Source of the DNA: Armatimonadota bacterium
GTDB taxonomy: Bacteria > Armatimonadota > Fimbriimonadia > Fimbriimonadales > Fimbriimonadaceae
Assembly: GCA_017303935.1 (NCBI GenBank)
Contig: JAFLBD010000002.1
Span: 786,784 to 850,783, forward strand
DNA: 64,000 nt
Reading direction: 5' to 3'
The position numbers and the translations under genes were made by a program. This document shows, one piece after another, positions 1 to 64,000 of the stretch (positions are counted from its first letter, which is position 1; the number at the start of each line of letters is the position of its first letter). Under the pieces are notes generated by a model that did not search any database, had not been told where the DNA came from, and saw only the letters and a list, made by a program, of their open reading frames with translations.

Positions 1-1128
1 CTTCAGCGTGAGCAGACCAATCATCAAAATGATCCCGATGCCGGTGACAATGACCCACTGACGCCGAGCTGGGTGCCTTGATTCCGACCGGTCGAGCCAT
101 GGGAGGAAAATCATTCCCAGGGTGACCCCAGTGGGAACGACGAATGTGGCGACCAATTCCCACCCGGACGGCATGATCTTCAAGAGTTCATAAAGTCCCA
201 AGAAGTACCATTCCGGGCGGGGGGCGAACTCGACTTGGGTTGGGTTGGCGACGGCTTCCAAGGCTGGTTTGAACGCCAACGCCAGATAGACCAGAAACCC
301 GACGCCCACGAGCTGCACGACTGCATCTTTGAACAACTGATCCGGATAAAACGGAACCGGTTTTCCGCGACGTGGCAAAACTGGGCCCGCAATGTGGTGC
401 CGGCGGACCAAGTAAAGGTGGATCCCCATGAGGCCGATAAGAGCGGCCGGGAGCGCCATGACGTGAAGCGCATAAAACCGGGTAAGCGTTAGTGAGCCAA
501 CTTCCGCGCCACCACGAACCAAGTAGAGCAAAGCATCTCCGACAAACGGAATCGTGGCTGCAATTCGCGTTCCGACCACGGTCGCCCAATATGCCTTTTG
601 GTCCCAAGGCAACAGGTAGCCGGTAAAGGAAAAGGCGAGGATGACTTGAAAAATGAAGACGCCTACAAGCCACGTCAGTTCTCGAGGTTTCTTATAGCTT
701 CCCCAGAAGAACACCCGCAACGTGTGAGCCACAACCGCCATCACGATCAATGTCGATCCCCAGACGTGAAGTCCACGCACAAAGTTGCCGAGCGGAACTT
801 CGGTGTTGATGTGCTTTACGCTGTCGTACGCGGTTTCAGGGCTTGCAGAGTAGTACATCGCCAAGGCAAACCCGGTGATGAATTGGAACGCCAGAAGCGT
901 CATGAGCAAGTTTCCGAGCGTTTGCCACCATCCGACGCCAGGGGGCATGGGTTCGTCAAGATTCTTTCGAACGAACCCATACCATCCCAACCGCAGGTCT
1001 AACCAGTCTCGCAAACTGGGTCGCGCGAGTCTAAGTTCTTCTTCTGGATGAGTCGTCACCCGGGTTTCATCGGCGCGCTCTTCAGGGGAGATCGTATGTT
1101 CTTTTATGGGTAAAGGTGTTCTTGCCAT
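1..1128 (-). CDS. cytochrome b (b6 plus subunit IV fused type), 3' end runs off the left edge
   Basis: Absent from the ORF track because no stop lies in the window. My translation of the minus strand from ATG 1128 reads MARTPLPIKEHT...WWQTLGNLLMTLLAFQFITGFALAMYYS...FVRGLHVWGSTLIVMAVVAHTLRVFFWGSYKKPRELTW...TGYLLPWDQKAYWAT...PEWYFLGLYELLK. These are heme-ligand His pairs and the PEWYFL motif. The start lies 4 nt after the Rieske stop. Confidence 0.85.
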   Translation of the reverse strand, partial: MARTPLPIKEHTISPEERADETRVTTHPEEELRLARPSLRDWLDLRLGWYGFVRKNLDEPMPPGVGWWQTLGNLLMTLLAFQFITGFALAMYYSASPETAYDSVKHINTEVPLGNFVRGLHVWGSTLIVMAVVAHTLRVFFWGSYKKPRELTWLVGVFIFQVILAFSFTGYLLPWDQKAYWATVVGTRIAATIPFVGDALLYLVRGGAEVGSLTLTRFYALHVMALPAALIGLMGIHLYLVRRHHIAGPVLPRRGKPVPFYPDQLFKDAVVQLVGVGFLVYLALAFKPALEAVANPTQVEFAPRPEWYFLGLYELLKIMPSGWELVATFVVPTGVTLGMIFLPWLDRSESRHPARRQWVIVTGIGIILMIGLLTLK

Positions 1129-1132
1129 GGAA

Positions 1133-1672
1133 TTAAACCTCTCGATGGAGCAAGATGTTGCCGCCCTCCACTTTTACGAGGTGACGAATGAGACCCTTGG
1201 GCGGAGGACCGGAGACGACGCCTCCATGCTTATCAAAAACCCCTCCGTGGCAAGGGCACAAGAAGCGATCCCGATCTACTTGATATTCCACGCGACAACC
1301 AAGGTGGGTGCAAGCAGGATCAATGCACATCACTTGTTCCCCATCACGGCGGACATAGATCGAGTACTCCCGATCCACCACGTGGTAGCCATCCTTAGTC
1401 CGCATTGAGTATCGGATTTCCGTGGCGCGACCGTCCGGGATTTCTTCGATCCTGGCGATCTTCACCCATCCTTTTTTTCCTCTCTGGTTCATTGGGGAGG
1501 TGACGAAGCCCATCACCGGGCCGACGATGGCACCCACAATCCCGACATTGATCACCGCGACAATCGCCCCGAGCATCTTCCGACGTCCGGGCGACATTTC
1601 TTCTTGTTCGAGGGGTGATTTGCCTAGGTCTTTGCAGCATTCACATTCTTTTTTATTGGGTTGATGGCTCAT
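1133..1672 (-). CDS. Rieske 2Fe-2S protein of a bc-type complex
   Basis: 179-aa ORF with an N-terminal TM helix and the Rieske boxes CTHLGC and CPCHGG. Confidence 0.9.
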   Translation of the reverse strand: MSHQPNKKECECCKDLGKSPLEQEEMSPGRRKMLGAIVAVINVGIVGAIVGPVMGFVTSPMNQRGKKGWVKIARIEEIPDGRATEIRYSMRTKDGYHVVDREYSIYVRRDGEQVMCIDPACTHLGCRVEYQVDRDRFLCPCHGGVFDKHGGVVSGPPPKGLIRHLVKVEGGNILLHREV

Positions 1673-1681
1673 GAGAACTCC

Positions 1682-2830
1682 TTAAGGGAAATAGCGGAGG
1701 ACCGTCTTCTGATCCGTGTAGTCTGGGCCCAGCGACTCCATTACGCTGTCCACGATGGCCTGCGACTTGTGGTGGCGACCGGGTGAAGGCTCTCGGTCAA
1801 AGCCAATCTCGACCCCACTGGCCGACACCGCCTCGGTGAGCCGGGTTATGGAAGCGAGGATAGGCACGACCCACGCATGTTGGAATCGGGAGAACGGCGC
1901 GGTGAGGATGAGGAGGGCCACCACAATCAGGTGATAGATGTAAATGGTCAGCACCCACTCGCTCAGATTCATCCGTGCCACGCCCAGCGTGAGGAAGCCC
2001 GCCAGCGCGGAATGGAACATTAGATTGACGAATAAGAAATCGCCACTCAAGGTAAGGCCATTATCGATGTACTGATCTGAGCGATAACGGTACATGACGT
2101 ACATGATGCCAATGAGTAGCATCAGGCCCGAGATGATCGGCAAGGCTTTCAGCGGGTGTTCGAACGGTAAGTCTCCGCGCGCGGGGTTGTAGATGGCCAT
2201 CAAGATATCGGCCAGCAATAAGCCGCAGAACCCATAGAGCATCAGCCCATGCATGAACCAGCGATGCTTGTTGTCTTTCCAGAGCGAGGCCACCAAGAAC
2301 CCGTCGACAATCAAAGACACTAGGACCACGGTCGCACTCTTGAACACGCCAAATTTCTTGATTTGAGGCCAGAGACGACCGATGCCAGTTGGTCGGACCC
2401 ATTTTTCGAGCCTCCAAAGTCCCAGCATGAAGGCGATCACGGAAACGCCCAGGAAGATTCGCCCGACATTCCTCGTCGTCAACACCTGGGAGACCTTGAA
2501 AGCGAGCGGGACCTGATCCTCCTGATAGGGCTTTTCCAAAATTTCTTGAAATATCTTTTGGGCGTCTGCGTCGGAGAGGTCGGCCGTTGTGGTCGCTGGC
2601 ATCATGCCTCTGCCCTTGCGAATGATCTGCATGAACGTGGCAATGTCCAACTTCGTTTTGGCAATGGGTGGACCAAGGCCGCCCATCGCCGATTGCCCGT
2701 GACAACCCATGCAATTTGAAGTCGAATAGAGTTCGTTTGGAACTGCTATGGGTGGCTTAGTTGGACTACTTTGGGCGAAAGAAAGCACGCTCGCCACGCC
2801 CAGTATCAATGCGATGAAGAGTCGGTTCAT
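1682..2830 (-). CDS. membrane subunit: periplasmic monoheme cytochrome c fused to a NarI-like multi-TM domain
   Basis: 382 aa with a signal peptide and the CMGCH heme c motif, followed by about 6 hydrophobic helices containing conserved His. The start overlaps the beta gene stop by 4 nt. Confidence 0.7.
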   Translation of the reverse strand: MNRLFIALILGVASVLSFAQSSPTKPPIAVPNELYSTSNCMGCHGQSAMGGLGPPIAKTKLDIATFMQIIRKGRGMMPATTTADLSDADAQKIFQEILEKPYQEDQVPLAFKVSQVLTTRNVGRIFLGVSVIAFMLGLWRLEKWVRPTGIGRLWPQIKKFGVFKSATVVLVSLIVDGFLVASLWKDNKHRWFMHGLMLYGFCGLLLADILMAIYNPARGDLPFEHPLKALPIISGLMLLIGIMYVMYRYRSDQYIDNGLTLSGDFLFVNLMFHSALAGFLTLGVARMNLSEWVLTIYIYHLIVVALLILTAPFSRFQHAWVVPILASITRLTEAVSASGVEIGFDREPSPGRHHKSQAIVDSVMESLGPDYTDQKTVLRYFP

Positions 2831-3528
2831 GCCTTTCCTCCTTCAGACTCCATGGGGATTGGGGCGTCTTGGCCCAAGGTAGAAGACTTTTGCTCGGCCA
2901 TGACCCCGAGATACATTCCTGCTGGCTTGGTGCCCGCTTCGGGCAAGAGTTTGAACGGAATTCGTCCCGTCCTTTCTTGTTGTTCGGCGATGAAGTGGTT
3001 GATGACACTATCGGGTTCATCGAGGTCGCCAAAGATGCGCGCCGTGGTGGGGCAAGCCACCACGCAAGCGGGGTCAAGCCCCTCGTCTACTCGGTGCGCA
3101 CAATAGGTGCATTTGCGCGCTTTCGCCTCCGCGATTCGCGGTTTGACGTAGTCCCTTTCATAAGGCTCGTCTTGATTGAGATACCACTTGTCTCCATCGC
3201 GGGATAGGTAGATGTTGCCGTAGGGACAAGCAGAGACACAAGCTCCTGTTCCCCGGCAACGATTTTGATCCAGCACGACAATGCCGTCGGGTCGGCGAAC
3301 AATGGCTTTGTTCGGACAAGACTTGAGACAAGGCGCGTCTTCGCAATGATTGCAAAGCACCGGGATGTAAACGCGCTTCACATTCGGGTAGGTGCCGACT
3401 TCCACGTTCAGCACACGCGCAAAGAAAACATCCATGGGGGTTCCGTTTTCTTGTTTGCAGGCCAGCGTACAAGCGTCACAACCGATACACCGTGTTAAAT
3501 CAATGAGCATCGAATAGCGGGCCATCAC
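2827..3528 (-). CDS. 4Fe-4S ferredoxin-type beta subunit (DmsB/PsrB/NrfC class)
   Basis: 233 aa with four Cys clusters: CIGCDACTLAC, CNHCEDAPCLKSC, CRGTGACVSACP and CTYCAHR...CVVACP. It overlaps the alpha gene stop by 4 nt. Confidence 0.9.
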   Translation of the reverse strand: MMARYSMLIDLTRCIGCDACTLACKQENGTPMDVFFARVLNVEVGTYPNVKRVYIPVLCNHCEDAPCLKSCPNKAIVRRPDGIVVLDQNRCRGTGACVSACPYGNIYLSRDGDKWYLNQDEPYERDYVKPRIAEAKARKCTYCAHRVDEGLDPACVVACPTTARIFGDLDEPDSVINHFIAEQQERTGRIPFKLLPEAGTKPAGMYLGVMAEQKSSTLGQDAPIPMESEGGKA

Positions 3529-5963
3529 TTCACCTTCCTAATGTCAACTCTGGTGTCCTTCCAGTGCTGACCCGGTGCATAGACCGCGGGCAGGAAATAC
3601 GTTTCGTGGGTTTCTTTGATTTTTTGGTGAGAGTGAACGGCATGGTACTTCCCGCTCGCGAGATACCGATCCCACCAGGCGTGGTCCACGCAAAGCACCC
3701 CTGGTTTGATCGCTTCGGTCACGAGCGCCCATAGTTGATAACTTCCATTTTCGTTGAAAATCTCGACCTGATCACCATCGCGAATCCCCTTCTTCGCCGC
3801 ATCTTTCGGGTTGATTTCGACGACAGGCTTCCGGTTCACGTTCAAAAGCAGCGGGTTATTGCTGTGGGTCGAGTGAACGCGCCACTTCGAGTGAGGGGTG
3901 ACAATGCTGAAAGGCTGCCGCTGATCTTGATCCGAGAGGTGGTCAAATGCGGGGCGATAGAGCGGAATCGTTTCCCCAAGTTTTTGATAGGAGCTTTCCT
4001 CCTTGTAAAACTCCATCCTGCCCGTCTTGAGGAACTCGCGTTGGGCTCCCTCTGGGAAAGGATAGGCGCGTGGTGGAAACAGCTTATCGTCGTGAAATTG
4101 TTCATCGAGACCGCATTCAGGATCGTGCACCTTGAGGCGGACGGGCCCGGCCTCGAGTTGATCAACGGTGATCCCTTCGACTTCCGGCCCACCCGTCTGC
4201 AGCATGAGGTCAATCACTTCCTTCTCGTCAAAGTCGATTTCTTTGAGTTTGGTCGGATCAATGCGCTTCACCAGTTCTTTCGCCATCCAAAACTCGGTAC
4301 GGCTGCCATATTGCGGCTTCACCACTTCTTGTTGGACTTGCAAATACGGGTGACAACTCGTCCCGACCAGATCCACTTTCTCCCAAAACGTCGGGGCGGG
4401 AAGCACGACGTCGGCGTACTCGCAGGTCGGGGACATGGAGAAGTCGATCGCCACGAAAAGCTCGGTGTTATCAATCGCTTGACGCAGGGGACCTGAAAAC
4501 TCAGTGACCAGCGGGTTAGCGTGAGAGACGATCAGTCCCTTGATTCCGCCCGTAGGAAACTTGATCTTGGAATTGATCGTGGAAGTCGGTCCGCCCAGTA
4601 CGAAGTAATGCATAGGGACGGAGTTTGGTCGCTTGCCATTCGGGAACCACCAGCTAGAGACATCCAAACGGAAGTGGTGCTGACCCGAGTAGATCGAAAC
4701 AGATTCGCCGGGTTTGCCGTGGGCTCCGACGAGGGTGGCAAAAAGGAGGATGGAGCGGATGGTGAGGTCACCGTGAAGACGGTGATTGACCCCCATCCCG
4801 ATCACGATGGAGCTTGGCCGTTGGGTGGCAAAATCGCGAGCGAGCTTGCGAATCGTCTCCGCGGGAATATCCGTGTCTTTGGCGACATTTTCTGGGGAGT
4901 ACATCGGCTTGCAGACTTCGTCCTCCACGAGTTCAAACGCAGGCCGAACGCGCACTTTCTGGCCCTGAATATCAACCTCACGAGTGCCATGGAAAGCAAA
5001 TCGAACTCCCTCGGGAAGTTTCAAGGAGTCCATGGGGAGGACAAAGAGAGCATCCTGCGCTTCGTCCCACACAACAAACTCGGACTCGGTCCCCAAGCCC
5101 ACGTCGCTGGCGCGGAGTCGCATCCCGTCGTCCTCTCGAACGAGCGTCGCCATGTCTGTGTACTTTTCCAAGAACTTCCAGTTCACAAACTGCTCTTGGA
5201 TGAGAACTTGGCAGAGCGACAGTGCCAACAGCCCATCCGTACCAGGGTGAATCGGCAGCCAAAGGTCAGCACCTTTCGCGGTTTGGCTGCAGCGCGGGTC
5301 AATGCAGACGATTTGGCAGTTGTTACGTTCTTTGGCGTGCTTGGTGAGGAATTTCGCATCAGGAATGCGGGTCTGGAAGACGTTGCTCGACCAAAGTATC
5401 ACCGTTTTGCAGTGAGCCCAGCTCTTCGTTTCGCACTCCACGCAGTCAATTCCGACTGTCTGCGTGAACCCCATGGAGATGTCGCCGTTGAAGTCATAGG
5501 CAGTGGCGAATGACATTCCGAGAAGCGATGCCATCCGTACTTGAGCACCCTTTTGGACATATCCCGTCCCAACAACTTGGTTGAAAAGGAGCACACTTTC
5601 CATCCCAAAACGATCTCGAATCGAAATCATCTTGGAGGCGATGTAGTCCAGTGCCTCATCCCATGACGCATCTCGCCACTTGCCTTCGCCACGCTCTCCG
5701 ACACGGATCTTGGGTTGCTTGATTCGGTCAGGTCCGTAAATCAAGTGCGTCATGGACATCCCGCGCAGACATCCGCGTGGGTTATATTCCTCACACGGAT
5801 AGTCGGCTGCCGGCTTGAGATCGACAATAACGTCGTTGACGACGGTGGCTAGCCACCCACAGGCGCCCGTGCAATTGGGGCTGTCGGTTGTTCGCACGAC
5901 GCGAACACTTTCATCGCGCTTGGGCTGTTTAAACCGGCCGGGGACTGCGTGTCGAGTTGCCAT
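3525..5963 (-). CDS. molybdopterin (Mo/W-bisPGD) oxidoreductase catalytic subunit, NarG-like FS0 motif, substrate unknown
   Basis: The ORF track gives 823 aa from TTG 5996; I use the first ATG at 5963. The N-terminus reads DSPNCTGACGW...NPRGCLRG (C-x3-C spacing plus a distal Cys). No RRxFLK Tat motif is visible. Confidence 0.8.
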   Translation of the reverse strand: MATRHAVPGRFKQPKRDESVRVVRTTDSPNCTGACGWLATVVNDVIVDLKPAADYPCEEYNPRGCLRGMSMTHLIYGPDRIKQPKIRVGERGEGKWRDASWDEALDYIASKMISIRDRFGMESVLLFNQVVGTGYVQKGAQVRMASLLGMSFATAYDFNGDISMGFTQTVGIDCVECETKSWAHCKTVILWSSNVFQTRIPDAKFLTKHAKERNNCQIVCIDPRCSQTAKGADLWLPIHPGTDGLLALSLCQVLIQEQFVNWKFLEKYTDMATLVREDDGMRLRASDVGLGTESEFVVWDEAQDALFVLPMDSLKLPEGVRFAFHGTREVDIQGQKVRVRPAFELVEDEVCKPMYSPENVAKDTDIPAETIRKLARDFATQRPSSIVIGMGVNHRLHGDLTIRSILLFATLVGAHGKPGESVSIYSGQHHFRLDVSSWWFPNGKRPNSVPMHYFVLGGPTSTINSKIKFPTGGIKGLIVSHANPLVTEFSGPLRQAIDNTELFVAIDFSMSPTCEYADVVLPAPTFWEKVDLVGTSCHPYLQVQQEVVKPQYGSRTEFWMAKELVKRIDPTKLKEIDFDEKEVIDLMLQTGGPEVEGITVDQLEAGPVRLKVHDPECGLDEQFHDDKLFPPRAYPFPEGAQREFLKTGRMEFYKEESSYQKLGETIPLYRPAFDHLSDQDQRQPFSIVTPHSKWRVHSTHSNNPLLLNVNRKPVVEINPKDAAKKGIRDGDQVEIFNENGSYQLWALVTEAIKPGVLCVDHAWWDRYLASGKYHAVHSHQKIKETHETYFLPAVYAPGQHWKDTRVDIRKVK

Positions 5964-6027
5964 ATGTAGTCGCTCCGTGGCTATTGCCACTAGCAACTAG
6001 TGTGAGGCGCATAGTACAAGCTTTCTA

Positions 6028-6041
6028 TGATCTAAATCATG
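6028..6041. promoter_or_regulatory. putative Crp/Fnr-family box ATGATCTAAATCAT upstream of the Mo-oxidoreductase operon
   Basis: A palindromic TGAT-N4-ATCA core in an AT-rich intergenic region. Two sibling boxes lie at 14244 and 17256, and a crp/fnr gene lies at 18663. Confidence 0.45.
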
Positions 6042-6113
6042 AAAACTGTGTTGTTTCAAGAATTTCTGAGGCAGACTAAAATGGGTGGTAAAGACGCAGT
6101 TATTTATTGTTTG

Positions 6114-6563
6114 TTATTGGGATTGATAGCGAGCAAATCTGCGTTGCACGATTTCGGCCCGGCTAGGGCAGGTTTCCCACCGGCGATGCTCCATTTTGAG
6201 AGCTTCTTGAGCCAAGGTGGCCTCCTCATCGGGGGTCATGCGGGATTCAATCGCGGGAAATAGCAGTCGTTCTTCCCAGCGAATGTGATCTTCAAGAGCT
6301 TGCCCAAGCGGTACGCACGAAGTCGGCAATTCGCTGATGAGCTGTTCGATCTGCCGGTGGTCTTCATATAGTCGGGCAGAATCTGCACCGGCGAGCGGGC
6401 CGAGGAGCCGCTCCTCCTCGGCAAAGTGGTCGGCAAGCTCCCGCTCCCAAGCCGCACGAGCCAGTGCGGGAGCGTCCGGACGCTCCTCTCTTAGCGCACG
6501 AGCGAGGTGCAGGCCGTCATTATGATCCCGAGAGAATGGCTCCAGCGCAAAGGCCCGTTTCAT
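6114..6563 (-). CDS. hemerythrin-like (HHE cation-binding) domain protein
   Basis: 149 aa with repeated D/E-H...E pairs (RDHNDGL, ADHFAEEERLL, EDHRQIEQL, EDHIRWEERLLFP). The start overlaps the nasA-like stop by 4 nt. Confidence 0.65.
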   Translation of the reverse strand: MKRAFALEPFSRDHNDGLHLARALREERPDAPALARAAWERELADHFAEEERLLGPLAGADSARLYEDHRQIEQLISELPTSCVPLGQALEDHIRWEERLLFPAIESRMTPDEEATLAQEALKMEHRRWETCPSRAEIVQRRFARYQSQ

Positions 6564-8743
6564 TGCGGTGTCTCAGACTTCTCGATCTTCACGCAGGCTC
6601 GTTTGTATTCAGGGATGCCACTGACGGGATCGTAGGAACGGATGGTGAGATTATTTGCCGCCTTACGCCCGGGCCAGTGGTACGGGATGAAAACGGTGTC
6701 GGGGCGAATCGTGGTGACCACTTTCGCCTGAAGGACGACTTCGCCGCGCCGACTCGTGACGCGCATCCAATCCTTATCGGCAATACCATATTGTTCGGCC
6801 AACGTCGGGTGGATCTCCACGTAGGGATCGGAACAGAGATCAACCAACCCTCCGATCCGGCGAGTTTGTGTTCCACTCAAATAGTGCGACACAACGCGCC
6901 CGGTTGTCAGAACCACCGGGTACTCGTCATCCGGTTCTTCCAGCGGCGGACGGTACTTCACAGCATTGAAGTGGGCTTTGCCGTCTGGGGTCTCAAATTT
7001 CAGGTCCTCCCACAGGCGGGGGGTGCCTGGGTGGCCAATTTCGGGGCAGGGCCAAAAGACGCCGAGCTCATTCTCGATTCGCTCGTAGGTGATTCCGTAA
7101 TAATCAGCGGTTCCGCCCTTGCTCGCCACTCGCAATTCGTTGAAAATGTCCTCCGAAGTCTTGAAGTGGTCAAAAAACTTGCCTCGTCCAAGCCGCCGAG
7201 CGAGTTCCAAGATGATGTCGGTGTCGGCCTTGGCGTTTCCAGGAGGATTGACCGCCTTTTTGATTCGGATCACCCGCCCTTCGGCGCTGGTGCTGGTTCC
7301 ATCCTCTTCTTCGTGAAGCGATCCCGCCATCACGATGTCGGCATGGTGGGCTGTTTCATTCAAGAAGAAGTCGATGGCCGTGTAGTGCTCCAGTTTGTTG
7401 AGAGCCTCGCGGGTGAAGTTGGAGTCCGGAAGCGACACGAGCGGGTTGAAGCAAATAGAGATGAGGGCTTTGATCTCACCGGCGTGGATCATTTCCATGA
7501 TCTCGGGTGCGGTGTGGCCCTTGCCCGGGAGTTCTTCGTCGGTGCAGCCCCATACCGAGCAGATGTACTCGCGGTGAGCCGGGTTTGAGATATCCCGGTT
7601 CCCAGGGAGCTGGTCGCATTTGTGGCCGTGTTCGCGCCCTCCTTGACCGTTGCCTTGGCCCGTAATGGTTCCGTATCCGCAGCCTTTGCGTCCAATCCGT
7701 CCGGTGGCGAGAACGAGGTTGATGCAGCTCACCACGTTGTCCACGCCTTTGGAACTGTGCTCGATCCCGCGTGCGTGCATCAAGAAGCTGGTCTTGGCTT
7801 CACCCCACATCTTTCCGGCTCGAACGATGTCTTCGACCTTGATTCCGCTGATGCGGCTCGCCTCTTCCAGCGGAAGCGCAAGAGCCGCTGCTTTCGTTTC
7901 TTCCCAGCCCGAAGTGAATTCCGCGATAAACGCTTCGTTGGTCAGTCCCTCTTCGATTAAGACCCGGAGGATGCCAAGGAGGAGGGCTGAATCCGTCCCC
8001 GGCAGGACGGGAAGGTGAAGATCGCAGGTGCGGGCGATGGGCGTGACGCGGGGATCGATCACGATGAGTTTCGCGCCACGATCTCGGGCCCGCCAGATGT
8101 AATCGGTCGTGACGGGGGAACACTCGGCCACGTTCGTTCCCGCAAGGAGAATCACTTCGGCGTGAACGATGTCCTCCCAGTAGTTTGAAGCTCGGTCAAG
8201 CCCGAACGCCTTTTTGTTACCCGCCCCAGCGCTCACCATACACAGGCGACCGTTGTAGTCAAGGTTAGCAGTCTGCAAGCCAAGCCGAGCGAATTTCCCG
8301 ATCAGGTAGCTTTTTTCATTAGTGAGAGACACACCCGATAGAAACGCCACGGAGTCCTTGCCGTATTTGGCTTGAACTTCCTGGATGGCCTTGATGGTAG
8401 TGCTGAAGGCTTCTTCCCAAGAGATGGAGATGAAACCTTGTCCTGGCACGTTTTTCATCGGGTTGAGAAGTCGATCAGGGTGGCCGCCTTGCAGGTATCG
8501 CTTCACCCCTTTAGGGCACAACTTACCTCGATTAAAAGGGAACTCCTCCCAAGGCTCGAACCCGATCACTTGGTCTTTCTTGACCTTTAACTGGATCCCG
8601 CATTGCATGCCGCAGAAGCAACAGTGCGTCTTCACCAGCTTGTCGGGATCATCCCTGCCCACCCAACCGCCTGGAGGTGTGTAGGCGGGGTGCGGACCGA
8701 AATCTTCGATCAGCTTCTCGATTGAGACAGGGGGCTTAGCCAT
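6560..8743 (-). CDS. nasA: cytoplasmic assimilatory-type nitrate reductase (NasA/NarB-like Mo-bisPGD enzyme)
   Basis: 727 aa with the N-terminal cluster motif CCFCGMQCGIQ...CPKG and no signal peptide. The context is narK genes and Moco biosynthesis genes. Confidence 0.8.
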   Translation of the reverse strand: MAKPPVSIEKLIEDFGPHPAYTPPGGWVGRDDPDKLVKTHCCFCGMQCGIQLKVKKDQVIGFEPWEEFPFNRGKLCPKGVKRYLQGGHPDRLLNPMKNVPGQGFISISWEEAFSTTIKAIQEVQAKYGKDSVAFLSGVSLTNEKSYLIGKFARLGLQTANLDYNGRLCMVSAGAGNKKAFGLDRASNYWEDIVHAEVILLAGTNVAECSPVTTDYIWRARDRGAKLIVIDPRVTPIARTCDLHLPVLPGTDSALLLGILRVLIEEGLTNEAFIAEFTSGWEETKAAALALPLEEASRISGIKVEDIVRAGKMWGEAKTSFLMHARGIEHSSKGVDNVVSCINLVLATGRIGRKGCGYGTITGQGNGQGGREHGHKCDQLPGNRDISNPAHREYICSVWGCTDEELPGKGHTAPEIMEMIHAGEIKALISICFNPLVSLPDSNFTREALNKLEHYTAIDFFLNETAHHADIVMAGSLHEEEDGTSTSAEGRVIRIKKAVNPPGNAKADTDIILELARRLGRGKFFDHFKTSEDIFNELRVASKGGTADYYGITYERIENELGVFWPCPEIGHPGTPRLWEDLKFETPDGKAHFNAVKYRPPLEEPDDEYPVVLTTGRVVSHYLSGTQTRRIGGLVDLCSDPYVEIHPTLAEQYGIADKDWMRVTSRRGEVVLQAKVVTTIRPDTVFIPYHWPGRKAANNLTIRSYDPVSGIPEYKRACVKIEKSETPQ

Positions 8744-8788
8744 ATCTGAAGTTTAGTATCGTTAGGGAGGATGCCGCTATGACAGGCG

Positions 8789-9529
8789 TCATAGCCCCAA
8801 TCCCTTCTGGAGCAGCTTAGCCACAGCAAGTAGCAAAACCAATCCCAACGCTCGCCGAAGGGCAAGACTTGATACTCGATTGGCTCCGAGGAAGCTTCCA
8901 CCGACTGCGCCAAGAATGCCAACTGTGATCAGCGGCCAGAGGCTCAGGCTTTCTCGCAGGAAATCAAAAGGTCGAGCCGAGAGACCGGCCAACGAGTTCG
9001 CAAAAATGAAACCCGCCGAAAGGGCTGCCACTTTGTGCGGCTGCGCCCACCGATTCAGAATCATCAATGGAGACAAAAAAATCCCTCCGCCGACCCCGAC
9101 AAGCCCGCTCAAGAAACCAATGCCAGCCCCCGACCCCACAAGGATAGGACGAACCGGTGGTTGGCTCTCGCCGTCTTTCGCGGGAACGCTTAAAATCAGC
9201 ACTCCAGCGGCATAAAGAAGCACCACCGCAAGAACGAGGTCTTGGGTTCGGTTCTCAAACTTGAGGCGACCCCCCAAGAAGGCAAAGGGAACCGAACCCA
9301 GCAAGAGCGGCCACGCGAGATTCCAATCAAAATGCTTCGCTCGCCCAAATACCACCAAGGTGATGCCTGCGACAAAGACGTTGAGAACGAGCGCTGTTGT
9401 GGCCCCGACCGCGCTCGGAATCGCGGTGAATGCAAGCAGCGCGAGGTATCCCGAGGCTCCGCCATGGCCGACCATACTGTAGCCAAGGGCCACAGCGAAG
9501 ACTCCAAAAAAAAGCCACGGCTCAATCAC
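8789..9529 (-). CDS. TauE/SafE-family anion exporter-like membrane protein
   Basis: Multi-TM and Gly-rich (GHGGASGY, GVGGGIF). The ORF-track N-terminus (to 9772) overlaps the upstream gene. I chose GTG 9529, which sits just before the first TM helix. Confidence 0.65.
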   Translation of the reverse strand: MIEPWLFFGVFAVALGYSMVGHGGASGYLALLAFTAIPSAVGATTALVLNVFVAGITLVVFGRAKHFDWNLAWPLLLGSVPFAFLGGRLKFENRTQDLVLAVVLLYAAGVLILSVPAKDGESQPPVRPILVGSGAGIGFLSGLVGVGGGIFLSPLMILNRWAQPHKVAALSAGFIFANSLAGLSARPFDFLRESLSLWPLITVGILGAVGGSFLGANRVSSLALRRALGLVLLLAVAKLLQKGLGL

Positions 9530-10928
9530 GTTCAAGGCACTCGACTCCTCCCTGGAGCGAGAAGACGTCGCGAACACCCCGTGCCCTGAGGTCGGCGACG
9601 AGGCGGTAACTACGCCTTCCGGAGGCGCAAACGAACAAGGTAGGTCGTTGCCATTCGACTTCGTAGCATTCCGCCATAGGCACTCGATGATGGGGCCGGG
9701 TGAGCTCGGGAGTTTCGTTAGGCTCCCGAATATCCACCAACTCAAAGCTTGCAAGATTGATGGAGGTTGCATCTACGTCCCAAACGCTACCCCCGGAACT
9801 GAGTTCACTGGAGGACTTGCGACGGATCGTGGTTGCTTCTAAGGTGCGGAAATCAAACAAGAGCAATTTGTCGTCCAAGACCGGCAATCCAAGGATGCCT
9901 TTGATGACTTCGTTTGCTTGGAGTACCCCCATCAACGAAGGCACAACGCCGAGTACCCCTGATTGGGCGCAGGTTCCAACACAGTGGTCGGGAGGCGGTT
10001 CGGGAAAGAGATCGGCAAGGCACGGTCCTCCGGGCCGAACCGTCATCAGTTGACCTTCAAATTGGTGAACACTGGCGGTGACCAGGGGGCGGCCGAGCCT
10101 CTGGCAGACGCAGTCGAGCAGGAGCTTTGTGCTGAGGGAATCGGTCCCATCCACGATCCAGTCGTAACCGGAAATGAGTTGTTCGGCATTACCTTCAGCG
10201 AGGCGCACTGGAAATAGCTGAACCGACAGTTGGGGCCGAAGCCGACGCGCGAATACCGCCGCCCGCTCGACCTTCACGCGCCCGATATCGGAGGCGGCAA
10301 ACAAGGTTTGGCGATGAAGATTCGAGAGCTCAACCAGGTCGGCGTCTACCAGACCCAGCGTCCCGATGCCGGATCCAACGAGTGAAGGCAGGCTCCCGGC
10401 CGCAAGGCCCCCCACCCCGACCAGTAAGACCCTCGCCCCAGCAAGCGCAGCTTGACCCTCGGGTCCGACTTCGGAAAGTCGCATTTGCCGGGCAAACATC
10501 TCATCGTCCACCGGGCTAGAAGCGGCTTCACCGGGAACAACCCACGCAGCGACCCCGCTGGCGTAGGTTTCGCGCTTCCAAATGGGAACCCGCCACTTGA
10601 GCTGGTCCATGATCCACTCGCAGGCTTCAAAGGCCTCTCGCCGGTGGGCTGAGGCCGTTTGCACGACGACCGCCGTATCGCCGATGGCAAGTTGCCCGAC
10701 GCGATGGATCACTCTGGCTTCCAAAAGCCCAAAACGTTCTATGGCCTCTTGAACAAGCACCTCTCCCTGGGCAATTGACATTTCGGGGAATGCTTCATAT
10801 TCAAGCCCAACGACGGACTGCCCCTCGGCGTGATTCCGTACTTTGCCTTCAAAAACGACGAATCCGCCGGCTTCATCGTGGGCTATTGGCTCAGCGGCAA
10901 TCGGGGCACTGCTGAGTGAGAACTTCAT
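9522..10928 (-). CDS. three-domain fusion: MoaE (MPT synthase large subunit) + MoeB/ThiF adenylyltransferase + rhodanese
   Basis: 468 aa. The N-terminus is MoaE-like (FVVFEGKVRNH...VPIWKRE). The middle has a Rossmann segment VLLVGVGGLAAGS. The C-terminus has the rhodanese loop FVCASGRRS. Confidence 0.85.
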   Translation of the reverse strand: MKFSLSSAPIAAEPIAHDEAGGFVVFEGKVRNHAEGQSVVGLEYEAFPEMSIAQGEVLVQEAIERFGLLEARVIHRVGQLAIGDTAVVVQTASAHRREAFEACEWIMDQLKWRVPIWKRETYASGVAAWVVPGEAASSPVDDEMFARQMRLSEVGPEGQAALAGARVLLVGVGGLAAGSLPSLVGSGIGTLGLVDADLVELSNLHRQTLFAASDIGRVKVERAAVFARRLRPQLSVQLFPVRLAEGNAEQLISGYDWIVDGTDSLSTKLLLDCVCQRLGRPLVTASVHQFEGQLMTVRPGGPCLADLFPEPPPDHCVGTCAQSGVLGVVPSLMGVLQANEVIKGILGLPVLDDKLLLFDFRTLEATTIRRKSSSELSSGGSVWDVDATSINLASFELVDIREPNETPELTRPHHRVPMAECYEVEWQRPTLFVCASGRRSYRLVADLRARGVRDVFSLQGGVECLERD

Positions 10929-11167
10929 CCGCCTGCCACCGGGGGAATCAGGACGAGCTCTCTACCATCATGTAGGGGGGCAGCTGGATCGACAAACTCA
11001 TGGTCAATTGCAACTCGAATCAGTGCGGGCGGAAGACCGAGCCGGTGCTCGGCGATGAGCGTTTCGACGAGTTCGCCCACGGTCTCGCATGGGGTCGTTT
11101 TCTGTTCAACGGCAAGCCCACGGCGCTCTCGCAGGACGGCAAAATAGCGGACAGTGACGGTCTTCAT
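10925..11167 (-). CDS. moaD: MoaD, MPT synthase small subunit
   Basis: Ends ...LIPPVAGG. ATG 11167 forms an ATGA overlap with the moeA stop, and its own stop overlaps the next start (ATGA). Confidence 0.85.
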   Translation of the reverse strand: MKTVTVRYFAVLRERRGLAVEQKTTPCETVGELVETLIAEHRLGLPPALIRVAIDHEFVDPAAPLHDGRELVLIPPVAGG

Positions 11168-12324
11168 CGGTTTCGATTCCATGGGAAAGGCAAGAACTCG
11201 ATGTTCTCGCCTTGGGCCAACGTGATCCCATTGGGGTTGATCCTTACAAGTCCGTCGCTCTCCAATAGGCCAAAGTTCGCGTGGGAGCCAATGACGTTTA
11301 GGATCACAACCTCACCGCTGGGTAGTAGCTTCGCCGGGAGAAACTCTTCGCGTCCCGGCTTCCTATCCATCTTTCTCGCGACTTGCCTGGATTCACGGGG
11401 CAATTCATCACCGAGCCAGGCACTGACGAAGATAAGGAAGCCCACCCAAGTCGAAAGCGGATTCCCTGGGAGGCCAAACCATGCTTTCCCATCTTCGCGC
11501 GTTCCGAAGGCAATCGGCTTGCCCGGTTTCACGGCGACCCCATGGAACTTCACGTTGAAGCCCGCCTCTTCCATGGCCGAAAGAACAAGGTCATGCGCCC
11601 CGACGGAAACTCCGCCGGTCGTGATGAGGAGCTCGGAACTTTGGATCGACTCGTGGATCTGGGTGTGCAGCTCTTCTTGAGAGTCCCGGGCGTGCCTCAC
11701 TTGTGCGTCGATGCCTCTGAGGGCCAAAGCTGAAGACAGGGCGGTCGCATTGGAATTGAAGATCTGACCGTCTTGGAGTGACTGGCCAGGCGGCACGACT
11801 TCATTCCCGGTGCTGAGGATGGTGACATTGGGCAGACCGCGGACTTCAACCGTGGCAAGTCCGCAACTCGCGCACGCGGCGAGATGGGGTGGTGTCAACG
11901 TCGCTCCCTTCTGCGCGACGAGATGCCCCACCGGAGCTTCTTCAGCCTGAAGCCGCACATGCCCGCCCTTTCGAACTTCTCCCACGAGCAAGCCGTCTTG
12001 TTCCGAAGCGTCTTCTTGCGCGATGATGCCGTAGGTTCGGGTTGGCACGGGGGCTCCTGTGAAGATGCGCACGGCCTCACACGGCTGGATACCCCCAGGA
12101 GCCGTCGCCCCCGCGGCAACCTCACCAACGATTTCCCAGGGCCCTTCCGGACTCCCGACGGCGAAGCCGTCCATGGCAGAGTTATCAAAGAGCGGTATAT
12201 CAAATGGCGAAACAACATCCTTGGCCAACACCCGCCCCAACGCGTTGCGCAGTTCCATTCGTTCCGTTGGGAAACTCGGGCGATGATCGCGAATAATGGA
12301 GAGCGCCTCATCGACGGTGATCAC
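11164..12324 (-). CDS. moeA: MoeA molybdopterin molybdenumtransferase
   Basis: Contains the FDNSAMDGFAV and TTGGVSVGAHD motifs. GTG 12324 forms a GTGA overlap with the upstream stop. The track start at 12399 is probably over-extended. Confidence 0.9.
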   Translation of the reverse strand: MITVDEALSIIRDHRPSFPTERMELRNALGRVLAKDVVSPFDIPLFDNSAMDGFAVGSPEGPWEIVGEVAAGATAPGGIQPCEAVRIFTGAPVPTRTYGIIAQEDASEQDGLLVGEVRKGGHVRLQAEEAPVGHLVAQKGATLTPPHLAACASCGLATVEVRGLPNVTILSTGNEVVPPGQSLQDGQIFNSNATALSSALALRGIDAQVRHARDSQEELHTQIHESIQSSELLITTGGVSVGAHDLVLSAMEEAGFNVKFHGVAVKPGKPIAFGTREDGKAWFGLPGNPLSTWVGFLIFVSAWLGDELPRESRQVARKMDRKPGREEFLPAKLLPSGEVVILNVIGSHANFGLLESDGLVRINPNGITLAQGENIEFLPFPWNRNR

Positions 12325-13223
12325 GGATGGCCCTCCCCAGCGAGCATCGAATGAACGTGCAACAGGCTCGGCATCAGGCAGACCATGGCATCCTCGCACG
12401 CTCCCGGACTGCCCGGAATTGCCAGCACAACCGTTTCTCCAATGATCCCAGCCAAGGGCCGAGCTAGCATGGCGGTGGGTAGCCGTGAGTGGCTGTAGGA
12501 TTGGAAGGCAGCGACCACACCAGGGAGGCTTTTTTCGAGGAGCGGTGCGATGGTATCAGAAGTGATATCCCTCGGGCCAACTCCAGTGCCTCCGCTGATC
12601 ACGAGCAACGAAACACCTCTTTCAGCGGCAGCGCGAACCTCATTAACCAGCAATTCCGATTCATCGGGCAGAACTTTCACCGAGACAGAGCCTGCGCCGT
12701 GGCCCTTGAGCGCCTGCTCAAGGGCCGGGCCGCTGCGATCTTCGTACTCGGCACGATGCGCTCGATCTGACATCACCAGAACTTGTGCGCTCCAGTCGCT
12801 AAGCTTGGGAAGATCGCTCTTCCCTCCAGTCTTGGAAAGAAGGCGGACGCCGACGATTTCCATGTCGTCGTCGATCATTTTCAGCATGTCGTAGAGGGTG
12901 AGCACGGCGGCAGCGGCCCCGGTCATGGCCTCCATCTCAACCCCGGTTTTGCCCACAGAGACAACGAAGACCTCGACCACGATCCGGTCTGCTAGAAACT
13001 CAAACTCGACCCGCACATGCTCAATCGGGATGTTATGGCAGTAAGGAATCCACTCGGTTGTTTTCTTCGTCGCCTGAATCGCCGCAACCTTAGCGACGGG
13101 AACCGGGTCTCCTTTGGGAGTATCGCCATTCTGCACGCGCCGAATCGTCTCCTCGCTCGCCGTGAGTTCAGCGCGAGCGAGGGCCGTTCGCTTGGTCGTG
13201 TTCTTAAAAGAAACGTCTCTCAT
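12321..13223 (-). CDS. MoaC (cPMP synthase) fused to a MoaB/MogA-like domain
   Basis: 300 aa. The N-terminal half has IPYCHNIPI and GVEMEAMTG. The C-terminal half has ISGGTGVGPRD. Confidence 0.9.
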   Translation of the reverse strand: MRDVSFKNTTKRTALARAELTASEETIRRVQNGDTPKGDPVPVAKVAAIQATKKTTEWIPYCHNIPIEHVRVEFEFLADRIVVEVFVVSVGKTGVEMEAMTGAAAAVLTLYDMLKMIDDDMEIVGVRLLSKTGGKSDLPKLSDWSAQVLVMSDRAHRAEYEDRSGPALEQALKGHGAGSVSVKVLPDESELLVNEVRAAAERGVSLLVISGGTGVGPRDITSDTIAPLLEKSLPGVVAAFQSYSHSRLPTAMLARPLAGIIGETVVLAIPGSPGACEDAMVCLMPSLLHVHSMLAGEGHP

Positions 13224-14209
13224 CCGCCGATTTGCACCATTGTCAAGTTATCTCGTTGAGCCCAGTTTCGCATCGGTGGATGGGCGCTCCACTTGCCATC
13301 GAGGCACTCTTGAACGGCTATCTCTAGTTCTGATTCGGGTGCTCCTCCTCGAATCAAGTCCCGTAATGAGACGCTGGGCGGTAGGAAGAGACAAGATTTG
13401 AGCTGACCGTCTGCCGTCAAGCGAAGGCGATTGCAACCTGAACAAAAGCTCTCGGTCACGCTTGACACAAAAGCGACCCGGCCTGCGGAGCCACCGATGA
13501 CATACTCCCGGGCAACACCCGAGGCCCCATAGGCCAGGGGTCGAAGCTCAAAGCGCCCGGAGAGCCGGGTTCGAATCTCAGCGGAAGAGACGACCTGGTC
13601 TGCGTTCCAACCGTTATCGAGAAAAGGCATGAATTCAATAAACCGGACGGTCAGATTGTGCTCGCGTGCAAACTCGCCGAAGTGGATTATTTCATCCTCA
13701 TTCACTCCGGGAAGAACCACCACGTTGATCTTCGTCTCTAGCCCCGCCGCATGGGCCGTCCCAATTCCGTGGAGAACCCTGGATAACTCGTTGCGCCGTG
13801 TGATCTCAAAGAAGCGATCCTGCCGCAGCGTATCCAAACTTACATTGACGCTTGCCAGCCCAGCCGTCTTGAGCGCCACTGCGTCTTGGGCCAAGCGGGT
13901 TCCGTTCGTTGTCAATGCAAGCTGGTTCAGACCCGGGATGGCGGCAAGGGATTCAACGAGACTAATGTAGCCCTTGCGCAGGGTTGGTTCGCCGCCGGTA
14001 AGCCGGATCTTCCGCACGCCACGCTCCACGAAGAACCGAGCAAGACGCTCAATCTCCTCAAAGCTCAAAATTTCTTCGCGCGGTTGCCAGACCACACCTT
14101 CTTCGGGCATGCAGTAGACGCACCGAAAATTGCATCGATCCGTGATCGACACCCGAAGGTAGTCGTGGAATCGACCAAACCGGTCCGTCAGCACGTCCGC
14201 ATGGTTCAC
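13220..14209 (-). CDS. moaA: MoaA, GTP 3',8-cyclase (radical SAM)
   Basis: Has CNFRCVYC and the C-terminal CSGCNRLRLTADG. The start is uncertain: I chose GTG 14209 and ATG 14245 is an alternative. The track start at 14518 is over-extended into the narK promoter region. Confidence 0.85.
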   Translation of the reverse strand: MNHADVLTDRFGRFHDYLRVSITDRCNFRCVYCMPEEGVVWQPREEILSFEEIERLARFFVERGVRKIRLTGGEPTLRKGYISLVESLAAIPGLNQLALTTNGTRLAQDAVALKTAGLASVNVSLDTLRQDRFFEITRRNELSRVLHGIGTAHAAGLETKINVVVLPGVNEDEIIHFGEFAREHNLTVRFIEFMPFLDNGWNADQVVSSAEIRTRLSGRFELRPLAYGASGVAREYVIGGSAGRVAFVSSVTESFCSGCNRLRLTADGQLKSCLFLPPSVSLRDLIRGGAPESELEIAVQECLDGKWSAHPPMRNWAQRDNLTMVQIGG

Positions 14210-14243
14210 GGCTGAATTGTGCCGTAAGCCGCCCCGTGGAACC

Positions 14244-14257
14244 ATGATATCCATCAT
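14244..14257. promoter_or_regulatory. putative Crp/Fnr-family box ATGATATCCATCAT in the moaA/narK divergent region
   Basis: Same ATGAT-N4-ATCAT pattern as at 6028. Its centre is 41.5 nt from the narK ATG at 14292. Confidence 0.45.
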
Positions 14258-14291
14258 AAACCTCGCCGAGAGTGCAGGCCATAACAGAGTC

Positions 14292-15779
14292 ATGCCTGAT
14301 CGAGCCATTGCCAACCGCATGCTCATTCTCAACACCATCGCCTTCACGGTGTGCTTTGCCGTCTGGACGATGTACGGTGTGCTGGGCGCATTTTTGGTCG
14401 ATAAGCAGATCATTCCGATCTCCAAAGAGCAGCTCGGTTGGCTCCTTGGTGTCCCCATTCTCACCGGGTCGATCATGCGGTTGCCGGTCGGGCTACTCAC
14501 GGACCGTTTTGGGGGCAAGCCGGTCTACATTGGCGTGATGCTCCTTGCGACCGCCGGAGTTGCATCCGTGAGTTTCGCAACTACGTTCGCCCATCTCGTG
14601 ATCTCGGGGCTCATTTTTGGGATGAGCGGCGCGGCTTTCGCGGTCGGCATCGCCTACACTTCCGTGTTTTTTCCCAAGGAAAAGCAAGGAACTGCGCTCG
14701 GGATCTTTGGAGTTGGAAACGCGGGCTCGGCGTTAACCACCCTGCTTGCTCCCCTCGCGTTGCAAAGACTTACTCAAGAGGGCAACGAATTGGAAGGGTG
14801 GCGCACTTTGCCTCTGATCTATGCGGCATGCCTTTTTGGAATGACGATCCTGTTTGCGCTCTTTACGAAGAATCGGGTTACGGAAGGAGCGAGCCAAAAA
14901 ACGCTCCGCACCATGCTTGCCCCTCTCAAGTCGGTTCGAGTTTGGCGATTCGGTGCGTACTACTTTCTTGTGTTTGGGGCGTTCGTTGCCCTGGCTCAGT
15001 GGCTTGTACCTTACTACCTCAACGTCTACGGAATGAGCCTCGCGATGGCAGGCCTGATGGCGAGCATCTTTAGCCTTCCGAGCGGCTTAGTTCGTGCCCT
15101 TGGAGGGTGGATGAGCGATAGGTTCGGGGCCCGAGCCACGATGTACTGGGTGCTGGCGAGTTGCGTGGTCTTGTTCGCGCTGGTCGTCGCGCCGCGCATG
15201 GACATCATGTCCCCAGGGGAAGGAGTTCTGGCGGACCGAGCCGGAACCGTGACTCAGGTCGGTCAAGATCGGATTCAAATTGATGATCAGTCGTATGCTT
15301 TGAAGACGGCCCGTGGCTCGACCCAAACCCTGTCGAGCAAGGGTTCGAGCCTTTCTGAGGGCACGATCATCCTCCCCAGAAGTCAGTCATGGCAGGCGCC
15401 GGTGGTGCAGGTGGGCCAAAAAGTTAAGAAGCGCGAGCTACTTGCCCGCGGTGTGACTCACGTTTACTTTCAGGCCAACGTGTGGGTGTTTACAATTATC
15501 GTTTTCTTGGCGGGAATCATGATGGGGATCGGGAAAGCCGCCGTGTATCGCCACATCCCCGACTATTTTCCGAATGACGTCGGCGTCGTGGGTGGAATCG
15601 TTGGGGTCATTGGCGGGCTCGGCGGATTTGTGTGCCCGATTCTGTTTGGCTACCTGCTAAAACTGACCGGACTCTGGACCTCTTGCTGGCTGCTCCTGGC
15701 CCTTATTAGTGTTGTTTGTCTGGTTTGGATGCACGTCACGATCCTTAAGATGGCAAAGCAGGCTCCGGCGACTGAGTAG
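14292..15779 (+). CDS. narK: NarK-type nitrate/nitrite MFS transporter with a ~90-aa inserted soluble segment
   Basis: Has TDRFGGKP and SDRFGARA loops and the NNP-type GVGNAGSA signature. The start is taken at ATG 14292. Confidence 0.8.
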   Translation: MPDRAIANRMLILNTIAFTVCFAVWTMYGVLGAFLVDKQIIPISKEQLGWLLGVPILTGSIMRLPVGLLTDRFGGKPVYIGVMLLATAGVASVSFATTFAHLVISGLIFGMSGAAFAVGIAYTSVFFPKEKQGTALGIFGVGNAGSALTTLLAPLALQRLTQEGNELEGWRTLPLIYAACLFGMTILFALFTKNRVTEGASQKTLRTMLAPLKSVRVWRFGAYYFLVFGAFVALAQWLVPYYLNVYGMSLAMAGLMASIFSLPSGLVRALGGWMSDRFGARATMYWVLASCVVLFALVVAPRMDIMSPGEGVLADRAGTVTQVGQDRIQIDDQSYALKTARGSTQTLSSKGSSLSEGTIILPRSQSWQAPVVQVGQKVKKRELLARGVTHVYFQANVWVFTIIVFLAGIMMGIGKAAVYRHIPDYFPNDVGVVGGIVGVIGGLGGFVCPILFGYLLKLTGLWTSCWLLLALISVVCLVWMHVTILKMAKQAPATE

Positions 15780-15900
15780 AGCAGCGCGTTCACCAGAGCC
15801 CCAGGACTATGATGCTTGGGCCATTTGGACTTCTATGACGGGCATCATAACGCGCCGTGAGCGGATCATCGACAATGAGGAAAGACAAAGAGTCCGACCC

Positions 15901-17232
15901 ATGAAGACAGAGAACGACACTCAGATAGTTCAAGAATGGCAACCTAACGATCCTGCCTTTTGGGAGTCAACCGCGAAGCCAATCGCCTGGCGGACGTTGT
16001 GGATCACTACGTTCTGCCTTCTTCTGAGCTTCTCCACCTGGTTCATGGTGAGCGCACTGGTCGTGAAGCTCTCCGGGATCGGATTCAAATTCACGCCCCA
16101 AGAACTGTTCTGGCTGACCGCCATGCCCGGCCTCGCGGCTGGAACTTTGCGCATAGTCCACACTTTTCTCATCCCGATTTTTGGCACACGGAAAACGGTA
16201 AGTATCTCGACGTTGCTCTTGGCGATCCCTTGTGTGGGCTGGGGGTATGCAGTCATGAACCCTCAAACTCCGCTCTCAACCTTTTTGGTTCTGGCGTTTC
16301 TCGCGGGTTTGGGTGGGGGCAACTTCAGCTCATTTATGCCGAGCACATCCTTGTTCTTCCCAAAATCCAAACTGGGTACAGCACTCGGGATTCAAGCGGG
16401 AATCGGCAATTTTGGCGTGAGTGTTGCGCAGTTCCTCATCCCCGCCATTCTCGGGATCGCCCTGGTGGGTAGTTCGCAAACTTTAACCAACCCAAAGACC
16501 GGGGCGACCAGCAACATCTATCTTCAGAACGGGGCACTGATTTGGGTGCCTCTTGTGCTCTTAGGTGCTGTGGTCGCTTGGTTTGGGCTTCGGGACGTGC
16601 CGGTTCAGGCCAGCTTTAGGGAGCAACTCGATATTTTCAAGGAAAAGCACACGTGGGTCATGACCTCACTCTACATCATGACCTTCGGGTCGTTTAGTGG
16701 CCTAGCAGCTGCTTTTCCGTTAATGATCAAGCAACTTTACGGCGGATTCGATGGCGCACCGGATCCACTGGCTTTTGCATTTCTGGGGCCGCTGGTTGGG
16801 GCAGGAGTCCGTGCTGCCGCAGGGCCAGTCGCAGACAAAGTTGGCGGGGCAAAGGTGACGATGGTCAGCGGGATCGGAATGCTGGCGTGCAGTATTGCAA
16901 TCCTGCCATTTGCGAATCCAGGCTCAATGGCCAGTTGGAGCGGCTTCCTGTGGCTGATGCTCGGCATCTTTTTCTTTAGCGGCATCGGCAATGCGAGCAC
17001 ATTCAAGCAAATCCCTATGATTTTCCCGCCGCGCCAGGCGGGGGGCGTCATCGGATGGACTTCCGCGATTGCGGCCTATGGGCCGTTCGCATTCAGTCTG
17101 ATTCTCGGCTCAGTGCTCGGTTCGGGTCGCAATGCGGCCCCGTTCTTCGTAGGCCTTGCCGCATTCTACGTGATCAATATCGGACTGAATTGGTGGTTCT
17201 ATTCCCGAAAAGGGGCTGAAAAACCCTGCTAA
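15901..17232 (+). CDS. narK: NarK-type nitrate/nitrite MFS transporter (second copy)
   Basis: 12-TM pattern with GGGNFSSF and GIGNFGVS signatures. I chose ATG 15901; the track start at 15709 overlaps the upstream gene. Confidence 0.8.
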   Translation: MKTENDTQIVQEWQPNDPAFWESTAKPIAWRTLWITTFCLLLSFSTWFMVSALVVKLSGIGFKFTPQELFWLTAMPGLAAGTLRIVHTFLIPIFGTRKTVSISTLLLAIPCVGWGYAVMNPQTPLSTFLVLAFLAGLGGGNFSSFMPSTSLFFPKSKLGTALGIQAGIGNFGVSVAQFLIPAILGIALVGSSQTLTNPKTGATSNIYLQNGALIWVPLVLLGAVVAWFGLRDVPVQASFREQLDIFKEKHTWVMTSLYIMTFGSFSGLAAAFPLMIKQLYGGFDGAPDPLAFAFLGPLVGAGVRAAAGPVADKVGGAKVTMVSGIGMLACSIAILPFANPGSMASWSGFLWLMLGIFFFSGIGNASTFKQIPMIFPPRQAGGVIGWTSAIAAYGPFAFSLILGSVLGSGRNAAPFFVGLAAFYVINIGLNWWFYSRKGAEKPC

Positions 17233-17255
17233 GCCATCTAGTGGACGTTACCGGT

Positions 17256-17269
17256 ATGACAATCATCAT
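17256..17269. promoter_or_regulatory. putative Crp/Fnr-family box ATGACAATCATCAT upstream of the nnrS-like gene
   Basis: Third copy of the same box, with one mismatch. Its centre is 34.5 nt from ATG 17297 and 43.5 nt from ATG 17306. Confidence 0.4.
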
Positions 17270-17296
17270 GGCGGCGGCCCGACTGAGCCCTCAATA

Positions 17297-18679
17297 ATGA
17301 AAACCATGATCAAAGAGCGGCCTTCGTTGACTCTGCTTCCGATGCGTTCGACGATACCCGTCGCCAGGTCGGGCACGGATCGGGCGGAGACCCAGGTGTA
17401 CCGCCCCTTTTTTGTGAGCGGCATCATCACCGTATTGACGGTGGGTTGTCTGCTCGGGGCGATTGCCTTGATGGGTATCGCTCGGCAAGGAAGCTATACG
17501 GCTTCCGCCTGGACCCCCTACGTCTTGGCTCACGCCAACTCGCAGCTCTTTGGGTGGGTCGGCTTCTTTGTGATGGGCTTTGCCATGCAACAGCACGGAA
17601 CCACGCTCGCCAAGAGCGCGTCGTTTCACAAGATCGCCTGGTGGGCTCTAGGCAGCATGGGAGCCGGTATTACGCTGCGATTCGCAGCCGAACCTCTCGC
17701 CCAGCAAGATGCCTCACGCTGGCTTTGGTTAGGACTAGTCTCTGCTAGCATTCAGATCGTTGCTGTGGCGTTGTTCCTTTACAACATCGGAGCTAACCGA
17801 TACCGGAAGGGGGAACCTCTCACGTGGCCAACAGCGTTCGTATTTGCCTCCTTGGGGTGCTTGCTCTTGGTCTCCCTAGCCGAGCCAGTAGCATTTGCGC
17901 TTAGTCACCAGCCGAGTCGAGAGGCTTCGATTGCCTTTGTCGCCCAATGGTTCACGCCTCTTCGGGAACTGCAATTTTTGGGCTTTGTGGCGATGATGAT
18001 TTTCGGTGTCGCGGCGAGCAAGTTCCCCGGATGTCTTGGTTTCCGAGCCGCTGATTCAGGTTGGGGCCTTGCCGCATTCGGACTCTGGTCGAGTGGGCTG
18101 ATCGCCCGGGTGGTGGGTTGGAACGTGTATTTTCAGTCCGGGCTCATGCCGGGCACAGATTTGTGGTTTCGGCTCGGCGGCGTTCTGTTGGCTCTGGGGG
18201 CGGGGGCGATGACACTTTCTTTGGGTGTCTTCAGCCCCGTGCGCCATGCGAATCCAAGTCAGAAGTTCATCCGCTCTGCTTTTGCCTGGTTGCTGATTGC
18301 CGGCGCGCTTCTGATCCTAGAGCCCTTGCATTTGCGGGCGATAGGCGCTCCGTTTTCGCACGCCTACACCGGCGCGATCCGCCATGCGGTGACGGTGGGA
18401 TTCATTTCACAAATGATCGTAGCGGTGGGCTACCACTTGGTCACGAAAATGCTGATGCTCGATGAGCGAAAGGTTCCCGCCCTATGGAGTGTCTTTGTTC
18501 TGCTGAACGTGGGCAATGCGGCACGGGTCGGTTTGGAAATCATCACGGACGTGAATCGCTCTGCCTTCGCCCCAATGGGCTGGACCGGTTTCGTGGAATT
18601 GCTCGGTCTCGGCATTTGGGCTACGGTCATGCTCAGATTCTTGCTCCGAAGGAGCCAGACCTATGCGACAAGCTGCTGA
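17297..18679 (+). CDS. NnrS-like heme/copper membrane protein (NO-stress associated family)
   Basis: 460 aa with about 12 TM helices. The N-terminus has YRPFFVSG and AHANSQLFGWVGFFVMGF, which resemble NnrS motifs. The family call is from memory. Confidence 0.55.
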   Translation: MKTMIKERPSLTLLPMRSTIPVARSGTDRAETQVYRPFFVSGIITVLTVGCLLGAIALMGIARQGSYTASAWTPYVLAHANSQLFGWVGFFVMGFAMQQHGTTLAKSASFHKIAWWALGSMGAGITLRFAAEPLAQQDASRWLWLGLVSASIQIVAVALFLYNIGANRYRKGEPLTWPTAFVFASLGCLLLVSLAEPVAFALSHQPSREASIAFVAQWFTPLRELQFLGFVAMMIFGVAASKFPGCLGFRAADSGWGLAAFGLWSSGLIARVVGWNVYFQSGLMPGTDLWFRLGGVLLALGAGAMTLSLGVFSPVRHANPSQKFIRSAFAWLLIAGALLILEPLHLRAIGAPFSHAYTGAIRHAVTVGFISQMIVAVGYHLVTKMLMLDERKVPALWSVFVLLNVGNAARVGLEIITDVNRSAFAPMGWTGFVELLGLGIWATVMLRFLLRRSQTYATSC

Positions 18680-19415
18680 TACGATTCGAACCATTCTGGA
18701 TGGCTGCGGCCTGGGCCATGGCAGTAATCCTGCGAGCCTGGACCGCCTCCAAGCCGCCAGCGAGTTGAGAACATTTGACGAAGGGGCCTACCTCTGGCGT
18801 CGTTCGGCTCCAGCAAGATTCTTCTGTGTTCTCGTGTCCGGTTTGGTCAGACTCACTCAAGAGGCGCACTGTGGAAAGCAAGTGGTAGTTGAGCTTCTTG
18901 GCCCCAGCGATTGCACCGGCTTGCTCGCGACCCTCGGCAATGTATCTCATCCGTTCTCCTGCTTGGCTCTAACCGATGTTGAGGCCCTGATCGTTGACAG
19001 TGATGCCTGGCGGGATGCCACCTTTAATGACCCAGAGCTGCTCCGAAAAGCGACCAGTGCGGCCGTACCGCGTATGTTGGGGGGATACGGGTTTATGGCG
19101 GCCATGGCCACTGGCGAAGTGGAAGCTCGATTGGCGCTTGCTTTATTGCGGCTCGATGAGATCAACGCCCGGGATCACGGCCTGGCGACTCCCATCCACC
19201 TCACTCGCAAGGCTCTGGCCGAAATCGGGGTCACCACAGTTGAAAGCGCCATCAGGATCACCTCCCGGTGGAACAAAGCAGGAACGATTCTAACGGGCCA
19301 CAAAAGCCTCACCGTCCTTGACCGGGCCAGTCTCTATTCGACGGCCCACTTGGCCGACTGTAATAAAGTCTTGAGCTCCGACGGCGTATTGACTCCTCTG
19401 CACCATTCGGGCTGA
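18663..19415 (+). CDS. Crp/Fnr-family transcription regulator
   Basis: 250 aa with a cNMP-binding-like beta-roll region followed by a C-terminal HTH (TRKALAEIGVTTVESAIRITSRW). Confidence 0.8.
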   Translation: MRQAADTIRTILDGCGLGHGSNPASLDRLQAASELRTFDEGAYLWRRSAPARFFCVLVSGLVRLTQEAHCGKQVVVELLGPSDCTGLLATLGNVSHPFSCLALTDVEALIVDSDAWRDATFNDPELLRKATSAAVPRMLGGYGFMAAMATGEVEARLALALLRLDEINARDHGLATPIHLTRKALAEIGVTTVESAIRITSRWNKAGTILTGHKSLTVLDRASLYSTAHLADCNKVLSSDGVLTPLHHSG

Positions 19416-19942
19416 ACCCCAAGCCGGAGTAAGTCCGATTCGTTGACGATTTCCACGTCCAAGGCCTCCACCCAATCCATGATTCTGGGCGAATCAACAA
19501 GGGAGAGCCTCTCCCAGGCATGGCGACAATAAACACCGCACAAAGGTTGCAATCGACCATTGATAGAGGGAATTGCAGCTTCTTTGTCGCCTAGACGGGA
19601 TTTAAGAGCCCTCGCGACGGCCCCGTCAAAGAGGGGTACATCGCAGGAAAGAACGAAGACAAGATGGCTTGAAGGGCAGAACGCGCGAAGGGCCGCGAGA
19701 GGCCCGCGCTCAACCTCGTTATCGGGATGGAAGCAATAGCCATCGAGGGGAGTGCGACCCAGAATAGTGGGTTCCCAACCGGCTTCCCGCAACATTCGTG
19801 CTAACCGGACGGCAAGCGGCTCGCTCTCAATCAAGATTGAAGCCTTATCGAAACCCATCCGGCGGCTTGCTCCACCAGTCAACAGGACAGAAGACTGGTC
19901 AGCATGATCGATATCATAGTGCGTCACCGCCTGGCCTTCCAT
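19334..19942 (-). CDS. mobA: MobA, molybdenum cofactor guanylyltransferase
   Basis: Has the LLTGGASRRMGFDKA motif and is about 200 aa. Confidence 0.8.
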   Translation of the reverse strand: MEGQAVTHYDIDHADQSSVLLTGGASRRMGFDKASILIESEPLAVRLARMLREAGWEPTILGRTPLDGYCFHPDNEVERGPLAALRAFCPSSHLVFVLSCDVPLFDGAVARALKSRLGDKEAAIPSINGRLQPLCGVYCRHAWERLSLVDSPRIMDWVEALDVEIVNESDLLRLGVQPEWCRGVNTPSELKTLLQSAKWAVE

Positions 19943-19946
19943 ACTC

Positions 19947-20273
19947 TTGACTATGGCACGGTTGCCAAAACGATATGTCCGGTTCTTTGAAGACTTTCCC
20001 GAGGTCGGGAAGGCCTACGAGACCTACGGAGAAGCAGTTGCAACCGCAGGACCGCTCGACGAAAAGACCCGATGCCTCATGAAACTCGCGATGTCCTTCG
20101 GTGCTCGTCTCGAAGGAGGCGCAAAGAGCCATGCTCACAAGGCCCTCCAAGCTGGGGCAACCGTTGAAGAGTTGCGCCATGTTGCATTGCTCGCCGCGCC
20201 GACGTTGGGATTTCCGCACATGATGGCTTGCCTTAGCTGGATTGATGCAGTTCTTGAAGAGGAAAAGCCATGA
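19947..20273 (+). CDS. carboxymuconolactone decarboxylase (AhpD-like) family protein
   Basis: 108 aa, small helical protein with KSHAHKAL...EELRHV, typical of the CMD family. Confidence 0.6.
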   Translation: MTMARLPKRYVRFFEDFPEVGKAYETYGEAVATAGPLDEKTRCLMKLAMSFGARLEGGAKSHAHKALQAGATVEELRHVALLAAPTLGFPHMMACLSWIDAVLEEEKP

Positions 20274-21310
20274 CTAAGAGCCCACCCAAAAATCCACTCC
20301 CCATCGCGATCATCGGTGGCTTGATTTCTTCACTCGGTCTCCTCACAGCCGTTTACTTCGGTTCAGGCAAGCTCACTCGCTTCGATTCGCCGCTGGCGGC
20401 CTACACGGCAGCAACCATTTTTGCTGCCTTCGCATTTGCCTACCGTTACTTGATGTGGATTCAAAGACCCGCGACCTGGCGTTACTTTGTCGCTTCGTGG
20501 AAGCTCTTTATGGAGCCCAAAAAGCTCGTTCGGAACATCTTCAAACTCATCGGTTTGCTGGTCAACAACATAGTCCTTCAGAAGTTCATTGGAAAGCGAA
20601 GTACAACTCGGTGGCTCGCCCACATGGGCATGGCGTGGGGTTGTTTGATCGCTTTTGCGATTACTTTTCCGTTGAGCTGGGGTTGGATTCAATTTGGCGT
20701 CGCACCGGATGGATACAACTATCAGGTCGAATTCATGAGCATTCCCCAGTTTGCGTTCGACCCGAACAGCATCGTTGGATGGCTCCTCTTTAACGGCCTC
20801 AACATCAGCGCGTTTCTCGTCTTGGGAGGCATTGGCCTCGCAATGCATCGCCGCGTTTTCCAGCACGGAGCCCATGCTGTCCAATCCATTGAAAACGACT
20901 TGATTCCGCTCGTTCTGCTTTTTGCGGTCTCCATCACGGGCGTGATGATCACGGCGAGCTACAAGCTGATGGGAGGGGCTCACTTTAGCTTCGTCTCGCT
21001 GTTACATGCATTCACCGTGATCATCCTGTTGCTTTGGATGCCGTTCGGCAAGCTCTTTCACGTGATCCAGCGCCCGGCTCAGCTTGGGGTTGCGTATTAC
21101 AAGGAAGCGGGAATTGAGGGCCCTAAGGCGGTATGTATTCGCTCGGGGGATGAGTATCAATCCAAGCTACACCACGATGATTTGGTCGAGGTGATGAAGG
21201 AGGTCGGCGTGGACTTCGGCGATCACCAAAATCTGTCACCTGCTGAGAAGCGCAAACTCATCGCCATCAATCAGCTCGCCGCGATGGAGGATCGCTCGTT
21301 CGTTGGCTGA
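20270..21310 (+). CDS. integral membrane protein, possibly a NarI/DsrM-like heme b anchor
   Basis: 346 aa with about 6 TM helices. The distal PFGKLFH motif is similar to the end of the gamma subunit gene at 1682. The rest is unassigned. Confidence 0.4.
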   Translation: MTKSPPKNPLPIAIIGGLISSLGLLTAVYFGSGKLTRFDSPLAAYTAATIFAAFAFAYRYLMWIQRPATWRYFVASWKLFMEPKKLVRNIFKLIGLLVNNIVLQKFIGKRSTTRWLAHMGMAWGCLIAFAITFPLSWGWIQFGVAPDGYNYQVEFMSIPQFAFDPNSIVGWLLFNGLNISAFLVLGGIGLAMHRRVFQHGAHAVQSIENDLIPLVLLFAVSITGVMITASYKLMGGAHFSFVSLLHAFTVIILLLWMPFGKLFHVIQRPAQLGVAYYKEAGIEGPKAVCIRSGDEYQSKLHHDDLVEVMKEVGVDFGDHQNLSPAEKRKLIAINQLAAMEDRSFVG

Positions 21311-21370
21311 GGGAGTAACGCCCTCCACGGTACGGAGGGCGTTAAGCATGCACAACTCTAAGTTCAAATT

Positions 21371-21511
21371 GGCGGCCCCGGAGGGAATCGAACCCCCGAC
21401 GCCCTCCTTAGGACTGACATTTTCTAGGTTCAAAGAGGCTGAGGGTTCGTCCGCCGTTGAACCTAATCGACCGTCGTCTTCCACCGCGTTGGAGAGACCT
21501 TGGAGAGACCA
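21371..21511 (-). ncRNA. 141-nt tRNA-like element, copy 1 (T-arm, acceptor 3' strand and CCA, but no canonical D or anticodon arm)
   Basis: The minus strand ends ...GTCGGGGGTTCGATTCCCTCCGGGGCCGCCA and starts GGTCTCTCCAAGGTCTCTCC. Homologous copies lie at 30457 and 43309. Confidence 0.5.
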
Positions 21512-21645
21512 AAAACTCCGCGTCTCAGCCAGCTTCATTGAACTCTTCGGGAACTCCGAAGAGTTCGCTTTCTCCGCGACTGGCGCGTCCAGTGCTGCAG
21601 TGTCCTGGCACTTTTGAAACTTGGTTTACGTCATACTGACGGAAC

Positions 21646-22101
21646 GTGGAAGTTTTCGGCGCGGTGAAATCGGTGGCAGGGCGAGCATTGCTTGCTCTGG
21701 TACTTGTGCTGACCCAGTTCCACTTCTGCGAATCAATTTACGTGCGTGACTCTGGCGAAGTTTGCCGAGAGTGCTTGGTCATCGACGATCACGGTGCGGG
21801 TGAGGCTGAAATTGATCAGCCACATGGCGACTGCCATGACTGCTGTGAAATTCGAGAATGCGAGACGCCAAAGGCTTTTGAAACTTCCGCGCCCAGCCAG
21901 CAGTTTGCGTTCGATTTCGCAATTCTCCCCGAGCCTCTGGCTATGCCGGAGGTCATGGATGGCGGCGTCCCGTGGAAGTCGTTTCCATTTGATAGCGGGG
22001 CTCCGGCGACCGGACCACCCCTTGTTCATTTATCCCGCGGGCCCCCTGCTCTCCTTTTCGTTCAGCCGTCTGCTGGACGCAAGGTCGAGTCTTTGGCGTA
22101 G
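21646..22101 (+). CDS. small secreted Cys/His-rich protein (HGDCHDCC motif, GPPALL tail), unknown family
   Basis: 151 aa with a hydrophobic N-terminus. It is a paralogue of the ORF at 41772 (HSDCDMPCC...RAPPVLLA) and is the first gene of the czc module. Confidence 0.5.
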   Translation: MEVFGAVKSVAGRALLALVLVLTQFHFCESIYVRDSGEVCRECLVIDDHGAGEAEIDQPHGDCHDCCEIRECETPKAFETSAPSQQFAFDFAILPEPLAMPEVMDGGVPWKSFPFDSGAPATGPPLVHLSRGPPALLFVQPSAGRKVESLA

Positions 22102-22133
22102 CCGCTCGCTCTCTGCTCCAGCCCTGAAACGCA

Positions 22134-23342
22134 TTGGAGCATCCATTGAAGAGAACACTCATCATTCCTGTATTGCTGGCATCAGCATTTTGCCAAGCAC
22201 AAACTCAAATCTCAGCCACTGACGCCCTCAAACTGGCGTCTCAAAACCGTCCCAGCCTTGCGGCATCTCGACTCGGAGTTGAACAAGCTCGCCTTTCTGC
22301 GCGGGCATTGAGCGCACTTCCGCCGCTCAACCTCGCCGCAGGGGCAAGTTCGCGAAGCGAAGTAGGAGCGACAGACCAAGACCTAGCTCTCACTCAAGAA
22401 ATCGACATCTTTGGCAGAAGACGTGCTTCCGGTCGGGTTGGCGAAGCTGACGTACAGCTTGCTCTCGCCAGATACCGGAAAGAGGCTGGATTACTCCAAT
22501 CAGAGGTGCTCACCGCGTTTGCCATTGCCGTATCTGCCAGCCACCAGCGGGAAGTTGCAACCGAACTGCTCGAAGTCGCTGAGGGACTCCTCAACGCCAC
22601 CAAGCGGCGATTTGATGAGGGAAAGGTGGCAGAGCTTCAGGTGACAAGAGCGACAATCGAGTTTGAGCGAGCAAAGCAGACAAGGGAACTCAAAGACGCC
22701 GACTACCAAGCTGCGATGACAAGGCTGGCAAGCCTACTCGCTGTTCCTCAAGGCGAACTTAGCGTCGTCCCGGATGCCGCCATAGAGCCCGTCGCGATCC
22801 CGAGCATCATGGATCGTCCTGACATTCTAGAAATCAGAGCCGAGGTGGCCAAGGCGTCGGCGGAAGCAGGGTTCGCCAAGGCAACCTCTCGACCTGAGTT
22901 TAGCCTTCAAGTCGTTCGGTCACCGTGGTCAAACGACCGAGGCTACTTCGTGGGGAGGGCGCAATTCTCATGGAATCTGTGGGACCACGGCCGAGCACGA
23001 AATGAGGTTAGGGCCGCAAACCTCCGGGCTGAAGCAGCAGCCAAGGCACTGTCGGATGCTACCGCACGGGCCGAGCAAGAATTTGCCGCTGTCCAGATCG
23101 AGTTAGAGTCTCGACAGGTGCGAATCAAGAGCTACGAGGCGATTCTTGTGTCCGCAAAGGACCTCGTGGTGAAGTCCCAGAAGGGATTTGCGGAGGGATT
23201 TGGAACGCAGGTGGACGTTCTTGAAGCGACCAGGGCGCTTCGAGAGGTAGAGCAGGAACTCGTGGAAGCCAGGCAGCAGCTTGCTTTCGCGGTGATCAAG
23301 CAGTACGAGGCCTCTGGCTACCTAGTCGAGGTGCTCAAGTGA
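22134..23342 (+). CDS. czcC: TolC-family outer membrane factor of a heavy-metal RND pump
   Basis: 402 aa with a signal peptide and a two-repeat coiled-coil OEP pattern. Its stop overlaps the next start (GTGA). Confidence 0.8.
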   Translation: MEHPLKRTLIIPVLLASAFCQAQTQISATDALKLASQNRPSLAASRLGVEQARLSARALSALPPLNLAAGASSRSEVGATDQDLALTQEIDIFGRRRASGRVGEADVQLALARYRKEAGLLQSEVLTAFAIAVSASHQREVATELLEVAEGLLNATKRRFDEGKVAELQVTRATIEFERAKQTRELKDADYQAAMTRLASLLAVPQGELSVVPDAAIEPVAIPSIMDRPDILEIRAEVAKASAEAGFAKATSRPEFSLQVVRSPWSNDRGYFVGRAQFSWNLWDHGRARNEVRAANLRAEAAAKALSDATARAEQEFAAVQIELESRQVRIKSYEAILVSAKDLVVKSQKGFAEGFGTQVDVLEATRALREVEQELVEARQQLAFAVIKQYEASGYLVEVLK

Positions 23343-24913
23343 AGAAGTTCGTACTCTATCTCCTCGCGCTTTTGCTGTTGTCGGGTTGTGGAAGTAAGAG
23401 TGAACCTCCCAAGGTTGACGAACACGGTCATGAGGCGGAAGCGGCAAAGACCGACGAGCACGGACACGAAGAGGAGGGGCACTCCGAAAATAAAGTCTCA
23501 CTGAGCGACGAAGCGAAAGCAATCGCAGGAATCGAAACCACGGCCGTTCGGATGGAGCCGTTCCAGCCGATCCTTCAAGTGCCCGGAACCGTCTCTAGTA
23601 CTGATAAGGGAAAAGCGGTCGTCACCCCACCAGTTGCGGGAAGAGTTGTCTCGATTTCGGCGCGGCTAGGCGACACCGTGCGTCAGGGCCAAACACTCGC
23701 GACCATCGAGTCTCCCGAACTCTCCCAGGCTTGGTCAGCGATTGCCGATGCGACTCGGATTAGAGATGCCGCAAAGTCAGACGTTGAGCAAGCTCGATCT
23801 GAAGTTCAGTTGTCGCAGGCAAAACTGAGCGCGGCGAAAACGAACCTTACTCGTCAGCGACAGTTGGCCCAGGCCGGTGCATTCAGCCAAGCTCCCGTCC
23901 AGCAGGCGCAGAGCGAATTGAACGATGCACAGAGCGAACTCTTCAGCATTCAGAAGGAACAGGCCAGTCACGCGGAGCAAGTGCGCAGGCTAGAGAATCT
24001 CTTTCGCGACGGCATTGTTTCGAAATCGGAACTGGAAGCCGCACGGCTTGAACTTCAGCAGGACCAGATCAAACTGGATCGAGCTAAGGTCCGGATCGAA
24101 GCGGCAAAGGCAACCTATGAACGCGAAAAGAACATCGCCGCTCGGGGCCTTCTCAACGCTAAGGAACTTCAATCCGCCGAAGCCGAAGTGAAATCCAGTG
24201 AGCTAGAACTCGAGCGAGCAAGGCTCAGAGTTCGGGCAGCGGAGTCTTCGCTTGCGAATGCCAACCGGGCGATCAGCAATGCTCAGGCGGTCTACCGCTC
24301 CAATTCTGGAAGCGGTGGAGCGTCGGTGGGCCGAGTATCGTTGGTAGCGCCCATCTCCGGTGTCATCACGCATCTTGATGTCACGAGGGGGCAAGCGGTT
24401 GATCGAACCCAAGTGCTTTTGGAAGTCGAGAACCTCCGCTCGGTTTGGGTAACGGCGAATGTTCCTGAGTCAGAAATTGAGAAAGTTCGCAAAGGAGCGA
24501 TGGCAACACTCTCCGTGGCCTCGCTCCCCAACCGCGAGTTTAAGGCGATCATTCAAGTGGTCGGTACTAGAGTTGACCCGAAAACGCGTTCAATCCCTGT
24601 TCAGTGCCTTGTGACCGAATCAAATGGGCTTCTGAAGCCTGATATGTTTGCCAAGGTCTTCATTGGCGTAGGCCAACCAACCACAAAGCTCGTGATCCCG
24701 AAATCGGCTCTGGTCATGGAAGGGGGCAAGTCCTTTGTCTTTGCGAAGCATGGCGAAGCCTTCGAAAAGCATGAGGTGGTGCTAGGAGAGCAAGACGGAA
24801 GTCGCGTTGTGGTTCTGTCCGGAATTGAGGAAGGCGAGACAATCGCCTCGAAAGGCGCGTTTATCCTGGCCAGCGAGCAGAAGAAATCTGAGCTCAAGGG
24901 GCACGAACACTAA
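23339..24913 (+). CDS. czcB: RND membrane fusion protein with His-rich metal-binding ends
   Basis: Has the lipobox LLLSGC, the His-rich stretch [22 protein letters not shown], a long coiled-coil hairpin and a C-terminal KGHEH. Confidence 0.85.
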
Positions 24914-27900
24914 TGCTTGAACGTGCACTTGAATTCAGTCTGAGGCAACGATTCGTCGTCGTGCTTGGAGCGATCTTGCTTGTCGTTCTCGGCATTCTGG
25001 CTTGGCCGCAAGTCAATCTCGATGCCGTCCCCGATATAACGACCAACCAGATTTCGATCAACACCGAAACGGGGGGAATGAGCCCCGAGGAAGTCGAAAA
25101 GCTGGTTACCTTTCCAATTGAAACCGCGATGGGAGGGATTCCGGGAGTCGAGCAGGTACGAAGCCTAAGCCAATTCGGTCTCTCCCAAGTCAACGTGGTA
25201 TTTCGCGATGATAAGGACATCTACTTTGCCCGTCAGCTTGTCTCCGAACGCCTCAATGGGGTGAAGGATGAACTGCCTGACGGTGTGGGTTCGCCAACAA
25301 TGGGACCGGTTTCAACTGGGCTTGGCGATATCTACATGTATGCGATTGAGAGTCCTGATCGGACACCCGCTCAGCTACGCGAGCTTCAAGACTGGGTCAT
25401 CGCTCCTCAGCTACGAACCGTTCCTGGAGTAGCCGAAGTGAACGCCACTGATGGCAGTGTGAAGCAATACCAAGTGGTCGTCTCACCCCAAGCGATGCTT
25501 GCAAGGAGCGTCTCGGTTGATGACGTGGTTGCCGCGCTTCAGAACAATAACGAAAACGCCGGAGGCGGTCTCCTCGAACGCAACGGCGAGCGAGTACTCA
25601 TCCGAAGCGTCGGCCTAGCCCAAACCACGTCCGACATCGAGCAGATTGTGGTCAAGTCAGAGGATGGGGTTCCCGTTCTGATCCGCGATGTGGCAAGCGT
25701 GGAACTGGGAGTTCCGGTGCTGACCGGGATCTCGACGAAAGACGGCAAGGAGAGCCTTATGGTCATCGTGATGATGCTCAAGGGCGCGAATGGTCAAACC
25801 GTTGCCAACGCCGTCAACGAGCGGATCGAGGACATCAAGGGTCAACTCCCGAAAGACGTTACGCTAACAACCACTTACGACCGGGCTGAATTCGTCGGCG
25901 ATGTCTTGCACACCGTTGAAAAGAGCCTGCTGGAAGGGGCGGCTCTCGTCATCATCGTTCTCGTTGTTCTGCTTGGAAACTTTCGAGGAGCAATCATTGC
26001 CGCCATTGCCATCCCGCTCGCCATGCTGTTCGCCGTCCTGGGAATGAAGCAGTTTGGGATCAGTGGCAACCTCATGAGCCTTGGCGCGATTGACTTTGGA
26101 ATCATTGTCGATGGCGCGGTGATCATGGTTGAAAACTGCGTTCGGAGGCTCTCGGAAGCTCGGGCGATGCTTGGGCGAACGCTCACGAAAGAAGAGCATG
26201 CGGCAGTTATTAAGCAGGCGACTTCTGAAGTTCGAAAGGTGACGCAGTTTGGCGAGATGATCATTATCGCCACCTTCATCCCAATTCTCGCGCTCGAAGG
26301 CGTGGAGGGCAAGATGTTCAGGCCCATGGCGCTTGTGTTCATTCTGGCGCTGGTCGGCGCGCTCATCCTGTCGCTCACATTGATTCCCACGCTCTGCTCA
26401 CTCTTCTTGAGCCGAGATACTCAGGAGAAGCATAGTCGGCTTCTGGGGTTCTTCGAGAGGCTCTACGCTCCAACCCTCGCCTTTGCCCTCAAGCGTCGAG
26501 CTTGGGTAATTGGAGCAGCTTCGATTCTCTTGGTTGCTTGTGGCTTTCTCTTTACGCGGATCGGGTCGGAGTTTGTACCGAAGCTCGATGAAGGGTCGCT
26601 TGTCATTCAGCCGATCCGCGTTCGCACGGTTGACATGGAGCAAACGATCAAACTCGTTACGGCCTATGAGAAGAAGGTTCTGGAGGTGCCCGAGGTGCTG
26701 ACGGTCGTGACCCGAACTGGAACCCCAGAGATCGCAACCGACCCGATGCCGCTGAGCTTGAGTGATAGCTTCCTCACGCTGAAGCCGAAAGCGCAGTGGC
26801 GACCAGGCATGACCAAGGAAAAACTCATCGCTGAGCTTCAATCTAAGATTCAGCAAGTCCCCGGGCAGGGCTACAATTTCAGCCAGCCGATTGAACTCCG
26901 GTTTGCAGAGATCGTCTCCGGTGTAAAGGCGGACGTCGGGATCAAGGTGTTCGGCGAGAACCTCGGTGAGCTCAAGGCAAAAGCCGACGAGATCTCAGCC
27001 CTGATGCAAGATATTCCGGGAGCGACTGATATTGAAGTCGAGCAAGTCGATGACGTACCGGTGTTCCAGATCGACATTGACCGGGAGGCCATTGCCCGCC
27101 TGGGAATCAGCATCGCGGATATCCAGCACATCGTCTCGGTCGCTCTTGGAGGCGAAGAAGTCGGTCAGATTGTGGAAGGAGATCGTCGGTTTGGTCTTGC
27201 GGTGCGACTGCCCGAAGATATCCGCAACGATCCAGAAGCGATCAAGTCACTGCGAGTTGAGACCCCCACGGGCGGCTCTGTGCCTCTATCGAGTTTGGCA
27301 ACGATAGGCGATAGGGTGGCTCCCGCCCAAATTTCGCGGGAAATGGGCAAGCGGCGAGTCGTCGTTACGCTCAACGTTCGGGGTCGCGACCTTGGCTCGT
27401 TCATCGCAGAGGCACAACGCAAGGTGAAGTCCGACCTGAAACTTGATGAAGGGTACTACGTGACCTGGGGTGGGCAGTTTGAGAACCTTCAGCGGGCCTC
27501 CCAACGGCTGACGATTGTTGTGCCGGTTGCGCTGGGGCTCATCTTCGTGCTCTTGTTTTCGACCTTTGGGTCAATGAAGCAGGCTGCGTTGATTTTCACT
27601 GGCGTGCCGCTCGCGATAACCGGAGGAATCATAGCACTGGCTCTTCGCGGAATGCCTTTTAGCATCACGGCGGGAGTCGGTTTCATTGCTCTGTCGGGCG
27701 TTGCGGTTCTCAATGGAGTGGTGATGGTTTCGGCGATCAACCGATTGAGGAGCGAGTCGGGAATGTCGGTCTTGGAAGCCGTGAAAACAGGTGCGTCACA
27801 ACGATTGCGCCCGGTTCTCATGACCGCGCTCGTAGCTGCGCTTGGGTTTATTCCCATGGCGCTGAACACGGGCATCGGGGCAGAGGTTCAGCGACCGCTT

Positions 27901-28014
27901 GCAACCGTTGTGATCGGTGGGATTCTCTCGGCGACTCTGTTGACGCTTGTGGTCTTACCCGTCCTTTACACCTGGTTCGAGAAAGACACTGTTTCCGTCC
28001 CGGAGGTGTCGTGA
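24913..28014 (+). CDS. czcA: heavy-metal efflux RND transporter (CzcA/CusA class)
   Basis: 1033 aa with a 12-TM RND architecture. The metal specificity cannot be determined from the sequence alone. Confidence 0.85.
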
Positions 28015-30098
28015 TGCAAAGCAAGTTTCGTATTGATGCGATGGATTGCCCCACTGAGGAAGGGATTATCAGGAATCGACTTGGCAGGATTCCTGAAGTT
28101 CAACAGATTGAGTTCGACTTAATGAATCGAACCCTCACGGTTGATCATTCGTTCGTGAACGAAGACCCAATCCTAAAGGCACTTTCTGAAGTCGGGATGA
28201 AGCCGAACAACCAATGTGAAGTTGGTTGCCCACCCAAGCGTCGCGTTACCCATGTAAAGGAAACACTTCTTCTTGGGCTTGCACTCTTTCTTGCCGTAAT
28301 GAGCGAGATTGTTGCTTGGACGACGGGTCAAGAGAAATCTTGGCTCGTCGTCGGGCTTGCCGCGATGGCGATGGTTCTCGGCGGAAAGGAGACCTTCGCC
28401 AAAGGAATCATTGCCGTCAAGACATTCACCCTTAACATCAATTTCCTCATGTGCCTTGCAGTCGTTGGAGCGATGATCATTGGATCGTGGCCTGAGGCTG
28501 CCATGGTCACCGTTCTGTTCGCAATCGCCGAGCGAATCGAATCCTACTCCTTGGATCGAGCCAGAAATGCCGTGCGAGCCTTGATGGAACTTGCACCTGA
28601 GAAGGCTTGGGTGCAAGATGCGACGGGACAGTGGACTGAGGTTCAGGCCTCTTCGGTTGCCGTAGGTCAACGCGTTCGGGTGAAGCCGGGCGAACGGATA
28701 CCATTTGACGGAGAAGTCGTACTTGGGCAAAGCGCGGTTAATCAGGCTCCAATCACGGGTGAGAGCTTGCCTGTAGACAAGGCTGTGGGAGACCAGCTTT
28801 TTGCTGGGACCATTAACGAACAGGGGATTCTTGAGTTCACGGTGACAGGAGATCGAGGAAACACGACTCTCGACCGCGTCATCAAAACGGTGCAGGAAGC
28901 GCAAGGGACTCGCGCTCCTACACAGAGGTTCGTTGACAACTTCGCTCGGTATTACACGCCGGTCGTCGTGGTGCTGGCATTGCTTGTTGCCGTCGTTCCA
29001 CTCGCCTTTGGCCAACCGTTCGAGCCGTGGCTCTACAAGGCTCTGGTTTTGCTCGTGATTGCCTGCCCGTGCGCTCTTGTTATCTCGACACCGGTGACAG
29101 TTGTCAGTGGATTAGCCTCCGCAGCGAAGCAAGGGATCCTCATCAAAGGTGGAGCCCACCTTGAGTCAGGCCGCACCCTGCGCATGATCGCTTTGGACAA
29201 GACGGGGACATTGACGCACGGAAAACCAAAAGTCACAGACTTCGTCATCTTGCACGACTACCCTCAGGAGAAGGCTCTCCAGATCGCGGCGAGTCTGGAT
29301 CATTTAAGCGGGCATCCAATCGCCAAGTCGATCACCGATCAATGGTCAGGTGCTCTTCTCGATGTCGATGGTTTCGAGTCGATTACGGGTCGGGGGGCGG
29401 TCGGCTCAATCGAAGGTGAAACATACATCATTGGTAACCATCGACTTGTGGAAGAGAGAGGGGTGTGCTGTGACCACGTGCACGTCGAACTTGAGCAGTT
29501 GCAGTCTGGCGGTAAGACAACCGTGGTTCTTGCCAACTCTAAAGAAGCGCTTGCCATCTTCGGAGTAGCGGACACCATACGACCGGAGAGCGTCGAAGCG
29601 ATCCAGCAGCTTCACGAACTCGGGGTCAAAGTCGCGATGCTTACGGGGGACAACGCGCAAATGGCGAAAGCAATCGCGGCTCAAGCGGGAATCGACGACG
29701 TACGAGCGGAGCTTCTTCCAGACGATAAGATGAGAGTCGTTGAGGAGTTCATCTCTGATTTCAAGGGTGTGGGCATGGTTGGTGATGGCGTCAATGATGC
29801 TCCAGCTCTTGCAAGAGCGACGGTCGGATTCGCGATGGGAACTGCGGGAACTGATACTGCTCTCGAAACCGCCGATGTTGCCCTCATGAAGGACGACCTA
29901 CGCAAACTTCCCAGCTACATCAGTCTCAGTCGAAAGACCGCAAGAGTCCTCTCCCAGAACATTTGCTTCGCGATCGGAATCAAGGTTGTGTTCTTCGCAC
30001 TTGCGATGACAGGCCATGCGACTCTGTGGATGGCAGTTTTTGCTGACATGGGAGCAAGTCTGCTTGTAGTCGGCAATGGGCTCCGCTTGCTGCGCTGA
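28011..30098 (+). CDS. P1B-type heavy-metal ATPase (Zn/Cd/Pb-like)
   Basis: Has [16 protein letters not shown] and GDGVNDAP. The N-terminal HMA-like domain carries MDCPTEEG instead of CxxC. Its start overlaps the czcA stop. Confidence 0.85.
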
Positions 30099-30456
30099 CG
30101 AATTGCTAGGTCGGAGACGTGTTCGGTCCGCACGAACAGTCCTGGACCGTCCCACTTGGAGAACTCCGCCTGGACTCGCCCCTTGATTCGACATATTAAC
30201 GAGACCTTTGCGTCCTTCACCACGGCGGCGACTCGTCAATTAAGAAACACTATTCCTCCGAAAGGAGGCGATGTTGTCACTGCCGTTCTTCCTTGCCACG
30301 GCATCATAACAGAGAGCTATAGGGAAAGTAGCTTGTCGCCTCTGAATAGCGCTCAACAGCTGTCAGAGGCGACGCCCTCCGTGGTCGTAGAGAGACCTTT
30401 GAGAGACCAAACACCTCCTACCAAACCCTACTCCCACACTTTTAGATTCAAAAACT

Positions 30457-30597
30457 TGGCGGCCCCGGGGAGATTCGAACTCCCGACTCACTCCTTAGGA
30501 CTGACATTTTCTAGGTTCAATGACGCTAGGCACTTGTCCGCCGTTGAACCTAAATGACCGCCGTCTTCCGCCGCGTTGGAGAGACCTTGGAGAGACC
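30457..30597 (-). ncRNA. 141-nt tRNA-like element, copy 2
   Basis: Same length and same ends as copy 1. The T stem is GGGAG/CTCCC, which is compensatory relative to copy 1. Confidence 0.5.
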
Positions 30598-30672
30598 TGG
30601 GGCGAGACCCTCTAGCCATTCTCAATAAGCGAAATCGGTAAAGCTCAGTTCTAACCGCGAACACACGGCAAC

Positions 30673-32922
30673 CTAAGCTGTTCGTCCATCAAAGCTGCGG
30701 AGTCTCAATGAGTTTAGGATGACCGAAACGCTGCTGAACGCCATCGCACCAGCTGCCAACATTGGGCTGAGAAGGCCCAGGGCCGCCAGGGGGATCATAA
30801 CGACGTTGTAGACGAATGCCCAAAACAGGTTCCACTTGATTGTTGAAAGGGTAGCGCGTGCAAGGCGGATAGCCTGCGCGACGCCGCGAAGATCTGATCG
30901 AAGAAGGGTTACTCCAGCGGTCTCCATTGCAACATCCGTCCCGTGGCCCATCGCTATACCAAGGTCAGCTTGGGCCAGGGCTGGCGCATCGTTGATTCCG
31001 TCTCCCACCATGCCCACGCGGCCTGCGACTTGGTATTTGCGGACGAATTCGGCTTTATCTTGAGGTAGCACCTGAGCTTCCACTCGCTCAACTCCTACTT
31101 GATTCGCAACGGCAGCAGCGGCCCTGAGGTTGTCTCCAGTCACCATGACTGGCTCCACACCAATTTGTTTCAGCAGCCGAATAGCCTCAGCACTATAATC
31201 TCCAACCACGTCGGAAACGGCGAGCACAGCGTAGTTAACGCCTGTCTGAAGAACAAAAACAGTCTTACCCATAGACTCAAGCTCTTCAAAGGTCTGGCGA
31301 ACGTCTTCAGGGATCGCTGCCAACTCTGCGACCCATGAGAGTTTGCCGATTACTGCCATCTCCCCGGACAGGGTCCCTTTCACTCCATTACCACGAATCG
31401 CTTCGAAGTTTTCAAGCTGAGGGATGGCTAAGGCTAGGTCTTTAGCTTTCTTCACAACCGCTCGTGCAATCGGATGTTCGCTTTGAGACTCCAGCGCAGC
31501 TGCAACGGCCAGAGCTTCTTGATCACCCCAGGTTCCGGAAATGACAATGTCGGTGAGGTGAGGTTTGCCTTGTGTTATTGTTCCCGTCTTATCGAGCAAA
31601 ACCGTTTTGATGCTGCCAGCCCTTTCGAGAGCCTCGCCATCCTTTACAAGGATGCCCAGTTCAGCACCTCTTCCTGTTCCGACCATGAGTGCGGTCGGAG
31701 TGGCCAAGCCAAGGGCGCAGGGACAAGCGATAACAAGAACCGCCACGGCAGCCAAGATGCCCGGTTCAACTCCGCGTCCCGATACTGCATAAACAAGGAC
31801 AGTTAGGACAGCAATTCCAATAACGGTTGGCACAAACACCGACGACACTTTGTCGGCGAGACCCTGTAGTGGGGCCCGAGAGCCTTGAGCTCGCTGCACC
31901 ATAGACGCAATCTGGGCGAGCATCGTTTCAGAACCAACGTGCGTCGCTCTGAACAAAAATGAACCTTGATCATTCACCGTTCCACCAGTTACAGAGTCTC
32001 CAGTCTTCTTACTAACGGGAACCGGCTCACCAGTCACCATTGACTCATCTACGAACGATTCTCCCTCGGTGACGATTCCATCAACCGGAACGCGCTCCCC
32101 TGGTCTAACTCGTATGATCATGTCCTGTAGCACCTGCGTGAGCGGCATCTTCTGTTCCGAACCATCTGGATTAACAACGCTTGCCTCCTTTGGTGCGAGG
32201 TCCATGAGCTTCCGGATTGAGTCCGACATGCGAGACTTCGCTCTTGCTTCGAGATATCTGCCGAGCAATACAAGCAGAACAATCACAGCTCCGGTTTCAT
32301 AATAGATGTGCTCGCTCTGCATGTGACTATGGCCCCGGTGTGCAATGAGCGAGTAAGTCGAGTAAATCCAGGCCGCGCCAGTTCCCATCGCGACTAATGT
32401 GTCCATGGTCGTATTTCTATGGCGAAGGGCCTTAGCCGCCACAGCGTAAAACTGACGACCGCACCAGAAGATGGCGGGCGTCCCCAGAAGCAGAAGGCCC
32501 CAGTTTGCCCACTCTGCTCGGGGATGCCAGAACATAGAAACGAGGACGAGTGGAACCGTGAGTAAGCCGGAAATCCACAGGTTGGCCCGCATCTTCGCAA
32601 GTTCTCCCTCTGACTCGACTCGTAGATGTTCTGCGTGTTCGGACGCGGAATGTCCCGCGTGAGGATCATTCTCGACGAGCTTTGCCGTGTACCCGGCCCC
32701 CTCCACCGCGTCCAGCAACTGCGTTTTTTCGAGAGCGATGTCATGCCGAACGGTTGCATGGTGAGTCGCAAAGTTGACTACCGCCGATTCGACACCTCCC
32801 TTCTTGACCAGCGCGTTTTCGACGCGCCGAACACAGGAGGCACACGTCATGCCCTTGATAGATATCGCAGTTTCTACGATTTGCTCTTGATCGTGGATAT
32901 GAGCCGGTTGACTGTTATTCAT
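30673..32922 (-). CDS. copA: Cu(I)-translocating P1B ATPase CopA
   Basis: Has [29 protein letters not shown] and GDGINDAP. Confidence 0.9.
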
Positions 32923-33110
32923 TGCTGCCTTACCTGATAGCCTTGTTCGACAACTGCTTCAATTGCGGCCCGCACTTCGACTCCACTAACTTCGACTTCG
33001 CCCGATTGCAGGTTGACGCTGACATCAGTTGCGCCTGGAATCGATTCGAGTGCCTCGCGCACGTGGCGGACGCAGTTTTGGCAAGTCATTCCTTCAACGA
33101 TTAGTTTCAT
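32919..33110 (-). CDS. copZ: CopZ copper chaperone (HMA domain)
   Basis: 63 aa with MTCQNC. Its stop overlaps the copA start, and AAGGAG lies 13 nt upstream of its own ATG. Confidence 0.85.
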
Positions 33111-33118
33111 TTGGGTTT

Positions 33119-33134
33119 ATACTCCTTGGGGTAT
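33119..33134. promoter_or_regulatory. putative CsoR operator ATACTCCTTGGGGTAT in front of copZ
   Basis: A pseudo-palindrome of the ATACCC...GGGTAT type. It overlaps the copZ ribosome-binding site, so part of the similarity could be due to the SD sequence. Confidence 0.4.
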
Positions 33135-33427
33135 TAGGTTTTCACGAGACGCTTCAACACGTCTTCTAGCTCTTCGAAAAGCTCTTGTTCTGACATCGTG
33201 CGCGCTGTCGCATGGGCATGCACGCTATCTCGGTTCGCGATGCAGTGGCGAATGTGCTGGGTAGCTACTGCCGCTGAAACTTGATTCAAAGCGGCAGAAA
33301 CTGCGCTGACCTGAGCGATCACGTCGCAGCAATAAGCGTCTTCGGAGAGGAGTTTTCGCAAACCGCGGACTTGCCCTTCTATGCGGGCAAGCCTGCGGTC
33401 AATGCGGGATCGGCTTTCTTCGTTCAT
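33134..33427 (-). CDS. csoR: CsoR/RcnR-family metal-sensing repressor
   Basis: 97 aa with IEGQVRGL, YCCDVIAQ and HIRHC ligand positions, typical of DUF156/CsoR. Confidence 0.85.
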   Translation of the reverse strand: MNEESRSRIDRRLARIEGQVRGLRKLLSEDAYCCDVIAQVSAVSAALNQVSAAVATQHIRHCIANRDSVHAHATARTMSEQELFEELEDVLKRLVKT

Positions 33428-33443
33428 GAACCTACACTATCTT

Positions 33444-33459
33444 ATACCCCTATGGGTAT
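33444..33459. promoter_or_regulatory. putative CsoR operator ATACCCCTATGGGTAT upstream of csoR
   Basis: A 16-nt near-perfect palindrome lying 17-32 nt upstream of the csoR ATG. Confidence 0.5.
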
Positions 33460-33476
33460 CAAGTAGTTCCCGAATC

Positions 33477-34241
33477 CTAGAATCCTACTGAATAGCCGAT
33501 AGCGAAGCGCACCGAAGACTTCGCTCGCCCTTTGGTTTCGAAGACATCCGACTCGATGCCAAAGTCCAGAACTGACCTCACTCCTACTTGCTGTCGGATC
33601 CCTAAGCCTACGCTTCCAACCCAGTCGCGCGAACGATCCCGAGACTGTTCCATGGAGAACTGAGCTACTAGCGTGCGGTCAAACTGCGTGGGATAGCCAA
33701 GGGGCTTGGTGTACCCGACAGTGATTCCTGCTGTTGTCTGACGCTCATCCATGATGCGAGCGGTCGAGGTCATCACGTCCAGGTTGAGATGGATTTTGTC
33801 GTACTGACCAACCGTTTTGGTGAGAATTCCGCGAGCGCGGACTTCCACTCCCTTTGAACCTGTGCCAGTGGGTAGGCCCACATCGAGTCGATATGCAAGT
33901 GCAGGCTGATCATCTATCTCTCTACGTAACCCGTTGAAGTACGATAACTCGACGTTTCCGAAGTCACCTCGACGATTGCTTGTCGAGTAGCTAGGTTCAA
34001 AGCCAATACCAATGTCTTGGTTTTTTGCAAAACCGTATTTGTACTCCGTCTTTAGACCGTACTTTGGGCTGGACCGTCTGAAGGTATCAAGTGTGAACCC
34101 TGTTTCGAAGGCTCTTTCTCGGTAAGCGATAGAGTAAGCATCGTCAAATCTCAGCGGTCGTCCTGAATCCACGTTGTTATGGTCAACCGCTAAAACCACA
34201 CTCGCGAGGAGGCCTGTCGCAATGACGGATATGAGTCTCAC
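33477..34241 (-). CDS. outer membrane beta-barrel protein (small porin/MetA-pathway-like), unknown substrate
   Basis: 254 aa with a signal peptide, alternating amphipathic strands and a C-terminal ...GYSVGF. Confidence 0.6.
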   Translation of the reverse strand: MRLISVIATGLLASVVLAVDHNNVDSGRPLRFDDAYSIAYRERAFETGFTLDTFRRSSPKYGLKTEYKYGFAKNQDIGIGFEPSYSTSNRRGDFGNVELSYFNGLRREIDDQPALAYRLDVGLPTGTGSKGVEVRARGILTKTVGQYDKIHLNLDVMTSTARIMDERQTTAGITVGYTKPLGYPTQFDRTLVAQFSMEQSRDRSRDWVGSVGLGIRQQVGVRSVLDFGIESDVFETKGRAKSSVRFAIGYSVGF

Positions 34242-35779
34242 CGGCTTCCTCCCGTGGTCGGCTCAGGACGGTATGGGTTAGGTCGGTCAATCTTTCTGTA
34301 TGTGTCTGGCGTGCCCCGGTTGATTTGAGCCCACGCATCTAAAGAGAGCGGCTTCGATTGGGCGAGATCAGGATTTTCTCTGACAAACTGGTCAAAGGCC
34401 GATTTTGATGTAAACGCTCTTGACCATGCACTGCATTCTGGATGCTCCCCGAACTCCTCAAGGAACACAACTCCCGGAATGTTGCTTGTTAGAATTCCTT
34501 CCTCGTCTGAGATTAGAACAAGGATTCGTGACGGATCCTCCGTTGCGGCTCGAATGATTGCTCGTCCAGGAGTTTCTGCCGCCATGTCACGAGCACACAT
34601 GAGGCATCGAACGAGCATAGTCCACCCGTCTGCAGTGACGGTGGCCCCCCACATCGGCCCATCGGGCAAAGGAATCGAACAATGTGCACAAACACTCATG
34701 TCCATCCATCCCATCCCCGACATATACATCACATCGTCTTCCATCCCCCTCATAAACCCCATACCTGGGGTGCTGGTTGGGTGTCGATGATCATGTAGGG
34801 AACCTGGTACATCTTCGCCCGAGCCCGGTTCGTGTCCTTTGTGCGTTGAAGAGAGCACGCGATATATCGCAATCTTCACCTGTTCTTGTCTCTGCTTTTC
34901 GGTCAGTTCCTCTGCCGCCAAAATGTCATTGACGTTGTCGTGAAGCATGTGCAGGTTATCGAATGCGTTAGCGATCATGGGGAAACGCTTTGAGAACCGT
35001 GGGCTCATTTCAGCCGTCATCGGCATGAAGTCCCGCATCCGGTAGAGTTCGGTGGTTCGATACTGCGATCCTAGAACGCTATACTGAGCCGCTTGATCCT
35101 GCACCGGGACACGAAAGAGCATGTCGTAGTTTACGGTCTGGAGCCAGTGGTATCCCCAGAACAGTCCGTTAACCTTTGGATAGTTACTCCGAAAGCGACC
35201 AGAGAATGGAAATGAGTCAAGGTACTCCATGTTCATGGGCAGCCCCGTGATGGCATAGGGTTGCGCCGAGTAAAAGCTCCATAAACGCTCGATTTCCGCC
35301 TCTTTCTGAGCATCGCTCCAACCCGGATGCATCAAGACATCGATGGTTTGGAAGTGTAGTATGTGGGCCCAATCAAAGACTTTTTCGAGGTACCCGTACT
35401 TTCTGACAAATGTCGGAGATAGAGCCGCTTCATCGACTGGTATTCGAGGTGGTTTCTGGAGGACTCGGTCAATCGTTTCAAACACCTTCGTCTCAAGCTG
35501 TGCCTTCCGACCTGTAACTAGAGCCTCGTACGCCATCGCGTGGCCAACTCCCGTTCCGTACATGTCTTGGGCAAACGGTGGAATGCGTTCAATTGCCCAG
35601 TTGTATGGGGCAGCTTTGTAGAAAAGATGATCCGCGCCGGGGGAACTGATCCATCGGGGCAAATCTGAGGGCATGGTCGGTAGAGTTCCTGAACGTGTAG
35701 GCTGGTGACCGCCATGGTCTTGTGCGACAGCCATCGTGACCGATGTCAGTGCGACGAAAAGTAGAAGTGTGTTTCGCAT
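34238..35779 (-). CDS. secreted Met/His-rich protein with a C-terminal CxxC...CxxC domain, unknown family
   Basis: 513 aa with a signal peptide. Contains HDHRHPTSTPGMGFMRGMEDDVMYMSGMGWMDM, then CAHC...CLMC...ECSAWSRAFTSKSAFDQF. Its stop overlaps the OMP start. Confidence 0.6.
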   Translation of the reverse strand: MRNTLLLFVALTSVTMAVAQDHGGHQPTRSGTLPTMPSDLPRWISSPGADHLFYKAAPYNWAIERIPPFAQDMYGTGVGHAMAYEALVTGRKAQLETKVFETIDRVLQKPPRIPVDEAALSPTFVRKYGYLEKVFDWAHILHFQTIDVLMHPGWSDAQKEAEIERLWSFYSAQPYAITGLPMNMEYLDSFPFSGRFRSNYPKVNGLFWGYHWLQTVNYDMLFRVPVQDQAAQYSVLGSQYRTTELYRMRDFMPMTAEMSPRFSKRFPMIANAFDNLHMLHDNVNDILAAEELTEKQRQEQVKIAIYRVLSSTHKGHEPGSGEDVPGSLHDHRHPTSTPGMGFMRGMEDDVMYMSGMGWMDMSVCAHCSIPLPDGPMWGATVTADGWTMLVRCLMCARDMAAETPGRAIIRAATEDPSRILVLISDEEGILTSNIPGVVFLEEFGEHPECSAWSRAFTSKSAFDQFVRENPDLAQSKPLSLDAWAQINRGTPDTYRKIDRPNPYRPEPTTGGSR

Positions 35780-35822
35780 ATAAGTCTCCTGGAAGAGAGG
35801 GCCAAAAGTGGCCCTCCAATTG

Positions 35823-36305
35823 CTAGTTCTTCGCCACCTCCGCGAGGAATTGGTCGAGGGTCAGGGCCTTTGCGCCTTCCGATGGGTTCTTCTTGATGTA
35901 AGCATCGAAGGCCGCCTTGCTACTGAATGCTCGAGAAAGAGCGGCGCAATCCTTGTGCTTCTTGAATGTGTTCAAAAACACTGCGCCTTCTGGCGCACTC
36001 CATTTACCACCCGTCCTCTTGAGAATGACGGGTGCCCCCACTTTCTCACTTGGCGAGTAGACCACGAGGTCGCCCTTGTACCGCTTCTGATCCTTAATGA
36101 CGCAATAGAGGCATCGGTACTCGATTCGCTTGTTGCCGACCTTAACGACGACTTCGTTGTCTTGCTCCTTCGTGTTTTGCACGAGTTTGAGCTTGCAGTA
36201 GGGGCAATCGGCTTCGTGAGCCGACGCGATGGAGGTCATGCCCATCGCGCCGACCACGGCGAGAAGAGCGAGGGATTTCGAGAGGGTGTTGAGGATGTTT
36301 TTCAT
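35823..36305 (-). CDS. secreted protein sharing the CxxC...CxxC...C(A/S)ALSRAF domain
   Basis: 160 aa with a signal peptide. Contains CPYC...CLYC...DCAALSRAFSSKAAFDAY, which aligns with the C-terminus of the 513-aa protein. Confidence 0.6.
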   Translation of the reverse strand: MKNILNTLSKSLALLAVVGAMGMTSIASAHEADCPYCKLKLVQNTKEQDNEVVVKVGNKRIEYRCLYCVIKDQKRYKGDLVVYSPSEKVGAPVILKRTGGKWSAPEGAVFLNTFKKHKDCAALSRAFSSKAAFDAYIKKNPSEGAKALTLDQFLAEVAKN

Positions 36306-36396
36306 TTGATTTTCCTTTTGGTTCTGGCGGCGAGCCGCTTCACGCTATGTTCAACAAAGGTGAAGGGCCCGCCACGTTGTTTGTGTGTCTTTCGAC

Positions 36397-36705
36397 CTAA
36401 GCGACCACCCCCGAGAGGGACTTGGCGCAGGCGCGGCAAGCTTCGGCGCAAGCCACACAATGGGCATTGTCCTGATGACGCTCGCATTCTTCGGCGCAGG
36501 CCTTGCAGGTTTCCGCGCAGGCTTCGCAAAGAAGGTGGGAGCCGTTCTTCATCTCGGCGGAGCAGCGGTCGCATTCGTCGCGGCACTCCTCGCAGAGCGA
36601 CGTACACGCTTCCATGCCGGGCATGTCGCGGCAGGCGTCTGCGCAAGTTTGACAGTGCGAAGCGCAAGCCTCGCAGGATTCGATGATGTTCTTATGGTCG
36701 TGCAT
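36397..36705 (-). CDS. Cys-rich four-helix-bundle protein (DUF326/Csp copper-storage-like), cytosolic
   Basis: 102 aa with 19 Cys in a CxxC/CxxxC heptad-like pattern and no signal peptide. Confidence 0.7.
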   Translation of the reverse strand: MHDHKNIIESCEACASHCQTCADACRDMPGMEACTSLCEECRDECDRCSAEMKNGSHLLCEACAETCKACAEECERHQDNAHCVACAEACRACAKSLSGVVA

Positions 36706-36713
36706 AGTTTTGT

Positions 36714-37121
36714 TTACTCCGCGATGATCGCGTAGGTCTTGAAATCACTGGTCATGGGCGGCTCCTCGCCGCGCTGCTTGTACGCCCGAAGGTCTTCGAA
36801 GGCGCGTTTATGGCCTTCGTGAAACTGCGGGGAGCCCACCCAGGCTTTGAAGCTGTCTTCGTCCGTCCAAAAGCTCACGACCAAATACGGCTCGTTAACT
36901 TCGGTACAGCGCAACACCTTCATGCCGAGGAATCCGGGCATGTTGTCGATCATGCGAGCGCGGCTGCAGAAGAGGCATTCGAAGCGCTCCTTGTAGTCCG
37001 GCTTGCACGCAATGTAGTTGATCGCGACGAATCCCGCACGCGCGGCCGATTCGGCATCGATGCCGGTTTGCGCGCGGGCTTCCGCGATAGGGCAGGTCAT
37101 AGGTTCTTTGTTTTCGTTCAT
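36714..37121 (-). CDS. ABM (antibiotic biosynthesis monooxygenase / IsdG-like) domain protein
   Basis: I chose the start at MNENKEP (ATG 37121). Contains FLGMKVLRC...YLVVSFWTDEDSFKAWVGSPQFHEGH, typical of the ABM fold. Confidence 0.6.
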   Translation of the reverse strand: MNENKEPMTCPIAEARAQTGIDAESAARAGFVAINYIACKPDYKERFECLFCSRARMIDNMPGFLGMKVLRCTEVNEPYLVVSFWTDEDSFKAWVGSPQFHEGHKRAFEDLRAYKQRGEEPPMTSDFKTYAIIAE

Positions 37122-37126
37122 GGTGG

Positions 37127-37792
37127 CTATCCAGGGATCGTCGCGGAAATCGTCTCGCTGATGGGGCCGGCCTCTCCTTTCGAGTTGGCCCATCGCAAGA
37201 CAAAGTGGGCGGTTTGGTTGGCATCTTCGCCGTCGAACTGAGCCGTGTAGGGCGATCGTGTGTCGAGGGCGAGGAACGTGCATTCGCTCAGATCGGTCGG
37301 CGCGACGCCGCCGATCTTGACCCAAACTTCGCAGCCGAAGACTCCGGCGGGCTTGGCCCGGTTTGTGGGCGAAAGCTCGTCCACGAAGGCGACCGTGATG
37401 CGAAGGCGCTGAGAAGTATTGGCCGAACCGACTGGCCTCGATGTCGGGACGCCAATCGGGCTACGAGTTTTGTCGCGAACCGGAATGCCAAGGGCTTCCC
37501 GCTCTGGGTCGCTGACCGATGCGCTGGCTTGCAGGCGGTTTACGAGGGCGCGAATCGCGGCTTCATAGGCCAGTCGGTTGGCGTCCTTGAGCTGCCGGGC
37601 AGCCTGGGCCGCCGCCTGCGTGGTGATATGGGCCGAATAGCTGCTGGTCCAAGCGGTCTGCGCCGTCACAAGCGGAGCGAGATCGCCAGCAACCAGGCCA
37701 AGGCCAGCCAAGTTCGCATTGGCGTACGTCACTAGGTTGGTCTGCCACGAGTTGAACTGGGCATCCGATGCGGGTAAATAATCGTCAGGCAT
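37127..37792 (-). CDS. hypothetical protein, no recognisable family
   Basis: Start taken at ATG 37792, which is preceded by GGAGGA 8 nt upstream. 221 aa with no signal peptide. Confidence 0.5.
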   Translation of the reverse strand: MPDDYLPASDAQFNSWQTNLVTYANANLAGLGLVAGDLAPLVTAQTAWTSSYSAHITTQAAAQAARQLKDANRLAYEAAIRALVNRLQASASVSDPEREALGIPVRDKTRSPIGVPTSRPVGSANTSQRLRITVAFVDELSPTNRAKPAGVFGCEVWVKIGGVAPTDLSECTFLALDTRSPYTAQFDGEDANQTAHFVLRWANSKGEAGPISETISATIPG

Positions 37793-38001
37793 ATTTTTTC
37801 TTCCTCCGATATCGCTGGCTTCTCCAACGATGTCCGGGACTGGATCAATAAAGTCGCGGCTCATAAGCTCAACCTCGTTACTCCAATCTTCAACCTCGTT
37901 GGTTGAGCTAGCGATGTAAGCGAGCGGCCCCTTGAACTCACTGAGTGGATCAATGAGGCTGCGGGGGAACACAGCGAATCTTGAGGCCGCACGGTCATGG
38001 T

Positions 38002-38652
38002 TTAGACGCCACCTCCCCAGTGGCCGCAAGGGATTACACCTTGTTGTCCCCTCTGCTGCAATGATGTGCGAATCAGTCTGTTCGTCATACGGAATCTCGT
38101 TGTCGAGCGGAGAGCTTGCATCTCTCCGATTTCACGGGCTTGGTCCGAGATGACGGCTTCCGCATTCGCCTTCATGTCCGTCCGGGACAGGTTGTCGAGG
38201 GCACGCTCGGCGATGGAGATCGCTTCGCTGTGGTGCCCGATCATGGACTTCAGGAACATCATGTCAAGCTCACTGCCCGACATGGCTTCCATGTCCATCA
38301 TCATCTTGTCGAGGTACGGATCGTTCGGCGAGGCGGGGATCACGTCGCTGCCAGTGAGCGTTTGTCGCACACTCTTTAGTGCCGTGATCTCTGGACCTTG
38401 AGCATCTTTAATTGCCTGCGCGATTGCGCGTATCTGGGTGTCTGAACCACGATCAAGCACCATCTGCGCCATGTCGATAGCCATCAGGTGGTGCGGCACC
38501 ATTGCGTCGATGTACTGCACGTCGCTCTTGGCGATGAAAGGGACGGTGTACGCGTTTGCTCCCAAACCGAGTCCGCCCCCGCTGCCACCGCAACCGATCA
38601 TTCCGACTCCAAGCACCGTCGCGGCGAGCCCAGCAAGGATCAATCCTTTCAT
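38002..38652 (-). CDS. DUF305 (ferritin-like, copper-resistance associated) lipoprotein
   Basis: Has the lipobox GMIGCGG plus MVPHHLMAIDMA and MIGHHSEAISIA motifs. Confidence 0.7.
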   Translation of the reverse strand: MKGLILAGLAATVLGVGMIGCGGSGGGLGLGANAYTVPFIAKSDVQYIDAMVPHHLMAIDMAQMVLDRGSDTQIRAIAQAIKDAQGPEITALKSVRQTLTGSDVIPASPNDPYLDKMMMDMEAMSGSELDMMFLKSMIGHHSEAISIAERALDNLSRTDMKANAEAVISDQAREIGEMQALRSTTRFRMTNRLIRTSLQQRGQQGVIPCGHWGGGV

Positions 38653-39074
38653 TTCACCACCACCTTGCCGCGGATCATGTCCATGGAGCAGGCGAACTTG
38701 ATTTCGCCAGCGGATTGGGGGGTGAACGTGAATGTCACGGTTCCACCTTCCTTGACGGTTTTCGTTTGCTTGAGCGACTTGAATTCAATCGTCGAGCCGC
38801 AGCCCATGTTTTTGCCGCCCTTAAAGGTCAGAATGACTTTCTTTCCCTTCTTGACTTGAATCGTCGCTGGCGAATACTTGCCATCCTGGACGGTGACAGT
38901 CGCTTTCTGAACGTCTTTTGTTTGCTGAGCTACTTGCGTCTTGGCCGGGCTTGATTCGCCTTGCCCACAACATCCGCCTGAGTGACCCGAGGATTGGAAG
39001 GCGAGGGCTGAAGCCGCCAAAGAGAGAAGGGCGATTGCCGCCATCGTTGTCGAGTTAATGAGTTTGTGTTTCAT
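38649..39074 (-). CDS. secreted cupredoxin-like domain protein
   Basis: 141 aa with a signal peptide and a GGCCG segment. Beta-sandwich pattern with GCGSTIEF and FACSMDM. Confidence 0.6.
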   Translation of the reverse strand: MKHKLINSTTMAAIALLSLAASALAFQSSGHSGGCCGQGESSPAKTQVAQQTKDVQKATVTVQDGKYSPATIQVKKGKKVILTFKGGKNMGCGSTIEFKSLKQTKTVKEGGTVTFTFTPQSAGEIKFACSMDMIRGKVVVK

Positions 39075-39076
39075 GT

Positions 39077-39862
39077 TTAGTTTCCGTAGACCAGTTGGCC
39101 TCCAAAGTGCCCCGCCAGAGCGACCGCGAGAGCGGCCACTAAAAGGAGAGCGAAGTACGTCTTGCTCTGGATTTCGCCCTTGCGTCTCCAGAGGGTTGTT
39201 GAGATCATGAGTGCCGTTGCAGTTGCTGCAAAGAGTGCATGACTAAGTGCTGGGCCCGTCCACTGGTAGCCGCTTCGCAGAAGGGCAGCCACTCCCGTAG
39301 GAATTGCAACAGCCGTGCTGATTGTTCCCAGGAGCAGGCCCCACCATCCGGTCGTTCGCAACCCGCTGTCTTTCTTCCGTGCTCCGATCAAGTCGAACGC
39401 AACTCCAAAGAGAAAGAGTGCTATGGGGAAGTGAATGACAACAGGATGAAGCGAGTGCTTTGGAATAACTTGATCCAAGCCGACACTGATACGGGCATCG
39501 GTTTGGGTCTCCTTTCGTGAACGCGACTCAGCCGGATGGTCGCCTGGATCACCTGGAAGCGTGTCCAAACGAACCTCCTCACCATTCGACCATCCATCCT
39601 GGTCTGAATCGATACTGGCTAAGCGAGTCCAAATCTCGGCGTCTACTCCTGCTCGTTCAGACGACTTGATTGCGCTTCTTACATCTCTGCCAAATGGATT
39701 GTGCAAAGGCACATCCGTATGGCAAGTCATGCATTCAGCTTTGAGCAGTTTGGAACTCGGCTTCAGTTCAGCAACGCGATGCAACCGTTCCATCTCCTCT
39801 GGAGTTGCCACGCTAATGGCAACCCCTAGCACGAGGCAAAGACTCGAAACAATTCGTTTCAT
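39077..39862 (-). CDS. cytochrome c motif protein fused to a DUF2231-like membrane domain
   Basis: Has CMTCH and four C-terminal TM helices. I chose ATG 39862 because it forms an ATGA overlap with the small upstream ORF. Confidence 0.6.
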   Translation of the reverse strand: MKRIVSSLCLVLGVAISVATPEEMERLHRVAELKPSSKLLKAECMTCHTDVPLHNPFGRDVRSAIKSSERAGVDAEIWTRLASIDSDQDGWSNGEEVRLDTLPGDPGDHPAESRSRKETQTDARISVGLDQVIPKHSLHPVVIHFPIALFLFGVAFDLIGARKKDSGLRTTGWWGLLLGTISTAVAIPTGVAALLRSGYQWTGPALSHALFAATATALMISTTLWRRKGEIQSKTYFALLLVAALAVALAGHFGGQLVYGN

Positions 39863-40011
39863 TGACCCGCGCCCTTTTTGGATCGGCATCGTTTAGCCCC
39901 GCAGCCGCAGTTTGGACGTCCAGCCCCGCCGACGTTAAGTCGTCGTAGAATGAGCCAGATGTACGCTGCACCTGCGAGTACCAGTAAGAACACGCTGCCC
40001 CAGTTCGCCAC
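39859..40011 (-). CDS. 50-aa single-TM Cys-rich protein (FeoB-associated Cys-rich membrane protein-like)
   Basis: Below the ORF-track size cut-off. My translation is VANWGSVFLLVLAGAAYIWLILRRLNVGGAGRPNCGCGAKRCRSKKGAGQ. The GTG shares 1 nt with the upstream TAG, and the stop overlaps the downstream ATG. Confidence 0.5.
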   Translation of the reverse strand: MANWGSVFLLVLAGAAYIWLILRRLNVGGAGRPNCGCGAKRCRSKKGAGQ

Positions 40012-41693
40012 TACTTCACCTCGATAGCAAAGCCGAGAGTTCGTACTGAGCCGCGCCAGTCAAACTGGGCGTAGACCTTGTATAGACCGGGTTTGGGAAA
40101 TCGACCAGTGAAGCGCATCACGCCTCGTTTCACGAGTGCTTCGCTCTCCGAATCTTCGGCGGGATGACTGTGGACCACGGTTTGCCCATCTTGATGAAAG
40201 ATCATCATGTGGCCAGCCGCACCAAGCCACTTGACTGTATCCGTTGCGGGAGCACCTGACTTATCATCGAAGAGCTTCACTTCAACGATTGCTTTCTTGC
40301 CGACTTCGATGGGCTCAAGCGTGCCAAGTTCGCCACGAAGTCCGCCATCTTGGGCAGTTCGGGTGAGGGTTAGTTTGGTATCCCAAGTGGGTTTGTCCCC
40401 ATGAACGCTCACCTTGGCGATCAGCACCCTGGAACCTTTTCCGGTTGGAGCGACATCTCCGTAAACCCAGTAGTCGCCACCGGCTGGAAACGTGATGGGA
40501 ATCTCCCATGTTCCGTCTTCTGTCATTTCAGGATGTTCGTGGATGAACCAATTCAGGTCACGACTGGCAATGAGAAGATGGAACAGCTTTTCATGCGCGA
40601 TATCGAAGTCACGTTGAGTAGTGCCAGCTTTGACATCGATCACTCTCATGCGAAGCTTGGTTGGCTGACCCGCCATCGCATGCGTGGGCCAGTCGACTAC
40701 GTCAAGGCGGTAGGGTTGCGGCCTGCTTGCATTGGCAGGACGCTCGTCTTTGACATCCACTAAGAAGCTGATGGTCTTCTTGCCTTCGCCCGGAATATCC
40801 AAGGCTAAGTCAATCTTGTAGTCCCCGCCATGGGGGAAATACAACTCGATTCCGTAATCGCCCGGCACTCCTTCGCGATGAACGTTAGGCTTGGCCTCTG
40901 GCATGCCTTGCATACTCGGCATCGTCATGACGGCGGTGGCTGAGATGCCTCCAACGCCTTTGAATCCCTCTTCGATGGGATCCTTGGAAGTTGTATCGAC
41001 GACCCGAAATTCGACATCAATCTCCTCACCCGCAAACAGGCCATCTTCAGGAACCCGAAGTTCGGCCTCGAATTTCTCGAACTTCACCTTGGTAACCGTG
41101 TCCGCACTCGGGGCTTCAGGAGTTGAAGCTCTTTGCTTCAGCACGGACGGCACTTTCACGTACGCGAGTGCCGCTGCGGTGAGATACTTGCGAGGGTTCT
41201 TTTCAAACGGATCACCACAACCTTCACAGCACATGTACCAACGAACCCCGTCGAAATCGACGTAGTCACTTGCTTTTGCATATGTTGAGACGGCTTCCTT
41301 GCCCACGGGGCAATAAAGTGCCTCATTTTTGGGCACGGCTGAGAATTGGGAAGGAGACTTGGCGAAGGCGGTAGCTGACTCCGCCGACGCGAAATAGTAC
41401 CGAATGCCGTTGTGATCCTTTGTTGAAACAGCCTTGTTCGGTTCAATTCGCTTTCGTGTTACGGGGTCGAAGAAGAACGATCCGATGGTATTTCCAGCTT
41501 TCCTCTGGGTCTCGATAAACTTGTCGGGGGCTTTCGCAAAGTTGCCTTCGCAGCCGGGGCAGCAGAAGCCAAACTGGGCTCCTTGATACTCGACGAATGT
41601 TGTATTTGATGCGACAGCACCGCCCATGACCGGGCACTTGAGTGATTGTGCCTGACCGAGCAGCACCGCCGACAAGGCGATGATGGTAATCAT
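40011..41693 (-). CDS. secreted multi-YHS/TRASH-domain metal-binding protein with Ig-like/FixH-like C-terminal domains
   Basis: 560 aa. Contains CPVMGG...FCCPGCEGNF and CPVGKE...MCCEGCGDPF, and a Met-rich TMPSMQGMPE segment. Confidence 0.65.
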   Translation of the reverse strand: MITIIALSAVLLGQAQSLKCPVMGGAVASNTTFVEYQGAQFGFCCPGCEGNFAKAPDKFIETQRKAGNTIGSFFFDPVTRKRIEPNKAVSTKDHNGIRYYFASAESATAFAKSPSQFSAVPKNEALYCPVGKEAVSTYAKASDYVDFDGVRWYMCCEGCGDPFEKNPRKYLTAAALAYVKVPSVLKQRASTPEAPSADTVTKVKFEKFEAELRVPEDGLFAGEEIDVEFRVVDTTSKDPIEEGFKGVGGISATAVMTMPSMQGMPEAKPNVHREGVPGDYGIELYFPHGGDYKIDLALDIPGEGKKTISFLVDVKDERPANASRPQPYRLDVVDWPTHAMAGQPTKLRMRVIDVKAGTTQRDFDIAHEKLFHLLIASRDLNWFIHEHPEMTEDGTWEIPITFPAGGDYWVYGDVAPTGKGSRVLIAKVSVHGDKPTWDTKLTLTRTAQDGGLRGELGTLEPIEVGKKAIVEVKLFDDKSGAPATDTVKWLGAAGHMMIFHQDGQTVVHSHPAEDSESEALVKRGVMRFTGRFPKPGLYKVYAQFDWRGSVRTLGFAIEVK

Positions 41694-41771
41694 TGGTTTT
41701 CCTGTGTTTCTGAGATGAGACTTGCGTCAAACGACGAACAGCCACGCTGAAATCAAGTTCAGCGGGCTCGA

Positions 41772-42260
41772 CTAAGCAAGTAACACAGGCGGGGCTCGCC
41801 CCAACCAGACGGAATGCGATCTTTGAGCAGGTGGCCCTGAGTCAGTTCCACGTATGCCGGGCTGGCGCAGTGAAGAAAGCTGAGGCGCGAGAGAAATCAG
41901 TTCTGGCGGCAGTAACGCCGCGAAGGGCAGGAAAGAAGATTGCGAGGATGTCGAAGCAATTGCAACTGGTGAACCGCGATTTTCCGACGGAGCCGAAATG
42001 CTGCAATCGCAGGAGCTTTTCTTTGCGGAGAACGACCCGTTTGCTGACGCCGTATGTGAGCCACACGGCTCCGGCCCAAGAGTTGCTTCGATATGACAGC
42101 TCTGGACGCTTGAATCAATAGGTGAGACCTGCGTTCGACAGCACGGCATGTCGCAATCTGAATGCTTCAGGAACATTCCAGCAAGCGCACTGGAGGGCAC
42201 TTGGGCCAGAGCCAGTACCAGAGCAACGACAATTTGAATCAGTGCTCCCTTGCTTCGCAT
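41772..42260 (-). CDS. small secreted Cys-rich protein, paralogue of 21646..22101
   Basis: Has HSDCDMPCC and a GRAPPVLLA tail. Start chosen at MRSKGALIQIV (ATG 42260). Confidence 0.45.
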   Translation of the reverse strand: MRSKGALIQIVVALVLALAQVPSSALAGMFLKHSDCDMPCCRTQVSPIDSSVQSCHIEATLGPEPCGSHTASANGSFSAKKSSCDCSISAPSENRGSPVAIASTSSQSSFLPFAALLPPELISLAPQLSSLRQPGIRGTDSGPPAQRSHSVWLGRAPPVLLA

Positions 42261-42355
42261 ACTCACCAGAACAGAATTTACCCGGAAAAAGTTCCCGCCA
42301 TCAAAATTGGAGCCGCGCACAGATTCCGATTCTGGCGTTCTGAGTCAGATGTATC

Positions 42356-42943
42356 CTAGTGCATTGAGTGATCTACCGCATTCGGTGTCTGCCCGTACTT
42401 GCTCTGAAGCCACGAGGTCAACGTTCTGATCTCGGCTTCTTGATCTCGGATTATGTTCGCGGCCAAGGTGCGAAGCTCGGGTCGCTCCGCAAACGTCGCC
42501 AGCTCTCGGGCCATGAGAACCGCATGCTCGTGGTGTCCAATCATGTCTGCGACGAAGCGTGCTTCAGCATCCTTCGGACTCAAGTTCTGTAGTGGTCGCA
42601 TCATCGCCTTGTATTTCCCATCGTCGCGGTATTCGGCTTCGTACCACTGAGCGTACCAAGTTTTCATCTCCGTAATCTCTGCTTCCTGTGCTCGAATGAT
42701 GTTTGATGCGAGTGTTCTGACATCAGGATCGACTACGACCGAAAGGAGCTCCTCGGAACTCGTGACAGCCTCTTGATGGTGTGGGATCATTCCGTGGATA
42801 AAGTCTCGCTCAGATGCAACAAACTCGGGTTTGGGATTAATCTGACCTTGAGAATCGTCTCGTATTGCCATAGTCCCTCGGTAAGCCAAGAAGACTGCAA
42901 CCAAGACAATGAACGCAAACAGCACCAGGTGACGTGGGTTCAT
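42356..42943 (-). CDS. DUF305 domain protein (second copy)
   Basis: 195 aa with an N-terminal TM/signal segment and MIPHHQEAV and MIGHHEHAV motifs. Confidence 0.7.
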   Translation of the reverse strand: MNPRHLVLFAFIVLVAVFLAYRGTMAIRDDSQGQINPKPEFVASERDFIHGMIPHHQEAVTSSEELLSVVVDPDVRTLASNIIRAQEAEITEMKTWYAQWYEAEYRDDGKYKAMMRPLQNLSPKDAEARFVADMIGHHEHAVLMARELATFAERPELRTLAANIIRDQEAEIRTLTSWLQSKYGQTPNAVDHSMH

Positions 42944-42983
42944 AGGTTTAAGTTAGGATATCTACTTTGCCAAAAGAGTTGTC

Positions 42984-43277
42984 CTAGCCATAAATGATTC
43001 GTTGGACACTTTGGAGCCATTCCAGAATTGGCACGTGAGGTGTCTCGTAGGCTAGGATCGAAAGTCTGCCTTGCAGATCGAAATCATGTCCAATGATTCG
43101 TGCCCAAGATGTCAGATTGATGCAGGTTGCTACCTGGAGTAAGTGATTGACCGGTACAGTGCTCTCGCTAATGTACTGTAGAGCACAATCCGGGCTCGCC
43201 TCGTGGTGAACTTGCACAAGTTCACTTTTAAATGGCAACAGAGCGAAGAGCCCGAAAAGGAGGTAGCGCAACTTCAC
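42984..43277 (-). CDS. hypothetical small secreted protein
   Basis: 97 aa with a signal-like N-terminus in a lower-GC patch. No family recognised. Confidence 0.35.
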   Translation of the reverse strand: MKLRYLLFGLFALLPFKSELVQVHHEASPDCALQYISESTVPVNHLLQVATCINLTSWARIIGHDFDLQGRLSILAYETPHVPILEWLQSVQRIIYG

Positions 43278-43308
43278 TTTTCCAGTCTAACAAATAATCA
43301 CAGAATCA

Positions 43309-43449
43309 TGGCGGCCCCGGAGAGATTCGAACTCCCGACTCACTCCTTAGGACTGACATTTTTTAGGTTCAACGAGGCTGAATGTTTGTCCGTCGTTGAA
43401 CCTAATCGACCGTCGTCTTCCACCGCGTTGGAGAGACCTTGGAGAGACC
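43309..43449 (-). ncRNA. 141-nt tRNA-like element, copy 3
   Basis: Same length and ends as the other copies. The T stem is GGGAG/CTCTC. The internal hairpin carries compensatory changes. Confidence 0.5.
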
Positions 43450-43483
43450 AAGTGGAGCGACAATCCGATTGACTCACCTCGTT

Positions 43484-46159
43484 CTACCACCCCTGCCTTG
43501 CCTTCAGCAATGCAACGTCTTTATCGCTCTTCCTGCGTTCAAGACAGCTAAGTACCGCGTGTTGGGTCTCGGGCGTCCAGTAGATCTTTAGATGCTTCCT
43601 AGTGCGCGTGATAGCAGTGTAGAGGATATTGTGCGTGATGTCTTCTTCGTTTGCCTCGGTAACAACAACTTTCACCGAGTCATACTCAAGACCTTGAGCT
43701 TTATGAATAGAAACAGCATAGGCCACTTGGAACGGAACAACAGCATTGGACATATCATCATCGTCGTCTGTACTGCGAGCCTTGAGTACATCGAACTGGA
43801 CCGACGATCCTCCTAAGTAACGAAGTTCAACACCATCTACATCGAGCTCTGTAACGGCTCGATCCAACTCGACCTCAAATTGAATTCGATCACCGAATGC
43901 TTGAACACCGGTGATGCGGCCCTTAAGGTTGTTGTAGATAAGCGGTTTGAACCTTGTGCTCTCGTTGAAGAGGACAGGGTCCCCAACCTTATAAGTCGCA
44001 ACACCCCAACTCACAGATTTGCCAGCATTACTACTTTGCAAAAACCGATTAATATTATTGATCCCGTATAGACCATCGTAGTTAAGGCAAAGTGTGATCT
44101 CATCTTGATCTTTTGATGTAAACAGCGACTCGTCAAGTACCGTAGAATACTGGTTATGCGCGATGGACTCTTCAATACCGTCCTCTAAATTGCGAACCTT
44201 GCTCCAGAATCCGAGAAGCGCCTCACTATCTGTTCGAAAAGGCCTCGTCAACTCGAACACAGATTCTCTTGGTAAGAAGTGGCGTATGATACTGAACCAG
44301 TTACCGAATTGAATCGCTTCAATCTGAAACACGTCGCCTACGAGCACGAGGAGCTTAAATGAAGTATTTTCTAACACCTTTAAAAGGTCAGCGTTACTGA
44401 CAGTGCTGCATTCATCTATTATCAAAATGTCGTACGCCTCACTCTTCGATTTTTGACTACTGACCGTTCGGAACCAAGTGTTTTGGGCAACGACCTTTCG
44501 CTTCAGGTTATCAACGGCGGGATTAGTGTGTGCCAGCAAGAGCTTCGTCCTGTCATTCAGATAGTTCGCGATGTAGTTAACCATCGTTGATTTACCTGTT
44601 CCTGCAGCGCCGTAAACTAGGGCGACACGAGACTTCTCAAAAAGTGACTTGAGTGCCGCCTTTTTTGCCACATCGTCAACAATTAGTGGTGTCTCGTCTA
44701 ACCATCTATCAACTGCATCACCGTGTCCCCCAATGCCAGATCCAGCAAACTCTTGGAGCTTCCTTATAATGGACACTGTTCCCTCTTCGTACTCGCGAAT
44801 GAACACATGCCCTTTGTCCATTATCATGAACCGATTCCCATGCCCCTTATATAACTTCCCGTTATAGGTAGCAATCAGTTGGTCAACTTCGCCAAACGAC
44901 TCCAGTTCTGCAACAGGCGTGTAGAGAAGGCCATGCCTTTCAACGTTATTCTTCACACGCCGGACCAATAGTTCGTGAGTCCTCCCCGTAGCGTCAATGG
45001 AGGCGAAAAGATCAGAGAACCTGGGATTATGTTGCCGGAGAGATGTGCAGAACGGCATTTCATCAAACGGCTTGCACCCAGAAGACAGCTTCAAATTCGA
45101 GAGAAATCCACACTCTGCGGCTTCAGACTGAAGCTTAATTATTCGATTGTTCATCTGAAGTAGCAGGTATCGCAACACATTTGTTCCAGGAAGATGTTTG
45201 CGGATGATTTTCCGAGCTCGCTCCAGGGCAGGAAAGATGACTTGCTTCTGAGTCCCATTCAGAATCCGATCACGGAGTTCTAGGTATTGCGTGTCTGAGA
45301 TATCCATTAAGTTCAGTAGGCTGCCCTCGGTTGCCGTAAGATATTGCATCAGGGAGCGATACTCCTTATCTCCTGAACCTACATTGATGTCTTGACCTAA
45401 AATCTTGGCAAAGTTGATCAACTCACAAGGACGGATTGAAACTTCCCATTTCTGAATAATCCAAATGGGCATCGTGAACCCCAAGACTTCGATAGACTCC
45501 TGGACGAGCGTTAGGTTTGCGGAGTACTGCTCAGTGATGTCGATTGAAGTAAAGGCAATGAGTCGGTCAAATTTGCTCGTGTTGTTGACCGCTGCGGTGA
45601 AGGTGACCTCGTAGAAAATGCGTCCGTTTATGAAGAATGGACGGACTTTATGTATATAGTAGCGATCGTGTCTGGCATCCGGTTTGGCAGGTCCAACGAA
45701 ATCGATGCGCTCAGCGATTTTGCGGTGATATTCATGTAGTGAAGGGTCAAGGTCTACTGGGAAAGATTCAAGATTGTGCAGAATCTCAAACCCAAAGACT
45801 TCTCTCGTCAGCGTGCGGATTCTTAACAAATACTCGAAATATTTGAGCATTAACCGCTCCGATGGGTCTCCTTCAAGGGTGTAATGAGAGGAACTCATCT
45901 GTAACAGCCTGTGGAATCTGTGAAGGAAGTTGATCTGCTTCTTTCCGGATCCGACCCAGTCCATAGCCGGCCCCACGAGCGCATATTCAAACTCATGGTT
46001 GCCATCACGGCGGTGGAGCCGAACAGCGACCGCTTCGACGAGATTTCGTAGCTGGGCAAGAATGTTCTGAGATAGCAATGCCCGGTCAGCAGACAGCTTT
46101 TCGATGTTAGTGCAGATAACCACACTAGCGCTGGCGATTTGATTATCGATAGATGCCAC
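43484..46159 (-). CDS. SF1B (RecD/Dda-like) helicase with a ~480-aa unassigned N-terminal region
   Basis: 891 aa with GAAGTGKST, LIIDECS, LVLVGDVFQ, SIHKAQGLEYDSV and TAITRTRKHL. The GTG start shares 1 nt with the hsdR TAG. Confidence 0.8.
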   Translation of the reverse strand: MASIDNQIASASVVICTNIEKLSADRALLSQNILAQLRNLVEAVAVRLHRRDGNHEFEYALVGPAMDWVGSGKKQINFLHRFHRLLQMSSSHYTLEGDPSERLMLKYFEYLLRIRTLTREVFGFEILHNLESFPVDLDPSLHEYHRKIAERIDFVGPAKPDARHDRYYIHKVRPFFINGRIFYEVTFTAAVNNTSKFDRLIAFTSIDITEQYSANLTLVQESIEVLGFTMPIWIIQKWEVSIRPCELINFAKILGQDINVGSGDKEYRSLMQYLTATEGSLLNLMDISDTQYLELRDRILNGTQKQVIFPALERARKIIRKHLPGTNVLRYLLLQMNNRIIKLQSEAAECGFLSNLKLSSGCKPFDEMPFCTSLRQHNPRFSDLFASIDATGRTHELLVRRVKNNVERHGLLYTPVAELESFGEVDQLIATYNGKLYKGHGNRFMIMDKGHVFIREYEEGTVSIIRKLQEFAGSGIGGHGDAVDRWLDETPLIVDDVAKKAALKSLFEKSRVALVYGAAGTGKSTMVNYIANYLNDRTKLLLAHTNPAVDNLKRKVVAQNTWFRTVSSQKSKSEAYDILIIDECSTVSNADLLKVLENTSFKLLVLVGDVFQIEAIQFGNWFSIIRHFLPRESVFELTRPFRTDSEALLGFWSKVRNLEDGIEESIAHNQYSTVLDESLFTSKDQDEITLCLNYDGLYGINNINRFLQSSNAGKSVSWGVATYKVGDPVLFNESTRFKPLIYNNLKGRITGVQAFGDRIQFEVELDRAVTELDVDGVELRYLGGSSVQFDVLKARSTDDDDDMSNAVVPFQVAYAVSIHKAQGLEYDSVKVVVTEANEEDITHNILYTAITRTRKHLKIYWTPETQHAVLSCLERRKSDKDVALLKARQGW

Positions 46160-49100
46160 TATTCATCTCCATTTTGCCCATGGCGCGAAACCAACCCCAA
46201 GAACCGCTCAAAGAACGCAATGAGCTTCGCCAAAACCCGCTGCTTCTTCTGCCCGTGCCCACCGTCCGAGGAGAACCGGCTGGTCGGCGGCATGACCTTC
46301 GTGATAGCAGTTCCCGTGGAACGAATCACGCCGTCGCGGAAGGCTGATTCCACAAAAGCACGGGTTTCCTCGGGCTTTAAGCTCTCTTCTTCAATGATCT
46401 GACCAAGCTCCTCTTCGCGCTTTCGGTCAACAAATGCTCGCCACTCTGCATCGAGCTCACCTGATGCAGAGACCGAGTCTACGAAGTTCTCGATGAGGTC
46501 TTTCTTGTTCCTGAGGGTTGGCGAGGAATCGACTGCTCTCGTGATCTGGGCACGAATCTCCACATCATCGCCGTTGCCCTTCGCTTCGCGGAACTTCGCG
46601 ACAAGCATCAAAATGAAGTCAACGTTGATCTCGACCTGTTTGATCAGCTCGATCTCAAAGACGATGTCGTCGAGAATTTGCTCCTTGTCCGAGTCCTTGC
46701 CGGAGCGGAAGTCAGCGTAGATATCGAGGTAGATGCTTCGGTAGTCCTGACCTTCTCGGTCTGAGAGGACTGCGTTGCCTTCGAACTCGTCGAACGAAGT
46801 GAGAATGTTCTGGAGCCGGAGAATCGAGCCAAAGAGAGTTACGAACTCCTTTTGAGCCTGTTCACCCACAATCCGTTCATCGAGCGGGAATTTAGCGAGA
46901 AGCTCCTGCACTTTGGCTTCGTAGTCAGCAAAGTAGTCTCCATACGGCTTGAGAATGGCGATGCCCCGAGCTTCCTTGTTGCCAAAGAGCGAGAGCGCAT
47001 CGTTCGTCTCCGCCTCAAGGTCACGGAAGCTAATGATGTTCCCGTACGCTTTCACCGAATTGAGAATACGGTTCGTACGGGAGTAGGCCTGGAGCAGACC
47101 ATGGGCGCGAAGTTGCTTATCCACAAAGAGCGTGTTCAATGTGGTCGCATCGAAGCCGGTGAGGAACATGTTGACCACGATCACAAGGTCAATCTTTCGC
47201 TCCTTGAGATTTAGGGAAAGGTCTTTGTAGTAGTTCTGAAACTTGTCCGCTGATGTATCGAAGGACGTGCCGAACATCCCGTTGTAGTCTTTGATTGCCT
47301 CGTCAAGAAAGTCACGGGCCGCACCAGAGAGGTGGTTGGTCTCAAACTCCTCTTCCTCAAGTGCTCCGTCTTCAACGGCTTCATTCGCGGCGTACGAAAA
47401 GTTAATTCCTACCTTCAGCTGCTTATCAGGAACTAGCCCGGCTTGCTGACGTTTGAACTCTCCGTAGTAGGTCCGGGCTGCGTCGATTGATGCGGTGGCA
47501 AAGAGCGCGTTGAAGCCTCGCAAACGACGCTCTCCAAGGGAGTACGTGCTAGTTCGCTTCGTCTTCTGATCGAAGTGTTCCAGGATGTAGCTGGTCACCA
47601 AGCCGATTCGTTCTGAAGCAAGGAGTGCCCGTTCGGTGTCAATGGCTGAGACCTTCTTATCCAAAACGTCTCCCATCTTCACCGTGTTCACGTAGTCGAT
47701 CCGGAACGGAAGGACGTTCTTGTCAGTAATCGCATCGACGATGGTGTAGGTATGGAGCTTTTCCCCAAAAGCCTGTTCGGTCGTCTTGAGGTTCGGGTTT
47801 CCGCCACTCGACATGTTCTCGGTGAAGATCGGGGTTCCGGTGAAGCCAAAGAGGTTGTACCGCTTGAAGGCGCGGGTGATCGCCGTGTGCATATCACCGA
47901 ATTGAGAGCGGTGACACTCATCAAAGATCACCACGATGTGACCGCCAAAGACTTCATGTCCCTTATTGGCGTTAATGAAGTTGGCGAGCTTCTGGATCGT
48001 CGTGATGATGATCCGCGCATTCTTGTCCTCAAGCTGTCGCTTCAGAACTGCCGTGGAGGTGTTGGAGTTGGCTGCACCTTTTTCGAAGCGGTCGTACTCG
48101 CGCATCGTCTGGTAGTCGAGGTCTTTGCGGTCCACCACAAAGAGCACTTTGTCCACGCTCGGCATCTTGCTCGCAAGTTGAGCGGTCTTAAACGAAGTAA
48201 GCGTCTTGCCTGATCCAGTGGTGTGCCAAACGTAACCTCCTGCTCGCACCGAGCCTAGCCATTTCATGTTCGACGCCACCTCTATTCGCTGGAGGATTCG
48301 TTCGGTTGCGGCGATTTGGTACGGACGCATCACGAGGAGCATCCGATCTGCTGTGAGGACGCAGTATCGAGTGAGGATATTCAGCAGGGTGTGCTTCGCA
48401 AAAAACGTCTTGGCGAAAGCACTCAGTTCCTGAATCGGCTTGTTCTGCGAGTCGGCCCACCACGATGTGAACTCAAACGAGTTGGAGGTCTTCTTGATCT
48501 TCTTCGTTCCGGCAGCATCGGCAATGTGCTGGCGGCGGGTGGTGTTGCTGTAATACTTGGTCAGCGTTCCGTTGCTGATCACGAAAAGCTGGACGTACTC
48601 AAACAGGCCCGAACCAGCCCAGAAAGAGTCTCGCTGGTAGCGGTCGATCTGGTTGAAGGCTTCGCGGATGTCCACCCCGCGTCGCTTCAGTTCGATGTGA
48701 ACCATCGGCAAGCCATTGACCAAAACTGTCACGTCGAACCGAGTGGCGCGTGTCCCGGCGGTCTCATACTGGTTGATAACCTGCAACCGGTTGTTGTGGA
48801 TATTCTGTTTGTCGATCAGCTTGATGTTCTTGGTCGTGCCATCGTCGCGATGGAGAAGCTGAACCGAGTCCTCCTGGATGCGAATTGTCTTTTCAGCAAT
48901 GCCGTCGTTCTGCCCGGCGATGTTACTTTCAAAGAATCGCTTCCATTCGGCGAGGCTAAACTTCACATCATTCAGAGCCTCTAGCTGAGCCTGTAGGTTT
49001 GCGACGAGCTGCTCTTCTGAGGTGAACTTGAGGTAATCGTAGGCTTGCCCCTCTAAAATCCTGATGAGTTCCTTTTCCAGAGCGTCTTCACTCTGGTAGC

Positions 49101-49203
49101 TCGTCTCACGAACTTTCGATTCTGGGATGTACTGCGCAACGACCGTGCTCTCGTTGGAAACAGCAATCGGATCGTAGTTGTAAGGCGCTCGATCCTCGCT
49201 CAT
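46159..49203 (-). CDS. hsdR: type I restriction enzyme R subunit
   Basis: 1014 aa with an HSDR_N-like N-terminus (VLVNGLPMVHIELKRRG), TTGSGKT, FDECHRS and helicase C motifs. Confidence 0.9.
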   Translation of the reverse strand: MSEDRAPYNYDPIAVSNESTVVAQYIPESKVRETSYQSEDALEKELIRILEGQAYDYLKFTSEEQLVANLQAQLEALNDVKFSLAEWKRFFESNIAGQNDGIAEKTIRIQEDSVQLLHRDDGTTKNIKLIDKQNIHNNRLQVINQYETAGTRATRFDVTVLVNGLPMVHIELKRRGVDIREAFNQIDRYQRDSFWAGSGLFEYVQLFVISNGTLTKYYSNTTRRQHIADAAGTKKIKKTSNSFEFTSWWADSQNKPIQELSAFAKTFFAKHTLLNILTRYCVLTADRMLLVMRPYQIAATERILQRIEVASNMKWLGSVRAGGYVWHTTGSGKTLTSFKTAQLASKMPSVDKVLFVVDRKDLDYQTMREYDRFEKGAANSNTSTAVLKRQLEDKNARIIITTIQKLANFINANKGHEVFGGHIVVIFDECHRSQFGDMHTAITRAFKRYNLFGFTGTPIFTENMSSGGNPNLKTTEQAFGEKLHTYTIVDAITDKNVLPFRIDYVNTVKMGDVLDKKVSAIDTERALLASERIGLVTSYILEHFDQKTKRTSTYSLGERRLRGFNALFATASIDAARTYYGEFKRQQAGLVPDKQLKVGINFSYAANEAVEDGALEEEEFETNHLSGAARDFLDEAIKDYNGMFGTSFDTSADKFQNYYKDLSLNLKERKIDLVIVVNMFLTGFDATTLNTLFVDKQLRAHGLLQAYSRTNRILNSVKAYGNIISFRDLEAETNDALSLFGNKEARGIAILKPYGDYFADYEAKVQELLAKFPLDERIVGEQAQKEFVTLFGSILRLQNILTSFDEFEGNAVLSDREGQDYRSIYLDIYADFRSGKDSDKEQILDDIVFEIELIKQVEINVDFILMLVAKFREAKGNGDDVEIRAQITRAVDSSPTLRNKKDLIENFVDSVSASGELDAEWRAFVDRKREEELGQIIEEESLKPEETRAFVESAFRDGVIRSTGTAITKVMPPTSRFSSDGGHGQKKQRVLAKLIAFFERFLGLVSRHGQNGDE

Positions 49204-49710
49204 GCGGTCGCCTCCTGGAAAGTTAGGAGCTTGTCACGGTAATACTCGTACTGCTGGCGGCGGGCGTTGAGTTCGGCAGGAAGACCTGAGCTGAGATCGT
49301 TCACGAGGGCATCGAACTTATCTAGTAAATCAGCAATCCGCTTCTGCTCTTCAATCGGCGGGACGGGCACGAGTACTTCAGCCAAGTTGCCGACTGCCAA
49401 ACCAGGCTGAGCGCCAGATGATTTAAACTTGTTTAAGTTCATGGACGTAAGCATGTAGTACGCAAAATCGACATCCATGGCGTCAGAAGGCTCCGTAACT
49501 ACAGCATGTTCAGTCGCGTAAAACTCACCCGACGCTCTCTTTACATTTCCGCAGAGTGCGCCTTGCCGTCCGATCAGCAGGTACTTCCCGGTGTGACTTG
49601 CCGATCTTCCATAACCGCGTAGTCCATTCCCCCCATAGACTGGAAATCGCGATTCACTAGACTTCGCAGAAGCGATGGCTGTCGCGGAAAGATGTTGTCC
49701 AGCTTTCATG

Positions 49711-49727
<17 letters not shown>
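49200..49727 (-). CDS. hsdS: type I R-M specificity subunit, C-terminal half (TRD2 + distal conserved region)
   Basis: 175 aa ending VPVPPIEEQKRIADLLDKFDALV...RRQQYEYYRDKLLTF. It lies in the +1 frame relative to the upstream half. Confidence 0.8.
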
Positions 49728-50528
<801 letters not shown>

Positions 50529-50532
<4 letters not shown>

Positions 50533-51587
50533 TCCGAGTCCTCCATTTCACTTTTCTTACCAGCTTCCAGAAAGCGGTCAAAGTCACTCTGGAAAATCCG
50601 ATCCTGGACAATCCTGTACTTCTCGAACTCCGTTTCCGCGTGGAGCTTGGCTTGCTCGTGGCTAATCCGCCCTGGCCCGGTGAGTACCTCGCGCTCGTTG
50701 AATTCCAGGAACCCATCGAGCCGCTTGGCCCAATCCTCCATCGACATGGGAATCTTTCGCTTAGCTTGGTCCTCGGCGTAGTCGAGGTACATGGAGACGA
50801 TCCGCTCCATGTGTTCCATCTCCTCATCGTTTAGGTAGTTCTTGGCAATCGAGACGTCAGACTTGACGATTTTTCCCACGGGAGCGGACTCCCACGTCGT
50901 GAGACCCATGTGCTCTTTCTCGGCGTCTGCCCGTTCGATGATGAGTTCGGCGGCAGTGTGGCGGTGAACTGCCCAGTGCATCTTGTTTTGCACCAGAGCG
51001 AAAAAGAGTTTGGTTGTTTGGGCCGCCTGGTCGTAGTCAAAGGCAGAAGCGTAGAGGTCGGTGACTTTTTGGTAGAACTTCCGCTCCGACAGACGGATTT
51101 CTCGGATAAGCTGGAGTTGTCGGTCGAAGTATTCGTCCGTGAACATGTGCCCCTTCTTGAGGCGATCCACGTCCATGACCCATCCCTGGATGGTGTAGAG
51201 CTTCACAATCTGACCAGCCCACTTTCGGAACTGCACCGCGCGTTCGTTCTCGATCTTGAACCCGACTGCGATGATCGCTTGCAGACTGTAGAGCTTGGTG
51301 TTGTAGGCCTTGCCGTCGGCGGCAGTTATCAAATGCTGTTTGATAACTGAAGATTCTTCGAGCTCGTGATCAGCGATAATCCGAAGCAAGTGGTGGTTTA
51401 CGGTTTGCACCGTGACGCCGTAGAGGGTCGCCATCATCTTTTGAGTCAACCAGAGGTTCTCTTCTAGATAGAGCAGCTCGGTAGATTCAGATTCGCCGCC
51501 AACCGATGCGATGAATGTCAGGTATTCCGCCGCCGAAGCGCGCATTTTATCCATGTCCTGCTTCGGCTTTTCGGGCTTGTCGCTCAT
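50529..51587 (-). CDS. RhuM-family (Fic/DOC-related) protein embedded in the R-M operon
   Basis: 352 aa with LWLTQKMMATLYGVTVQTVNHHL and a conserved C-terminal helical region. ATGA overlaps at both ends. Confidence 0.7.
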
Positions 51588-53155
51588 GCTGGACTCCCTT
51601 CGAGGTCGGCTACGATGGCGTCAATTTGGGTGCGTAGCTCAGATTGGCGAGCCACGATACCTGCGATTCTCGCGTTGAGGGCCGTGATGTCGATGGCTTC
51701 GCTCGTATCTTCCTTCTCCACGTAGCTGGAGACCGAAATGTTGTAGTTGTTCTCCTCGATGTCTGCCGCTGTGACCAACCTCGTGAAGTGCTCCTCAGTC
51801 TGACGGGCGTTGAACGCATCGAGAATTCTCTGCTGATGCTCAGGAAGGAGCCTGTTCTTGTTTCCCACACGCTGAAAGAGTGCGGAGGCGTCGATGAAGA
51901 GAATTGCGTTATCCTTCTTCGACTTTTTGAGGACGATGACGCACGTGGCAATTGGTGTCCCGAAGAACAGGTCGGGCGGAAGCTGAATGACAGTGTCGAT
52001 GTAGTTGTTGTCGATCAGGTACTTGCGAATCTTCTGCTCGGCCCCGCTCCGATACAGGACACCGGGGAACTCAACGATTGCGGCGGTCCCGTTGACGGCA
52101 AGCCAATGGAGCATGTGCATTGTGAACGCAAGGTCGGCGGCTTTCTTTGGAGCGAGCACACCGGCTGGTGCGAACCGTGGATCGTTGATCAGGAGCGGAT
52201 TAGCGTCTCCGTCCCATTTGATTGAGTAGGGTGGGTTGGAAACAATCGCTTCAAACGGTTCATCATCCCAGTGGAGCGGATCAGTCAGGGTGTCGCCGTG
52301 TGCGATGTGGAACTTCTCGTAGTTCACGTCATGCAGGAACATGTTGATCCGAGCCAGGTTGTACGTCGTCAGGTTGATTTCCTGCCCATAGAAGCCTTGG
52401 CGAACGTTTTCCTTGCCGAGCACTTTGGCGAACTGGAGCAAAAGTGACCCGGAACCTACAGCGGGGTCATACACCTTATTGACCTGAGTCTTGCCAGCCA
52501 CGGCGATCTTCGCCAAAACCTCGGAGACTTCCTGCGGGGTGAAGAATTCACCTCCCGACTTTCCGGCTTGAGAGGCGTACATGGTCATCAAGAATTCGTA
52601 CGCATCACCGAAGAGGTCAATCGAGTTGTCTTCGTAGTTGCCGAGCGGTAGGTCTCCGATGGCATCTAAGAGTTTTACGAGCTTCTCGTTGCGCTTTGCC
52701 ACCGTTGGCCCGAGCTTTGCACTGTTTATATCAAGGTCATCGAACAGACCCTTCAGGTCATCTTCGCTCTCCGTCCCTACAGCCGAGCCTTCGATGTTGT
52801 TGAAGACTCTTTCAAGGGTCTCATTGAGGTTTTCGTCACTCTTGGCTCGTTTGCGGACGTTTACGAATAGCTCAGACGGCAGAATGTAGAACCCTTTCTC
52901 AGCAACCGTTTCGGTGCGCCCAAGCTCCGCATCCTTGTCGGACAGTTCGGCGTAGTTGAAATCTACTTCGCCAGCCTCCTTTTCGAGCTTATTGATGTAA
53001 GAAGACAGGTTCTCGGAGATGAACCGATAAAAAAGCATCCCGAGTACGTAAGACTTGAAATCCCAACCATCCACCGAGCCACGAAGATCATTGGCGATTC
53101 GCCAGATGGTCTTGTGAATCTCCGCCCTCTGAGTCTCGCTTGTGGTTGGCGGCAT
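51584..53155 (-). CDS. hsdM: type I R-M N6-adenine DNA methyltransferase
   Basis: 523 aa with an HsdM N-terminal domain, VYDPAVGSGSLL (motif I) and IVSNPPYS (motif IV). Confidence 0.9.
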   Translation of the reverse strand: MPPTTSETQRAEIHKTIWRIANDLRGSVDGWDFKSYVLGMLFYRFISENLSSYINKLEKEAGEVDFNYAELSDKDAELGRTETVAEKGFYILPSELFVNVRKRAKSDENLNETLERVFNNIEGSAVGTESEDDLKGLFDDLDINSAKLGPTVAKRNEKLVKLLDAIGDLPLGNYEDNSIDLFGDAYEFLMTMYASQAGKSGGEFFTPQEVSEVLAKIAVAGKTQVNKVYDPAVGSGSLLLQFAKVLGKENVRQGFYGQEINLTTYNLARINMFLHDVNYEKFHIAHGDTLTDPLHWDDEPFEAIVSNPPYSIKWDGDANPLLINDPRFAPAGVLAPKKAADLAFTMHMLHWLAVNGTAAIVEFPGVLYRSGAEQKIRKYLIDNNYIDTVIQLPPDLFFGTPIATCVIVLKKSKKDNAILFIDASALFQRVGNKNRLLPEHQQRILDAFNARQTEEHFTRLVTAADIEENNYNISVSSYVEKEDTSEAIDITALNARIAGIVARQSELRTQIDAIVADLEGSPA

Positions 53156-53345
53156 CAGACCCTAGCCGCTCCTGGAGGAGAGCCGTTTAGCCGGTGACTG
53201 CCTTCAAATGAAATCATAATTCTAGCTTCATTTTGACCCATTTGCCGGGTGCTCACATGGTAGCGAGATGCAAATGGGTTAGAAAGGCCTTCGCACGTTT
53301 GAAGTTACTTTTGGTTTGAGCTGAGAATGAACCAAGAATGGGCGC

Positions 53346-53525
53346 ATGCCCCGTTGCTACCTGTGCTCCAAACTGATCCCGGTCGAGGAACGTCCATTGC
53401 GGCGGCGGGTTCGTGTTGGCGAGATCGAGAAGAAGAAGTACGGCGCGGAGCGAGCCAGGTTCGTGCAGAGCCAGTACGGGATGAGGGTCGTCTGCAAGTC
53501 GTGTGCGGCGTTCCAAGATCGCTAG
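53346..53525 (+). CDS. 59-aa basic zinc-ribbon protein (two CxxC pairs)
   Basis: Below the track cut-off. My translation is MPRCYLCSKLIPVEERPLRRRVRVGEIEKKKYGAERARFVQSQYGMRVVCKSCAAFQDR. A hairpin terminator follows it. Confidence 0.45.
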   Translation: MPRCYLCSKLIPVEERPLRRRVRVGEIEKKKYGAERARFVQSQYGMRVVCKSCAAFQDR

Positions 53526-53618
53526 GCGCGGCAGAGGGAGCTTCATGAGCTTCACATGTTTCTGACGGCGGTCGTGGTGATCGGATTGGTCTCTCTGACT
53601 CTGTGGATACGCTGAAAA

Positions 53619-53644
53619 GACCCCGCTGGTGGTGCGGGGTTTTG
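53619..53644 (+). terminator. intrinsic terminator-like hairpin (possibly bidirectional)
   Basis: ACCCCGC-TGGTGGT-GCGGGGT followed by TTT and preceded by AAAAG. Confidence 0.6.
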
Positions 53645-53648
53645 GTGG

Positions 53649-55064
53649 GTGTCAGTTGGAGTCGTACTTGACTCCTCGGATATAGTCGGCGGCCTTTTGT
53701 GCCTGGGCGGCGGCAATCACGACGGCCTTGGGACCAACTACGCATACTGGCGACTCCTGGAGTTTCTCCTCTTCGGTACATGGGTCGATGAAATCACCGG
53801 CAAACTGGTGCTGAGCGCCAAGCAAGCCGCATATCTCACCGGAAACGAACGCAAGTGGCTCAGCCACCGTTTCGCTTTGCAACCTCTGCTCGACGACTTC
53901 TCCCGAGAAGTCTTTCCCTTGGACACGGAGGGAATTGTCTTTAACCATTACTTCTTAGCTAACCGGGCTGGCCAGGTTGTAACCGACATTCCAGATTGGT
54001 TGTTGAGCGCGGCCAGCGCCGAACGACGGAGCACAGGTGGAAAGCGCGTCGAGTTCTCGACGGGTAGGGACTGGACGCCGAGAGAGTCTGCAAAAGTGTT
54101 GAAGTCGTTGAGAGAAGAAGCGACTATTGCGGCCGTCACGGCCGGTTGTGCCGAGACCCAGCGCCTCCTTTCCTACTTGAACAGCCTCGCTCCGAACACC
54201 TTTGTGAAGATTCGAAAACGCGTTCCCCAAGCACATGTGGTAGCCGATGCGGTCGAAGCAGACGTCGAGCGGCAACATAACCTCCTTCAGGCCATCGAGC
54301 AAATGTGTCAACCCTTCTACAAGCCGGTTGAGAACTCGCCCCGTGCGTACACGCTCAACGAATCGTTCCCACGCCTAAAGCGGGAAGTTCGATGTGTCCT
54401 CACAGAGGGCTGGTTGAAGGCCGACTTAGCTTCTGCACAGCTTGCCATTGCAGCGCACATCTGGAAAGTACCCGTCGTCGTGGAATTCCTGGCGTCAGAG
54501 CAATCCATCTGGTTGGAACTACAGGCTTGGATGAAGACGACAGGTGACCCCGAATCGAAATCTAACCTGAAGGAAATGATGTATAGCCTGCTGTTCGGGA
54601 TGTCGCGTAAGAACCTGAGCGCGAAAGCGAGAGGCATGTTTCCAGGGTACAAGCACCCTTGGCTACGCCTGAGGCGACATAATATTGTCGCAGCGATGTT
54701 GAAAGCGCGAGAGGACCAGTTTGAAGTGTTGCGGCGCACCGGCAAGACTGAGGATGCCTTTGGACGCACGCTGATTCTTCAGCCAAAGGGTCGGTCACAC
54801 GGTAGCCACCAGCCAGATACTGCAAACCGTATCCTGGCCCAAGTTGCACAAAGTTGGGAACTCCGATTGATGTTGCCAATCCTAGACTTGGCCGAGGCTC
54901 ATCGAGGTACGAACGGATTCACAGTCACCATGTGGCTTCACGATGGCGTATGTATCAACGTTCACGATGCTAGGCGCATCGAAGGTTGGAAGGAGAGAAT
55001 ATCCTCGGCAGTTGCAAAGCAAGCTGGTGAACTCGGAATTCCGACCAGATTAGTCTGGGAGTAG
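53649..55064 (+). CDS. stand-alone family A DNA polymerase-like domain protein (no exonuclease domains)
   Basis: 471 aa from GTG 53649 (start uncertain). Motif A-like ADLASAQLAIAAH (D259). Motif B-like LKEMMYSLLFGMS (K308). RILAQVAQS. Motif C-like WLHDG (D432). Confidence 0.65.
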   Translation: MSVGVVLDSSDIVGGLLCLGGGNHDGLGTNYAYWRLLEFLLFGTWVDEITGKLVLSAKQAAYLTGNERKWLSHRFALQPLLDDFSREVFPLDTEGIVFNHYFLANRAGQVVTDIPDWLLSAASAERRSTGGKRVEFSTGRDWTPRESAKVLKSLREEATIAAVTAGCAETQRLLSYLNSLAPNTFVKIRKRVPQAHVVADAVEADVERQHNLLQAIEQMCQPFYKPVENSPRAYTLNESFPRLKREVRCVLTEGWLKADLASAQLAIAAHIWKVPVVVEFLASEQSIWLELQAWMKTTGDPESKSNLKEMMYSLLFGMSRKNLSAKARGMFPGYKHPWLRLRRHNIVAAMLKAREDQFEVLRRTGKTEDAFGRTLILQPKGRSHGSHQPDTANRILAQVAQSWELRLMLPILDLAEAHRGTNGFTVTMWLHDGVCINVHDARRIEGWKERISSAVAKQAGELGIPTRLVWE

Positions 55065-55467
55065 TTTCCTTATGAGATGCAATGCTGGTTCTGGTTCTAC
55101 TTGAATCAGCATTGCTAATCTCTGATTTCCATTTGTTAGATTCAGTGATTTCATTTATCCATTCCCTCTGTTTGCTATGCTTCCAACCATTCTCTTTCCT
55201 TAATCTTCTAGCAGTTCCTTCAGATTCTCCAATAGCCCGTGACGGGCTTGCCCCTACCTACTTCTCTGGTTTCTTCCTCTTAACTCTCCTAATTGGGATT
55301 ACCCATAACTATTCATCCCTAAGCGCCGCACTTTGAACCTGAGAGCCTGCAGAAATTTCGCACCAGCGCACTAAGGCAGGTCGACCACAAACGCGGTTTT
55401 GCGAGCCAAATGCTTTGCATGAAGTGCTTCATCAACAACACACCTCGGTCCATAATCACTCAAGGCC

Positions 55468-58400
55468 ATGGAGTCCATCATCACCATCCCGGAAGTAGGT
55501 CAGCTCGTCGAGGTGCGTCGGCGACAGTTCGTGGTGACCAGGGCTCGTCCATCCGGCCTGGACGGAGTAGAAGCGCAAACTGTGCTTGAACTCGCCTCTG
55601 TAGAGGACGATTCCTCTGGAGAGCAACTCACCGTAGTCTGGGAATCTGAAATCGGGGCCAGACTCGGCGAAGCCGCATCAATTCCAGAACCCACTCGATT
55701 CGACGACCCGGCCCAAATCGACGCATTCCTGTCCGCAGTCCGCTGGGGCGCCATCAGTTCTGCGGATACTCGCACCCTCCTGGCCCCTTTCCGCAGCGGA
55801 ATCGAAATCCACGACTACCAGCTTGAGCCGCTTGTCCGCGCGCTCCAAATGCCGCGCGTTAATCTGCTCATCGCAGATGGCGTTGGTATCGGTAAGACGG
55901 TGGAAGCCGGACTCGTCGCGCAAGAACTCATTCTCCGCAATCGCGCCCATAACGTCCTCGTGGTTTGCCCGGCCACACTGCAAATTCAGTGGCGCGACGA
56001 AATGCGGGACAAGTTCGGTCTTGAGTTCCGCATCGTGGACAGCGATACGCTCAAGCAACTTCGGCGAGAGCGCGGCATCCATGTCAACCCCTGGAAACAC
56101 TTCCCACGGCTCATCACCAGCATCGACTTCCTCAAGCGTGAGCGTTCGATGCAGCTGTTCCGCGAGCTACTCCCACCAGATGGTCGACCAACCTACCCTC
56201 GGACCTTCGACTTGATGATTCTTGATGAAGCCCACGGCTCCGCGCCATCCGGTTCAGGAAAGTATGCGACCGATTCTCAACGAACGTTGGCCATCCGAGA
56301 ATTAGCCCCTCACTTCGAGCACAAGATGTTTCTCTCGGCCACCCCGCACAACGGATACTCCGAATCCTTCACCGCGCTCCTTGAACTCCTGGACCCCCAA
56401 CGTTACGTTCGTTATCGAGGCTCAAATGATGCAGACAAGGTCGCCCAATACATGGAGCGCATCAAGGACCAGTTGCAATCGGTCACGATGGTGCGTAGGC
56501 TCAAGGACGACATCCCGCCGCATGGCGATGGCACACCACGCTTCCCCGCGCGAAAACTTGAGCGGCTAGAGGTCGACTATATGGAAGCGGAGCGGAATGC
56601 CCATGAGCTCCTGGAGAATTTCTTCAAATCGAGAGCAGAAACTCAAGGCAACCACTCCGGTCGCTATGCGACCGAGTTCATGCATAAGCTGCTCAAGAAG
56701 CGGCTGTTCTCGAGTCCCCTGGCATTCCACGAGACGCTGTCCAAGCACGCCAACACGCTACGACATGGCCGCGGAGAGCAGGCAAAGAAGGTTGACCCCG
56801 ACCTCCTCAAAAAGCGCATCGCTGCCCTGGAAGAATCCACGTCGAACGAGCAAGAACGGGAGGAGCGAGAAGACGACGCGGTCGTGGAAACCACGCGTGC
56901 AGCGGCCCCGCTGACACCCGAGCAAGATAGTCTGCTCAACGAGCTACTTCGCTGGTCAGAGCAAGCTTCTCGGAGCGCCGATGCGAAGACCCGCGTCCTC
57001 TTGTATTGGCTCAAGAAGACCCTGAAGCCCAACGACCAGTGGAACGACGAGCGGGTCATTCTCTTCACCGAGTATCGCGACACCCAGAACTGGCTGTTTC
57101 AGTTGCTGAATCAAGATGGCCTGGGTGATGTCGGTCGACTTGAGACCATGTACGGAGGCATGGATGACGACAAGCGCGAGGCGCTCAAAGCCGCCTTCCA
57201 AGCCAACCCCGCGCAATCACCCCTACGCATTCTCCTCGCCACCGACACGGCTAGCGAAGGCATCAACCTTCAGAACCACTGTAACAAGCTCGTCCACATC
57301 GAAATCCCCTGGAATCCGAACCGGATGGAGCAGCGCAACGGGCGCATCGACCGCCACGGCCAGAAGCGACCTTGCGAGGTGTACCACTTCGTTGGCCGAG
57401 GATTTGAAAGAGGCGGACTTGAAGCAGACCTCTACTTCCTATTCCGAGCTTGCCAGAAGGTCAACCAAATCCGAGAAGACCTCGGCAAGGTCGGTCCCGT
57501 CATCGAGCAGCAAGTCGAGGAAGCCATGCTTGGCAAACGAACCGAGCTTCAGACGACTCAGGCCGAGGCCGCATCGACTCCCATTCGCAAGTTGCTCACC
57601 GCAGAGCGCAAGATGCGAGAGCAAATCGAGTTGCTTCGCAACCGACTGGAGGAGACCAAGCGAGACCTTGGCATCTCGCCCGAGGCCATCCAAGCCGTAG
57701 TCGAAGTCGCGCTCGCACTTGAAGACCGTCCCGGACTAGAGCCGGTGCAAGTCATCGGAATCCCGAAGGCGTTCAAGATGCCTGCGCTCACCGGACCCTG
57801 GGAAGCCGCCCGAGCAGGCAACCCCCATCCGTACACCCAAGAGCCGCGGCCCATCGTTTTCGACCACGCCTACGTGGAAGGCCGTGATGATGTCGAACTC
57901 ATCCACCTCAACCACCGCCTCGTTCAAATGTCGCTCCGACTCTTGCGTGCGGAAGTCTGGAGCAGCGGCAACCGTCGAAAGCTATCTCGAGTTTCCGTCA
58001 AAGTCGTCTCCGACACGTACCTAAGCACACCTGCTTTGATTGCCTTCGGTCGACTCGTCGTTCTAGGTGCGACCCACCAGCGACTCCACGAGGAAGTCAT
58101 CACCGCAGGTGGCATTCTCAGGCCGGGTGGGATTGCCCGCATGAAGGTCGAGGACGTCCAACTTGCCCTTGAGCATGCTGAGAATGGGCTTGTAAACAAA
58201 ACCTATCTTGAGCAAATCCAGACAGACTGGCCAAGCCTCGGCCCCGCGCTTCAGAACGCCCTCGACATCCGCATGCGCGAAGTCACCCGCAACCTCGAAG
58301 GCCGCTTCCTAGAAAAGGCCGACCGAGAAAAGAAGGACGTCGAGAAGATTCTCCGCGAACTCGATGCCACCATCCGCGCCGAACTCAAAGAGCCAGACAA

Positions 58401-58608
58401 CCAGCTGACGTTCGAATTCAACGAACTTGAGCGCGACCAATACCGCCGAAACGTCGATGCCATCCGGCTCCGTCTTGAGGAAATCCCGGCTGAAATCGAG
58501 GAGGAGAAACGACTGGTCGACCGCCGCTACGAAAGCCCGACGCCACGCCTTTTCCCGGTCTGCGTCCTGCTCGTCGTGCCCGACACCATGGTAGAGGGAG
58601 CGAGATGA
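55468..58608 (+). CDS. SNF2-family helicase/translocase (DrmD-like)
   Basis: 1046 aa with HDYQLEP, ADGVGIGKT, ILDEAHG, LSATPHNG, TDTASEGINLQ and QRNGRIDRHGQ. Confidence 0.85.
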   Translation: MESIITIPEVGQLVEVRRRQFVVTRARPSGLDGVEAQTVLELASVEDDSSGEQLTVVWESEIGARLGEAASIPEPTRFDDPAQIDAFLSAVRWGAISSADTRTLLAPFRSGIEIHDYQLEPLVRALQMPRVNLLIADGVGIGKTVEAGLVAQELILRNRAHNVLVVCPATLQIQWRDEMRDKFGLEFRIVDSDTLKQLRRERGIHVNPWKHFPRLITSIDFLKRERSMQLFRELLPPDGRPTYPRTFDLMILDEAHGSAPSGSGKYATDSQRTLAIRELAPHFEHKMFLSATPHNGYSESFTALLELLDPQRYVRYRGSNDADKVAQYMERIKDQLQSVTMVRRLKDDIPPHGDGTPRFPARKLERLEVDYMEAERNAHELLENFFKSRAETQGNHSGRYATEFMHKLLKKRLFSSPLAFHETLSKHANTLRHGRGEQAKKVDPDLLKKRIAALEESTSNEQEREEREDDAVVETTRAAAPLTPEQDSLLNELLRWSEQASRSADAKTRVLLYWLKKTLKPNDQWNDERVILFTEYRDTQNWLFQLLNQDGLGDVGRLETMYGGMDDDKREALKAAFQANPAQSPLRILLATDTASEGINLQNHCNKLVHIEIPWNPNRMEQRNGRIDRHGQKRPCEVYHFVGRGFERGGLEADLYFLFRACQKVNQIREDLGKVGPVIEQQVEEAMLGKRTELQTTQAEAASTPIRKLLTAERKMREQIELLRNRLEETKRDLGISPEAIQAVVEVALALEDRPGLEPVQVIGIPKAFKMPALTGPWEAARAGNPHPYTQEPRPIVFDHAYVEGRDDVELIHLNHRLVQMSLRLLRAEVWSSGNRRKLSRVSVKVVSDTYLSTPALIAFGRLVVLGATHQRLHEEVITAGGILRPGGIARMKVEDVQLALEHAENGLVNKTYLEQIQTDWPSLGPALQNALDIRMREVTRNLEGRFLEKADREKKDVEKILRELDATIRAELKEPDNQLTFEFNELERDQYRRNVDAIRLRLEEIPAEIEEEKRLVDRRYESPTPRLFPVCVLLVVPDTMVEGAR

Positions 58609-61600
58609 GAAGGCCGCCGAAACTTGAGTGGATGGGGTTGATGGATGTCGTCGGCCCCTTCGTCACCCCTGCCATTGTCGCCGAGGCATTCCCCAGCGGC
58701 CTCGAAGGTCACGACTCCGGTTTGCTCAAGGGACTCCGTAGCGCCTACAAAACCTGGGAAGACTCCGACGACCCCGTCTGGCATAGAGAGTGGGTCAATG
58801 TGGTCCTCAGCAACGTCCTGGGCTACCAAGAAAAGCACATTCTCCAGGACCAGGCCATCCCCGAGTCCATCAACTACGTCGACCGGACCCATCACACCAC
58901 CATCCGGCCAACCTTCATCATCCATCAACCCGAATTCCCCGACCGGGGCCGCATTCTCGTCATGCGACTGCCCAAAGGTGAGTCGACCTCCAAGCCCAAA
59001 GCGGAAGCCAAGTGGCAAGCCTCGCCCATCAGCCAGATGCAGATGCTGCTCCAGGCGAACAACGAGAAAGTCGGCTTGGTCACCAACGGCGAAGAATGGG
59101 TTCTGGTCAACAACTGCGGAACCGGTGCCGTGGGCTTCGCCACCTGGTACGCCTATCTCTGGCTTGAGGAGCACGACACGCTCCGCAGTTTCCGGTCGCT
59201 CTTGTCCATCCGACGTGTCTTCGGCGGCGAGCCCGGAAGTCGACTAGTCGACCTTCTCGCGAAGGGTGCCGAAGACCAACAGGATGTCACCGACCGCCTG
59301 GGCTATCAAGTCCGCCGAGCGGTCGAAGAACTGGTCGGCGCCTTCGAGCGGCTCGACCGCGACTCCAACCGAGAACTCCTCAAGGGCGTTGGAGAAACCG
59401 AGGTCTACGAAGGCGTGCTCACCGTGATGATGCGTCTGGTGTTCCTCTTCTGCGCCGAGGAACGCGGGCTGCTCCATCTAGGCGAAGACCTATACGACCG
59501 GTTCTATGCCGTCTCCACGCTCCGCGAGCAGTTGCATGATGACGCAAGCAAGCTCACCGAGGAAGTCCTCGACCGTCGCTCATCGGCCTGGTGTCGGTTG
59601 CTGGCGACCTTCCGCATGGTCTACCAAGGAGTCGCTCACGAAGACCTGCGCATCCCTGCCTACGGCGGAACGCTCTTCGACCCCGACCGATTCCCGTGGC
59701 TCGAAGGCCGGCATGCCGATGGAACCAACGAGCCGCCTCACGTCAGCGACCGCATCGTGTTGCACCTGCTCGACTCGCTCCAGGTGCTGCGCCAGGGCCA
59801 GGAAGCCCGCAAGCTATCGTTCCATGCCCTCGATGTCGAGCAAATCGGCCACGTTTACGAAGGCCTGCTCGACCACACAGCGAAGCGAGCGCTCAAGCCC
59901 GTGCTTGGTCTGGTCGGCAAGGAAGGCGACGAACCCGAAGTCGACTTGGAGACGCTGGAAGCCAAGGTCGCTGAAGGTCGCGACAAGTTCATCGTGTATC
60001 TGAAGGACCAAACCGGCAAGACCGAGCGTGCCCTGGGCAACTTGCTAGACCAAGTAACCGATGCCGAGAACCTCCGTAAGTTGCGGGTGGTCTGCGGCGA
60101 CGACCACGACCTCTTCGAGCGGGTCAAACCGTTCGCCAACCTGATTCGCGAAGACAGCTTTGGCAACGTCCAGGTCTATCCCGAGGGCGCGCTTTACGCA
60201 ACCGTGGGGAGCGACCGGCGCAGCACCGGCACCCACTACACGCCGCGCATGCTCACCGAGGAAGTCGTCAAGTACGCTCTGGAGCCGCTGGTCTATGTCG
60301 GCCCCGCCGAGGGGTTGCCCGAGGAGGAGTGGACGCTCAAAGATGCCAAGGCTATCGTCGACCTCAAGGTCTGCGACATGGCGATGGGTTCGGGTGCATT
60401 CCTCGTGGCGGCCTGCCGATTCCTTTCCATCAAGTTGGTGGAGGCGTGGGCGGTTGCCGAAGAGAAAGCCGCCCGCCGACTGGGCTTCTCGGCCGAAGGT
60501 CACTTCTTCACCCATCGCATTGAGGGCGACCACCACGCCAAAACGCCTGGCACGACCGTCGCAACACCGTTTGGCGATATCGCCGTTGCCGACCCGAGCC
60601 AGGAGTTGATTCCAAACGATGCCGAGGAGCGGTTGGCGATGGCGAGGCGCATCGTCGCTGACCGATGCCTCTATGGCGTCGACCGGAACGCGATGGCGGT
60701 GGAGATGGCGAAGTTGTCGCTCTGGCTTACCACCCTGCGCAAAGACCGGCCGTTCACCTTCCTCGACCATGCCCTGCGCCATGGCGACTCCCTGCTCGGC
60801 GTCACCGAGCGGCAGTTGGAGTTCTTCAATGTGAACCTAGAAGAGGATAAGCAGTCACAAGCCCTCTTCTTAAGGTGGGTGCCGGAGTACGTCGAGAAGG
60901 TGCGCAACCTACGCCAACAGATTGCCCGCATCCCCAGTCACGACCCCGAGGCGATTCGGCGTAAGCAGAGGTTGTTCGACCAGGTGCGAGAATTGGAGAA
61001 GCCGCTCAAGTTTGCCGCCGACGCTCTATTGGCGTGCGAGCTTTCGGAAGGCAATGCTCAGAACACATTGGTAGGACGGACAAAGGTGCAGATGACCTTG
61101 ACCGAGGTTCCCGCAGGAGACCGCGTCAAGACGGTCTATCCAGAACTATCTGGACGACCGACTCTTCACTGGGAACTTGAGTTCCCGGATGTGTTTGACC
61201 AGGGCGGATTTGATGCAGTCGTTGGCAACCCGCCTTATCAAGGTGGCAGGCAAACCGCTACACATCAAGGACCAGACTATCACGCTCTGATTTGTCTTAT
61301 CAACCTAGTGCCCGGAACGGTCGACCTAGTTTGTCACTTCTTCAAAAGGGCGTTCCTGCTCATCGGCAACGGAGGTGCTGTTGCAGTTGTTTCGACAAAT
61401 TCTGTTAAGGAGACTTCGAATCGGGAGGCTTCGCTAGATTTCGTCCTTAGTTCCGGGGGGGCAATTTACCGTGCCACATCCGAGGCTCACTGGGGCGGAG
61501 CGGCGGCGGTGACGACTCTAAATGTCTGGATTTACAAGGGGCCCTGGGATGGTAACTACTTCATCGACGGAGCAAAGGTCGAGACAATCCATAGTTCGCT

Positions 61601-62711
61601 CGATGCTGATGTTGACTTGGCTCAGATTGAAAAACTGAAGCACTCTTTCCGCTACTCAGAAGGAACCAAACTGTATGGAGACGCCTTCATAATTAGCAAA
61701 GCCCAGCTAGGTACCATTCTGCGTGACAATCCAGGGCTCGGCGATTACCTACGTGTCTATGTTAACGGAGATGTTTTGAATGACACTCCCGACTGCGTGG
61801 GAACGGATGTCGTTGTGGACTTCGGTGAACTAGACGTCCAAGAGATTTCTGGTTGTGAAAGTATCATCAGAACTCTTTCATCGCAAGTAGCATACGAGCG
61901 CAGAAATCAGACTCGACAAATCCACGAGCATCGCCCTTGGCTTCATTGGGATAAGCGCACAAGATTCTTTGAAGAGGCAAGGAGCCGAGAACGCATTCTT
62001 GCCTGCGCAATCGTTTCGAGGCGACTGATGTTTGACTATGTCGACCCTCAAAAACTGTTCGCCCACGGTATCAAGTTGTTCTTGGATGATACTGGCTACC
62101 TGCTTGCGGTGTTGCAATCGAGTATTCACACTGCGTGGTCTCGGGTGGTCGCTTCGCGCATGAGACAAGAGACGCGATACTCGACCACCGACTGCTTTGA
62201 TACTTTTCCATTTCCGCCATTTTCCCGCGAGTTAGCCGAAGCTGGCAATCAGCTTGATGAGGCAAGGAGAGCTAGTCGTGAGAATCGGCAAATCGGACTT
62301 AACGGGCTATACGCGCTCGTCGATGATATCAACTGCCAAGAGGAGGACATCGTGGCAGTTCGACACGCAATTGTTTCGGTTGACGTGGCAGTTGCGTCGA
62401 GTCTTAGCTGGGACCCGACTTTCCTTGAGCATGGCTTCCACCCTTGGCATCCTGGAACGAGATTCACCATCTCGCCCCAGGCCCGCAAAGAAGTCCTCCG
62501 CCGCCTGCTGAAGCTGAACCACGAGCGCTACACCGAAGAAGTCGCCGCCGGCCTTCATGACAAGAAGGCTAAGAAATCCTCCGCCACCCCCGGCTCAACC
62601 CCCAAACGCGGCCGCAAACCTAAATCCTCGCAGCCGGATGCTACCGACCTCACCTCCCCCCGCCGCAACCTCTTCGACACCCAACTCACGTTCGGTGAGG
62701 TCGACAACTAG
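58605..62711 (+). CDS. large N6-adenine DNA methyltransferase (Eco57I/type IIG-like) with an HSDR_N-like N-terminal domain and a long C-terminal region
   Basis: 1368 aa with VCDMAMGSGAFLV (motif I) and VVGNPPYQGG (motif IV). The N-terminus has GLVTNGEEWVLV. ATGA overlap with the SNF2 stop. Confidence 0.85.
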   Translation: MRRPPKLEWMGLMDVVGPFVTPAIVAEAFPSGLEGHDSGLLKGLRSAYKTWEDSDDPVWHREWVNVVLSNVLGYQEKHILQDQAIPESINYVDRTHHTTIRPTFIIHQPEFPDRGRILVMRLPKGESTSKPKAEAKWQASPISQMQMLLQANNEKVGLVTNGEEWVLVNNCGTGAVGFATWYAYLWLEEHDTLRSFRSLLSIRRVFGGEPGSRLVDLLAKGAEDQQDVTDRLGYQVRRAVEELVGAFERLDRDSNRELLKGVGETEVYEGVLTVMMRLVFLFCAEERGLLHLGEDLYDRFYAVSTLREQLHDDASKLTEEVLDRRSSAWCRLLATFRMVYQGVAHEDLRIPAYGGTLFDPDRFPWLEGRHADGTNEPPHVSDRIVLHLLDSLQVLRQGQEARKLSFHALDVEQIGHVYEGLLDHTAKRALKPVLGLVGKEGDEPEVDLETLEAKVAEGRDKFIVYLKDQTGKTERALGNLLDQVTDAENLRKLRVVCGDDHDLFERVKPFANLIREDSFGNVQVYPEGALYATVGSDRRSTGTHYTPRMLTEEVVKYALEPLVYVGPAEGLPEEEWTLKDAKAIVDLKVCDMAMGSGAFLVAACRFLSIKLVEAWAVAEEKAARRLGFSAEGHFFTHRIEGDHHAKTPGTTVATPFGDIAVADPSQELIPNDAEERLAMARRIVADRCLYGVDRNAMAVEMAKLSLWLTTLRKDRPFTFLDHALRHGDSLLGVTERQLEFFNVNLEEDKQSQALFLRWVPEYVEKVRNLRQQIARIPSHDPEAIRRKQRLFDQVRELEKPLKFAADALLACELSEGNAQNTLVGRTKVQMTLTEVPAGDRVKTVYPELSGRPTLHWELEFPDVFDQGGFDAVVGNPPYQGGRQTATHQGPDYHALICLINLVPGTVDLVCHFFKRAFLLIGNGGAVAVVSTNSVKETSNREASLDFVLSSGGAIYRATSEAHWGGAAAVTTLNVWIYKGPWDGNYFIDGAKVETIHSSLDADVDLAQIEKLKHSFRYSEGTKLYGDAFIISKAQLGTILRDNPGLGDYLRVYVNGDVLNDTPDCVGTDVVVDFGELDVQEISGCESIIRTLSSQVAYERRNQTRQIHEHRPWLHWDKRTRFFEEARSRERILACAIVSRRLMFDYVDPQKLFAHGIKLFLDDTGYLLAVLQSSIHTAWSRVVASRMRQETRYSTTDCFDTFPFPPFSRELAEAGNQLDEARRASRENRQIGLNGLYALVDDINCQEEDIVAVRHAIVSVDVAVASSLSWDPTFLEHGFHPWHPGTRFTISPQARKEVLRRLLKLNHERYTEEVAAGLHDKKAKKSSATPGSTPKRGRKPKSSQPDATDLTSPRRNLFDTQLTFGEVDN

Positions 62712-63397
62712 ACAATATGGGTCGGCCAGAGACGCTCAATTTGATGGTACATCTCCATCAAGAGGAACTTCTCGCGTCCGATTGCGTCCTTAAGGTCCTT
62801 CGGAAAGCGGGCCATATCTTCATAGGTTGCTAAGACCACGAACTCCACTTGGTCGTACTCAAACTTGAAGTCGTACGGAACGCGCCATTCACGCTCGTGG
62901 GAGTAGTCGCAAGTCGACTTGTTCTCCCAATGGGCGTCTCGATACGCCTTAGGAGCATAGCCAGGCAGGAATGGCGTGATGAATGAATAAACATGAGAGT
63001 GAAAGCCTTTGCGGGGCTTTTCAATATCGCAATCCTCTTGGTGAATGAACTCACCCTGCTTCGTAAACAGGTCAGGTTTGACATACAGGGCCGGACCACC
63101 TCCTGTAGCGAAGATTCTAGGCTTGGCAAACCCGACCCCATAAGCAGAATAGGCGTCGCAATGACTTGGAAACGACCACCAAGGGCACTCCGTCAAACAT
63201 ACGGCCTTTGCGCCTGTCCAAGGCATATTGGTGGCATAGACTGTTTTGGACTGCAAGATGCCGACGAGCCGGTCAAAAGCGGAAGCTGGAATCTTAGAAT
63301 AAACTTCGTTCTCCGCGCCCTCAGACTCACCATAGGGTCTAGCGTCTTTGCAGAAGTGTGCAACATAGTCTGAAAAATCGGGGCGATTTCCACGCAT
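62708..63397 (-). CDS. AbiGi-like abortive-infection family protein
   Basis: 229 aa with VAHFCKD, VCLTECPW, YGVGFAKP and HEREWRVP. This pattern resembles AbiGi from memory. It converges on the methyltransferase stop through a shared CTAG. Confidence 0.5.
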   Translation of the reverse strand: MRGNRPDFSDYVAHFCKDARPYGESEGAENEVYSKIPASAFDRLVGILQSKTVYATNMPWTGAKAVCLTECPWWSFPSHCDAYSAYGVGFAKPRIFATGGGPALYVKPDLFTKQGEFIHQEDCDIEKPRKGFHSHVYSFITPFLPGYAPKAYRDAHWENKSTCDYSHEREWRVPYDFKFEYDQVEFVVLATYEDMARFPKDLKDAIGREKFLLMEMYHQIERLWPTHIV

Positions 63398-63511
63398 AGC
63401 CCATTATGAATGAGGCAACACATCGTTTCAACTGGCTCGAGGTGCCAAAATCGGGATTCAGGTTGGTTCGAATCTCCGCGGCGTTCCGTCCTGAATCTTG
63501 CTCCTCTCCAA

Positions 63512-64000
63512 ATGGCCGAGTATCGCGACCCCAAATACCTTTCTGATGGCGACAATCCGATTGACCGGGTGCGTTGTCCCATTCACGGGTTTATCAAATA
63601 TTCGCCCAATGAGCGACTCATCATCGACTCGCCCTACTTCCGACGACTCAGGCACATCCGGCAACTAGGCCTCACGGAGTACGCGTATCCGGGTGCAAAC
63701 CACTCTCGCTTCGAACACTCTCTCGGTGTGATGGCCATGGCATCTGCCATGTTCGATAGCCTGGCCGCCAAGAAGGGTGAAACCATGGAGAAGGAACTCG
63801 AGCAAGTTCCCTGGTTTGCGGAGGATACGCTAGCCAAAGCACGCCAGGTCGTCAGGCTTGCCGCACTGCTCCATGATACTGGCCATCCTCCGTTCAGTCA
63901 CGGCGCAGAGCATATGTGGTCGGCGGGTGGGCATGAGGAGTGGAGCATCAAGGTCGTCAAGGACCCTGAGTTCCTCGGCAAGCTGATTGATGAGACATGG
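63512..64000 (+). CDS. HD-domain phosphohydrolase (dGTPase/SAMHD1-like), 3' end beyond the window
   Basis: Not in the track because no stop lies in the window. My translation is MAEYRDPKYL...RRLRHIRQLGL...HSRFEHSLGVMAMA...LLHDTGHPPFSHGAEH. Confidence 0.75.
   Translation, partial: MAEYRDPKYLSDGDNPIDRVRCPIHGFIKYSPNERLIIDSPYFRRLRHIRQLGLTEYAYPGANHSRFEHSLGVMAMASAMFDSLAAKKGETMEKELEQVPWFAEDTLAKARQVVRLAALLHDTGHPPFSHGAEHMWSAGGHEEWSIKVVKDPEFLGKLIDETW

Follow-up and report, generated by a model that had tools for sequence, protein, structure and literature searches.

On the plus strand of a 64,000-nt stretch of DNA (hereafter the window), a zinc-ribbon gene, a PolA-like polymerase gene, a possible spacer RNA, an SNF2 gene and an m6A methyltransferase gene follow one another. 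Do they form one new composite defence system, as a sequence-only reading had proposed? In favour of this proposal, we found all the described ORFs where they were expected (Table 1) and confirmed that the components are co-oriented and flanked on both sides by genes of the opposite strand, hsdM and an AbiGi-like gene, with no housekeeping gene between these. Our analysis nevertheless led us, with high confidence, to regard the region as three independent units lying side by side: a complete class 1 DISARM system, a 5'-truncated polymerase-like gene and a zinc-ribbon gene with a premature stop. The locus would thus hold an already known system plus mobile-element debris, with an unannotated polymerase family as a side lead worth following.

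Table 1. Features in and beyond the window (window positions; those past 64000 are extrapolated from contig L053)
Feature	Position	Strand	Remarks
hsdM, left flank	51584-53155	-	
Zinc-ribbon ORF	53346-53525	+	59 aa; CxxC...CxxC
GC-rich hairpin between A-run and T-run	53617-53643	.	dG -21.5 kcal/mol, z -3.15; conserved in L056
PolA-like ORF	53649-55064	+	ORF listing
ArdC-type anti-restriction gene, 3'-terminal remnant	53652-53730	-	~25 codons; ends …KAVVIAAAQAQKAADYIRGVKYDSN (stop)
PolA-like gene remnant	53724-55064	+	codons ~25-467 of a stand-alone family-A-type polymerase; 93% identical to P0001
Gap, PolA-like ORF to SNF2 gene	55065-55467		403 nt
Long hairpin, then U-rich stretch	55074-55122	+	directly after PolA-like stop; dG -26.6 kcal/mol, z -5.1
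SNF2 gene (drmD)	55468-58608	+	NF038317; PADLOC DrmD
m6A methyltransferase gene (drmMI)	58605-62711	+	PADLOC DrmMI
AbiGi-like gene	62708-63397	-	opposite-strand insert within DISARM
HD-domain (dGTPase-like) gene, 5' part	63512-64000	+	476 aa; extends beyond window end
DarG-C-terminal-like gene	64939-65511 (extrapolated)		190 aa; on L053, between HD-domain gene and drmA
drmA	65511-69050 (extrapolated); L053 4348-7887		1179 aa; Helicase_C (PF00271), PADLOC DrmA E=8.7e-302
drmB	69047-70906 (extrapolated); L053 2492-4351		619 aa; MZB/DUF1998 (PF09369), PADLOC DrmB E=1.2e-67
drmC	70899-71687 (extrapolated); L053 1711-2499		262 aa; PLDc_2 (PF13091), PADLOC DrmC E=1.3e-48
C5 methylase gene, convergent with drmC	71684-72880 (extrapolated)	-	on L053

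The SNF2 and methyltransferase genes were rightly placed in one defence system, but their combination is not an unnamed one: they are drmD and drmMI, established genes of class 1 DISARM. DrmD scored 1248.8 bits against the NCBIfam equivalog NF038317 (DISARM_DrmD; cutoff 610) and matched the PADLOC DrmD model over its full length (E=0); it carries Pfam SNF2-rel_dom and Helicase_C domains, with intact Walker A (GIGKT, residue 140) and DEAH (residue 253) motifs. DrmMI matched its own PADLOC model (E=0, positions 11-1335 of 1347). It is an MmeI/PglX-like N6-adenine methyltransferase with Eco57I, MmeI_Mtase and MmeI_TRD domains and intact DMAMGSG (residue 591) and NPPY (residue 875) motifs. The drmD stop and the drmMI start share 4 nt, and the target-recognition part of drmMI (61190-62462) is different in every sibling.

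The remaining genes lie outside the window, and we read them on L053, a short-read contig 100% identical to positions 52708-64000. There, drmA, drmB, drmC and a C5 methylase gene follow 2.8 kb beyond drmMI. The AbiGi-like gene is therefore not the right boundary it had been taken for, as the drm genes continue past position 64000. Together with the HD-domain and DarG-C-like genes it is inserted between drmMI and drmA, while the order and strand of the drm genes are canonical. Comparable inserts occur in L031, L040, L054 and L055. Among 22 DrmD loci from metagenomes, seven reach beyond the drmMI position by more than ~1.5 kb, and in all seven DrmA lies downstream on the strand of DrmD; five have DrmMI between the two, and L042 and L043 lack it. 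DrmB and DrmC then follow DrmA as far as the contig extends. The sibling islands L054 and L055 show this arrangement too, with other inserts separating drmMI from drmA. Gene content here agrees with the published definition of class 1 DISARM (bioRxiv 10.1101/2021.12.28.474362), and the system, with drmD and drmMI in the window, drmA/B/C and the C5 methylase gene beyond it and three inserted genes interrupting it, appears to be complete.

A different possibility was that drmD and drmMI make up a self-contained restriction-modification pair of type IIG/ISP-like character, an MmeI-like enzyme with a translocase, independent of drmA/B/C. As a matter of fact, the PADLOC model REase_MTase_IIG also matches DrmMI over its full length (E=7e-253), NCBI names the protein 'restriction endonuclease', and three foreign genes stand between drmMI and drmA. 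Moreover, Serratia lost nearly all protection against phage Nami when just drmD and drmMI were deleted (bioRxiv 10.1101/2021.12.28.474362). There is also an MmeI_N match in DrmMI, but it is weak and sub-threshold (17.8 bits vs 27), and a PD-(D/E)XK nuclease motif was not established. Given that DrmD passed the DISARM equivalog model and that drmA/B lie downstream at every locus long enough to tell, we consider such a pair very improbable.

All five class 1 genes are thus present in canonical order on one strand (drmD-drmMI-drmA-drmB-drmC ± drmMII; Serratia sp. SCBI; Ofir et al. 2018; Aparicio-Maldonado et al., bioRxiv 10.1101/2021.12.28.474362; Bravo et al. 2022, PMC9142583). DrmD belongs to the NCBIfam equivalog, DrmMI is an MmeI/PglX-like m6A methylase with NPPY, and, as in Serratia, an additional C5 methylase adjoins drmC. 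In contrast with Serratia, the operon is split between drmMI and drmA by the AbiGi-like (minus strand), HD-domain and DarG-C-terminal-like genes, and the C5 methylase gene is convergent and its product closer to a generic type II methylase than to DrmMII, as judged by score. The host also differs, being an Armatimonadetes MAG. Our analysis showed gene content; the mechanism we infer from homology with the Serratia system, which has been characterised. On this basis, DrmMI would place an m6A mark on host DNA, its variable recognition domain determining the non-palindromic motif. The DrmA-DrmB helicase complex would load onto incoming DNA, being more active when the motifs are unmethylated, with assistance from the SNF2 ATPase DrmD and the PLD nuclease DrmC. 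In type II ARMADA (armABCD; bioRxiv 10.1101/2025.09.15.676423; PMC13463889), too, a RapA/SNF2-type helicase comes first and a PglX-like adenine methyltransferase second. There, however, ArmC is a YprA-type helicase fused to a nuclease and ArmD is UvrD/GajB-like, whereas the locus here encodes separate DrmA and DrmB and a PLD-type DrmC.

The zinc ribbon, which had been counted as part of the unit, does not belong to DISARM but is the terminal gene of a copper-resistance/ArdC element on the left. No homologue was found at any PolA-like or DrmD locus; elsewhere, the zinc ribbon is linked to a copper-resistance/ArdC element, a context seen in L056, which stands for 23 further places listed as similar. 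The ORF is cut short at an in-frame TAG (53523-53525), and the frame runs on to a TGA at 53613-53615. The TAG position is read through in all 33 homologue clusters, with Leu in two and His in three of the five sequences fetched. Homologues have 89 aa and a C-terminal membrane helix, the very form that the window frame gives when read to the TGA. The hairpin at 53617-53643 is a terminator-like site common to the convergent zinc-ribbon and ArdC genes.

We then turned to the polymerase. An ORF is present, as described, yet its first ~25 codons do not encode polymerase: this spurious 5' end is the antisense of the ArdC 3' remnant, the two remnants being fused head-on at ~53724-53730. In every sibling, homology to the window sets in at 53724; the promoter, the native start and the ~24 initial codons of the gene are missing, while the remainder is intact. 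Because the start is missing and the gene is fused to the ArdC remnant, the window copy is most likely a recent pseudogene. On the other hand, no stop codon interrupts the truncated ORF, and translation could still begin at the GTG at 53649 or at a start further inside.

As for the protein itself, its AF2 model (pLDDT 89.6, pTM 0.85) retrieved only family A polymerases among the top 50 Foldseek hits in the PDB (probability 1.0, E ~4e-8, 370-400 aligned columns), the best matches being the polymerase domains of Taq and Klenow, and the viral library agreed. The family profile matched Taq at E=6e-6, with its motifs aligned to those of Taq. The window copy retains motif A (DLASAQL), motif B (KxxxKxxxY) and motif C (HDG), and five residues (D255, K300, K304, Y308 and D428 in P0001) do not vary across 24 PolA-like sequences, down to 26% identity. 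Like Pol I Klenow and KlenTaq, the protein thus has a thumb-palm-fingers fold, the motif A Asp, the motif B K...K...Y...FG and the motif C Asp. Unlike them, it has only ~467 aa, carries neither a 3'-5' nor a 5'-3' exonuclease domain, and is encoded in integrative islands beside recombinases. Its motif C reads HDG instead of HDE, an invariant Gly replacing the Glu, and Gln stands for the steric-gate Glu in a gapless reading of motif A rather than a tool alignment. Since it stayed below the gathering threshold of Pfam DNA_pol_A (PF00476; 18.4 vs 34.3 bits) and had no family model in the copies of Pfam-A, NCBIfam, PHROG and PADLOC searched, we filed it as a distant, separate branch and not as Pol I.

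Where the islands are preserved, the backbone runs integrase, DUF2958, DUF932, C5 methylase and, last, the PolA-like gene; in the window, the rest of this backbone is missing. The order PolA-like gene, spacer, SNF2 gene, methyltransferase gene, which the sequence-only reading took for a unit, was kept in the closest siblings read (L001-L004, L005/L054, L006 and L055; PolA-like 75-93% identical), that is, four distinct islands with L001-L004 counted as one, and was not found beyond that clade. Backbone synteny is kept down to 54% PolA-like identity while the downstream genes change: type I RM, Hachiman and SIR2/TIR genes come after a homologue 64% identical, and a PLD-SNF2 helicase of another family after one 54% identical. 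In L008 (PolA-like 42% identical), the backbone is partial (integrase, DUF932 and one small gene) and drmA/B/C lie 3.4 kb downstream of the PolA-like gene. Defence cargo is carried directly downstream of the PolA-like gene, DISARM being the cargo in this lineage.

Farther out, PolA-like homologues of 22-37% identity occupy 21 genome loci, and neither DrmD nor DrmMI was found at any of these. Conversely, none of 22 DrmD loci (DrmD 46-92% identical) was found to hold a PolA-like gene. The only recurrent families among the 125 neighbours at the 21 distant loci were integrases (9), resolvases/recombinases (3 + 2) and DUF932 (2). The composite proposal is already refuted, as its co-occurrence test failed beyond the narrow clade. 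Recurrence of the gene order across sibling islands speaks for it, but with the zinc ribbon and the truncated polymerase gene as described above, a composite system is exceedingly unlikely. The supposed RNA fared no better: the spacer is non-coding, matches no Rfam family and yields no usable covariation in the sibling alignment. The hairpin directly behind the PolA-like stop, invariant in the siblings and thus without covariation, is probably the terminator of the polymerase-like gene.

Conservation of the spacer is confined to the sibling islands, where its first ~300 nt are 81-83% identical and carry several single-base indels. As the PolA-like gene and DISARM are adjacent and co-oriented, with this conserved stretch between them in four siblings, a functional link specific to the lineage is conceivable. 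The PolA-like enzyme would then be a DISARM accessory, in this island lineage only, or a means by which the island counters its own cargo; it might, for example, fill in or process DNA ends otherwise attacked by DrmAB, and the conserved spacer would serve as a shared regulatory region. This would fit with a spacer conserved regardless of polymerase-gene divergence (74-92% DNA identity in the siblings) and with the DISARM core near the L008 polymerase. However, L031 has the same DISARM (DrmD 92%, DrmA 93%) with neither polymerase nor spacer upstream of drmD, and the polymerases 64% and 54% identical adjoin quite different cargo. In the window itself, DISARM is intact whereas the polymerase start and promoter are lost, and the hairpin resembles a terminator between two transcription units. 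Such an accessory or counter-measure role seems very unlikely to us, and a direct functional tie between the PolA-like protein and DISARM is highly doubtful, much less likely than a polymerase that is a hallmark of the islands.

This hallmark reading, which we put forward tentatively and at somewhat less than even weight, takes the PolA-like protein for an active polymerase and for the hallmark of undescribed, phylum-spanning integrative islands, marking an insertion hot spot for interchangeable defence cargo. The islands would be linked to integrases or resolvases, often with DUF932 and DUF2958, and the cargo would include DISARM, Hachiman, type I RM and PLD-SNF2 helicases. If so, its role would be to replicate or repair the island after excision, on the model of piPolB in pipolins (PMC5695915). 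The likeness, a stand-alone DNA polymerase gene conserved in integrase-bearing islands across phyla, is one of analogy only, as the polymerase belongs to family A here and is a primer-independent family B enzyme in pipolins. The PolA-like family counts at least 1000 clusters at 50% identity.

A zinc ribbon, a PolA-like polymerase, a possible spacer RNA, an SNF2 protein and a methyltransferase had been proposed, in the sequence-only reading, to form one new defence system. The five features were indeed present, all on the plus strand, between the minus-strand hsdM and AbiGi-like genes (see table). A novel composite system was not upheld: by homology, the region holds a new instance of the known DISARM system together with the debris of two mobile elements. 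What looked like a polymerase-containing defence system thus appears to be a standard class 1 DISARM split by the window edge, beside a decayed mobile-element gene. The region is not worth pursuing as a new system, and the value of the original idea is a negative one.

Features of the locus and of its continuation on contig L053 (window coordinates unless a contig is named)
Feature	Position	Strand	Size	Match or remark
hsdM	51584-53155	-		left flank
Zinc-ribbon ORF	53346-53525	+	59 aa	CxxC...CxxC; no Pfam match
PolA-like ORF	53649-55064	+	471 codons	Pfam DNA_pol_A sub-threshold, 18.4 bits vs 34.3
Gap between PolA-like ORF and SNF2 gene	55065-55467		403 nt	
SNF2 protein	55468-58608	+	1046 aa	Pfam SNF2-rel_dom, Helicase_C
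Methyltransferase	58605-62711	+	1368 aa	Pfam Eco57I, MmeI_Mtase, MmeI_TRD; 4-nt overlap with SNF2 stop
AbiGi-like gene	62708-63397	-		right flank; Pfam AbiGi 27.7 bits
HD and DarG-C-like pair	63512-64000 and beyond (L053 7887-9886)			also in sibling L055, 12078-13990
L053, first gene past AbiGi-like: HD-domain, dGTPase-like	begins inside window (63512-64000)		476 aa	
L053, second gene: DarG-C-terminal-like			190 aa	
L053, third gene: drmA			1179 aa	PADLOC 8.7e-302
L053, fourth gene: drmB			619 aa	MZB/DUF1998, PADLOC 1e-67
L053, fifth gene: drmC			262 aa	PLDc_2, PADLOC 1e-48
L053, sixth gene: C5 methylase			398 aa	convergent
L053, seventh gene: resolvase				

On sequence evidence, we assign the SNF2 gene as drmD and the methyltransferase as drmMI, both in a complete class 1 DISARM whose core genes lie on L053. 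This 24-kb contig was reached via the AbiGi-like protein, is 100% identical to window 52708-64000 and gave the view past the window end. Both proteins matched PADLOC models with E=0 (DrmD at positions 10-1037 of 1040, DrmMI at positions 11-1335 of 1347), and DrmD scored 1248.8 bits, for a cutoff of 610, against the NCBIfam equivalog NF038317 'DISARM system SNF2-like helicase DrmD'. Their motifs were unbroken, namely Walker A GIGKT and DEAH in DrmD and DMAMGSG and NPPY in DrmMI, and an identical DrmMI (100%) is annotated in an Armatimonadetes MAG. This gene content agrees with the class 1 set as published, in which drmD and drmMI stand before a drmA/B/C core and a further cytosine methylase is in some cases added (bioRxiv 10.1101/2021.12.28.474362). 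Membership in ARMADA was rejected, because the locus differs from it in having DrmA, DrmB and DrmC as separate canonical genes. A tblastn search with the island backbone proteins (see below) and the DrmA/B/C of the more distant locus L008 found no further match to either set elsewhere in the window.

Scanning metagenomes with DrmD returned 22 loci, and the PolA-like gene was present in none of them (0/22). Seven loci run on for over ~1.5 kb beyond the position of drmMI, and in all seven DrmA lay downstream on the same strand. DrmMI stood between DrmD and DrmA in five of these seven, the exceptions being L042 and L043, and DrmB and DrmC were present wherever the contig reached. Inserts of 1.4-2.6 kb were frequent in these long loci. 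The locus studied here offers a concrete case of defence genes nested within a DISARM operon. The AbiGi-like gene, a solo gene whose AbiGii partner was not seen, is antisense within the operon, with a 3' end that overlaps the drmMI stop codon by 4 nt. The HD-domain gene (dGTPase-like, below family cutoffs) and the 190-aa DarG-C-like gene sit between drmMI and drmA, where the sibling island L054 carries CBS, thyA and dcd genes in their place.

By homology, the DISARM of the window would be expected to act as the Serratia class 1 system, in which DrmMI methylates a non-palindromic motif, DrmA and DrmB carry most of the protection, unmethylated motifs enhance it, DrmC is dispensable, and DrmD and DrmMI help against some phages (bioRxiv 10.1101/2021.12.28.474362). 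Specificity would be fixed by the drmMI target-recognition region, 61190-62462. This part differed in every sibling, with DNA similarity slight at most: none to L031, a DISARM locus without the PolA-like gene, or to the sibling L006, and one 68% segment to the sibling L005, while its flanks were 84-91% identical to siblings. Such divergence between conserved flanks suggests swapping of the recognition domain, and hence differing methylation motifs among siblings.

By profile and predicted fold, the PolA-like gene encodes a polymerase-type protein. When 24 family members were combined into a profile, it matched Taq Pol I with E=6e-6, and the match spanned all three motifs, A, B and C. The AlphaFold model had a pLDDT of 89.6, and its matches in the PDB and viral libraries were family A polymerase domains only, with probability 1.0. 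Residues D255, K300, K304, Y308 and D428 were invariant, and motif C read HDG, not HDE. When motif A was read without gaps, a Gln occupied the steric-gate position. The family counts 1547 representatives at 50% identity, 1001 of them with E<=1e-30; these are stand-alone proteins of ~467 aa without an exonuclease domain, nearly all 450-530 aa long. No family model was found for it in Pfam, NCBIfam, PHROGs or PADLOC, and the literature searched, with a partial coverage that is no proof of novelty, held nothing relevant on a PolA-like polymerase of integrative elements.

The gene is real, but it is part of a mobile island and not of DISARM. In integrase-bearing islands it comes last in the backbone, and interchangeable defence cargo lies downstream of it. 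Upstream of the relatives that are 54-93% identical, the backbone comprised an integrase, DUF2958, DUF932, two small genes, a 265-aa gene and a C5 methylase. Downstream, a complete DISARM followed in L001-L006, L054 and L055 (PolA-like 75-93% identical, the sibling islands), type I HsdR, Hachiman (HamA and helicase), SIR2, SLFN and TIR in L057 (64%), a PLD-SNF2 helicase of another PADLOC family in L007 (54%), and HTH genes followed by an inverted drmC-B-A in L008 (42%). A distant set, 22-37% identical, comprised 21 genome loci from Armatimonadota, Verrucomicrobiota, Bacteroidota, Deinococcus, Cyanobacteria, Patescibacteria and Gammaproteobacteria. DrmD, DrmMI and DrmA/B/C were found in none of these 21 loci, and the only recurrent families among their 125 neighbour proteins were Phage_integrase (9), Resolvase (3), Recombinase (2) and DUF932 (2). 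Conversely, L031 carried the same DISARM (DrmD 92% and DrmA 93% identical) without polymerase or spacer, its DNA homology to the window beginning at 55479, the drmD start. Given these variable contexts and this polymerase-free DISARM, the proposed linkage of polymerase to SNF2 and methyltransferase genes breaks down outside one narrow island lineage. The polymerase may be the hallmark gene of integrative islands of an undescribed class, which carry adjacent defence cargo. The family is a candidate new replication enzyme of mobile elements and, placed at the backbone/cargo boundary, a possible search handle for defence cargo.

Judged from its alignments, the window copy of the PolA-like gene is a remnant. 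All siblings start MYLPHKTCSPEFRD...LPGLG; the window ORF starts with unrelated residues, and DNA homology to L001, L005, L006 and L007 begins at 53724. Upstream of that point, the minus strand encodes the 3'-terminal ~25 codons of an ArdC-type anti-restriction gene (53652-53730), fused head-on to the polymerase gene. Before its stop, the ArdC product reads KAVVIAAAQAQKAADYIRGVKYDSN in the window and KAVVIAAAQAQKAADYIRGVTYDS in L056, a zinc-ribbon/ArdC locus. The two homologies share a short GGCCTTGGG-like stretch at the junction, and this overlap suggests a microhomology-mediated deletion. Such an event would have cost ArdC its 5' part and the polymerase its first ~24 codons, and would have taken out the entire island backbone. 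At 53649, the GTG that looks like the start of the ORF adjoins the hairpin terminator shared by the zinc-ribbon and ArdC genes. Since the remaining 447 codons are stop-free and 93% identical to the intact protein P0001, the truncation is probably recent.

As for the spacer, its pyrimidine-rich first ~300 nt (55065-55360) were 81-83% identical in all siblings, also in those whose neighbouring polymerase gene matched at just 74-75%; across siblings, DNA identity was 74-92% for the polymerase gene and 87-88% for drmD. Two hairpins were invariant in this part, GCCCG-TGA-CGGGC and a 22-bp hairpin at 55074-55122 (-26.6 kcal/mol, z -5.1) that comes after the polymerase stop and has a U-rich stretch behind it. 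We read the latter as a terminator, and the rest of the spacer presumably serves as drmD promoter and leader in this island lineage. An Rfam scan of 53000-55600 (E<=1) gave a chance snoRNA match only. The RNAalifold covariation term was about zero on both strands, for four distinct sequences of too little diversity whose strong hairpins are invariant. A sigma-70 promoter scan of 53000-55600, uninformative for this phylum, found no sites. An 84-aa ORF (55082-55336) was rejected: siblings differ by several single-base indels, so the spacer is taken as non-coding.

The zinc ribbon is part of the left-hand copper-resistance/ArdC element, and no homologue of it occurred in any PolA-like or DrmD locus. 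Its homologues formed 33 clusters, 83-100% identical and mostly 89 aa long (range 72-99), from Fimbriimonadaceae, Kamptonema and metagenomes. All 33 extend beyond residue 59 and end in a hydrophobic helix. Where they read on (Leu in 2/5 fetched sequences), the window carries an in-frame TAG (53523-53525), which removes the C-terminal membrane helix found in all 89-aa homologues; the frame runs on to 53615. In L056 and 23 similar places, the zinc ribbon lies between DUF305/YHS/DUF2231 copper-resistance genes and a convergent ArdC. The same copper-resistance genes occur at 38-43 kb of the window, with PDC-S53 and a type I RM with RhuM (43484-53155, minus strand) inserted between them and the zinc ribbon.

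This insert is a further defence block, in which an 891-aa protein matches the PADLOC candidate PDC-S53 (SF1 helicase) over its full length; around it, G+C drops to 0.46-0.49. In the type I RM, hsdS is broken up into two ORFs of 175 and 273 aa, and a RhuM-family gene lies between hsdS and hsdM. A search for a tRNA attachment site found no tRNA genes in the window. By Pfam, the main large ORFs elsewhere in it were Moco/nitrate genes, metal efflux, PDC-S53 and type I RM. From 1 to 43 kb the window is chromosomal: 1-19 kb hold molybdopterin oxidoreductases, genes for Moco biosynthesis and an MFS transporter, and a metal-resistance block at 22-43 kb holds efflux genes of the CusB/AcrB type, two P-type ATPases and YHS/DUF305/DUF2231 genes.

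Follow-up and report, generated by a model that had tools for sequence, protein, structure and literature searches.

A minimal stand-alone family-A DNA polymerase gene beside DISARM-like defence genes in an Armatimonadota genome: a probable backbone gene of small integrative elements

The window analysed here, a stretch of 64,000 nucleotides from an Armatimonadota bacterium (contig JAFLBD010000002.1), carries on its plus strand an open reading frame (ORF) of 471 codons with a GTG start (53649-55064), whose product matches Taq Pol I in profile comparisons and family-A polymerases in fold. As a preliminary description had it, the gene stands alone, between a type I restriction-modification (R-M) operon and an SNF2/methyltransferase pair. 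The R-M block (46159-53155, minus strand) sits where relatives of the locus have the backbone of an element, and comprises hsdR (46159-49203), hsdS as two ORFs (49200-49727 and 49711-50532), a RhuM-family gene (50529-51587) and hsdM (51584-53155), all on the minus strand. On the other side, a pyrimidine-rich noncoding spacer of about 400 nt (55065-55467, plus strand), with a 13-bp hairpin just past the stop codon, leads to two further plus-strand genes. The product of one is a DrmD-type SNF2 helicase of the DISARM class 1 or ARMADA ArmA-like kind (55468-58608; PADLOC DrmD, 1311.7 bits; Pfam SNF2-rel_dom and Helicase_C), and that of the other a DrmMI-type, type IIG-like N6-adenine methyltransferase (58605-62711; PADLOC DrmMI, 1417.4 bits; Pfam Eco57I, MmeI_Mtase and MmeI_TRD). 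No DrmA, DrmB (DUF1998) or DrmC (PLD) gene was found from 62711 to the end of the window at 64000, and none of the backbone genes of relatives lies anywhere in the 64 kb. The surroundings of the polymerase gene, spacer included, gave no credible Rfam match to a structured RNA. An 84-codon ORF in the spacer (55082-55336) was considered as a small partner and rejected, since single-base indels break its frame in two related loci (L001 and L005); no gene is called in its place in relatives.

The part of the protein that is homologous to its family spans codons 26-471 (53724-55064, plus strand, as for all motifs below) and consists of a helical N-terminal region, thumb, palm and fingers. According to the alignment with relatives, Taq and Klenow, motif A is formed by D259-I267 (DLASAQLAI; 54423-54449), the aspartate at the catalytic position being D259, within ADLASAQLAIAAH. 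Motif B, or the O-helix, is formed by K304-G317 (KSNLKEMMYSLLFG; 54558-54599) with equivalents of Pol I R754, K758, F762, Y766 and G767; its residues K304, K308, Y312 and F316-G317 stand within KSNLKEMMYSLLFGMS. The segment Q401-E404 (QSWE; 54849-54860) contains the counterpart of Pol I Q849, Q401, placed within AQVAQS, and an invariant specific to the family, E404. In motif C, H431-D432-G433 (54939-54947), the second catalytic-position aspartate, D432, is followed by a glycine in place of the second carboxylate. G372-R373 is present as well. All the polymerase motifs listed in the preliminary description were found at the residues given there, and the distances of 49 residues from motif A to B and of 124 from B to C are as claimed. 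It had missed Q264 of motif A, a near-invariant glutamine at the place of the steric-gate glutamate of Pol I.

The relationship to polymerases is visible only through profiles and fold comparison. Single-sequence searches of the PDB, NCBIfam, PHROGs and PADLOC with the protein returned no match, and the match to Pfam DNA_pol_A is weak (E 1.1e-3; 18.4 bits against a cut-off of 34.3). With a profile built from 16 homologues, Taq Pol I was retrieved from the PDB (E 1.3e-6, profile positions 222-461), D259 and D432 aligning to Taq D610 and D785. The AlphaFold2 model (pLDDT 84.7, pTM 0.81) predicts a right-hand fold, with thumb, RRM-like palm and fingers, that is superimposable on Pol I. When the model was compared with the PDB by Foldseek, 163 matches were obtained at E<=0.001, and the 50 matches listed were all family-A polymerases (E 3.7e-8, probability 1.0), with alignments spanning 370-390 columns. 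In the BFVD most of the 50 matches listed are nameless; the named ones are family-A polymerases or exonuclease/polymerase proteins, barring one fusion protein and one uncharacterised protein. Hence the profile and Foldseek comparisons proposed in the preliminary description yielded significant PolA matches, which together with motif conservation bear out the palm and fingers signature it had recognised. Its statement that exonuclease domains are absent also holds, as none was detected by Pfam, by NCBIfam or in the AlphaFold2 model. The analysis therefore confirms that the ORF encodes a minimal stand-alone family-A polymerase domain without exonuclease, with a resemblance far beyond chance.

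The protein belongs to a large family, with 1550 representatives at E<=1e-3 and 1015 at E<=1e-30, that makes up at least 1015 clusters at 50% identity and bears no annotation beyond hypothetical protein. Nearly all the members listed are full-length matches of 450-530 amino acids, and they were seen in Armatimonadota, Cyanobacteria, Patescibacteria and Deinococcota. Pfam, NCBIfam, PHROGs and PADLOC all lack an entry for the family. Nor is it one of the groups that the available parts of two recent PolA surveys name, namely 11 of the 19 clusters in one (PMC10201439) and PolA1, PolA2, PolA3 and PolA1-like in the other (PMC12926913). Conservation was counted in 153 diverse relatives at about 30% identity. 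R232, D259, K304, K308 and Y312 are present in all 153, G317 in 152, Q401, E404, D432 and G433 in 151 each, R248 in 150 and Q264 in 146, while position 316 is Phe or Tyr; R248, Q401, D432 and G317 are each conserved in at least 98%. The glycine noted in the preliminary description at the second carboxylate of motif C is thus a property of the family. In comparison with Pol I (Klenow/Klentaq), the fold and the spacing of motifs A, B and C are the same, and equivalents exist for D705 (D610 in Taq), R754, K758, F762, Y766, Q849, H881 and D882. However, identity is only about 15%, the Pfam DNA_pol_A gathering score is not reached, both the 5'-3' and the 3'-5' exonuclease domains are lacking, and E710, E883 and N845 are replaced by Gln, Gly and Ala, respectively. 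Since the Gln at the steric gate and the Gly in motif C are near-invariant, these enzymes may have a chemistry or a substrate, such as rNTPs or RNA templates, other than that of ordinary DNA synthesis.

The 5' end of the gene in the window is truncated. Homology to relatives begins abruptly near 53724, from where nucleotide identity to L001 is 88%, and the alignment across this breakpoint identifies 53649-53723 (plus strand) as a non-homologous extension replacing the native first 21 codons. The 25 codons of this extension are foreign to the family. Lost is the native N-terminus of 21 codons (MYLPHK...FR...LP), and with it F12, R13 and P21, which are conserved in 117-136 of the 153 relatives. 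Read on the minus strand, 53652-53723 is the 3' end of another gene (...AAAQAQKAADYIRGVKYDSN*). Directly upstream of the GTG lies a G+C-rich hairpin read from the sequence (ACCCCGC-TGGTGGT-GCGGGGT; 53617-53645, no strand assigned), whose position fits a terminator of the minus-strand gene remnant; its T-runs are weak on both strands, and it fell under the T-run threshold of the terminator scan. These alignments mark 53649-53723 as a rearrangement scar: recombination has swapped the backbone and the first 21 codons of the polymerase gene for unrelated DNA. The incoming DNA consists of the gene remnant, the hairpin and the type I R-M block, and what is left over are the 3' 446 codons, fused to a foreign leader of 25 codons and still followed by the DrmD/DrmMI cargo.

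The loci compared for gene context include those found by a search with a 13-sequence subset of the family. In the close clade of the window gene, an integrase, DUF2958 and DUF932-like genes and a gene for a protein of about 175 amino acids lie on one side; in the divergent direction follow genes for a protein of about 265 amino acids, a C5-methylase, a small HTH protein and the PolA-like protein, and then the cargo. The polymerase gene of intact relatives is the last gene of the backbone and abuts the cargo slot. The content of this slot varies: it is DrmD/DrmMI in the window, in L001 and in L005, which adjoins a tRNA-Leu gene and has genes for HNH and HATPase_c proteins after DrmMI; DrmABC-like genes and a KAP NTPase in L006; and hsdR, HamA/helicase (Hachiman-like), SIR2 and TIR genes in L015. 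Among the distant clades, L012 is a 6.0-kb element between att-like direct repeats of 64 nt that are 95% identical; besides the polymerase gene it comprises an integrase, a MerR-like gene and two small ORFs. A large serine recombinase is encoded two genes downstream of the polymerase gene in five loci, and resolvase, serine recombinase and transposase genes are found near the copies in L007, L008, L009 and L013; in L013 the surrounding genes are MmeI-like and GmrSD-like. Of the annotated families in 150 immediate neighbours from about 60 loci, recombinases occur most often. Isolated associations are a D5-like primase-helicase in L040, a phage terminase in L072 and, in one small clade, a TREX-like exonuclease on the convergent strand. 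When the five genes closest to the polymerase gene on either side were clustered by BLAST, and the small flanking ORFs compared by phmmer, no partner gene conserved beyond clade level was revealed. Helicase, SSB-like and primase genes are not among the conserved neighbours either, although OB folds could escape sequence comparison. PDB sequence searches with two backbone proteins (265 amino acids; DUF932-like, 377 amino acids) gave no match.

Homologues located almost exclusively in prophage or plasmid replication modules had been named as a finding that would refute the preliminary reading. The homologues are indeed genes of mobile elements; however, they do not lie in recognisable replication modules, and the family was found in none of 50,697 sequenced phage records, in one of 72,556 plasmids (a single full-length match) and in one contig of IMG/VR. 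A gene of phage or plasmid replication modules was rejected on these counts, and the near absence from phages and plasmids indicates that it is not a classical replicon gene.

The closest known kinds of protein are the TV-Pols, to which the sequence link is weak, and the CcPol-MP primase of SCCmec. TV-Pols are described by Iyer, Abhiman and Aravind (2008) as proteins of 400-600 amino acids reduced to the PolA core and never linked to nucleases, with thumb, an Arg-bearing hairpin, a palm with two Asp and fingers, and in a subset an all-helical N-terminal domain; their genes adjoin resolvase, lambda-type integrase or transposase genes in hot spots with R-M operons, and some are linked to D5-like helicases (PMC2579912). 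The present family is alike in size, in the nuclease-free core, in the helical N-terminal region, in the recombinase and R-M neighbourhood, in the hairpin Arg before the palm (the invariant R232, and R248) and, in a single case (L040), in the link to a D5-like helicase. It differs in that the fingers carry KxxxK (K304 and K308) instead of the RxxxK described, and in that Armatimonadota, Cyanobacteria, Patescibacteria and Deinococcota are outside the published list of phyla. ORF30 of phage Ma-LMM01, a likely TV-Pol encoded next to an IS605-type transposase, also has the idiosyncratic QHDG and Q..E motifs, arranged in the order seen here. The hhalign comparison with its family gave 42% probability and E 2.6e-4 with colinear invariants, ORF30 having been chosen by eye from motifs and context, and the family HMM had no significant match in the first 50 kb of that phage.

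The primase activity of the other kind, the CcPol-MP of SCCmec, was shown experimentally (PMC10061031). In both the present family and the CcPol-MP or PolA-SSB primases of Bacillota (PMC7581432, PMC10061031), a truncated family-A polymerase is carried on an integrative element with (large serine) recombinases and with conflict cargo. Both have kept the O-helix and the Asp residues of the active site. In contrast, CcPol keeps the steric-gate Glu (DFKSFEPS) and HDA in motif C, where the present family has Gln and HDG; it keeps three exonuclease helices, whereas the N-terminal region here is apparently a different helical domain; and no OB-fold partner is conserved next to the present gene, nor a helicase among its conserved neighbours. 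To our knowledge, CcPol-MP is the only enzyme of this general kind that has been studied biochemically. The 153-sequence profile of the family scored Staphylococcus aureus CcPol at 23.5 bits and Klenow at 14.6, and hhalign gave 96% probability with CcPol-type sequences (about 194 columns) and 87% with Pol I-type ones; the CcPol score is no better than the 30.7 bits of Taq, which were obtained with the 16-sequence profile. Pipolins, integrative elements with piPolB that serve as platforms for defence genes (PMC11551731), have the same two-part layout of a backbone with polymerase and recombinase and an exchangeable defence cargo. Their polymerase belongs to family B and is primer-independent, so that the likeness is one of organisation and not of homology.

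We consider it probable that the family is a backbone gene of small integrative elements with exchangeable defence cargo, and that its likeliest role would be in element replication or priming. The enzyme would copy the DNA of its own element, by primer extension on the excised or transferred form, and de novo priming on that form is also conceivable; the role would resemble the one predicted for TV-Pols and the primase demonstrated for CcPol-MP, which are its precedents. Several observations weigh against it: the gene lacks a conserved partner of the helicase, SSB-like or primase kind, and CcPol needs MP for priming; phages and plasmids are nearly devoid of the family; accepted TV-Pol members are linked to it only weakly by sequence; and the unusual Gln and Gly of the active site may hint at other chemistry. 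Moreover, the defence-rich surroundings of several loci (the window, L013 and L015) make a conflict-related role possible.

The preliminary description saw the polymerase as part of a defence system with its SNF2 and methyltransferase neighbours, which amounts to a third component of a DISARM-like system. The two downstream genes do match the DrmD and DrmMI profiles end to end, the order PolA-like, DrmD, DrmMI recurs in the window, L001-L003 and L005, and no DrmA, DrmB or DrmC gene accompanies DrmMI in L005 or in the last 1.3 kb of the window, which may mean that the pair requires a further partner. Nevertheless, the pair follows the polymerase only in a lineage of at least 75% protein identity (the window, L001 and L005; L001 is the locus of 88% nucleotide identity), and the shared order was therefore inherited rather than independently selected. 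When neighbourhoods of homologues were compared, as had been suggested, relatives of 42-64% identity had other cargo at that position, and SNF2 domains occurred in 3 of the 150 immediate neighbours. Besides, the 400-nt noncoding spacer with its hairpin lies between the genes, the copy in the window has lost its native start, and the DISARM and ARMADA systems (DrmD-DrmMI, ArmA-ArmB) described so far contain no polymerase (PMC13463889). The comparative data thus largely refute this reading, which we regard as extremely improbable; DrmD and DrmMI in the window look, from the distribution of the genes, like cargo and not like a conserved partner. The same description knew of no defence system based on PolA; the polymerase is absent from PADLOC, and no paper on such a system was found.

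This absence bears also on the idea that the polymerase, as accessory cargo of mobile elements, would itself be an effector of defence or anti-defence, either a single-gene system making DNA or copying RNA on infection, like the Abi/DRT reverse transcriptases, or a protein that acts jointly with the neighbouring orphan C5-methylase to shield the incoming element from restriction. Its place at the edge of the defence cargo (the window, L001, L005, L006 and L015) and the MmeI-like and GmrSD-like genes around the L013 copy are in keeping with such a function, as are the near-invariant Q264 and G433, the movement of the gene among elements with unrelated recombinases, the lack of a conserved partner, which a single-gene system would predict, and the operon-like block with the methylase. 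That block, however, is limited to the close clade, four C5-methylases are the only defence family among the 25 commonest families (at most four members each) examined with PADLOC in the 150 neighbours, and the 6-kb L012 carries the polymerase with just an integrase, a MerR-like gene and two small ORFs, so an effector seems unlikely. Quite unlikely, too, is the more specific proposal of a non-replicative conflict module, a single-gene defence or counter-defence effector at the entrance of the cargo slot, to which Gln and Gly would be suited through RNA-templated, ribonucleotide or untemplated synthesis. Error-prone repair or translesion cargo, comparable to umuDC/rumAB on plasmids and ICEs or to exonuclease-dead APEX/PolA2, would agree with carriage on mobile elements, a conserved active site and the missing proofreading domain, and a role in mutagenic repair is proposed for exonuclease-less PolAs such as APEX in the available part of PMC12926913. 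It is made very unlikely by the lack of RecA, LexA or ImuA-type linkage among the neighbours and by the dominance of the polymerase in the minimal 6-kb element, which fits element function better than host benefit. Compatible with the element-backbone explanation, and not opposed to it, is the view that the gene in the window is a dead remnant, an unexpressed pseudogene fragment that the rearrangement left behind. Along with the promoter region and the whole backbone, the gene has lost its native start and 21 conserved codons; there is no ATG, a hairpin stands directly upstream, and a sigma-70 scan of 53100-55600 found no promoter-like site, its consensus being perhaps unsuited to this organism. 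On the other side, an in-frame GTG at 53649 is preceded by GGTGG, and the remaining 446 codons have no stops or frameshifts and a dN/dS of 0.12 against L001, with no sign of decay. For this single copy the two sides are evenly balanced.

The result does away with a tempting claim, that of a defence system built on a polymerase and tied to DISARM genes, which the data do not support. The replacement of Glu by Gln at the steric gate and of Glu by Gly in motif C makes the family attractive for work on substrate specificity. In small integrative elements from phyla that have been little studied, the gene stands at the border where the backbone gives way to the exchangeable defence cargo; this position means that it could serve as a landmark for such elements and the cargo they carry, as piPolB does for pipolins.

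The open reading frame at 53649-55064 of the forward strand comprises 471 codons from a GTG start, and all the polymerase motifs attributed to it in the preliminary description were found at their residues. In single-sequence comparisons, the Pfam scan gave a sub-threshold DNA_pol_A score at residues 252-327 (E 1.1e-3, 18.4 bits versus a cut-off of 34.3), and NCBIfam, PHROGs, PADLOC and the PDB sequences (phmmer) gave no match. A word-indexed protein search retrieved 26 homologous clusters, none of them annotated. The profile built from 16 of these matched Taq DNA polymerase I (E 1.3e-6) over profile positions 222-461, from upstream of motif A through the C-terminus. The AlphaFold2 model calculated on the 16-sequence alignment is confident (mean pLDDT 84.7, pTM 0.81), its N-terminal ~90 residues being helical, and Foldseek found for it 163 matches in the PDB at E<=0.001. 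Every one of the 50 listed is a family-A polymerase (Taq, Klenow, Bst, Aquifex, apicoplast and mycobacterial Pol1), with E ~4e-8, probability 1.0 and 370-390 aligned columns, so that the thumb is covered besides palm and fingers. Among 50 BFVD matches listed the majority are nameless; the named ones are family-A polymerases or exonuclease/polymerases, except one fusion and one uncharacterised protein, and none is nearer than the cellular enzymes. Profile and fold comparison thus carry the resemblance to PolA beyond chance, and the absence of an exonuclease domain was confirmed.

An exhaustive HMM search over 1.84 billion representative proteins showed the extent of the family, with 1550 representatives at E<=1e-3, of which 1015 reach E<=1e-30. 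Of 150 members listed, nearly all have lengths of 450-530 aa and align with the profile over its full extent. In an alignment of 153 diverse members, which share ~30% identity with the protein of the window, R232, D259, W288, K304, K308 and Y312 are invariant, and R248, Q264, G317, R354, Q401, E404, D432 and G433 are kept in at least 95%. Equivalences to E. coli Pol I were taken from alignments to Taq and Klenow. R248 corresponds to the primer/template contact R668, D259 to the catalytic Asp of motif A (D705), and K304, K308, Y312, F/Y316 and G317 to R754, K758, F762, Y766 and G767 of motif B in the O-helix, while Q401 is the minor-groove contact Q849 and H431 and D432 are H881 and D882 of motif C. 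An active site so well kept speaks for a catalytically competent nucleotidyl transferase. Unlike ordinary PolAs, the family has a fixed Gln in place of the steric-gate Glu (E710) and a fixed Gly in place of the second motif C carboxylate (E883).

In the closest relatives (L001, L004, L005, L014 and L015, 54-93% identity, and L006, 42%) the gene belongs to an element that opens with an integrase gene, beside tRNA-Leu in L005, and continues with small genes on one strand, among them those for DUF2958 and a 377-aa protein of DUF932-like type. The polymerase gene is the last of a divergent part, after genes for a ~265-aa protein, a C5-cytosine methylase and a small HTH protein. What lies directly after the polymerase gene varies. 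The window, L001 and L005 have DrmD/DrmMI, and L004 and L014 a helicase on the opposite strand. L015 carries hsdR, HamA with a helicase, and genes for SIR2 and TIR proteins; in L006 small HTH genes precede DrmC/DrmB/DrmA-like genes and one for a KAP NTPase. Hence the adjacency to DrmD/DrmMI is limited to one lineage, inherited and not independently selected. The polymerase gene stands at the edge of a variable cargo slot.

The cargo downstream in the window consists of a 1046-aa SNF2 helicase and a 1368-aa N6-adenine methyltransferase, matched end to end by PADLOC as DrmD (1311.7 bits) and DrmMI (1417.4 bits), and is a pair of the DISARM class 1/ARMADA type; these systems as published contain no polymerase component (PMC13463889). 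The SNF2 protein scores nearly equally on the DrmA-labelled and DrmD-labelled models (PDLC02572 and PDLC02621; 1146.9 and 1311.7 bits), from which it appears that the DrmA-labelled model describes a DrmD-type protein. The pair stands without adjacent DrmA, DrmB or DrmC at 55468-62711 of the window, where just 1.3 kb with an unannotated 229-aa ORF (reverse strand) is left after DrmMI, and at L005 11812-19301, where HNH and HATPase_c proteins follow. It is perhaps a DISARM that lacks components, or else a two-gene system of SNF2 and type IIG-like methylase related to ARMADA ArmA/ArmB. The polymerase gene is separated from drmD by a strongly pyrimidine-rich noncoding spacer of ~400 nt (window 55065-55467, L001 11405-11810, L005 11405-11811), conserved in the three related loci about as much as its coding flanks. 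A 13-bp hairpin lies just past the polymerase stop codon, and midway along the spacer is a second hairpin, GCCCG-TGA-CGGGC. The spacer matched no Rfam family, and an 84-codon ORF within it was rejected as a gene because single-base indels break its frame in relatives.

The window copy of the polymerase gene is damaged at its 5' end. Homologues usually have 467 aa and the N-terminus MYLPHK..EFR.....LPGLG, in place of which the window protein carries an unrelated 25-residue leader. The 88% nucleotide identity to L001, the closest relative, begins abruptly at 53724 (L001 position 10064), 63 nt inside the L001 gene, and continues across the polymerase gene and the spacer into drmD. The missing segment holds F12, R13 and P21, conserved in 117-136 of 153 relatives. 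On the opposite strand the replacing DNA encodes the final 24 codons of another gene (...AAAQAQKAADYIRGVKYDSN), with its stop at 53652-53654 followed by a G+C-rich hairpin at 53617-53645; remnant and hairpin have the signature of a recombination junction that would join two truncated genes. None of the relatives' backbone genes was found anywhere in the 64-kb window, and a scan specific to sigma-70 gave no promoter-like site in 53100-55600. The other 446 codons are undamaged, with a dN/dS of 0.12 relative to L001 that is similar to the 0.16 obtained for a pair of intact relatives. Either the truncation happened recently or the ORF is still in use with the GTG as its start.

Upstream of the polymerase gene, on the reverse strand, lies a type I R-M block of hsdR, hsdS, a RhuM-family gene (50529-51587, between hsdS and hsdM) and hsdM. 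The hsdS gene (49200-50532) is split into two overlapping ORFs of 175 and 273 aa with one Methylase_S domain apiece. Directly downstream of hsdR, on the same strand and with stop and start abutting at 46159, is an 891-aa SF1 helicase (43484-46159; Viral_helicase1/AAA_30/UvrD_C_2) that may be an accessory of the block. A 59-codon zinc-ribbon-like ORF with two CxxC pairs (53346-53525, forward strand; MPRCYLCSK...VVCKSCAAFQDR) is located between hsdM and the rearrangement junction. At 36714-42943 (reverse strand) there is a copper/metal-handling cluster of two DUF305 proteins, a YHS/TRASH protein, a cupredoxin, DUF2231 and an ABM monooxygenase. Metal-resistance and defence cargo are combined in the window, a composite island.

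In distant clades the polymerase gene is again found in a mobile element, different each time. In L012, a 6.0-kb unit between 64-nt direct repeats, 95% identical (6058-6121 and 12062-12125), holds the genes of the polymerase, an integrase and a MerR-like protein and, beyond these, only two small ORFs; 6058-12125 is a minimal integrative element with att-like repeats. Three tandem 21-nt repeats just inside its right end and one copy just inside the left are probable integrase arm sites, and two 32-nt direct repeats lie 3' of the polymerase gene (11665-11735). A large serine recombinase is encoded two genes downstream in five loci (L011, L022, L024, L036, L066), a resolvase or serine recombinases close by in L007, L008 and L009, a transposase beside MmeI-like and GmrSD-like genes in L013, a D5-like primase-helicase in L040, and phage Mu Gp36 and terminase genes in L072, the sole IMG/VR match. 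In four loci of one clade (L050, L060, L061, L069), whose contigs come from one study and are perhaps closely related, a TREX/DnaQ-like 3'-5' exonuclease gene lies immediately downstream on the convergent strand, recognised as Pfam RNase_T in two loci and as the PHROG 'DNA polymerase exonuclease subunit' in three. Among 150 ORFs at most two genes from the polymerase gene in ~60 loci, the commonest Pfam families are Phage_integrase and Recombinase (5 each), DNA_methylase (4), and Resolvase, ResIII, SNF2 and Endonuclease VII (3 each); the 25 commonest PADLOC families (at most 4 members each) all trace to four C5-methylases.

The published description of the TV-Pols (Iyer, Abhiman and Aravind 2008; PMC2579912) comes close to this family: 400-600 aa, a PolA catalytic core alone, never linked to a nuclease, with an all-helical N-terminal domain in a subset, like the helical N-terminus of our model, and genes adjoining resolvases, integrases or transposases in hot spots shared with R-M operons. 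Their predicted function was priming and replication of the elements that encode them, and SCCmec CcPol was counted among them (PMC2579912). CcPol bound to the small OB-fold protein MP has primase activity, and related PolA-SSB pairs occur in Bacillota islands with large serine recombinases and conflict-related cargo (PMC10061031). With CcPol-type and Klenow sequences reconstructed from the supplementary alignment of PMC10061031, the family HMM gave 23.5 bits for S. aureus CcPol versus 14.6 for Klenow, and the hhalign probability was 96% for the CcPol-type group versus 87% for the Pol I-type group, a slight preference for CcPol. ORF30 (L074 22746-24266) of the Microcystis phage Ma-LMM01, which has been named as carrier of a TV-Pol element (PMC2579912), adjoins an IS605-type transposase; its product, a hypothetical protein of 506 aa, has PolA-like motifs in the same order as the family (YDVVKCHATIA, VKTAVLAVINGA, LLQRIE, QHDG). 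Its profile of six homologues, the only homologous clusters in a 5.8-billion-protein collection, has all the invariant residues in register with the family profile at just 42% probability (E 2.6e-4), and found no match in the PDB. Membership of the family in the TV-Pols is likely rather than demonstrated. The family is absent from the groups named in the available passages of two surveys of PolA diversity, PMC10201439 (11 of 19 clusters) and PMC12926913 (PolA1, PolA2, PolA3 and PolA1-like), which its sub-threshold Pfam score may explain. In element organisation the nearest analogy is with pipolins, integrative elements that combine a polymerase of their own with a defence module open to exchange, although their polymerase is of family B (PMC11551731). 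We place the window protein, unannotated and new, among the minimal family-A polymerases known from mobile elements, where it possibly represents a separate branch.

We consider it fairly probable that the protein serves the element as its DNA polymerase, and possibly as its primase, acting on the excised or newly acquired element, and that in the window a recombination replaced the backbone, leaving the gene 5'-truncated and the DrmD/DrmMI cargo in place. The data establish the fold, the kept active site, the link to mobile elements, the changing cargo and the truncation, and from these we infer catalysis, a part in replication or priming, and whether the window copy is expressed. Against a role in replication, no helicase or SSB partner gene, nor any other partner kept across clades, was found among the neighbours. 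The family is also rare in sequenced replicons, with no match in 50,697 phage records and one full-length match among 72,556 plasmids, a "hypothetical protein" of a Deinococcus megaplasmid near IS630-type transposase genes, and the invariant Gln and Gly hint at non-standard chemistry. The main rival, in which the polymerase would act as a conflict effector and travel as cargo, we hold unlikely. A translesion or repair polymerase carried as cargo appears more doubtful still. Least probable of all is a three-gene defence system of polymerase, DrmD and DrmMI: the three genes do adjoin in the window, L001 and L005, but this adjacency is single-lineage, the cargo differs elsewhere and SNF2 accounts for 3 of the 150 neighbours. 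The polymerase noticed in the preliminary description was correctly recognised, whereas its interpretation as a new defence system, the source of the initial excitement, fails on comparison with relatives. The family is large, uncharacterised and biochemically intriguing, and its gene is a useful landmark for integrative elements with defence cargo.

Follow-up and report, generated by a model that had tools for sequence, protein, structure and literature searches.

DISARM type I, as defined by PADLOC, consists of DrmA, DrmB, DrmC, DrmD, and DrmMI (PMC9252829). In the systems that have been characterised, the SNF2 translocase DrmD contributes to protection against some phages, and the PLD nuclease DrmC was found to be dispensable in both tested systems (bioRxiv 10.1101/2021.12.28.474362; PMC9142583). 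It has already been published that defence genes may be embedded within DISARM, BREX, Type I R-M, and Hma systems (Payne et al., bioRxiv 10.1101/2024.01.29.577857).

The locus described here is found towards the end of the window, i.e. the whole stretch of 64,000 nucleotides that was analysed. The features of interest that lie wholly or partly within it are:

53649 to 55064, plus strand: p471, a compact family-A DNA-polymerase-like protein, upstream of drmD
55468 to 58608, plus strand: drmD, 1046 aa, SNF2-like helicase of class 1 DISARM
58605 to 62711, plus strand: drmMI, 1368 aa, MmeI-like N6-adenine DNA methyltransferase with a target-recognition domain
62708 to 63397, minus strand: AbiGi-like gene, convergent, overlapping the drmMI stop by 4 bases
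63512 to 64000 in the window, extrapolated to 64942, plus strand: HD-domain dNTP triphosphohydrolase-like gene, of which 163 of the 476 codons (the 5' part) are inside

The original prediction, which was made from the letters of the window, described the second and third of these as a translationally coupled pair. Both sets of coordinates were exact, as was the ATGA where the start of drmMI overlaps the stop of drmD; a purine-rich gagggagcgag is found just upstream. The proposed SNF2 and Eco57I-like domains were recovered using Pfam (SNF2-rel_dom and Helicase_C in the former protein; Eco57I, MmeI_Mtase, and MmeI_TRD in the latter), and the proposed family names, DrmD and DrmMI, are correct according to PADLOC for both proteins and to the NCBIfam equivalog for DrmD. 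The latter model, NF038317 (DISARM_DrmD), matches aa 8-1040 with 1248.8 bits (cut-off 610), and PADLOC PDLC02621 matches the full length with 1311.7 bits. The Walker A (GIGKT, aa 140) and DEAH (aa 253) motifs are intact, and the nearest solved structures are RapA and SNF2/Rad54 ATPases.

DrmMI was assigned using the PADLOC models and synteny; NCBIfam holds no DrmMI model. PADLOC PDLC02643 matches aa 7-1331 with 1417.4 bits. With a cut-off of 27 for each of the MmeI models in Pfam, MmeI_Mtase (51.7 bits) and MmeI_TRD (51.8 bits) pass, as does Eco57I, and MmeI_N at 17.8 bits falls below. Methylase motif I (DMAMGSG at aa 591, of the form DxGxG) precedes motif IV (NPPY at aa 875). The region comprising aa ~840-1260 is swapped when DrmMI is compared with alleles sharing 93-100% identity with it over aa 1-720; judged from these alignments, the target-recognition domain of DrmMI is exchanged among near-identical alleles. 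Alleles with a swapped domain occur in L091, L092, and L093. DrmMI does not match the PglX equivalog NF033452 (30.7 bits, cut-off 500), the NCBIfam PglX models overall give at most 31 bits against cut-offs of 400-900, and brx genes are absent from the contig.

That neither protein encodes an obvious nuclease had been predicted, and Pfam, fold search, and a residue check agree on this. A profile of the N-terminal 540 aa of DrmMI (38 sequences) found nothing among PDB sequences at E up to 1, and a Foldseek search of the PDB with an AlphaFold model of the same part (pLDDT 85) gave a best E of 0.13. The weak top matches were PD-(D/E)xK proteins (RecU, 9Y1L, and BpuSI), none of them significant, which does not justify naming the N-terminus a nuclease domain. 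No PD-(D/E)xK motif was found in DrmMI, where residues E98 and D103, conserved in the relatives, are replaced by T98 and T103.

A contig from the Logan metagenome assemblies, L001, is identical to window positions 52302-64000 (0 mismatches in 11,699 bases, 100% identity) and extends a further 8.7 kb past the window end. Past drmMI its gene order is the AbiGi-like gene (minus strand), the HD dNTPase gene, p190, drmA, drmB, and drmC. The features beyond the window, in extrapolated window coordinates, are:

64939 to 65511, plus strand: p190, from L001
65511 to 69050 (L001 13210 to 16749), plus strand: drmA (NF038325, PDB 7S9V)
69047 to 70906 (L001 16746 to 18605), plus strand: drmB (NF038324, Pfam MZB)
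70899 to 71687 (L001 18598 to 19386), plus strand: drmC (NF038319, PLDc_2)
from 71684, convergent: C5 methylase, directly after drmC

The five DISARM genes thus all lie on the plus strand and span 16.2 kb with three genes intervening. On L001 the junctions are ATGA between the HD gene and p190 and between drmA and drmB, and TAATG between p190 and drmA; drmB and drmC overlap by 8 bases, the start codon of drmC being TTG. The link to drmABC goes via the overlap of 11.7 kb with L001, which is a metagenome assembly; the evidence is strong, yet still that of an assembly. The claim that no DrmABC follows the pair holds inside the window, but not on L001, where drmABC is found on the same strand just past the window end. 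The apparent lack of DrmABC is an effect of the window edge, which lies only 1.3 kb past drmMI; drmA starts 2.8 kb from drmMI, ~1.5 kb outside. The search beyond the window that the original prediction had recommended consequently found drmABC and, with it, the ordinary split DISARM locus that the prediction had named as speaking against its own reading. The puzzle of a missing effector was a mistaken one, as DrmA, DrmB, and DrmC are present on L001. Where a defence system looks partial and sits at the edge of a window, a comparison with longer contigs is advisable before a new variant is claimed.

DrmA scores 1324.9 bits against NCBIfam NF038325 (cut-off 950) and matches the solved class 1 DrmA of Serratia (PDB 7S9V) with an E of 1.8e-292. 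It is of the short form (NCBIfam DrmAS) with 1179 aa, and the alignment begins at residue 136 of the 1325-residue Serratia chain. DrmB gives 631.1 bits with NF038324 (cut-off 240) and contains the DUF1998/MZB domain (Pfam MZB 37.1 bits, cut-off 24.2). DrmC belongs to the PLD family (178.5 bits with NF038319, cut-off 133; Pfam PLDc_2) and has the HxK(x)4D motif as HAKVAVGD at aa 203. All five DISARM proteins match their models over the full length, and DrmD, DrmMI, DrmA, and DrmC retain all their catalytic motifs. DrmE had no match among the proteins scanned.

Taken together, drmD and drmMI very probably belong to an intact class 1 DISARM as its first half, with drmABC downstream and three cargo genes between the two halves. 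DrmA is present in 58 of 80 related loci, and in each of the remaining 22 the available sequence ends less than 3.5 kb past DrmMI; not one of the 80 that has enough flanking sequence is free of DrmA. The order DrmD-DrmMI-gap-DrmA-DrmB is kept in 57 related loci, the gap between DrmMI and DrmA being 0 to 8.3 kb (median 2.6 kb) and exceeding 600 bp in 47. The genes found in these gaps are a varied defence cargo of UvrD/GajB-like, GmrSD, AAA_21/AriA, OLD, KAP, and MazF-type genes.

The mechanism proposed follows what has been described for the class 1 system of Serratia (bioRxiv 10.1101/2021.12.28.474362; PMC9142583). By this analogy, the C-terminal recognition domain of DrmMI would specify a short non-palindromic motif in which the enzyme methylates adenine, and the host DNA would be marked in this way. 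The main antiviral engine would be a DrmA-DrmB helicase complex that loads on incoming DNA ends, and whose ATPase activity would be damped by the cognate methylation.

One could also imagine drmD and drmMI to be an autonomous two-gene modification-dependent system of a split Type ISP-like or BREX-like kind, uncoupled from drmABC by the antisense insert, and the stop codon of drmMI is indeed overlapped by the convergent gene. Such a system is very improbable given that a nuclease is undetectable in both proteins (MmeI_N is below its cut-off, the fold search reached no better than the E of 0.13 given above, and T98 and T103 stand where the relatives have acidic residues). The residual protection seen in Serratia without drmABC is due to DrmMII, not to DrmD or DrmMI (bioRxiv 10.1101/2021.12.28.474362), DrmA is never missing in relatives with enough flanking sequence, and in one relative (L085) all seven genes lie on one strand, abutting or overlapping. 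It is harder still to believe that the 1368-aa protein is a true Type IIL/IIG R-M enzyme to which the SNF2 gene is a mere accessory. Both MmeI_Mtase and MmeI_TRD exceed their cut-offs, PADLOC REase_MTase_IIG (PDLC03618) matches the full length with 840 bits, MmeI (5HR4) is the sole PDB sequence match, and many homologue records are named 'type IIL restriction-modification enzyme MmeI'. The DrmMI model, however, scores far higher (1417 versus 840 bits), the match to MmeI is limited to aa 785-1216, i.e. the methylase and recognition-domain part, MmeI_N and the PD-(D/E)xK motif are both wanting, and DISARM synteny is kept in 58 of the 80 relatives.

The three foreign genes between the two halves might further suggest a decaying, non-functional DISARM remnant disrupted by insertions, and drmMI is in fact broken into ORFs of 437 aa and 952 aa in a 96%-identical relative (L093). 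There is little likelihood of this for the present locus, where the five genes are full length with their catalytic motifs kept, and inserts at the junction between DrmMI and DrmA are the rule in the relatives, as seen from the 47 of 57 gaps mentioned above. The locus is accordingly regarded as one more class 1 DISARM, ordinary and complete.

Of the three cargo genes, the AbiGi-like one had been foreseen as a convergent gene following the pair, and it is indeed found there (Pfam AbiGi 27.7 bits, cut-off 22.4; PADLOC AbiGi E 0.0029). No AbiGii partner was found, the sole adjacent ORF (63193-63582) having no match in Pfam or PADLOC. The slot of this gene is empty in L085; different genes occupy it in the near relatives L093, L094, and L086. 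Being antisense, the gene breaks the co-transcription of drmD-drmMI and drmABC, and the two halves would thus each require a promoter. Upstream of the HD gene, the promoter scan marked no sigma-70-like site on the plus strand. The scans for promoters and terminators were set aside, their counts being close to what shuffled sequence gave. A stretch of ~75 bp upstream of the HD gene is conserved and includes the tRNA T-arm-like GGTTCGAATCT. It is not recognisable as a tRNA or attachment-site remnant, since there is no tRNA gene within the window and no Rfam family matched on the 20-kb contig.

The HD protein contains the Pfam domains HD and HD_assoc_2 as well as the metal-binding residues H...HD...D. 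Its sequence matches in the PDB are 2HEK (7e-42), EF1143/2O6I (9e-38), and SAMHD1 (~1e-24), and by this sequence similarity it is a dNTPase of the SAMHD1/EF1143 type. It was not accepted as an anti-phage dGTPase, as NF041026 gives 32.7 bits, far under the cut-off of 400. Homology likewise makes p190 a 190-aa DarG-C-terminal/YwgA-like protein. Membership of DarTG was rejected for p190, which aligns only to residues 165-325 of the 338 in DarG (44 bits, cut-off 250); no macrodomain was found in p190 and no DarT on the contig. The PADLOC matches of the pair are marginal (dGTPase, E 1e-11 over ~100 aa; the C-terminal part of DarG, E 6e-13; PDC-M19A, E 6e-4). A search of the PDB with the p190 family profile gave no meaningful match, and nothing relevant was found in the literature on YwgA/YwfO.

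An overlap of the HD-p190 pair with drmA recurs in seven contigs, and the pair also occurs alone, in regions rich in toxin-antitoxin genes. A fusion of the two proteins would have been an argument for a functional link. None was seen among the best 150 of 2064 representatives in an exhaustive profile search with p190 (E up to 0.001); these 150 are, with few exceptions, stand-alone proteins of ~175-195 aa, and one has 331 aa, a DarG-like length. Homologues of the HD protein, p190, the AbiGi-like protein, p471, and p84 were not found in the 80 DISARM loci (tblastn 1e-5, phmmer 0.01). It is tentatively suggested, as a possibility with the odds against it, that the HD dNTPase and p190 constitute an uncatalogued, toxin-antitoxin-like two-gene anti-phage module that has become fixed directly upstream of drmA, overlapping it, in one DISARM lineage, probably of Armatimonadota. 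Depletion of dNTPs would then be restrained by p190 as the antitoxin-like partner. If so, this may be a seven-gene DISARM variant with a functional link, or a shared regulation, between sensing by DrmAB and the depletion of nucleotides. The pair is the only lead at the locus judged worth an experiment.

The gene upstream of drmD had been called polymerase-like, and its structural model bears this out. The AlphaFold model of p471 (pLDDT 87.6) matches the Taq Stoffel and Klenow fragments over about 370-390 columns in Foldseek (E 1.5e-8, probability 1.00), and the residues resembling PolA motifs A and C, D259 (KADLASAQLAI) and H431-D432 (WLHDG), are invariant in 30 homologues. Homologues are found upstream of DrmD-DrmMI in L091, L092, and L093, and without DISARM in L090; none is found in the 80 more distant DISARM loci. 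By this distribution in sequenced loci, p471 is a neighbour and not a conserved DISARM component. In L090-L093 a mobile-element backbone (DUF932, DUF2958, a C5 methylase, and an integrase) lies upstream of p471, and it has no counterpart within the window.

The surroundings of the locus form a defence and metal-resistance island of the mobile-element type. Judged by the names of the nearest homologues, the host is probably an Armatimonadota bacterium. The same window also contains a Type I R-M operon with a RhuM/PDC-S05 gene nested inside. Three known themes thus come together, namely nested defence genes, exchange of methylase specificity domains, and a mobile island with metal-resistance genes.

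Type ISP enzymes such as LlaGI and LlaBIII read an asymmetric site by means of a recognition domain, which is combined with an ATP-dependent translocase and an adenine methylase. In these enzymes an Mrr-like nuclease, the ATPase, the methylase, and the recognition domain form a single polypeptide. The present pair, which had been likened to a Type ISP enzyme split in two, shares this combination but consists of two polypeptides with an SNF2 motor (DrmD), and neither Pfam nor PADLOC finds a nuclease domain in it, Mrr-like or other. The MmeI-family Type IIL enzymes and PglX of BREX have in common with DrmMI the N6-adenine methylase with NPPY and a C-terminal MmeI-type recognition domain, and in all of them specificity is diversified through exchange of this domain. 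DrmMI differs from the MmeI family in being without the MmeI-type nuclease motif, and from BREX in that the PglX models fail and brx genes are lacking.

As in the cases of embedding described by Payne et al. (bioRxiv 10.1101/2024.01.29.577857), foreign defence-type genes are here nested in a multi-gene system and are mostly co-oriented with it. The AbiGi-like gene is antisense, which applies to only ~3% of the embedded genes in that study, and in comparison with that cargo HD-p190 has no better than marginal PADLOC matches. With the class 1 DISARM of Serratia sp. SCBI (drmD, drmMI, drmA, drmB, and drmC, together with drmMII) the locus shares all five class 1 genes. The C5 cytosine methylase directly after drmC is reminiscent of the second methylase in Serratia, but it is convergent here, and its best model is a generic Type II methylase (343 bits), with DrmMII matching weakly (52 bits). 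The locus further differs from that of Serratia in the three cargo genes embedded between drmMI and drmA, in the short form of DrmA, and in the phylum of its host.

The 1046-aa SNF2 protein and the 1368-aa methyltransferase encoded by the overlapping gene pair are members of the DrmD and DrmMI families, and the locus is a class 1 DISARM system of the ordinary kind, complete in itself and truncated by the window edge. Its main features are listed below; L001 is a metagenome contig that is identical to the end of the window and runs further.

55468-58608, plus strand: drmD, 1046 aa (ORF listing)
58605-62711, plus strand: drmMI, 1368 aa (ORF listing)
60800-62400, plus strand: swapped target-recognition region of DrmMI, aa ~740-1260 (allele comparison)
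62708-63397, minus strand: AbiGi-like gene converging on drmMI (Pfam AbiGi, 27.7 vs 22.4 bits)
63512 onward (both genes, L001 11211-13210), plus strand: HD gene, encoding a SAMHD1-type dNTPase, and p190, encoding a 190-aa DarG-C-terminal/YwgA-like protein (Pfam, sequence matches)
71684 onward, extrapolated (L001 19383-20410), minus strand: C5 cytosine methylase gene converging on drmC with a 4-base overlap

At the junction, gagggagcgagATGAgaagg, the start of drmMI overlaps the stop of drmD in ATGA and is preceded by a purine-rich stretch. According to Pfam, the first protein has SNF2-rel_dom and Helicase_C domains, and the second Eco57I, MmeI_Mtase and MmeI_TRD. The motifs of both DrmD (GIGKT at aa 140, DEAH at aa 253) and DrmMI (DMAMGSG at aa 591, NPPY at aa 875) are intact. 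The two proteins match the PADLOC models end to end, DrmD with 1312 bits to PDLC02621 (aa 5-1041) and DrmMI with 1417 bits to PDLC02643 (aa 7-1331). DrmD also scores 1249 bits against the NCBIfam equivalog DISARM_DrmD (cut-off 610). NCBIfam holds no DrmMI model, and its models for the BREX protein PglX give at most 31 bits with DrmMI, against cut-offs of 400-900. The original prediction was right about the two ORFs, their domains and the convergent AbiGi-like gene, and also about the likeness to DrmD and DrmMI.

It had further been claimed that the pair stands without DrmA, DrmB and DrmC, and this does not hold. An exact-sequence look-up of the methyltransferase located L001 (24.5 kb, Logan SRR13786856), which is the same as window positions 52302-64000 at every base (11,699 aligned, 0 mismatches) and extends 8.7 kb beyond. 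Past the AbiGi-like gene it encodes, all on the plus strand, the HD protein (476 aa), p190, and then a helicase of 1179 aa, an MZB/DUF1998 protein of 619 aa and a PLD protein of 262 aa. According to NCBIfam the last three are DrmA (NF038325, 1325 bits, cut-off 950), DrmB (NF038324, 631 bits, cut-off 240) and DrmC (NF038319, 178.5 bits, cut-off 133), and PADLOC concurs. For DrmA, the class 1 protein solved from Serratia (7S9V) is matched with an E-value of 1.8e-292; Walker A and DELH are present in DrmA, and HxK(x)4D in DrmC. Neighbouring genes overlap, with ATGA at HD/p190 and drmA/drmB, TAATG at p190/drmA and 8 shared bases at drmB/drmC. The prediction had itself named drmABC just outside the window as the observation that would refute it, and drmA indeed starts at extrapolated position 65511, 1.5 kb past the window end. 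PADLOC defines DISARM type I as DrmA, DrmB, DrmC, DrmD and DrmMI (PMC9252829); since all five genes are found at the locus, it belongs to this type.

A DrmMI scan using one genome per species gave 80 related loci, 34-52% identical and spread over many phyla, in which tblastn shows the order DrmD-DrmMI-[gap]-DrmA-DrmB, with DrmC after DrmB wherever it was detected. DrmA is present in 58 of these, the remaining 22 all ending less than 3.5 kb beyond DrmMI, and no orphan DrmD-DrmMI pair was found where the sequence was long enough to show one. The gap between drmMI and drmA, measured in 57 loci, spans 0-8.3 kb (median 2.6 kb) and is below ~320 bp in only 10; the other 47 carry variable defence-type cargo of 0.6-8.3 kb. 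Among the 118 ORFs in these gaps are UvrD/GajB-like helicases, GmrSD, AAA_21/AAA_15 ATPases (AriA, OLD), KAP NTPases, MazF, XisH/XisI and PD-(D/E)xK proteins. The drmMI-drmA gap is therefore not unusual, and the junction is a cargo hotspot. Inserts are also seen at the drmD-drmMI junction in some of the 80 loci.

At the present locus the cargo next to drmA is the HD-p190 pair. The HD protein has HD and HD_assoc_2 domains, keeps the metal-binding residues H...HD...D, and matches the dNTP triphosphohydrolases EF1143 (9e-38) and SAMHD1 (~1e-24). The curated model for anti-phage dGTPases gave 33 bits against a cut-off of 400, and this assignment was rejected. The similarity of p190 to DarG is confined to the C-terminal part outside the macrodomain (NF048014 positions 165-325 of 338, E 1.6e-11; PADLOC DarG, E 6e-13), and p190 homologues are named 'YwgA' in JGI. 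PADLOC matches to the pair are only marginal. The close p190 family is small (19 clusters), and the wider family of 2064 representatives consists nearly entirely of stand-alone proteins of ~180-190 aa, with no HD-p190 fusion among the best 150.

An HD gene precedes the p190 homologue in 11 of 12 contigs, L001 included. The pair directly abuts or overlaps drmA in seven (L001, L085, L086, L093, L094, L095 and L096), is found alone in toxin-antitoxin-rich regions in L082/L083, L087 and L088/L089, and is absent from all 80 more distant DISARM loci searched. L085 has a compact DrmD-DrmMI-HD-p190-DrmA-DrmB-DrmC array without an AbiGi gene. The slot between drmMI and HD differs even among near-identical relatives:

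Window locus: AbiGi-like gene
L093: DUF6602 NucC-like nuclease and a 292-aa gene
L094: DUF6602
L086: DUF4917/PDC-S21 and others
L085: empty

Whatever fills the slot, homology among near relatives restarts ~75 bp before the HD start (window 63440-63511; L001 11139-11210). Part of this stretch, GGTTCGAATCT, looks like a tRNA T-arm; searches of it with ARAGORN and against Rfam gave no match. We infer that the HD-p190 pair is a mobile module, perhaps of a toxin-antitoxin-like kind, and that it was fixed before drmA in one lineage; cooperation with DrmAB is putative. It is the sole lead of the locus that deserves bench work.

The recognition domain of DrmMI has been exchanged between alleles. Compared with the related contigs L091, L092 and L093, DrmD is ~95% identical and DrmMI aa 1-720 are 93-100% identical, while aa ~840-1260, which include the MmeI_TRD match, show 21-48% identity (45-85% in L092) and the last ~100 aa return to 54-70%. 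This implies distinct methylation motifs in otherwise near-identical systems. In L093 (JGI 3300071636, a 64.6-kb contig from a 96%-identical relative) drmMI is called at 10001-14144 as a 437-aa ORF and a 952-aa ORF that overlap, either by a frameshift or by an assembly error.

No obvious nuclease is encoded in either protein, as the prediction had stated. The N-terminal 540 aa of DrmMI were modelled with 37 homologues (pLDDT 85); in a Foldseek search of the PDB the best match had E 0.13, and the weak matches at the top of the list are PD-(D/E)xK proteins. MmeI_N, a precomputed match in many homologues, reaches 17.8 bits in DrmMI (cut-off 27), and the acidic positions conserved in relatives, E98 (36/38) and D103 (31/38), are both Thr. 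The effector puzzle raised from this is the same as the general DISARM question, and its answer lies in the downstream DrmAB complex and DrmC.

Two ORFs precede drmD:

53649-55064, plus strand: p471, 471 aa, compact family-A polymerase-like, without an exonuclease domain
55082-55336, plus strand: 84-aa ORF between p471 and drmD, pyrimidine- and AT-rich

p471 is a compact family-A DNA-polymerase-like protein. Its model (pLDDT 87.6) matches Taq and Klenow (E ~1e-8, probability 1.00), and D259 and H431-D432 are invariant, in sequence contexts similar to PolA motifs A and C. Its homologue adjoins DrmD-DrmMI in L091-L093 and occurs without DISARM in L090, a Fimbriimonadaceae MAG; the setting in L090-L093 is a mobile-element-like backbone with integrase, DUF932, DUF2958 and C5 methylase. 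The 84-aa ORF has no family match in Pfam or PADLOC, ORFs of other lengths are called at its position (77 aa in L093, 143 aa in L092), and it may be non-coding leader or promoter DNA.

Further upstream the window contains the following:

30673-42943: copper/metal-resistance cluster (P-type ATPase with HMA domain, two DUF305 proteins, YHS/YtkA protein, DUF2231 protein)
43484-53155, minus strand: Type I R-M operon with flanking helicase, R-M part 46159-53155
43484-46159, minus strand: PDC-S53 SF1 helicase-like protein, 891 aa, adjoining hsdR
46159-49203, minus strand: hsdR, after the hsdS ORFs
49711-50532 and 49200-49727, minus strand: hsdS, two half-size ORFs
50529-51587, minus strand: RhuM-family gene (PDC-S05), nested between hsdM and the split hsdS

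The metal-resistance cluster together with the defence genes suggests that the region is a mobile island. With RhuM/PDC-S05 within it and PDC-S53 adjoining, the Type I R-M operon repeats the embedding seen in DISARM. Embedded defence genes are frequent in DISARM, BREX and Type I R-M (Payne et al., bioRxiv 10.1101/2024.01.29.577857), and the cargo at this locus is of the kind already described.

The C5 methylase converging on drmC recalls DrmMII of Serratia, but matches the DrmMII model much more poorly (52 bits) than that of generic Type II methylases (343 bits). It may serve DISARM as a second methylase, as in Serratia, or else act independently as part of another R-M system or as an orphan. 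In Serratia class 1 DISARM, DrmMI methylates the non-palindromic motif ACACAG; DNA activates the DrmAB ATPase, less strongly when it is methylated than when it is not, and DNA with a 5' overhang is preferred; DrmC is dispensable; and hardly any protection against one phage is left when drmD and drmMI are deleted together (bioRxiv 10.1101/2021.12.28.474362; PMC9142583). The present locus most likely acts in the same way: by analogy, its DrmMI would methylate a non-palindromic motif, its DrmAB ATPase would be switched on by DNA, favouring a 5' overhang, and reduced by methylation, and its DrmC would be dispensable.
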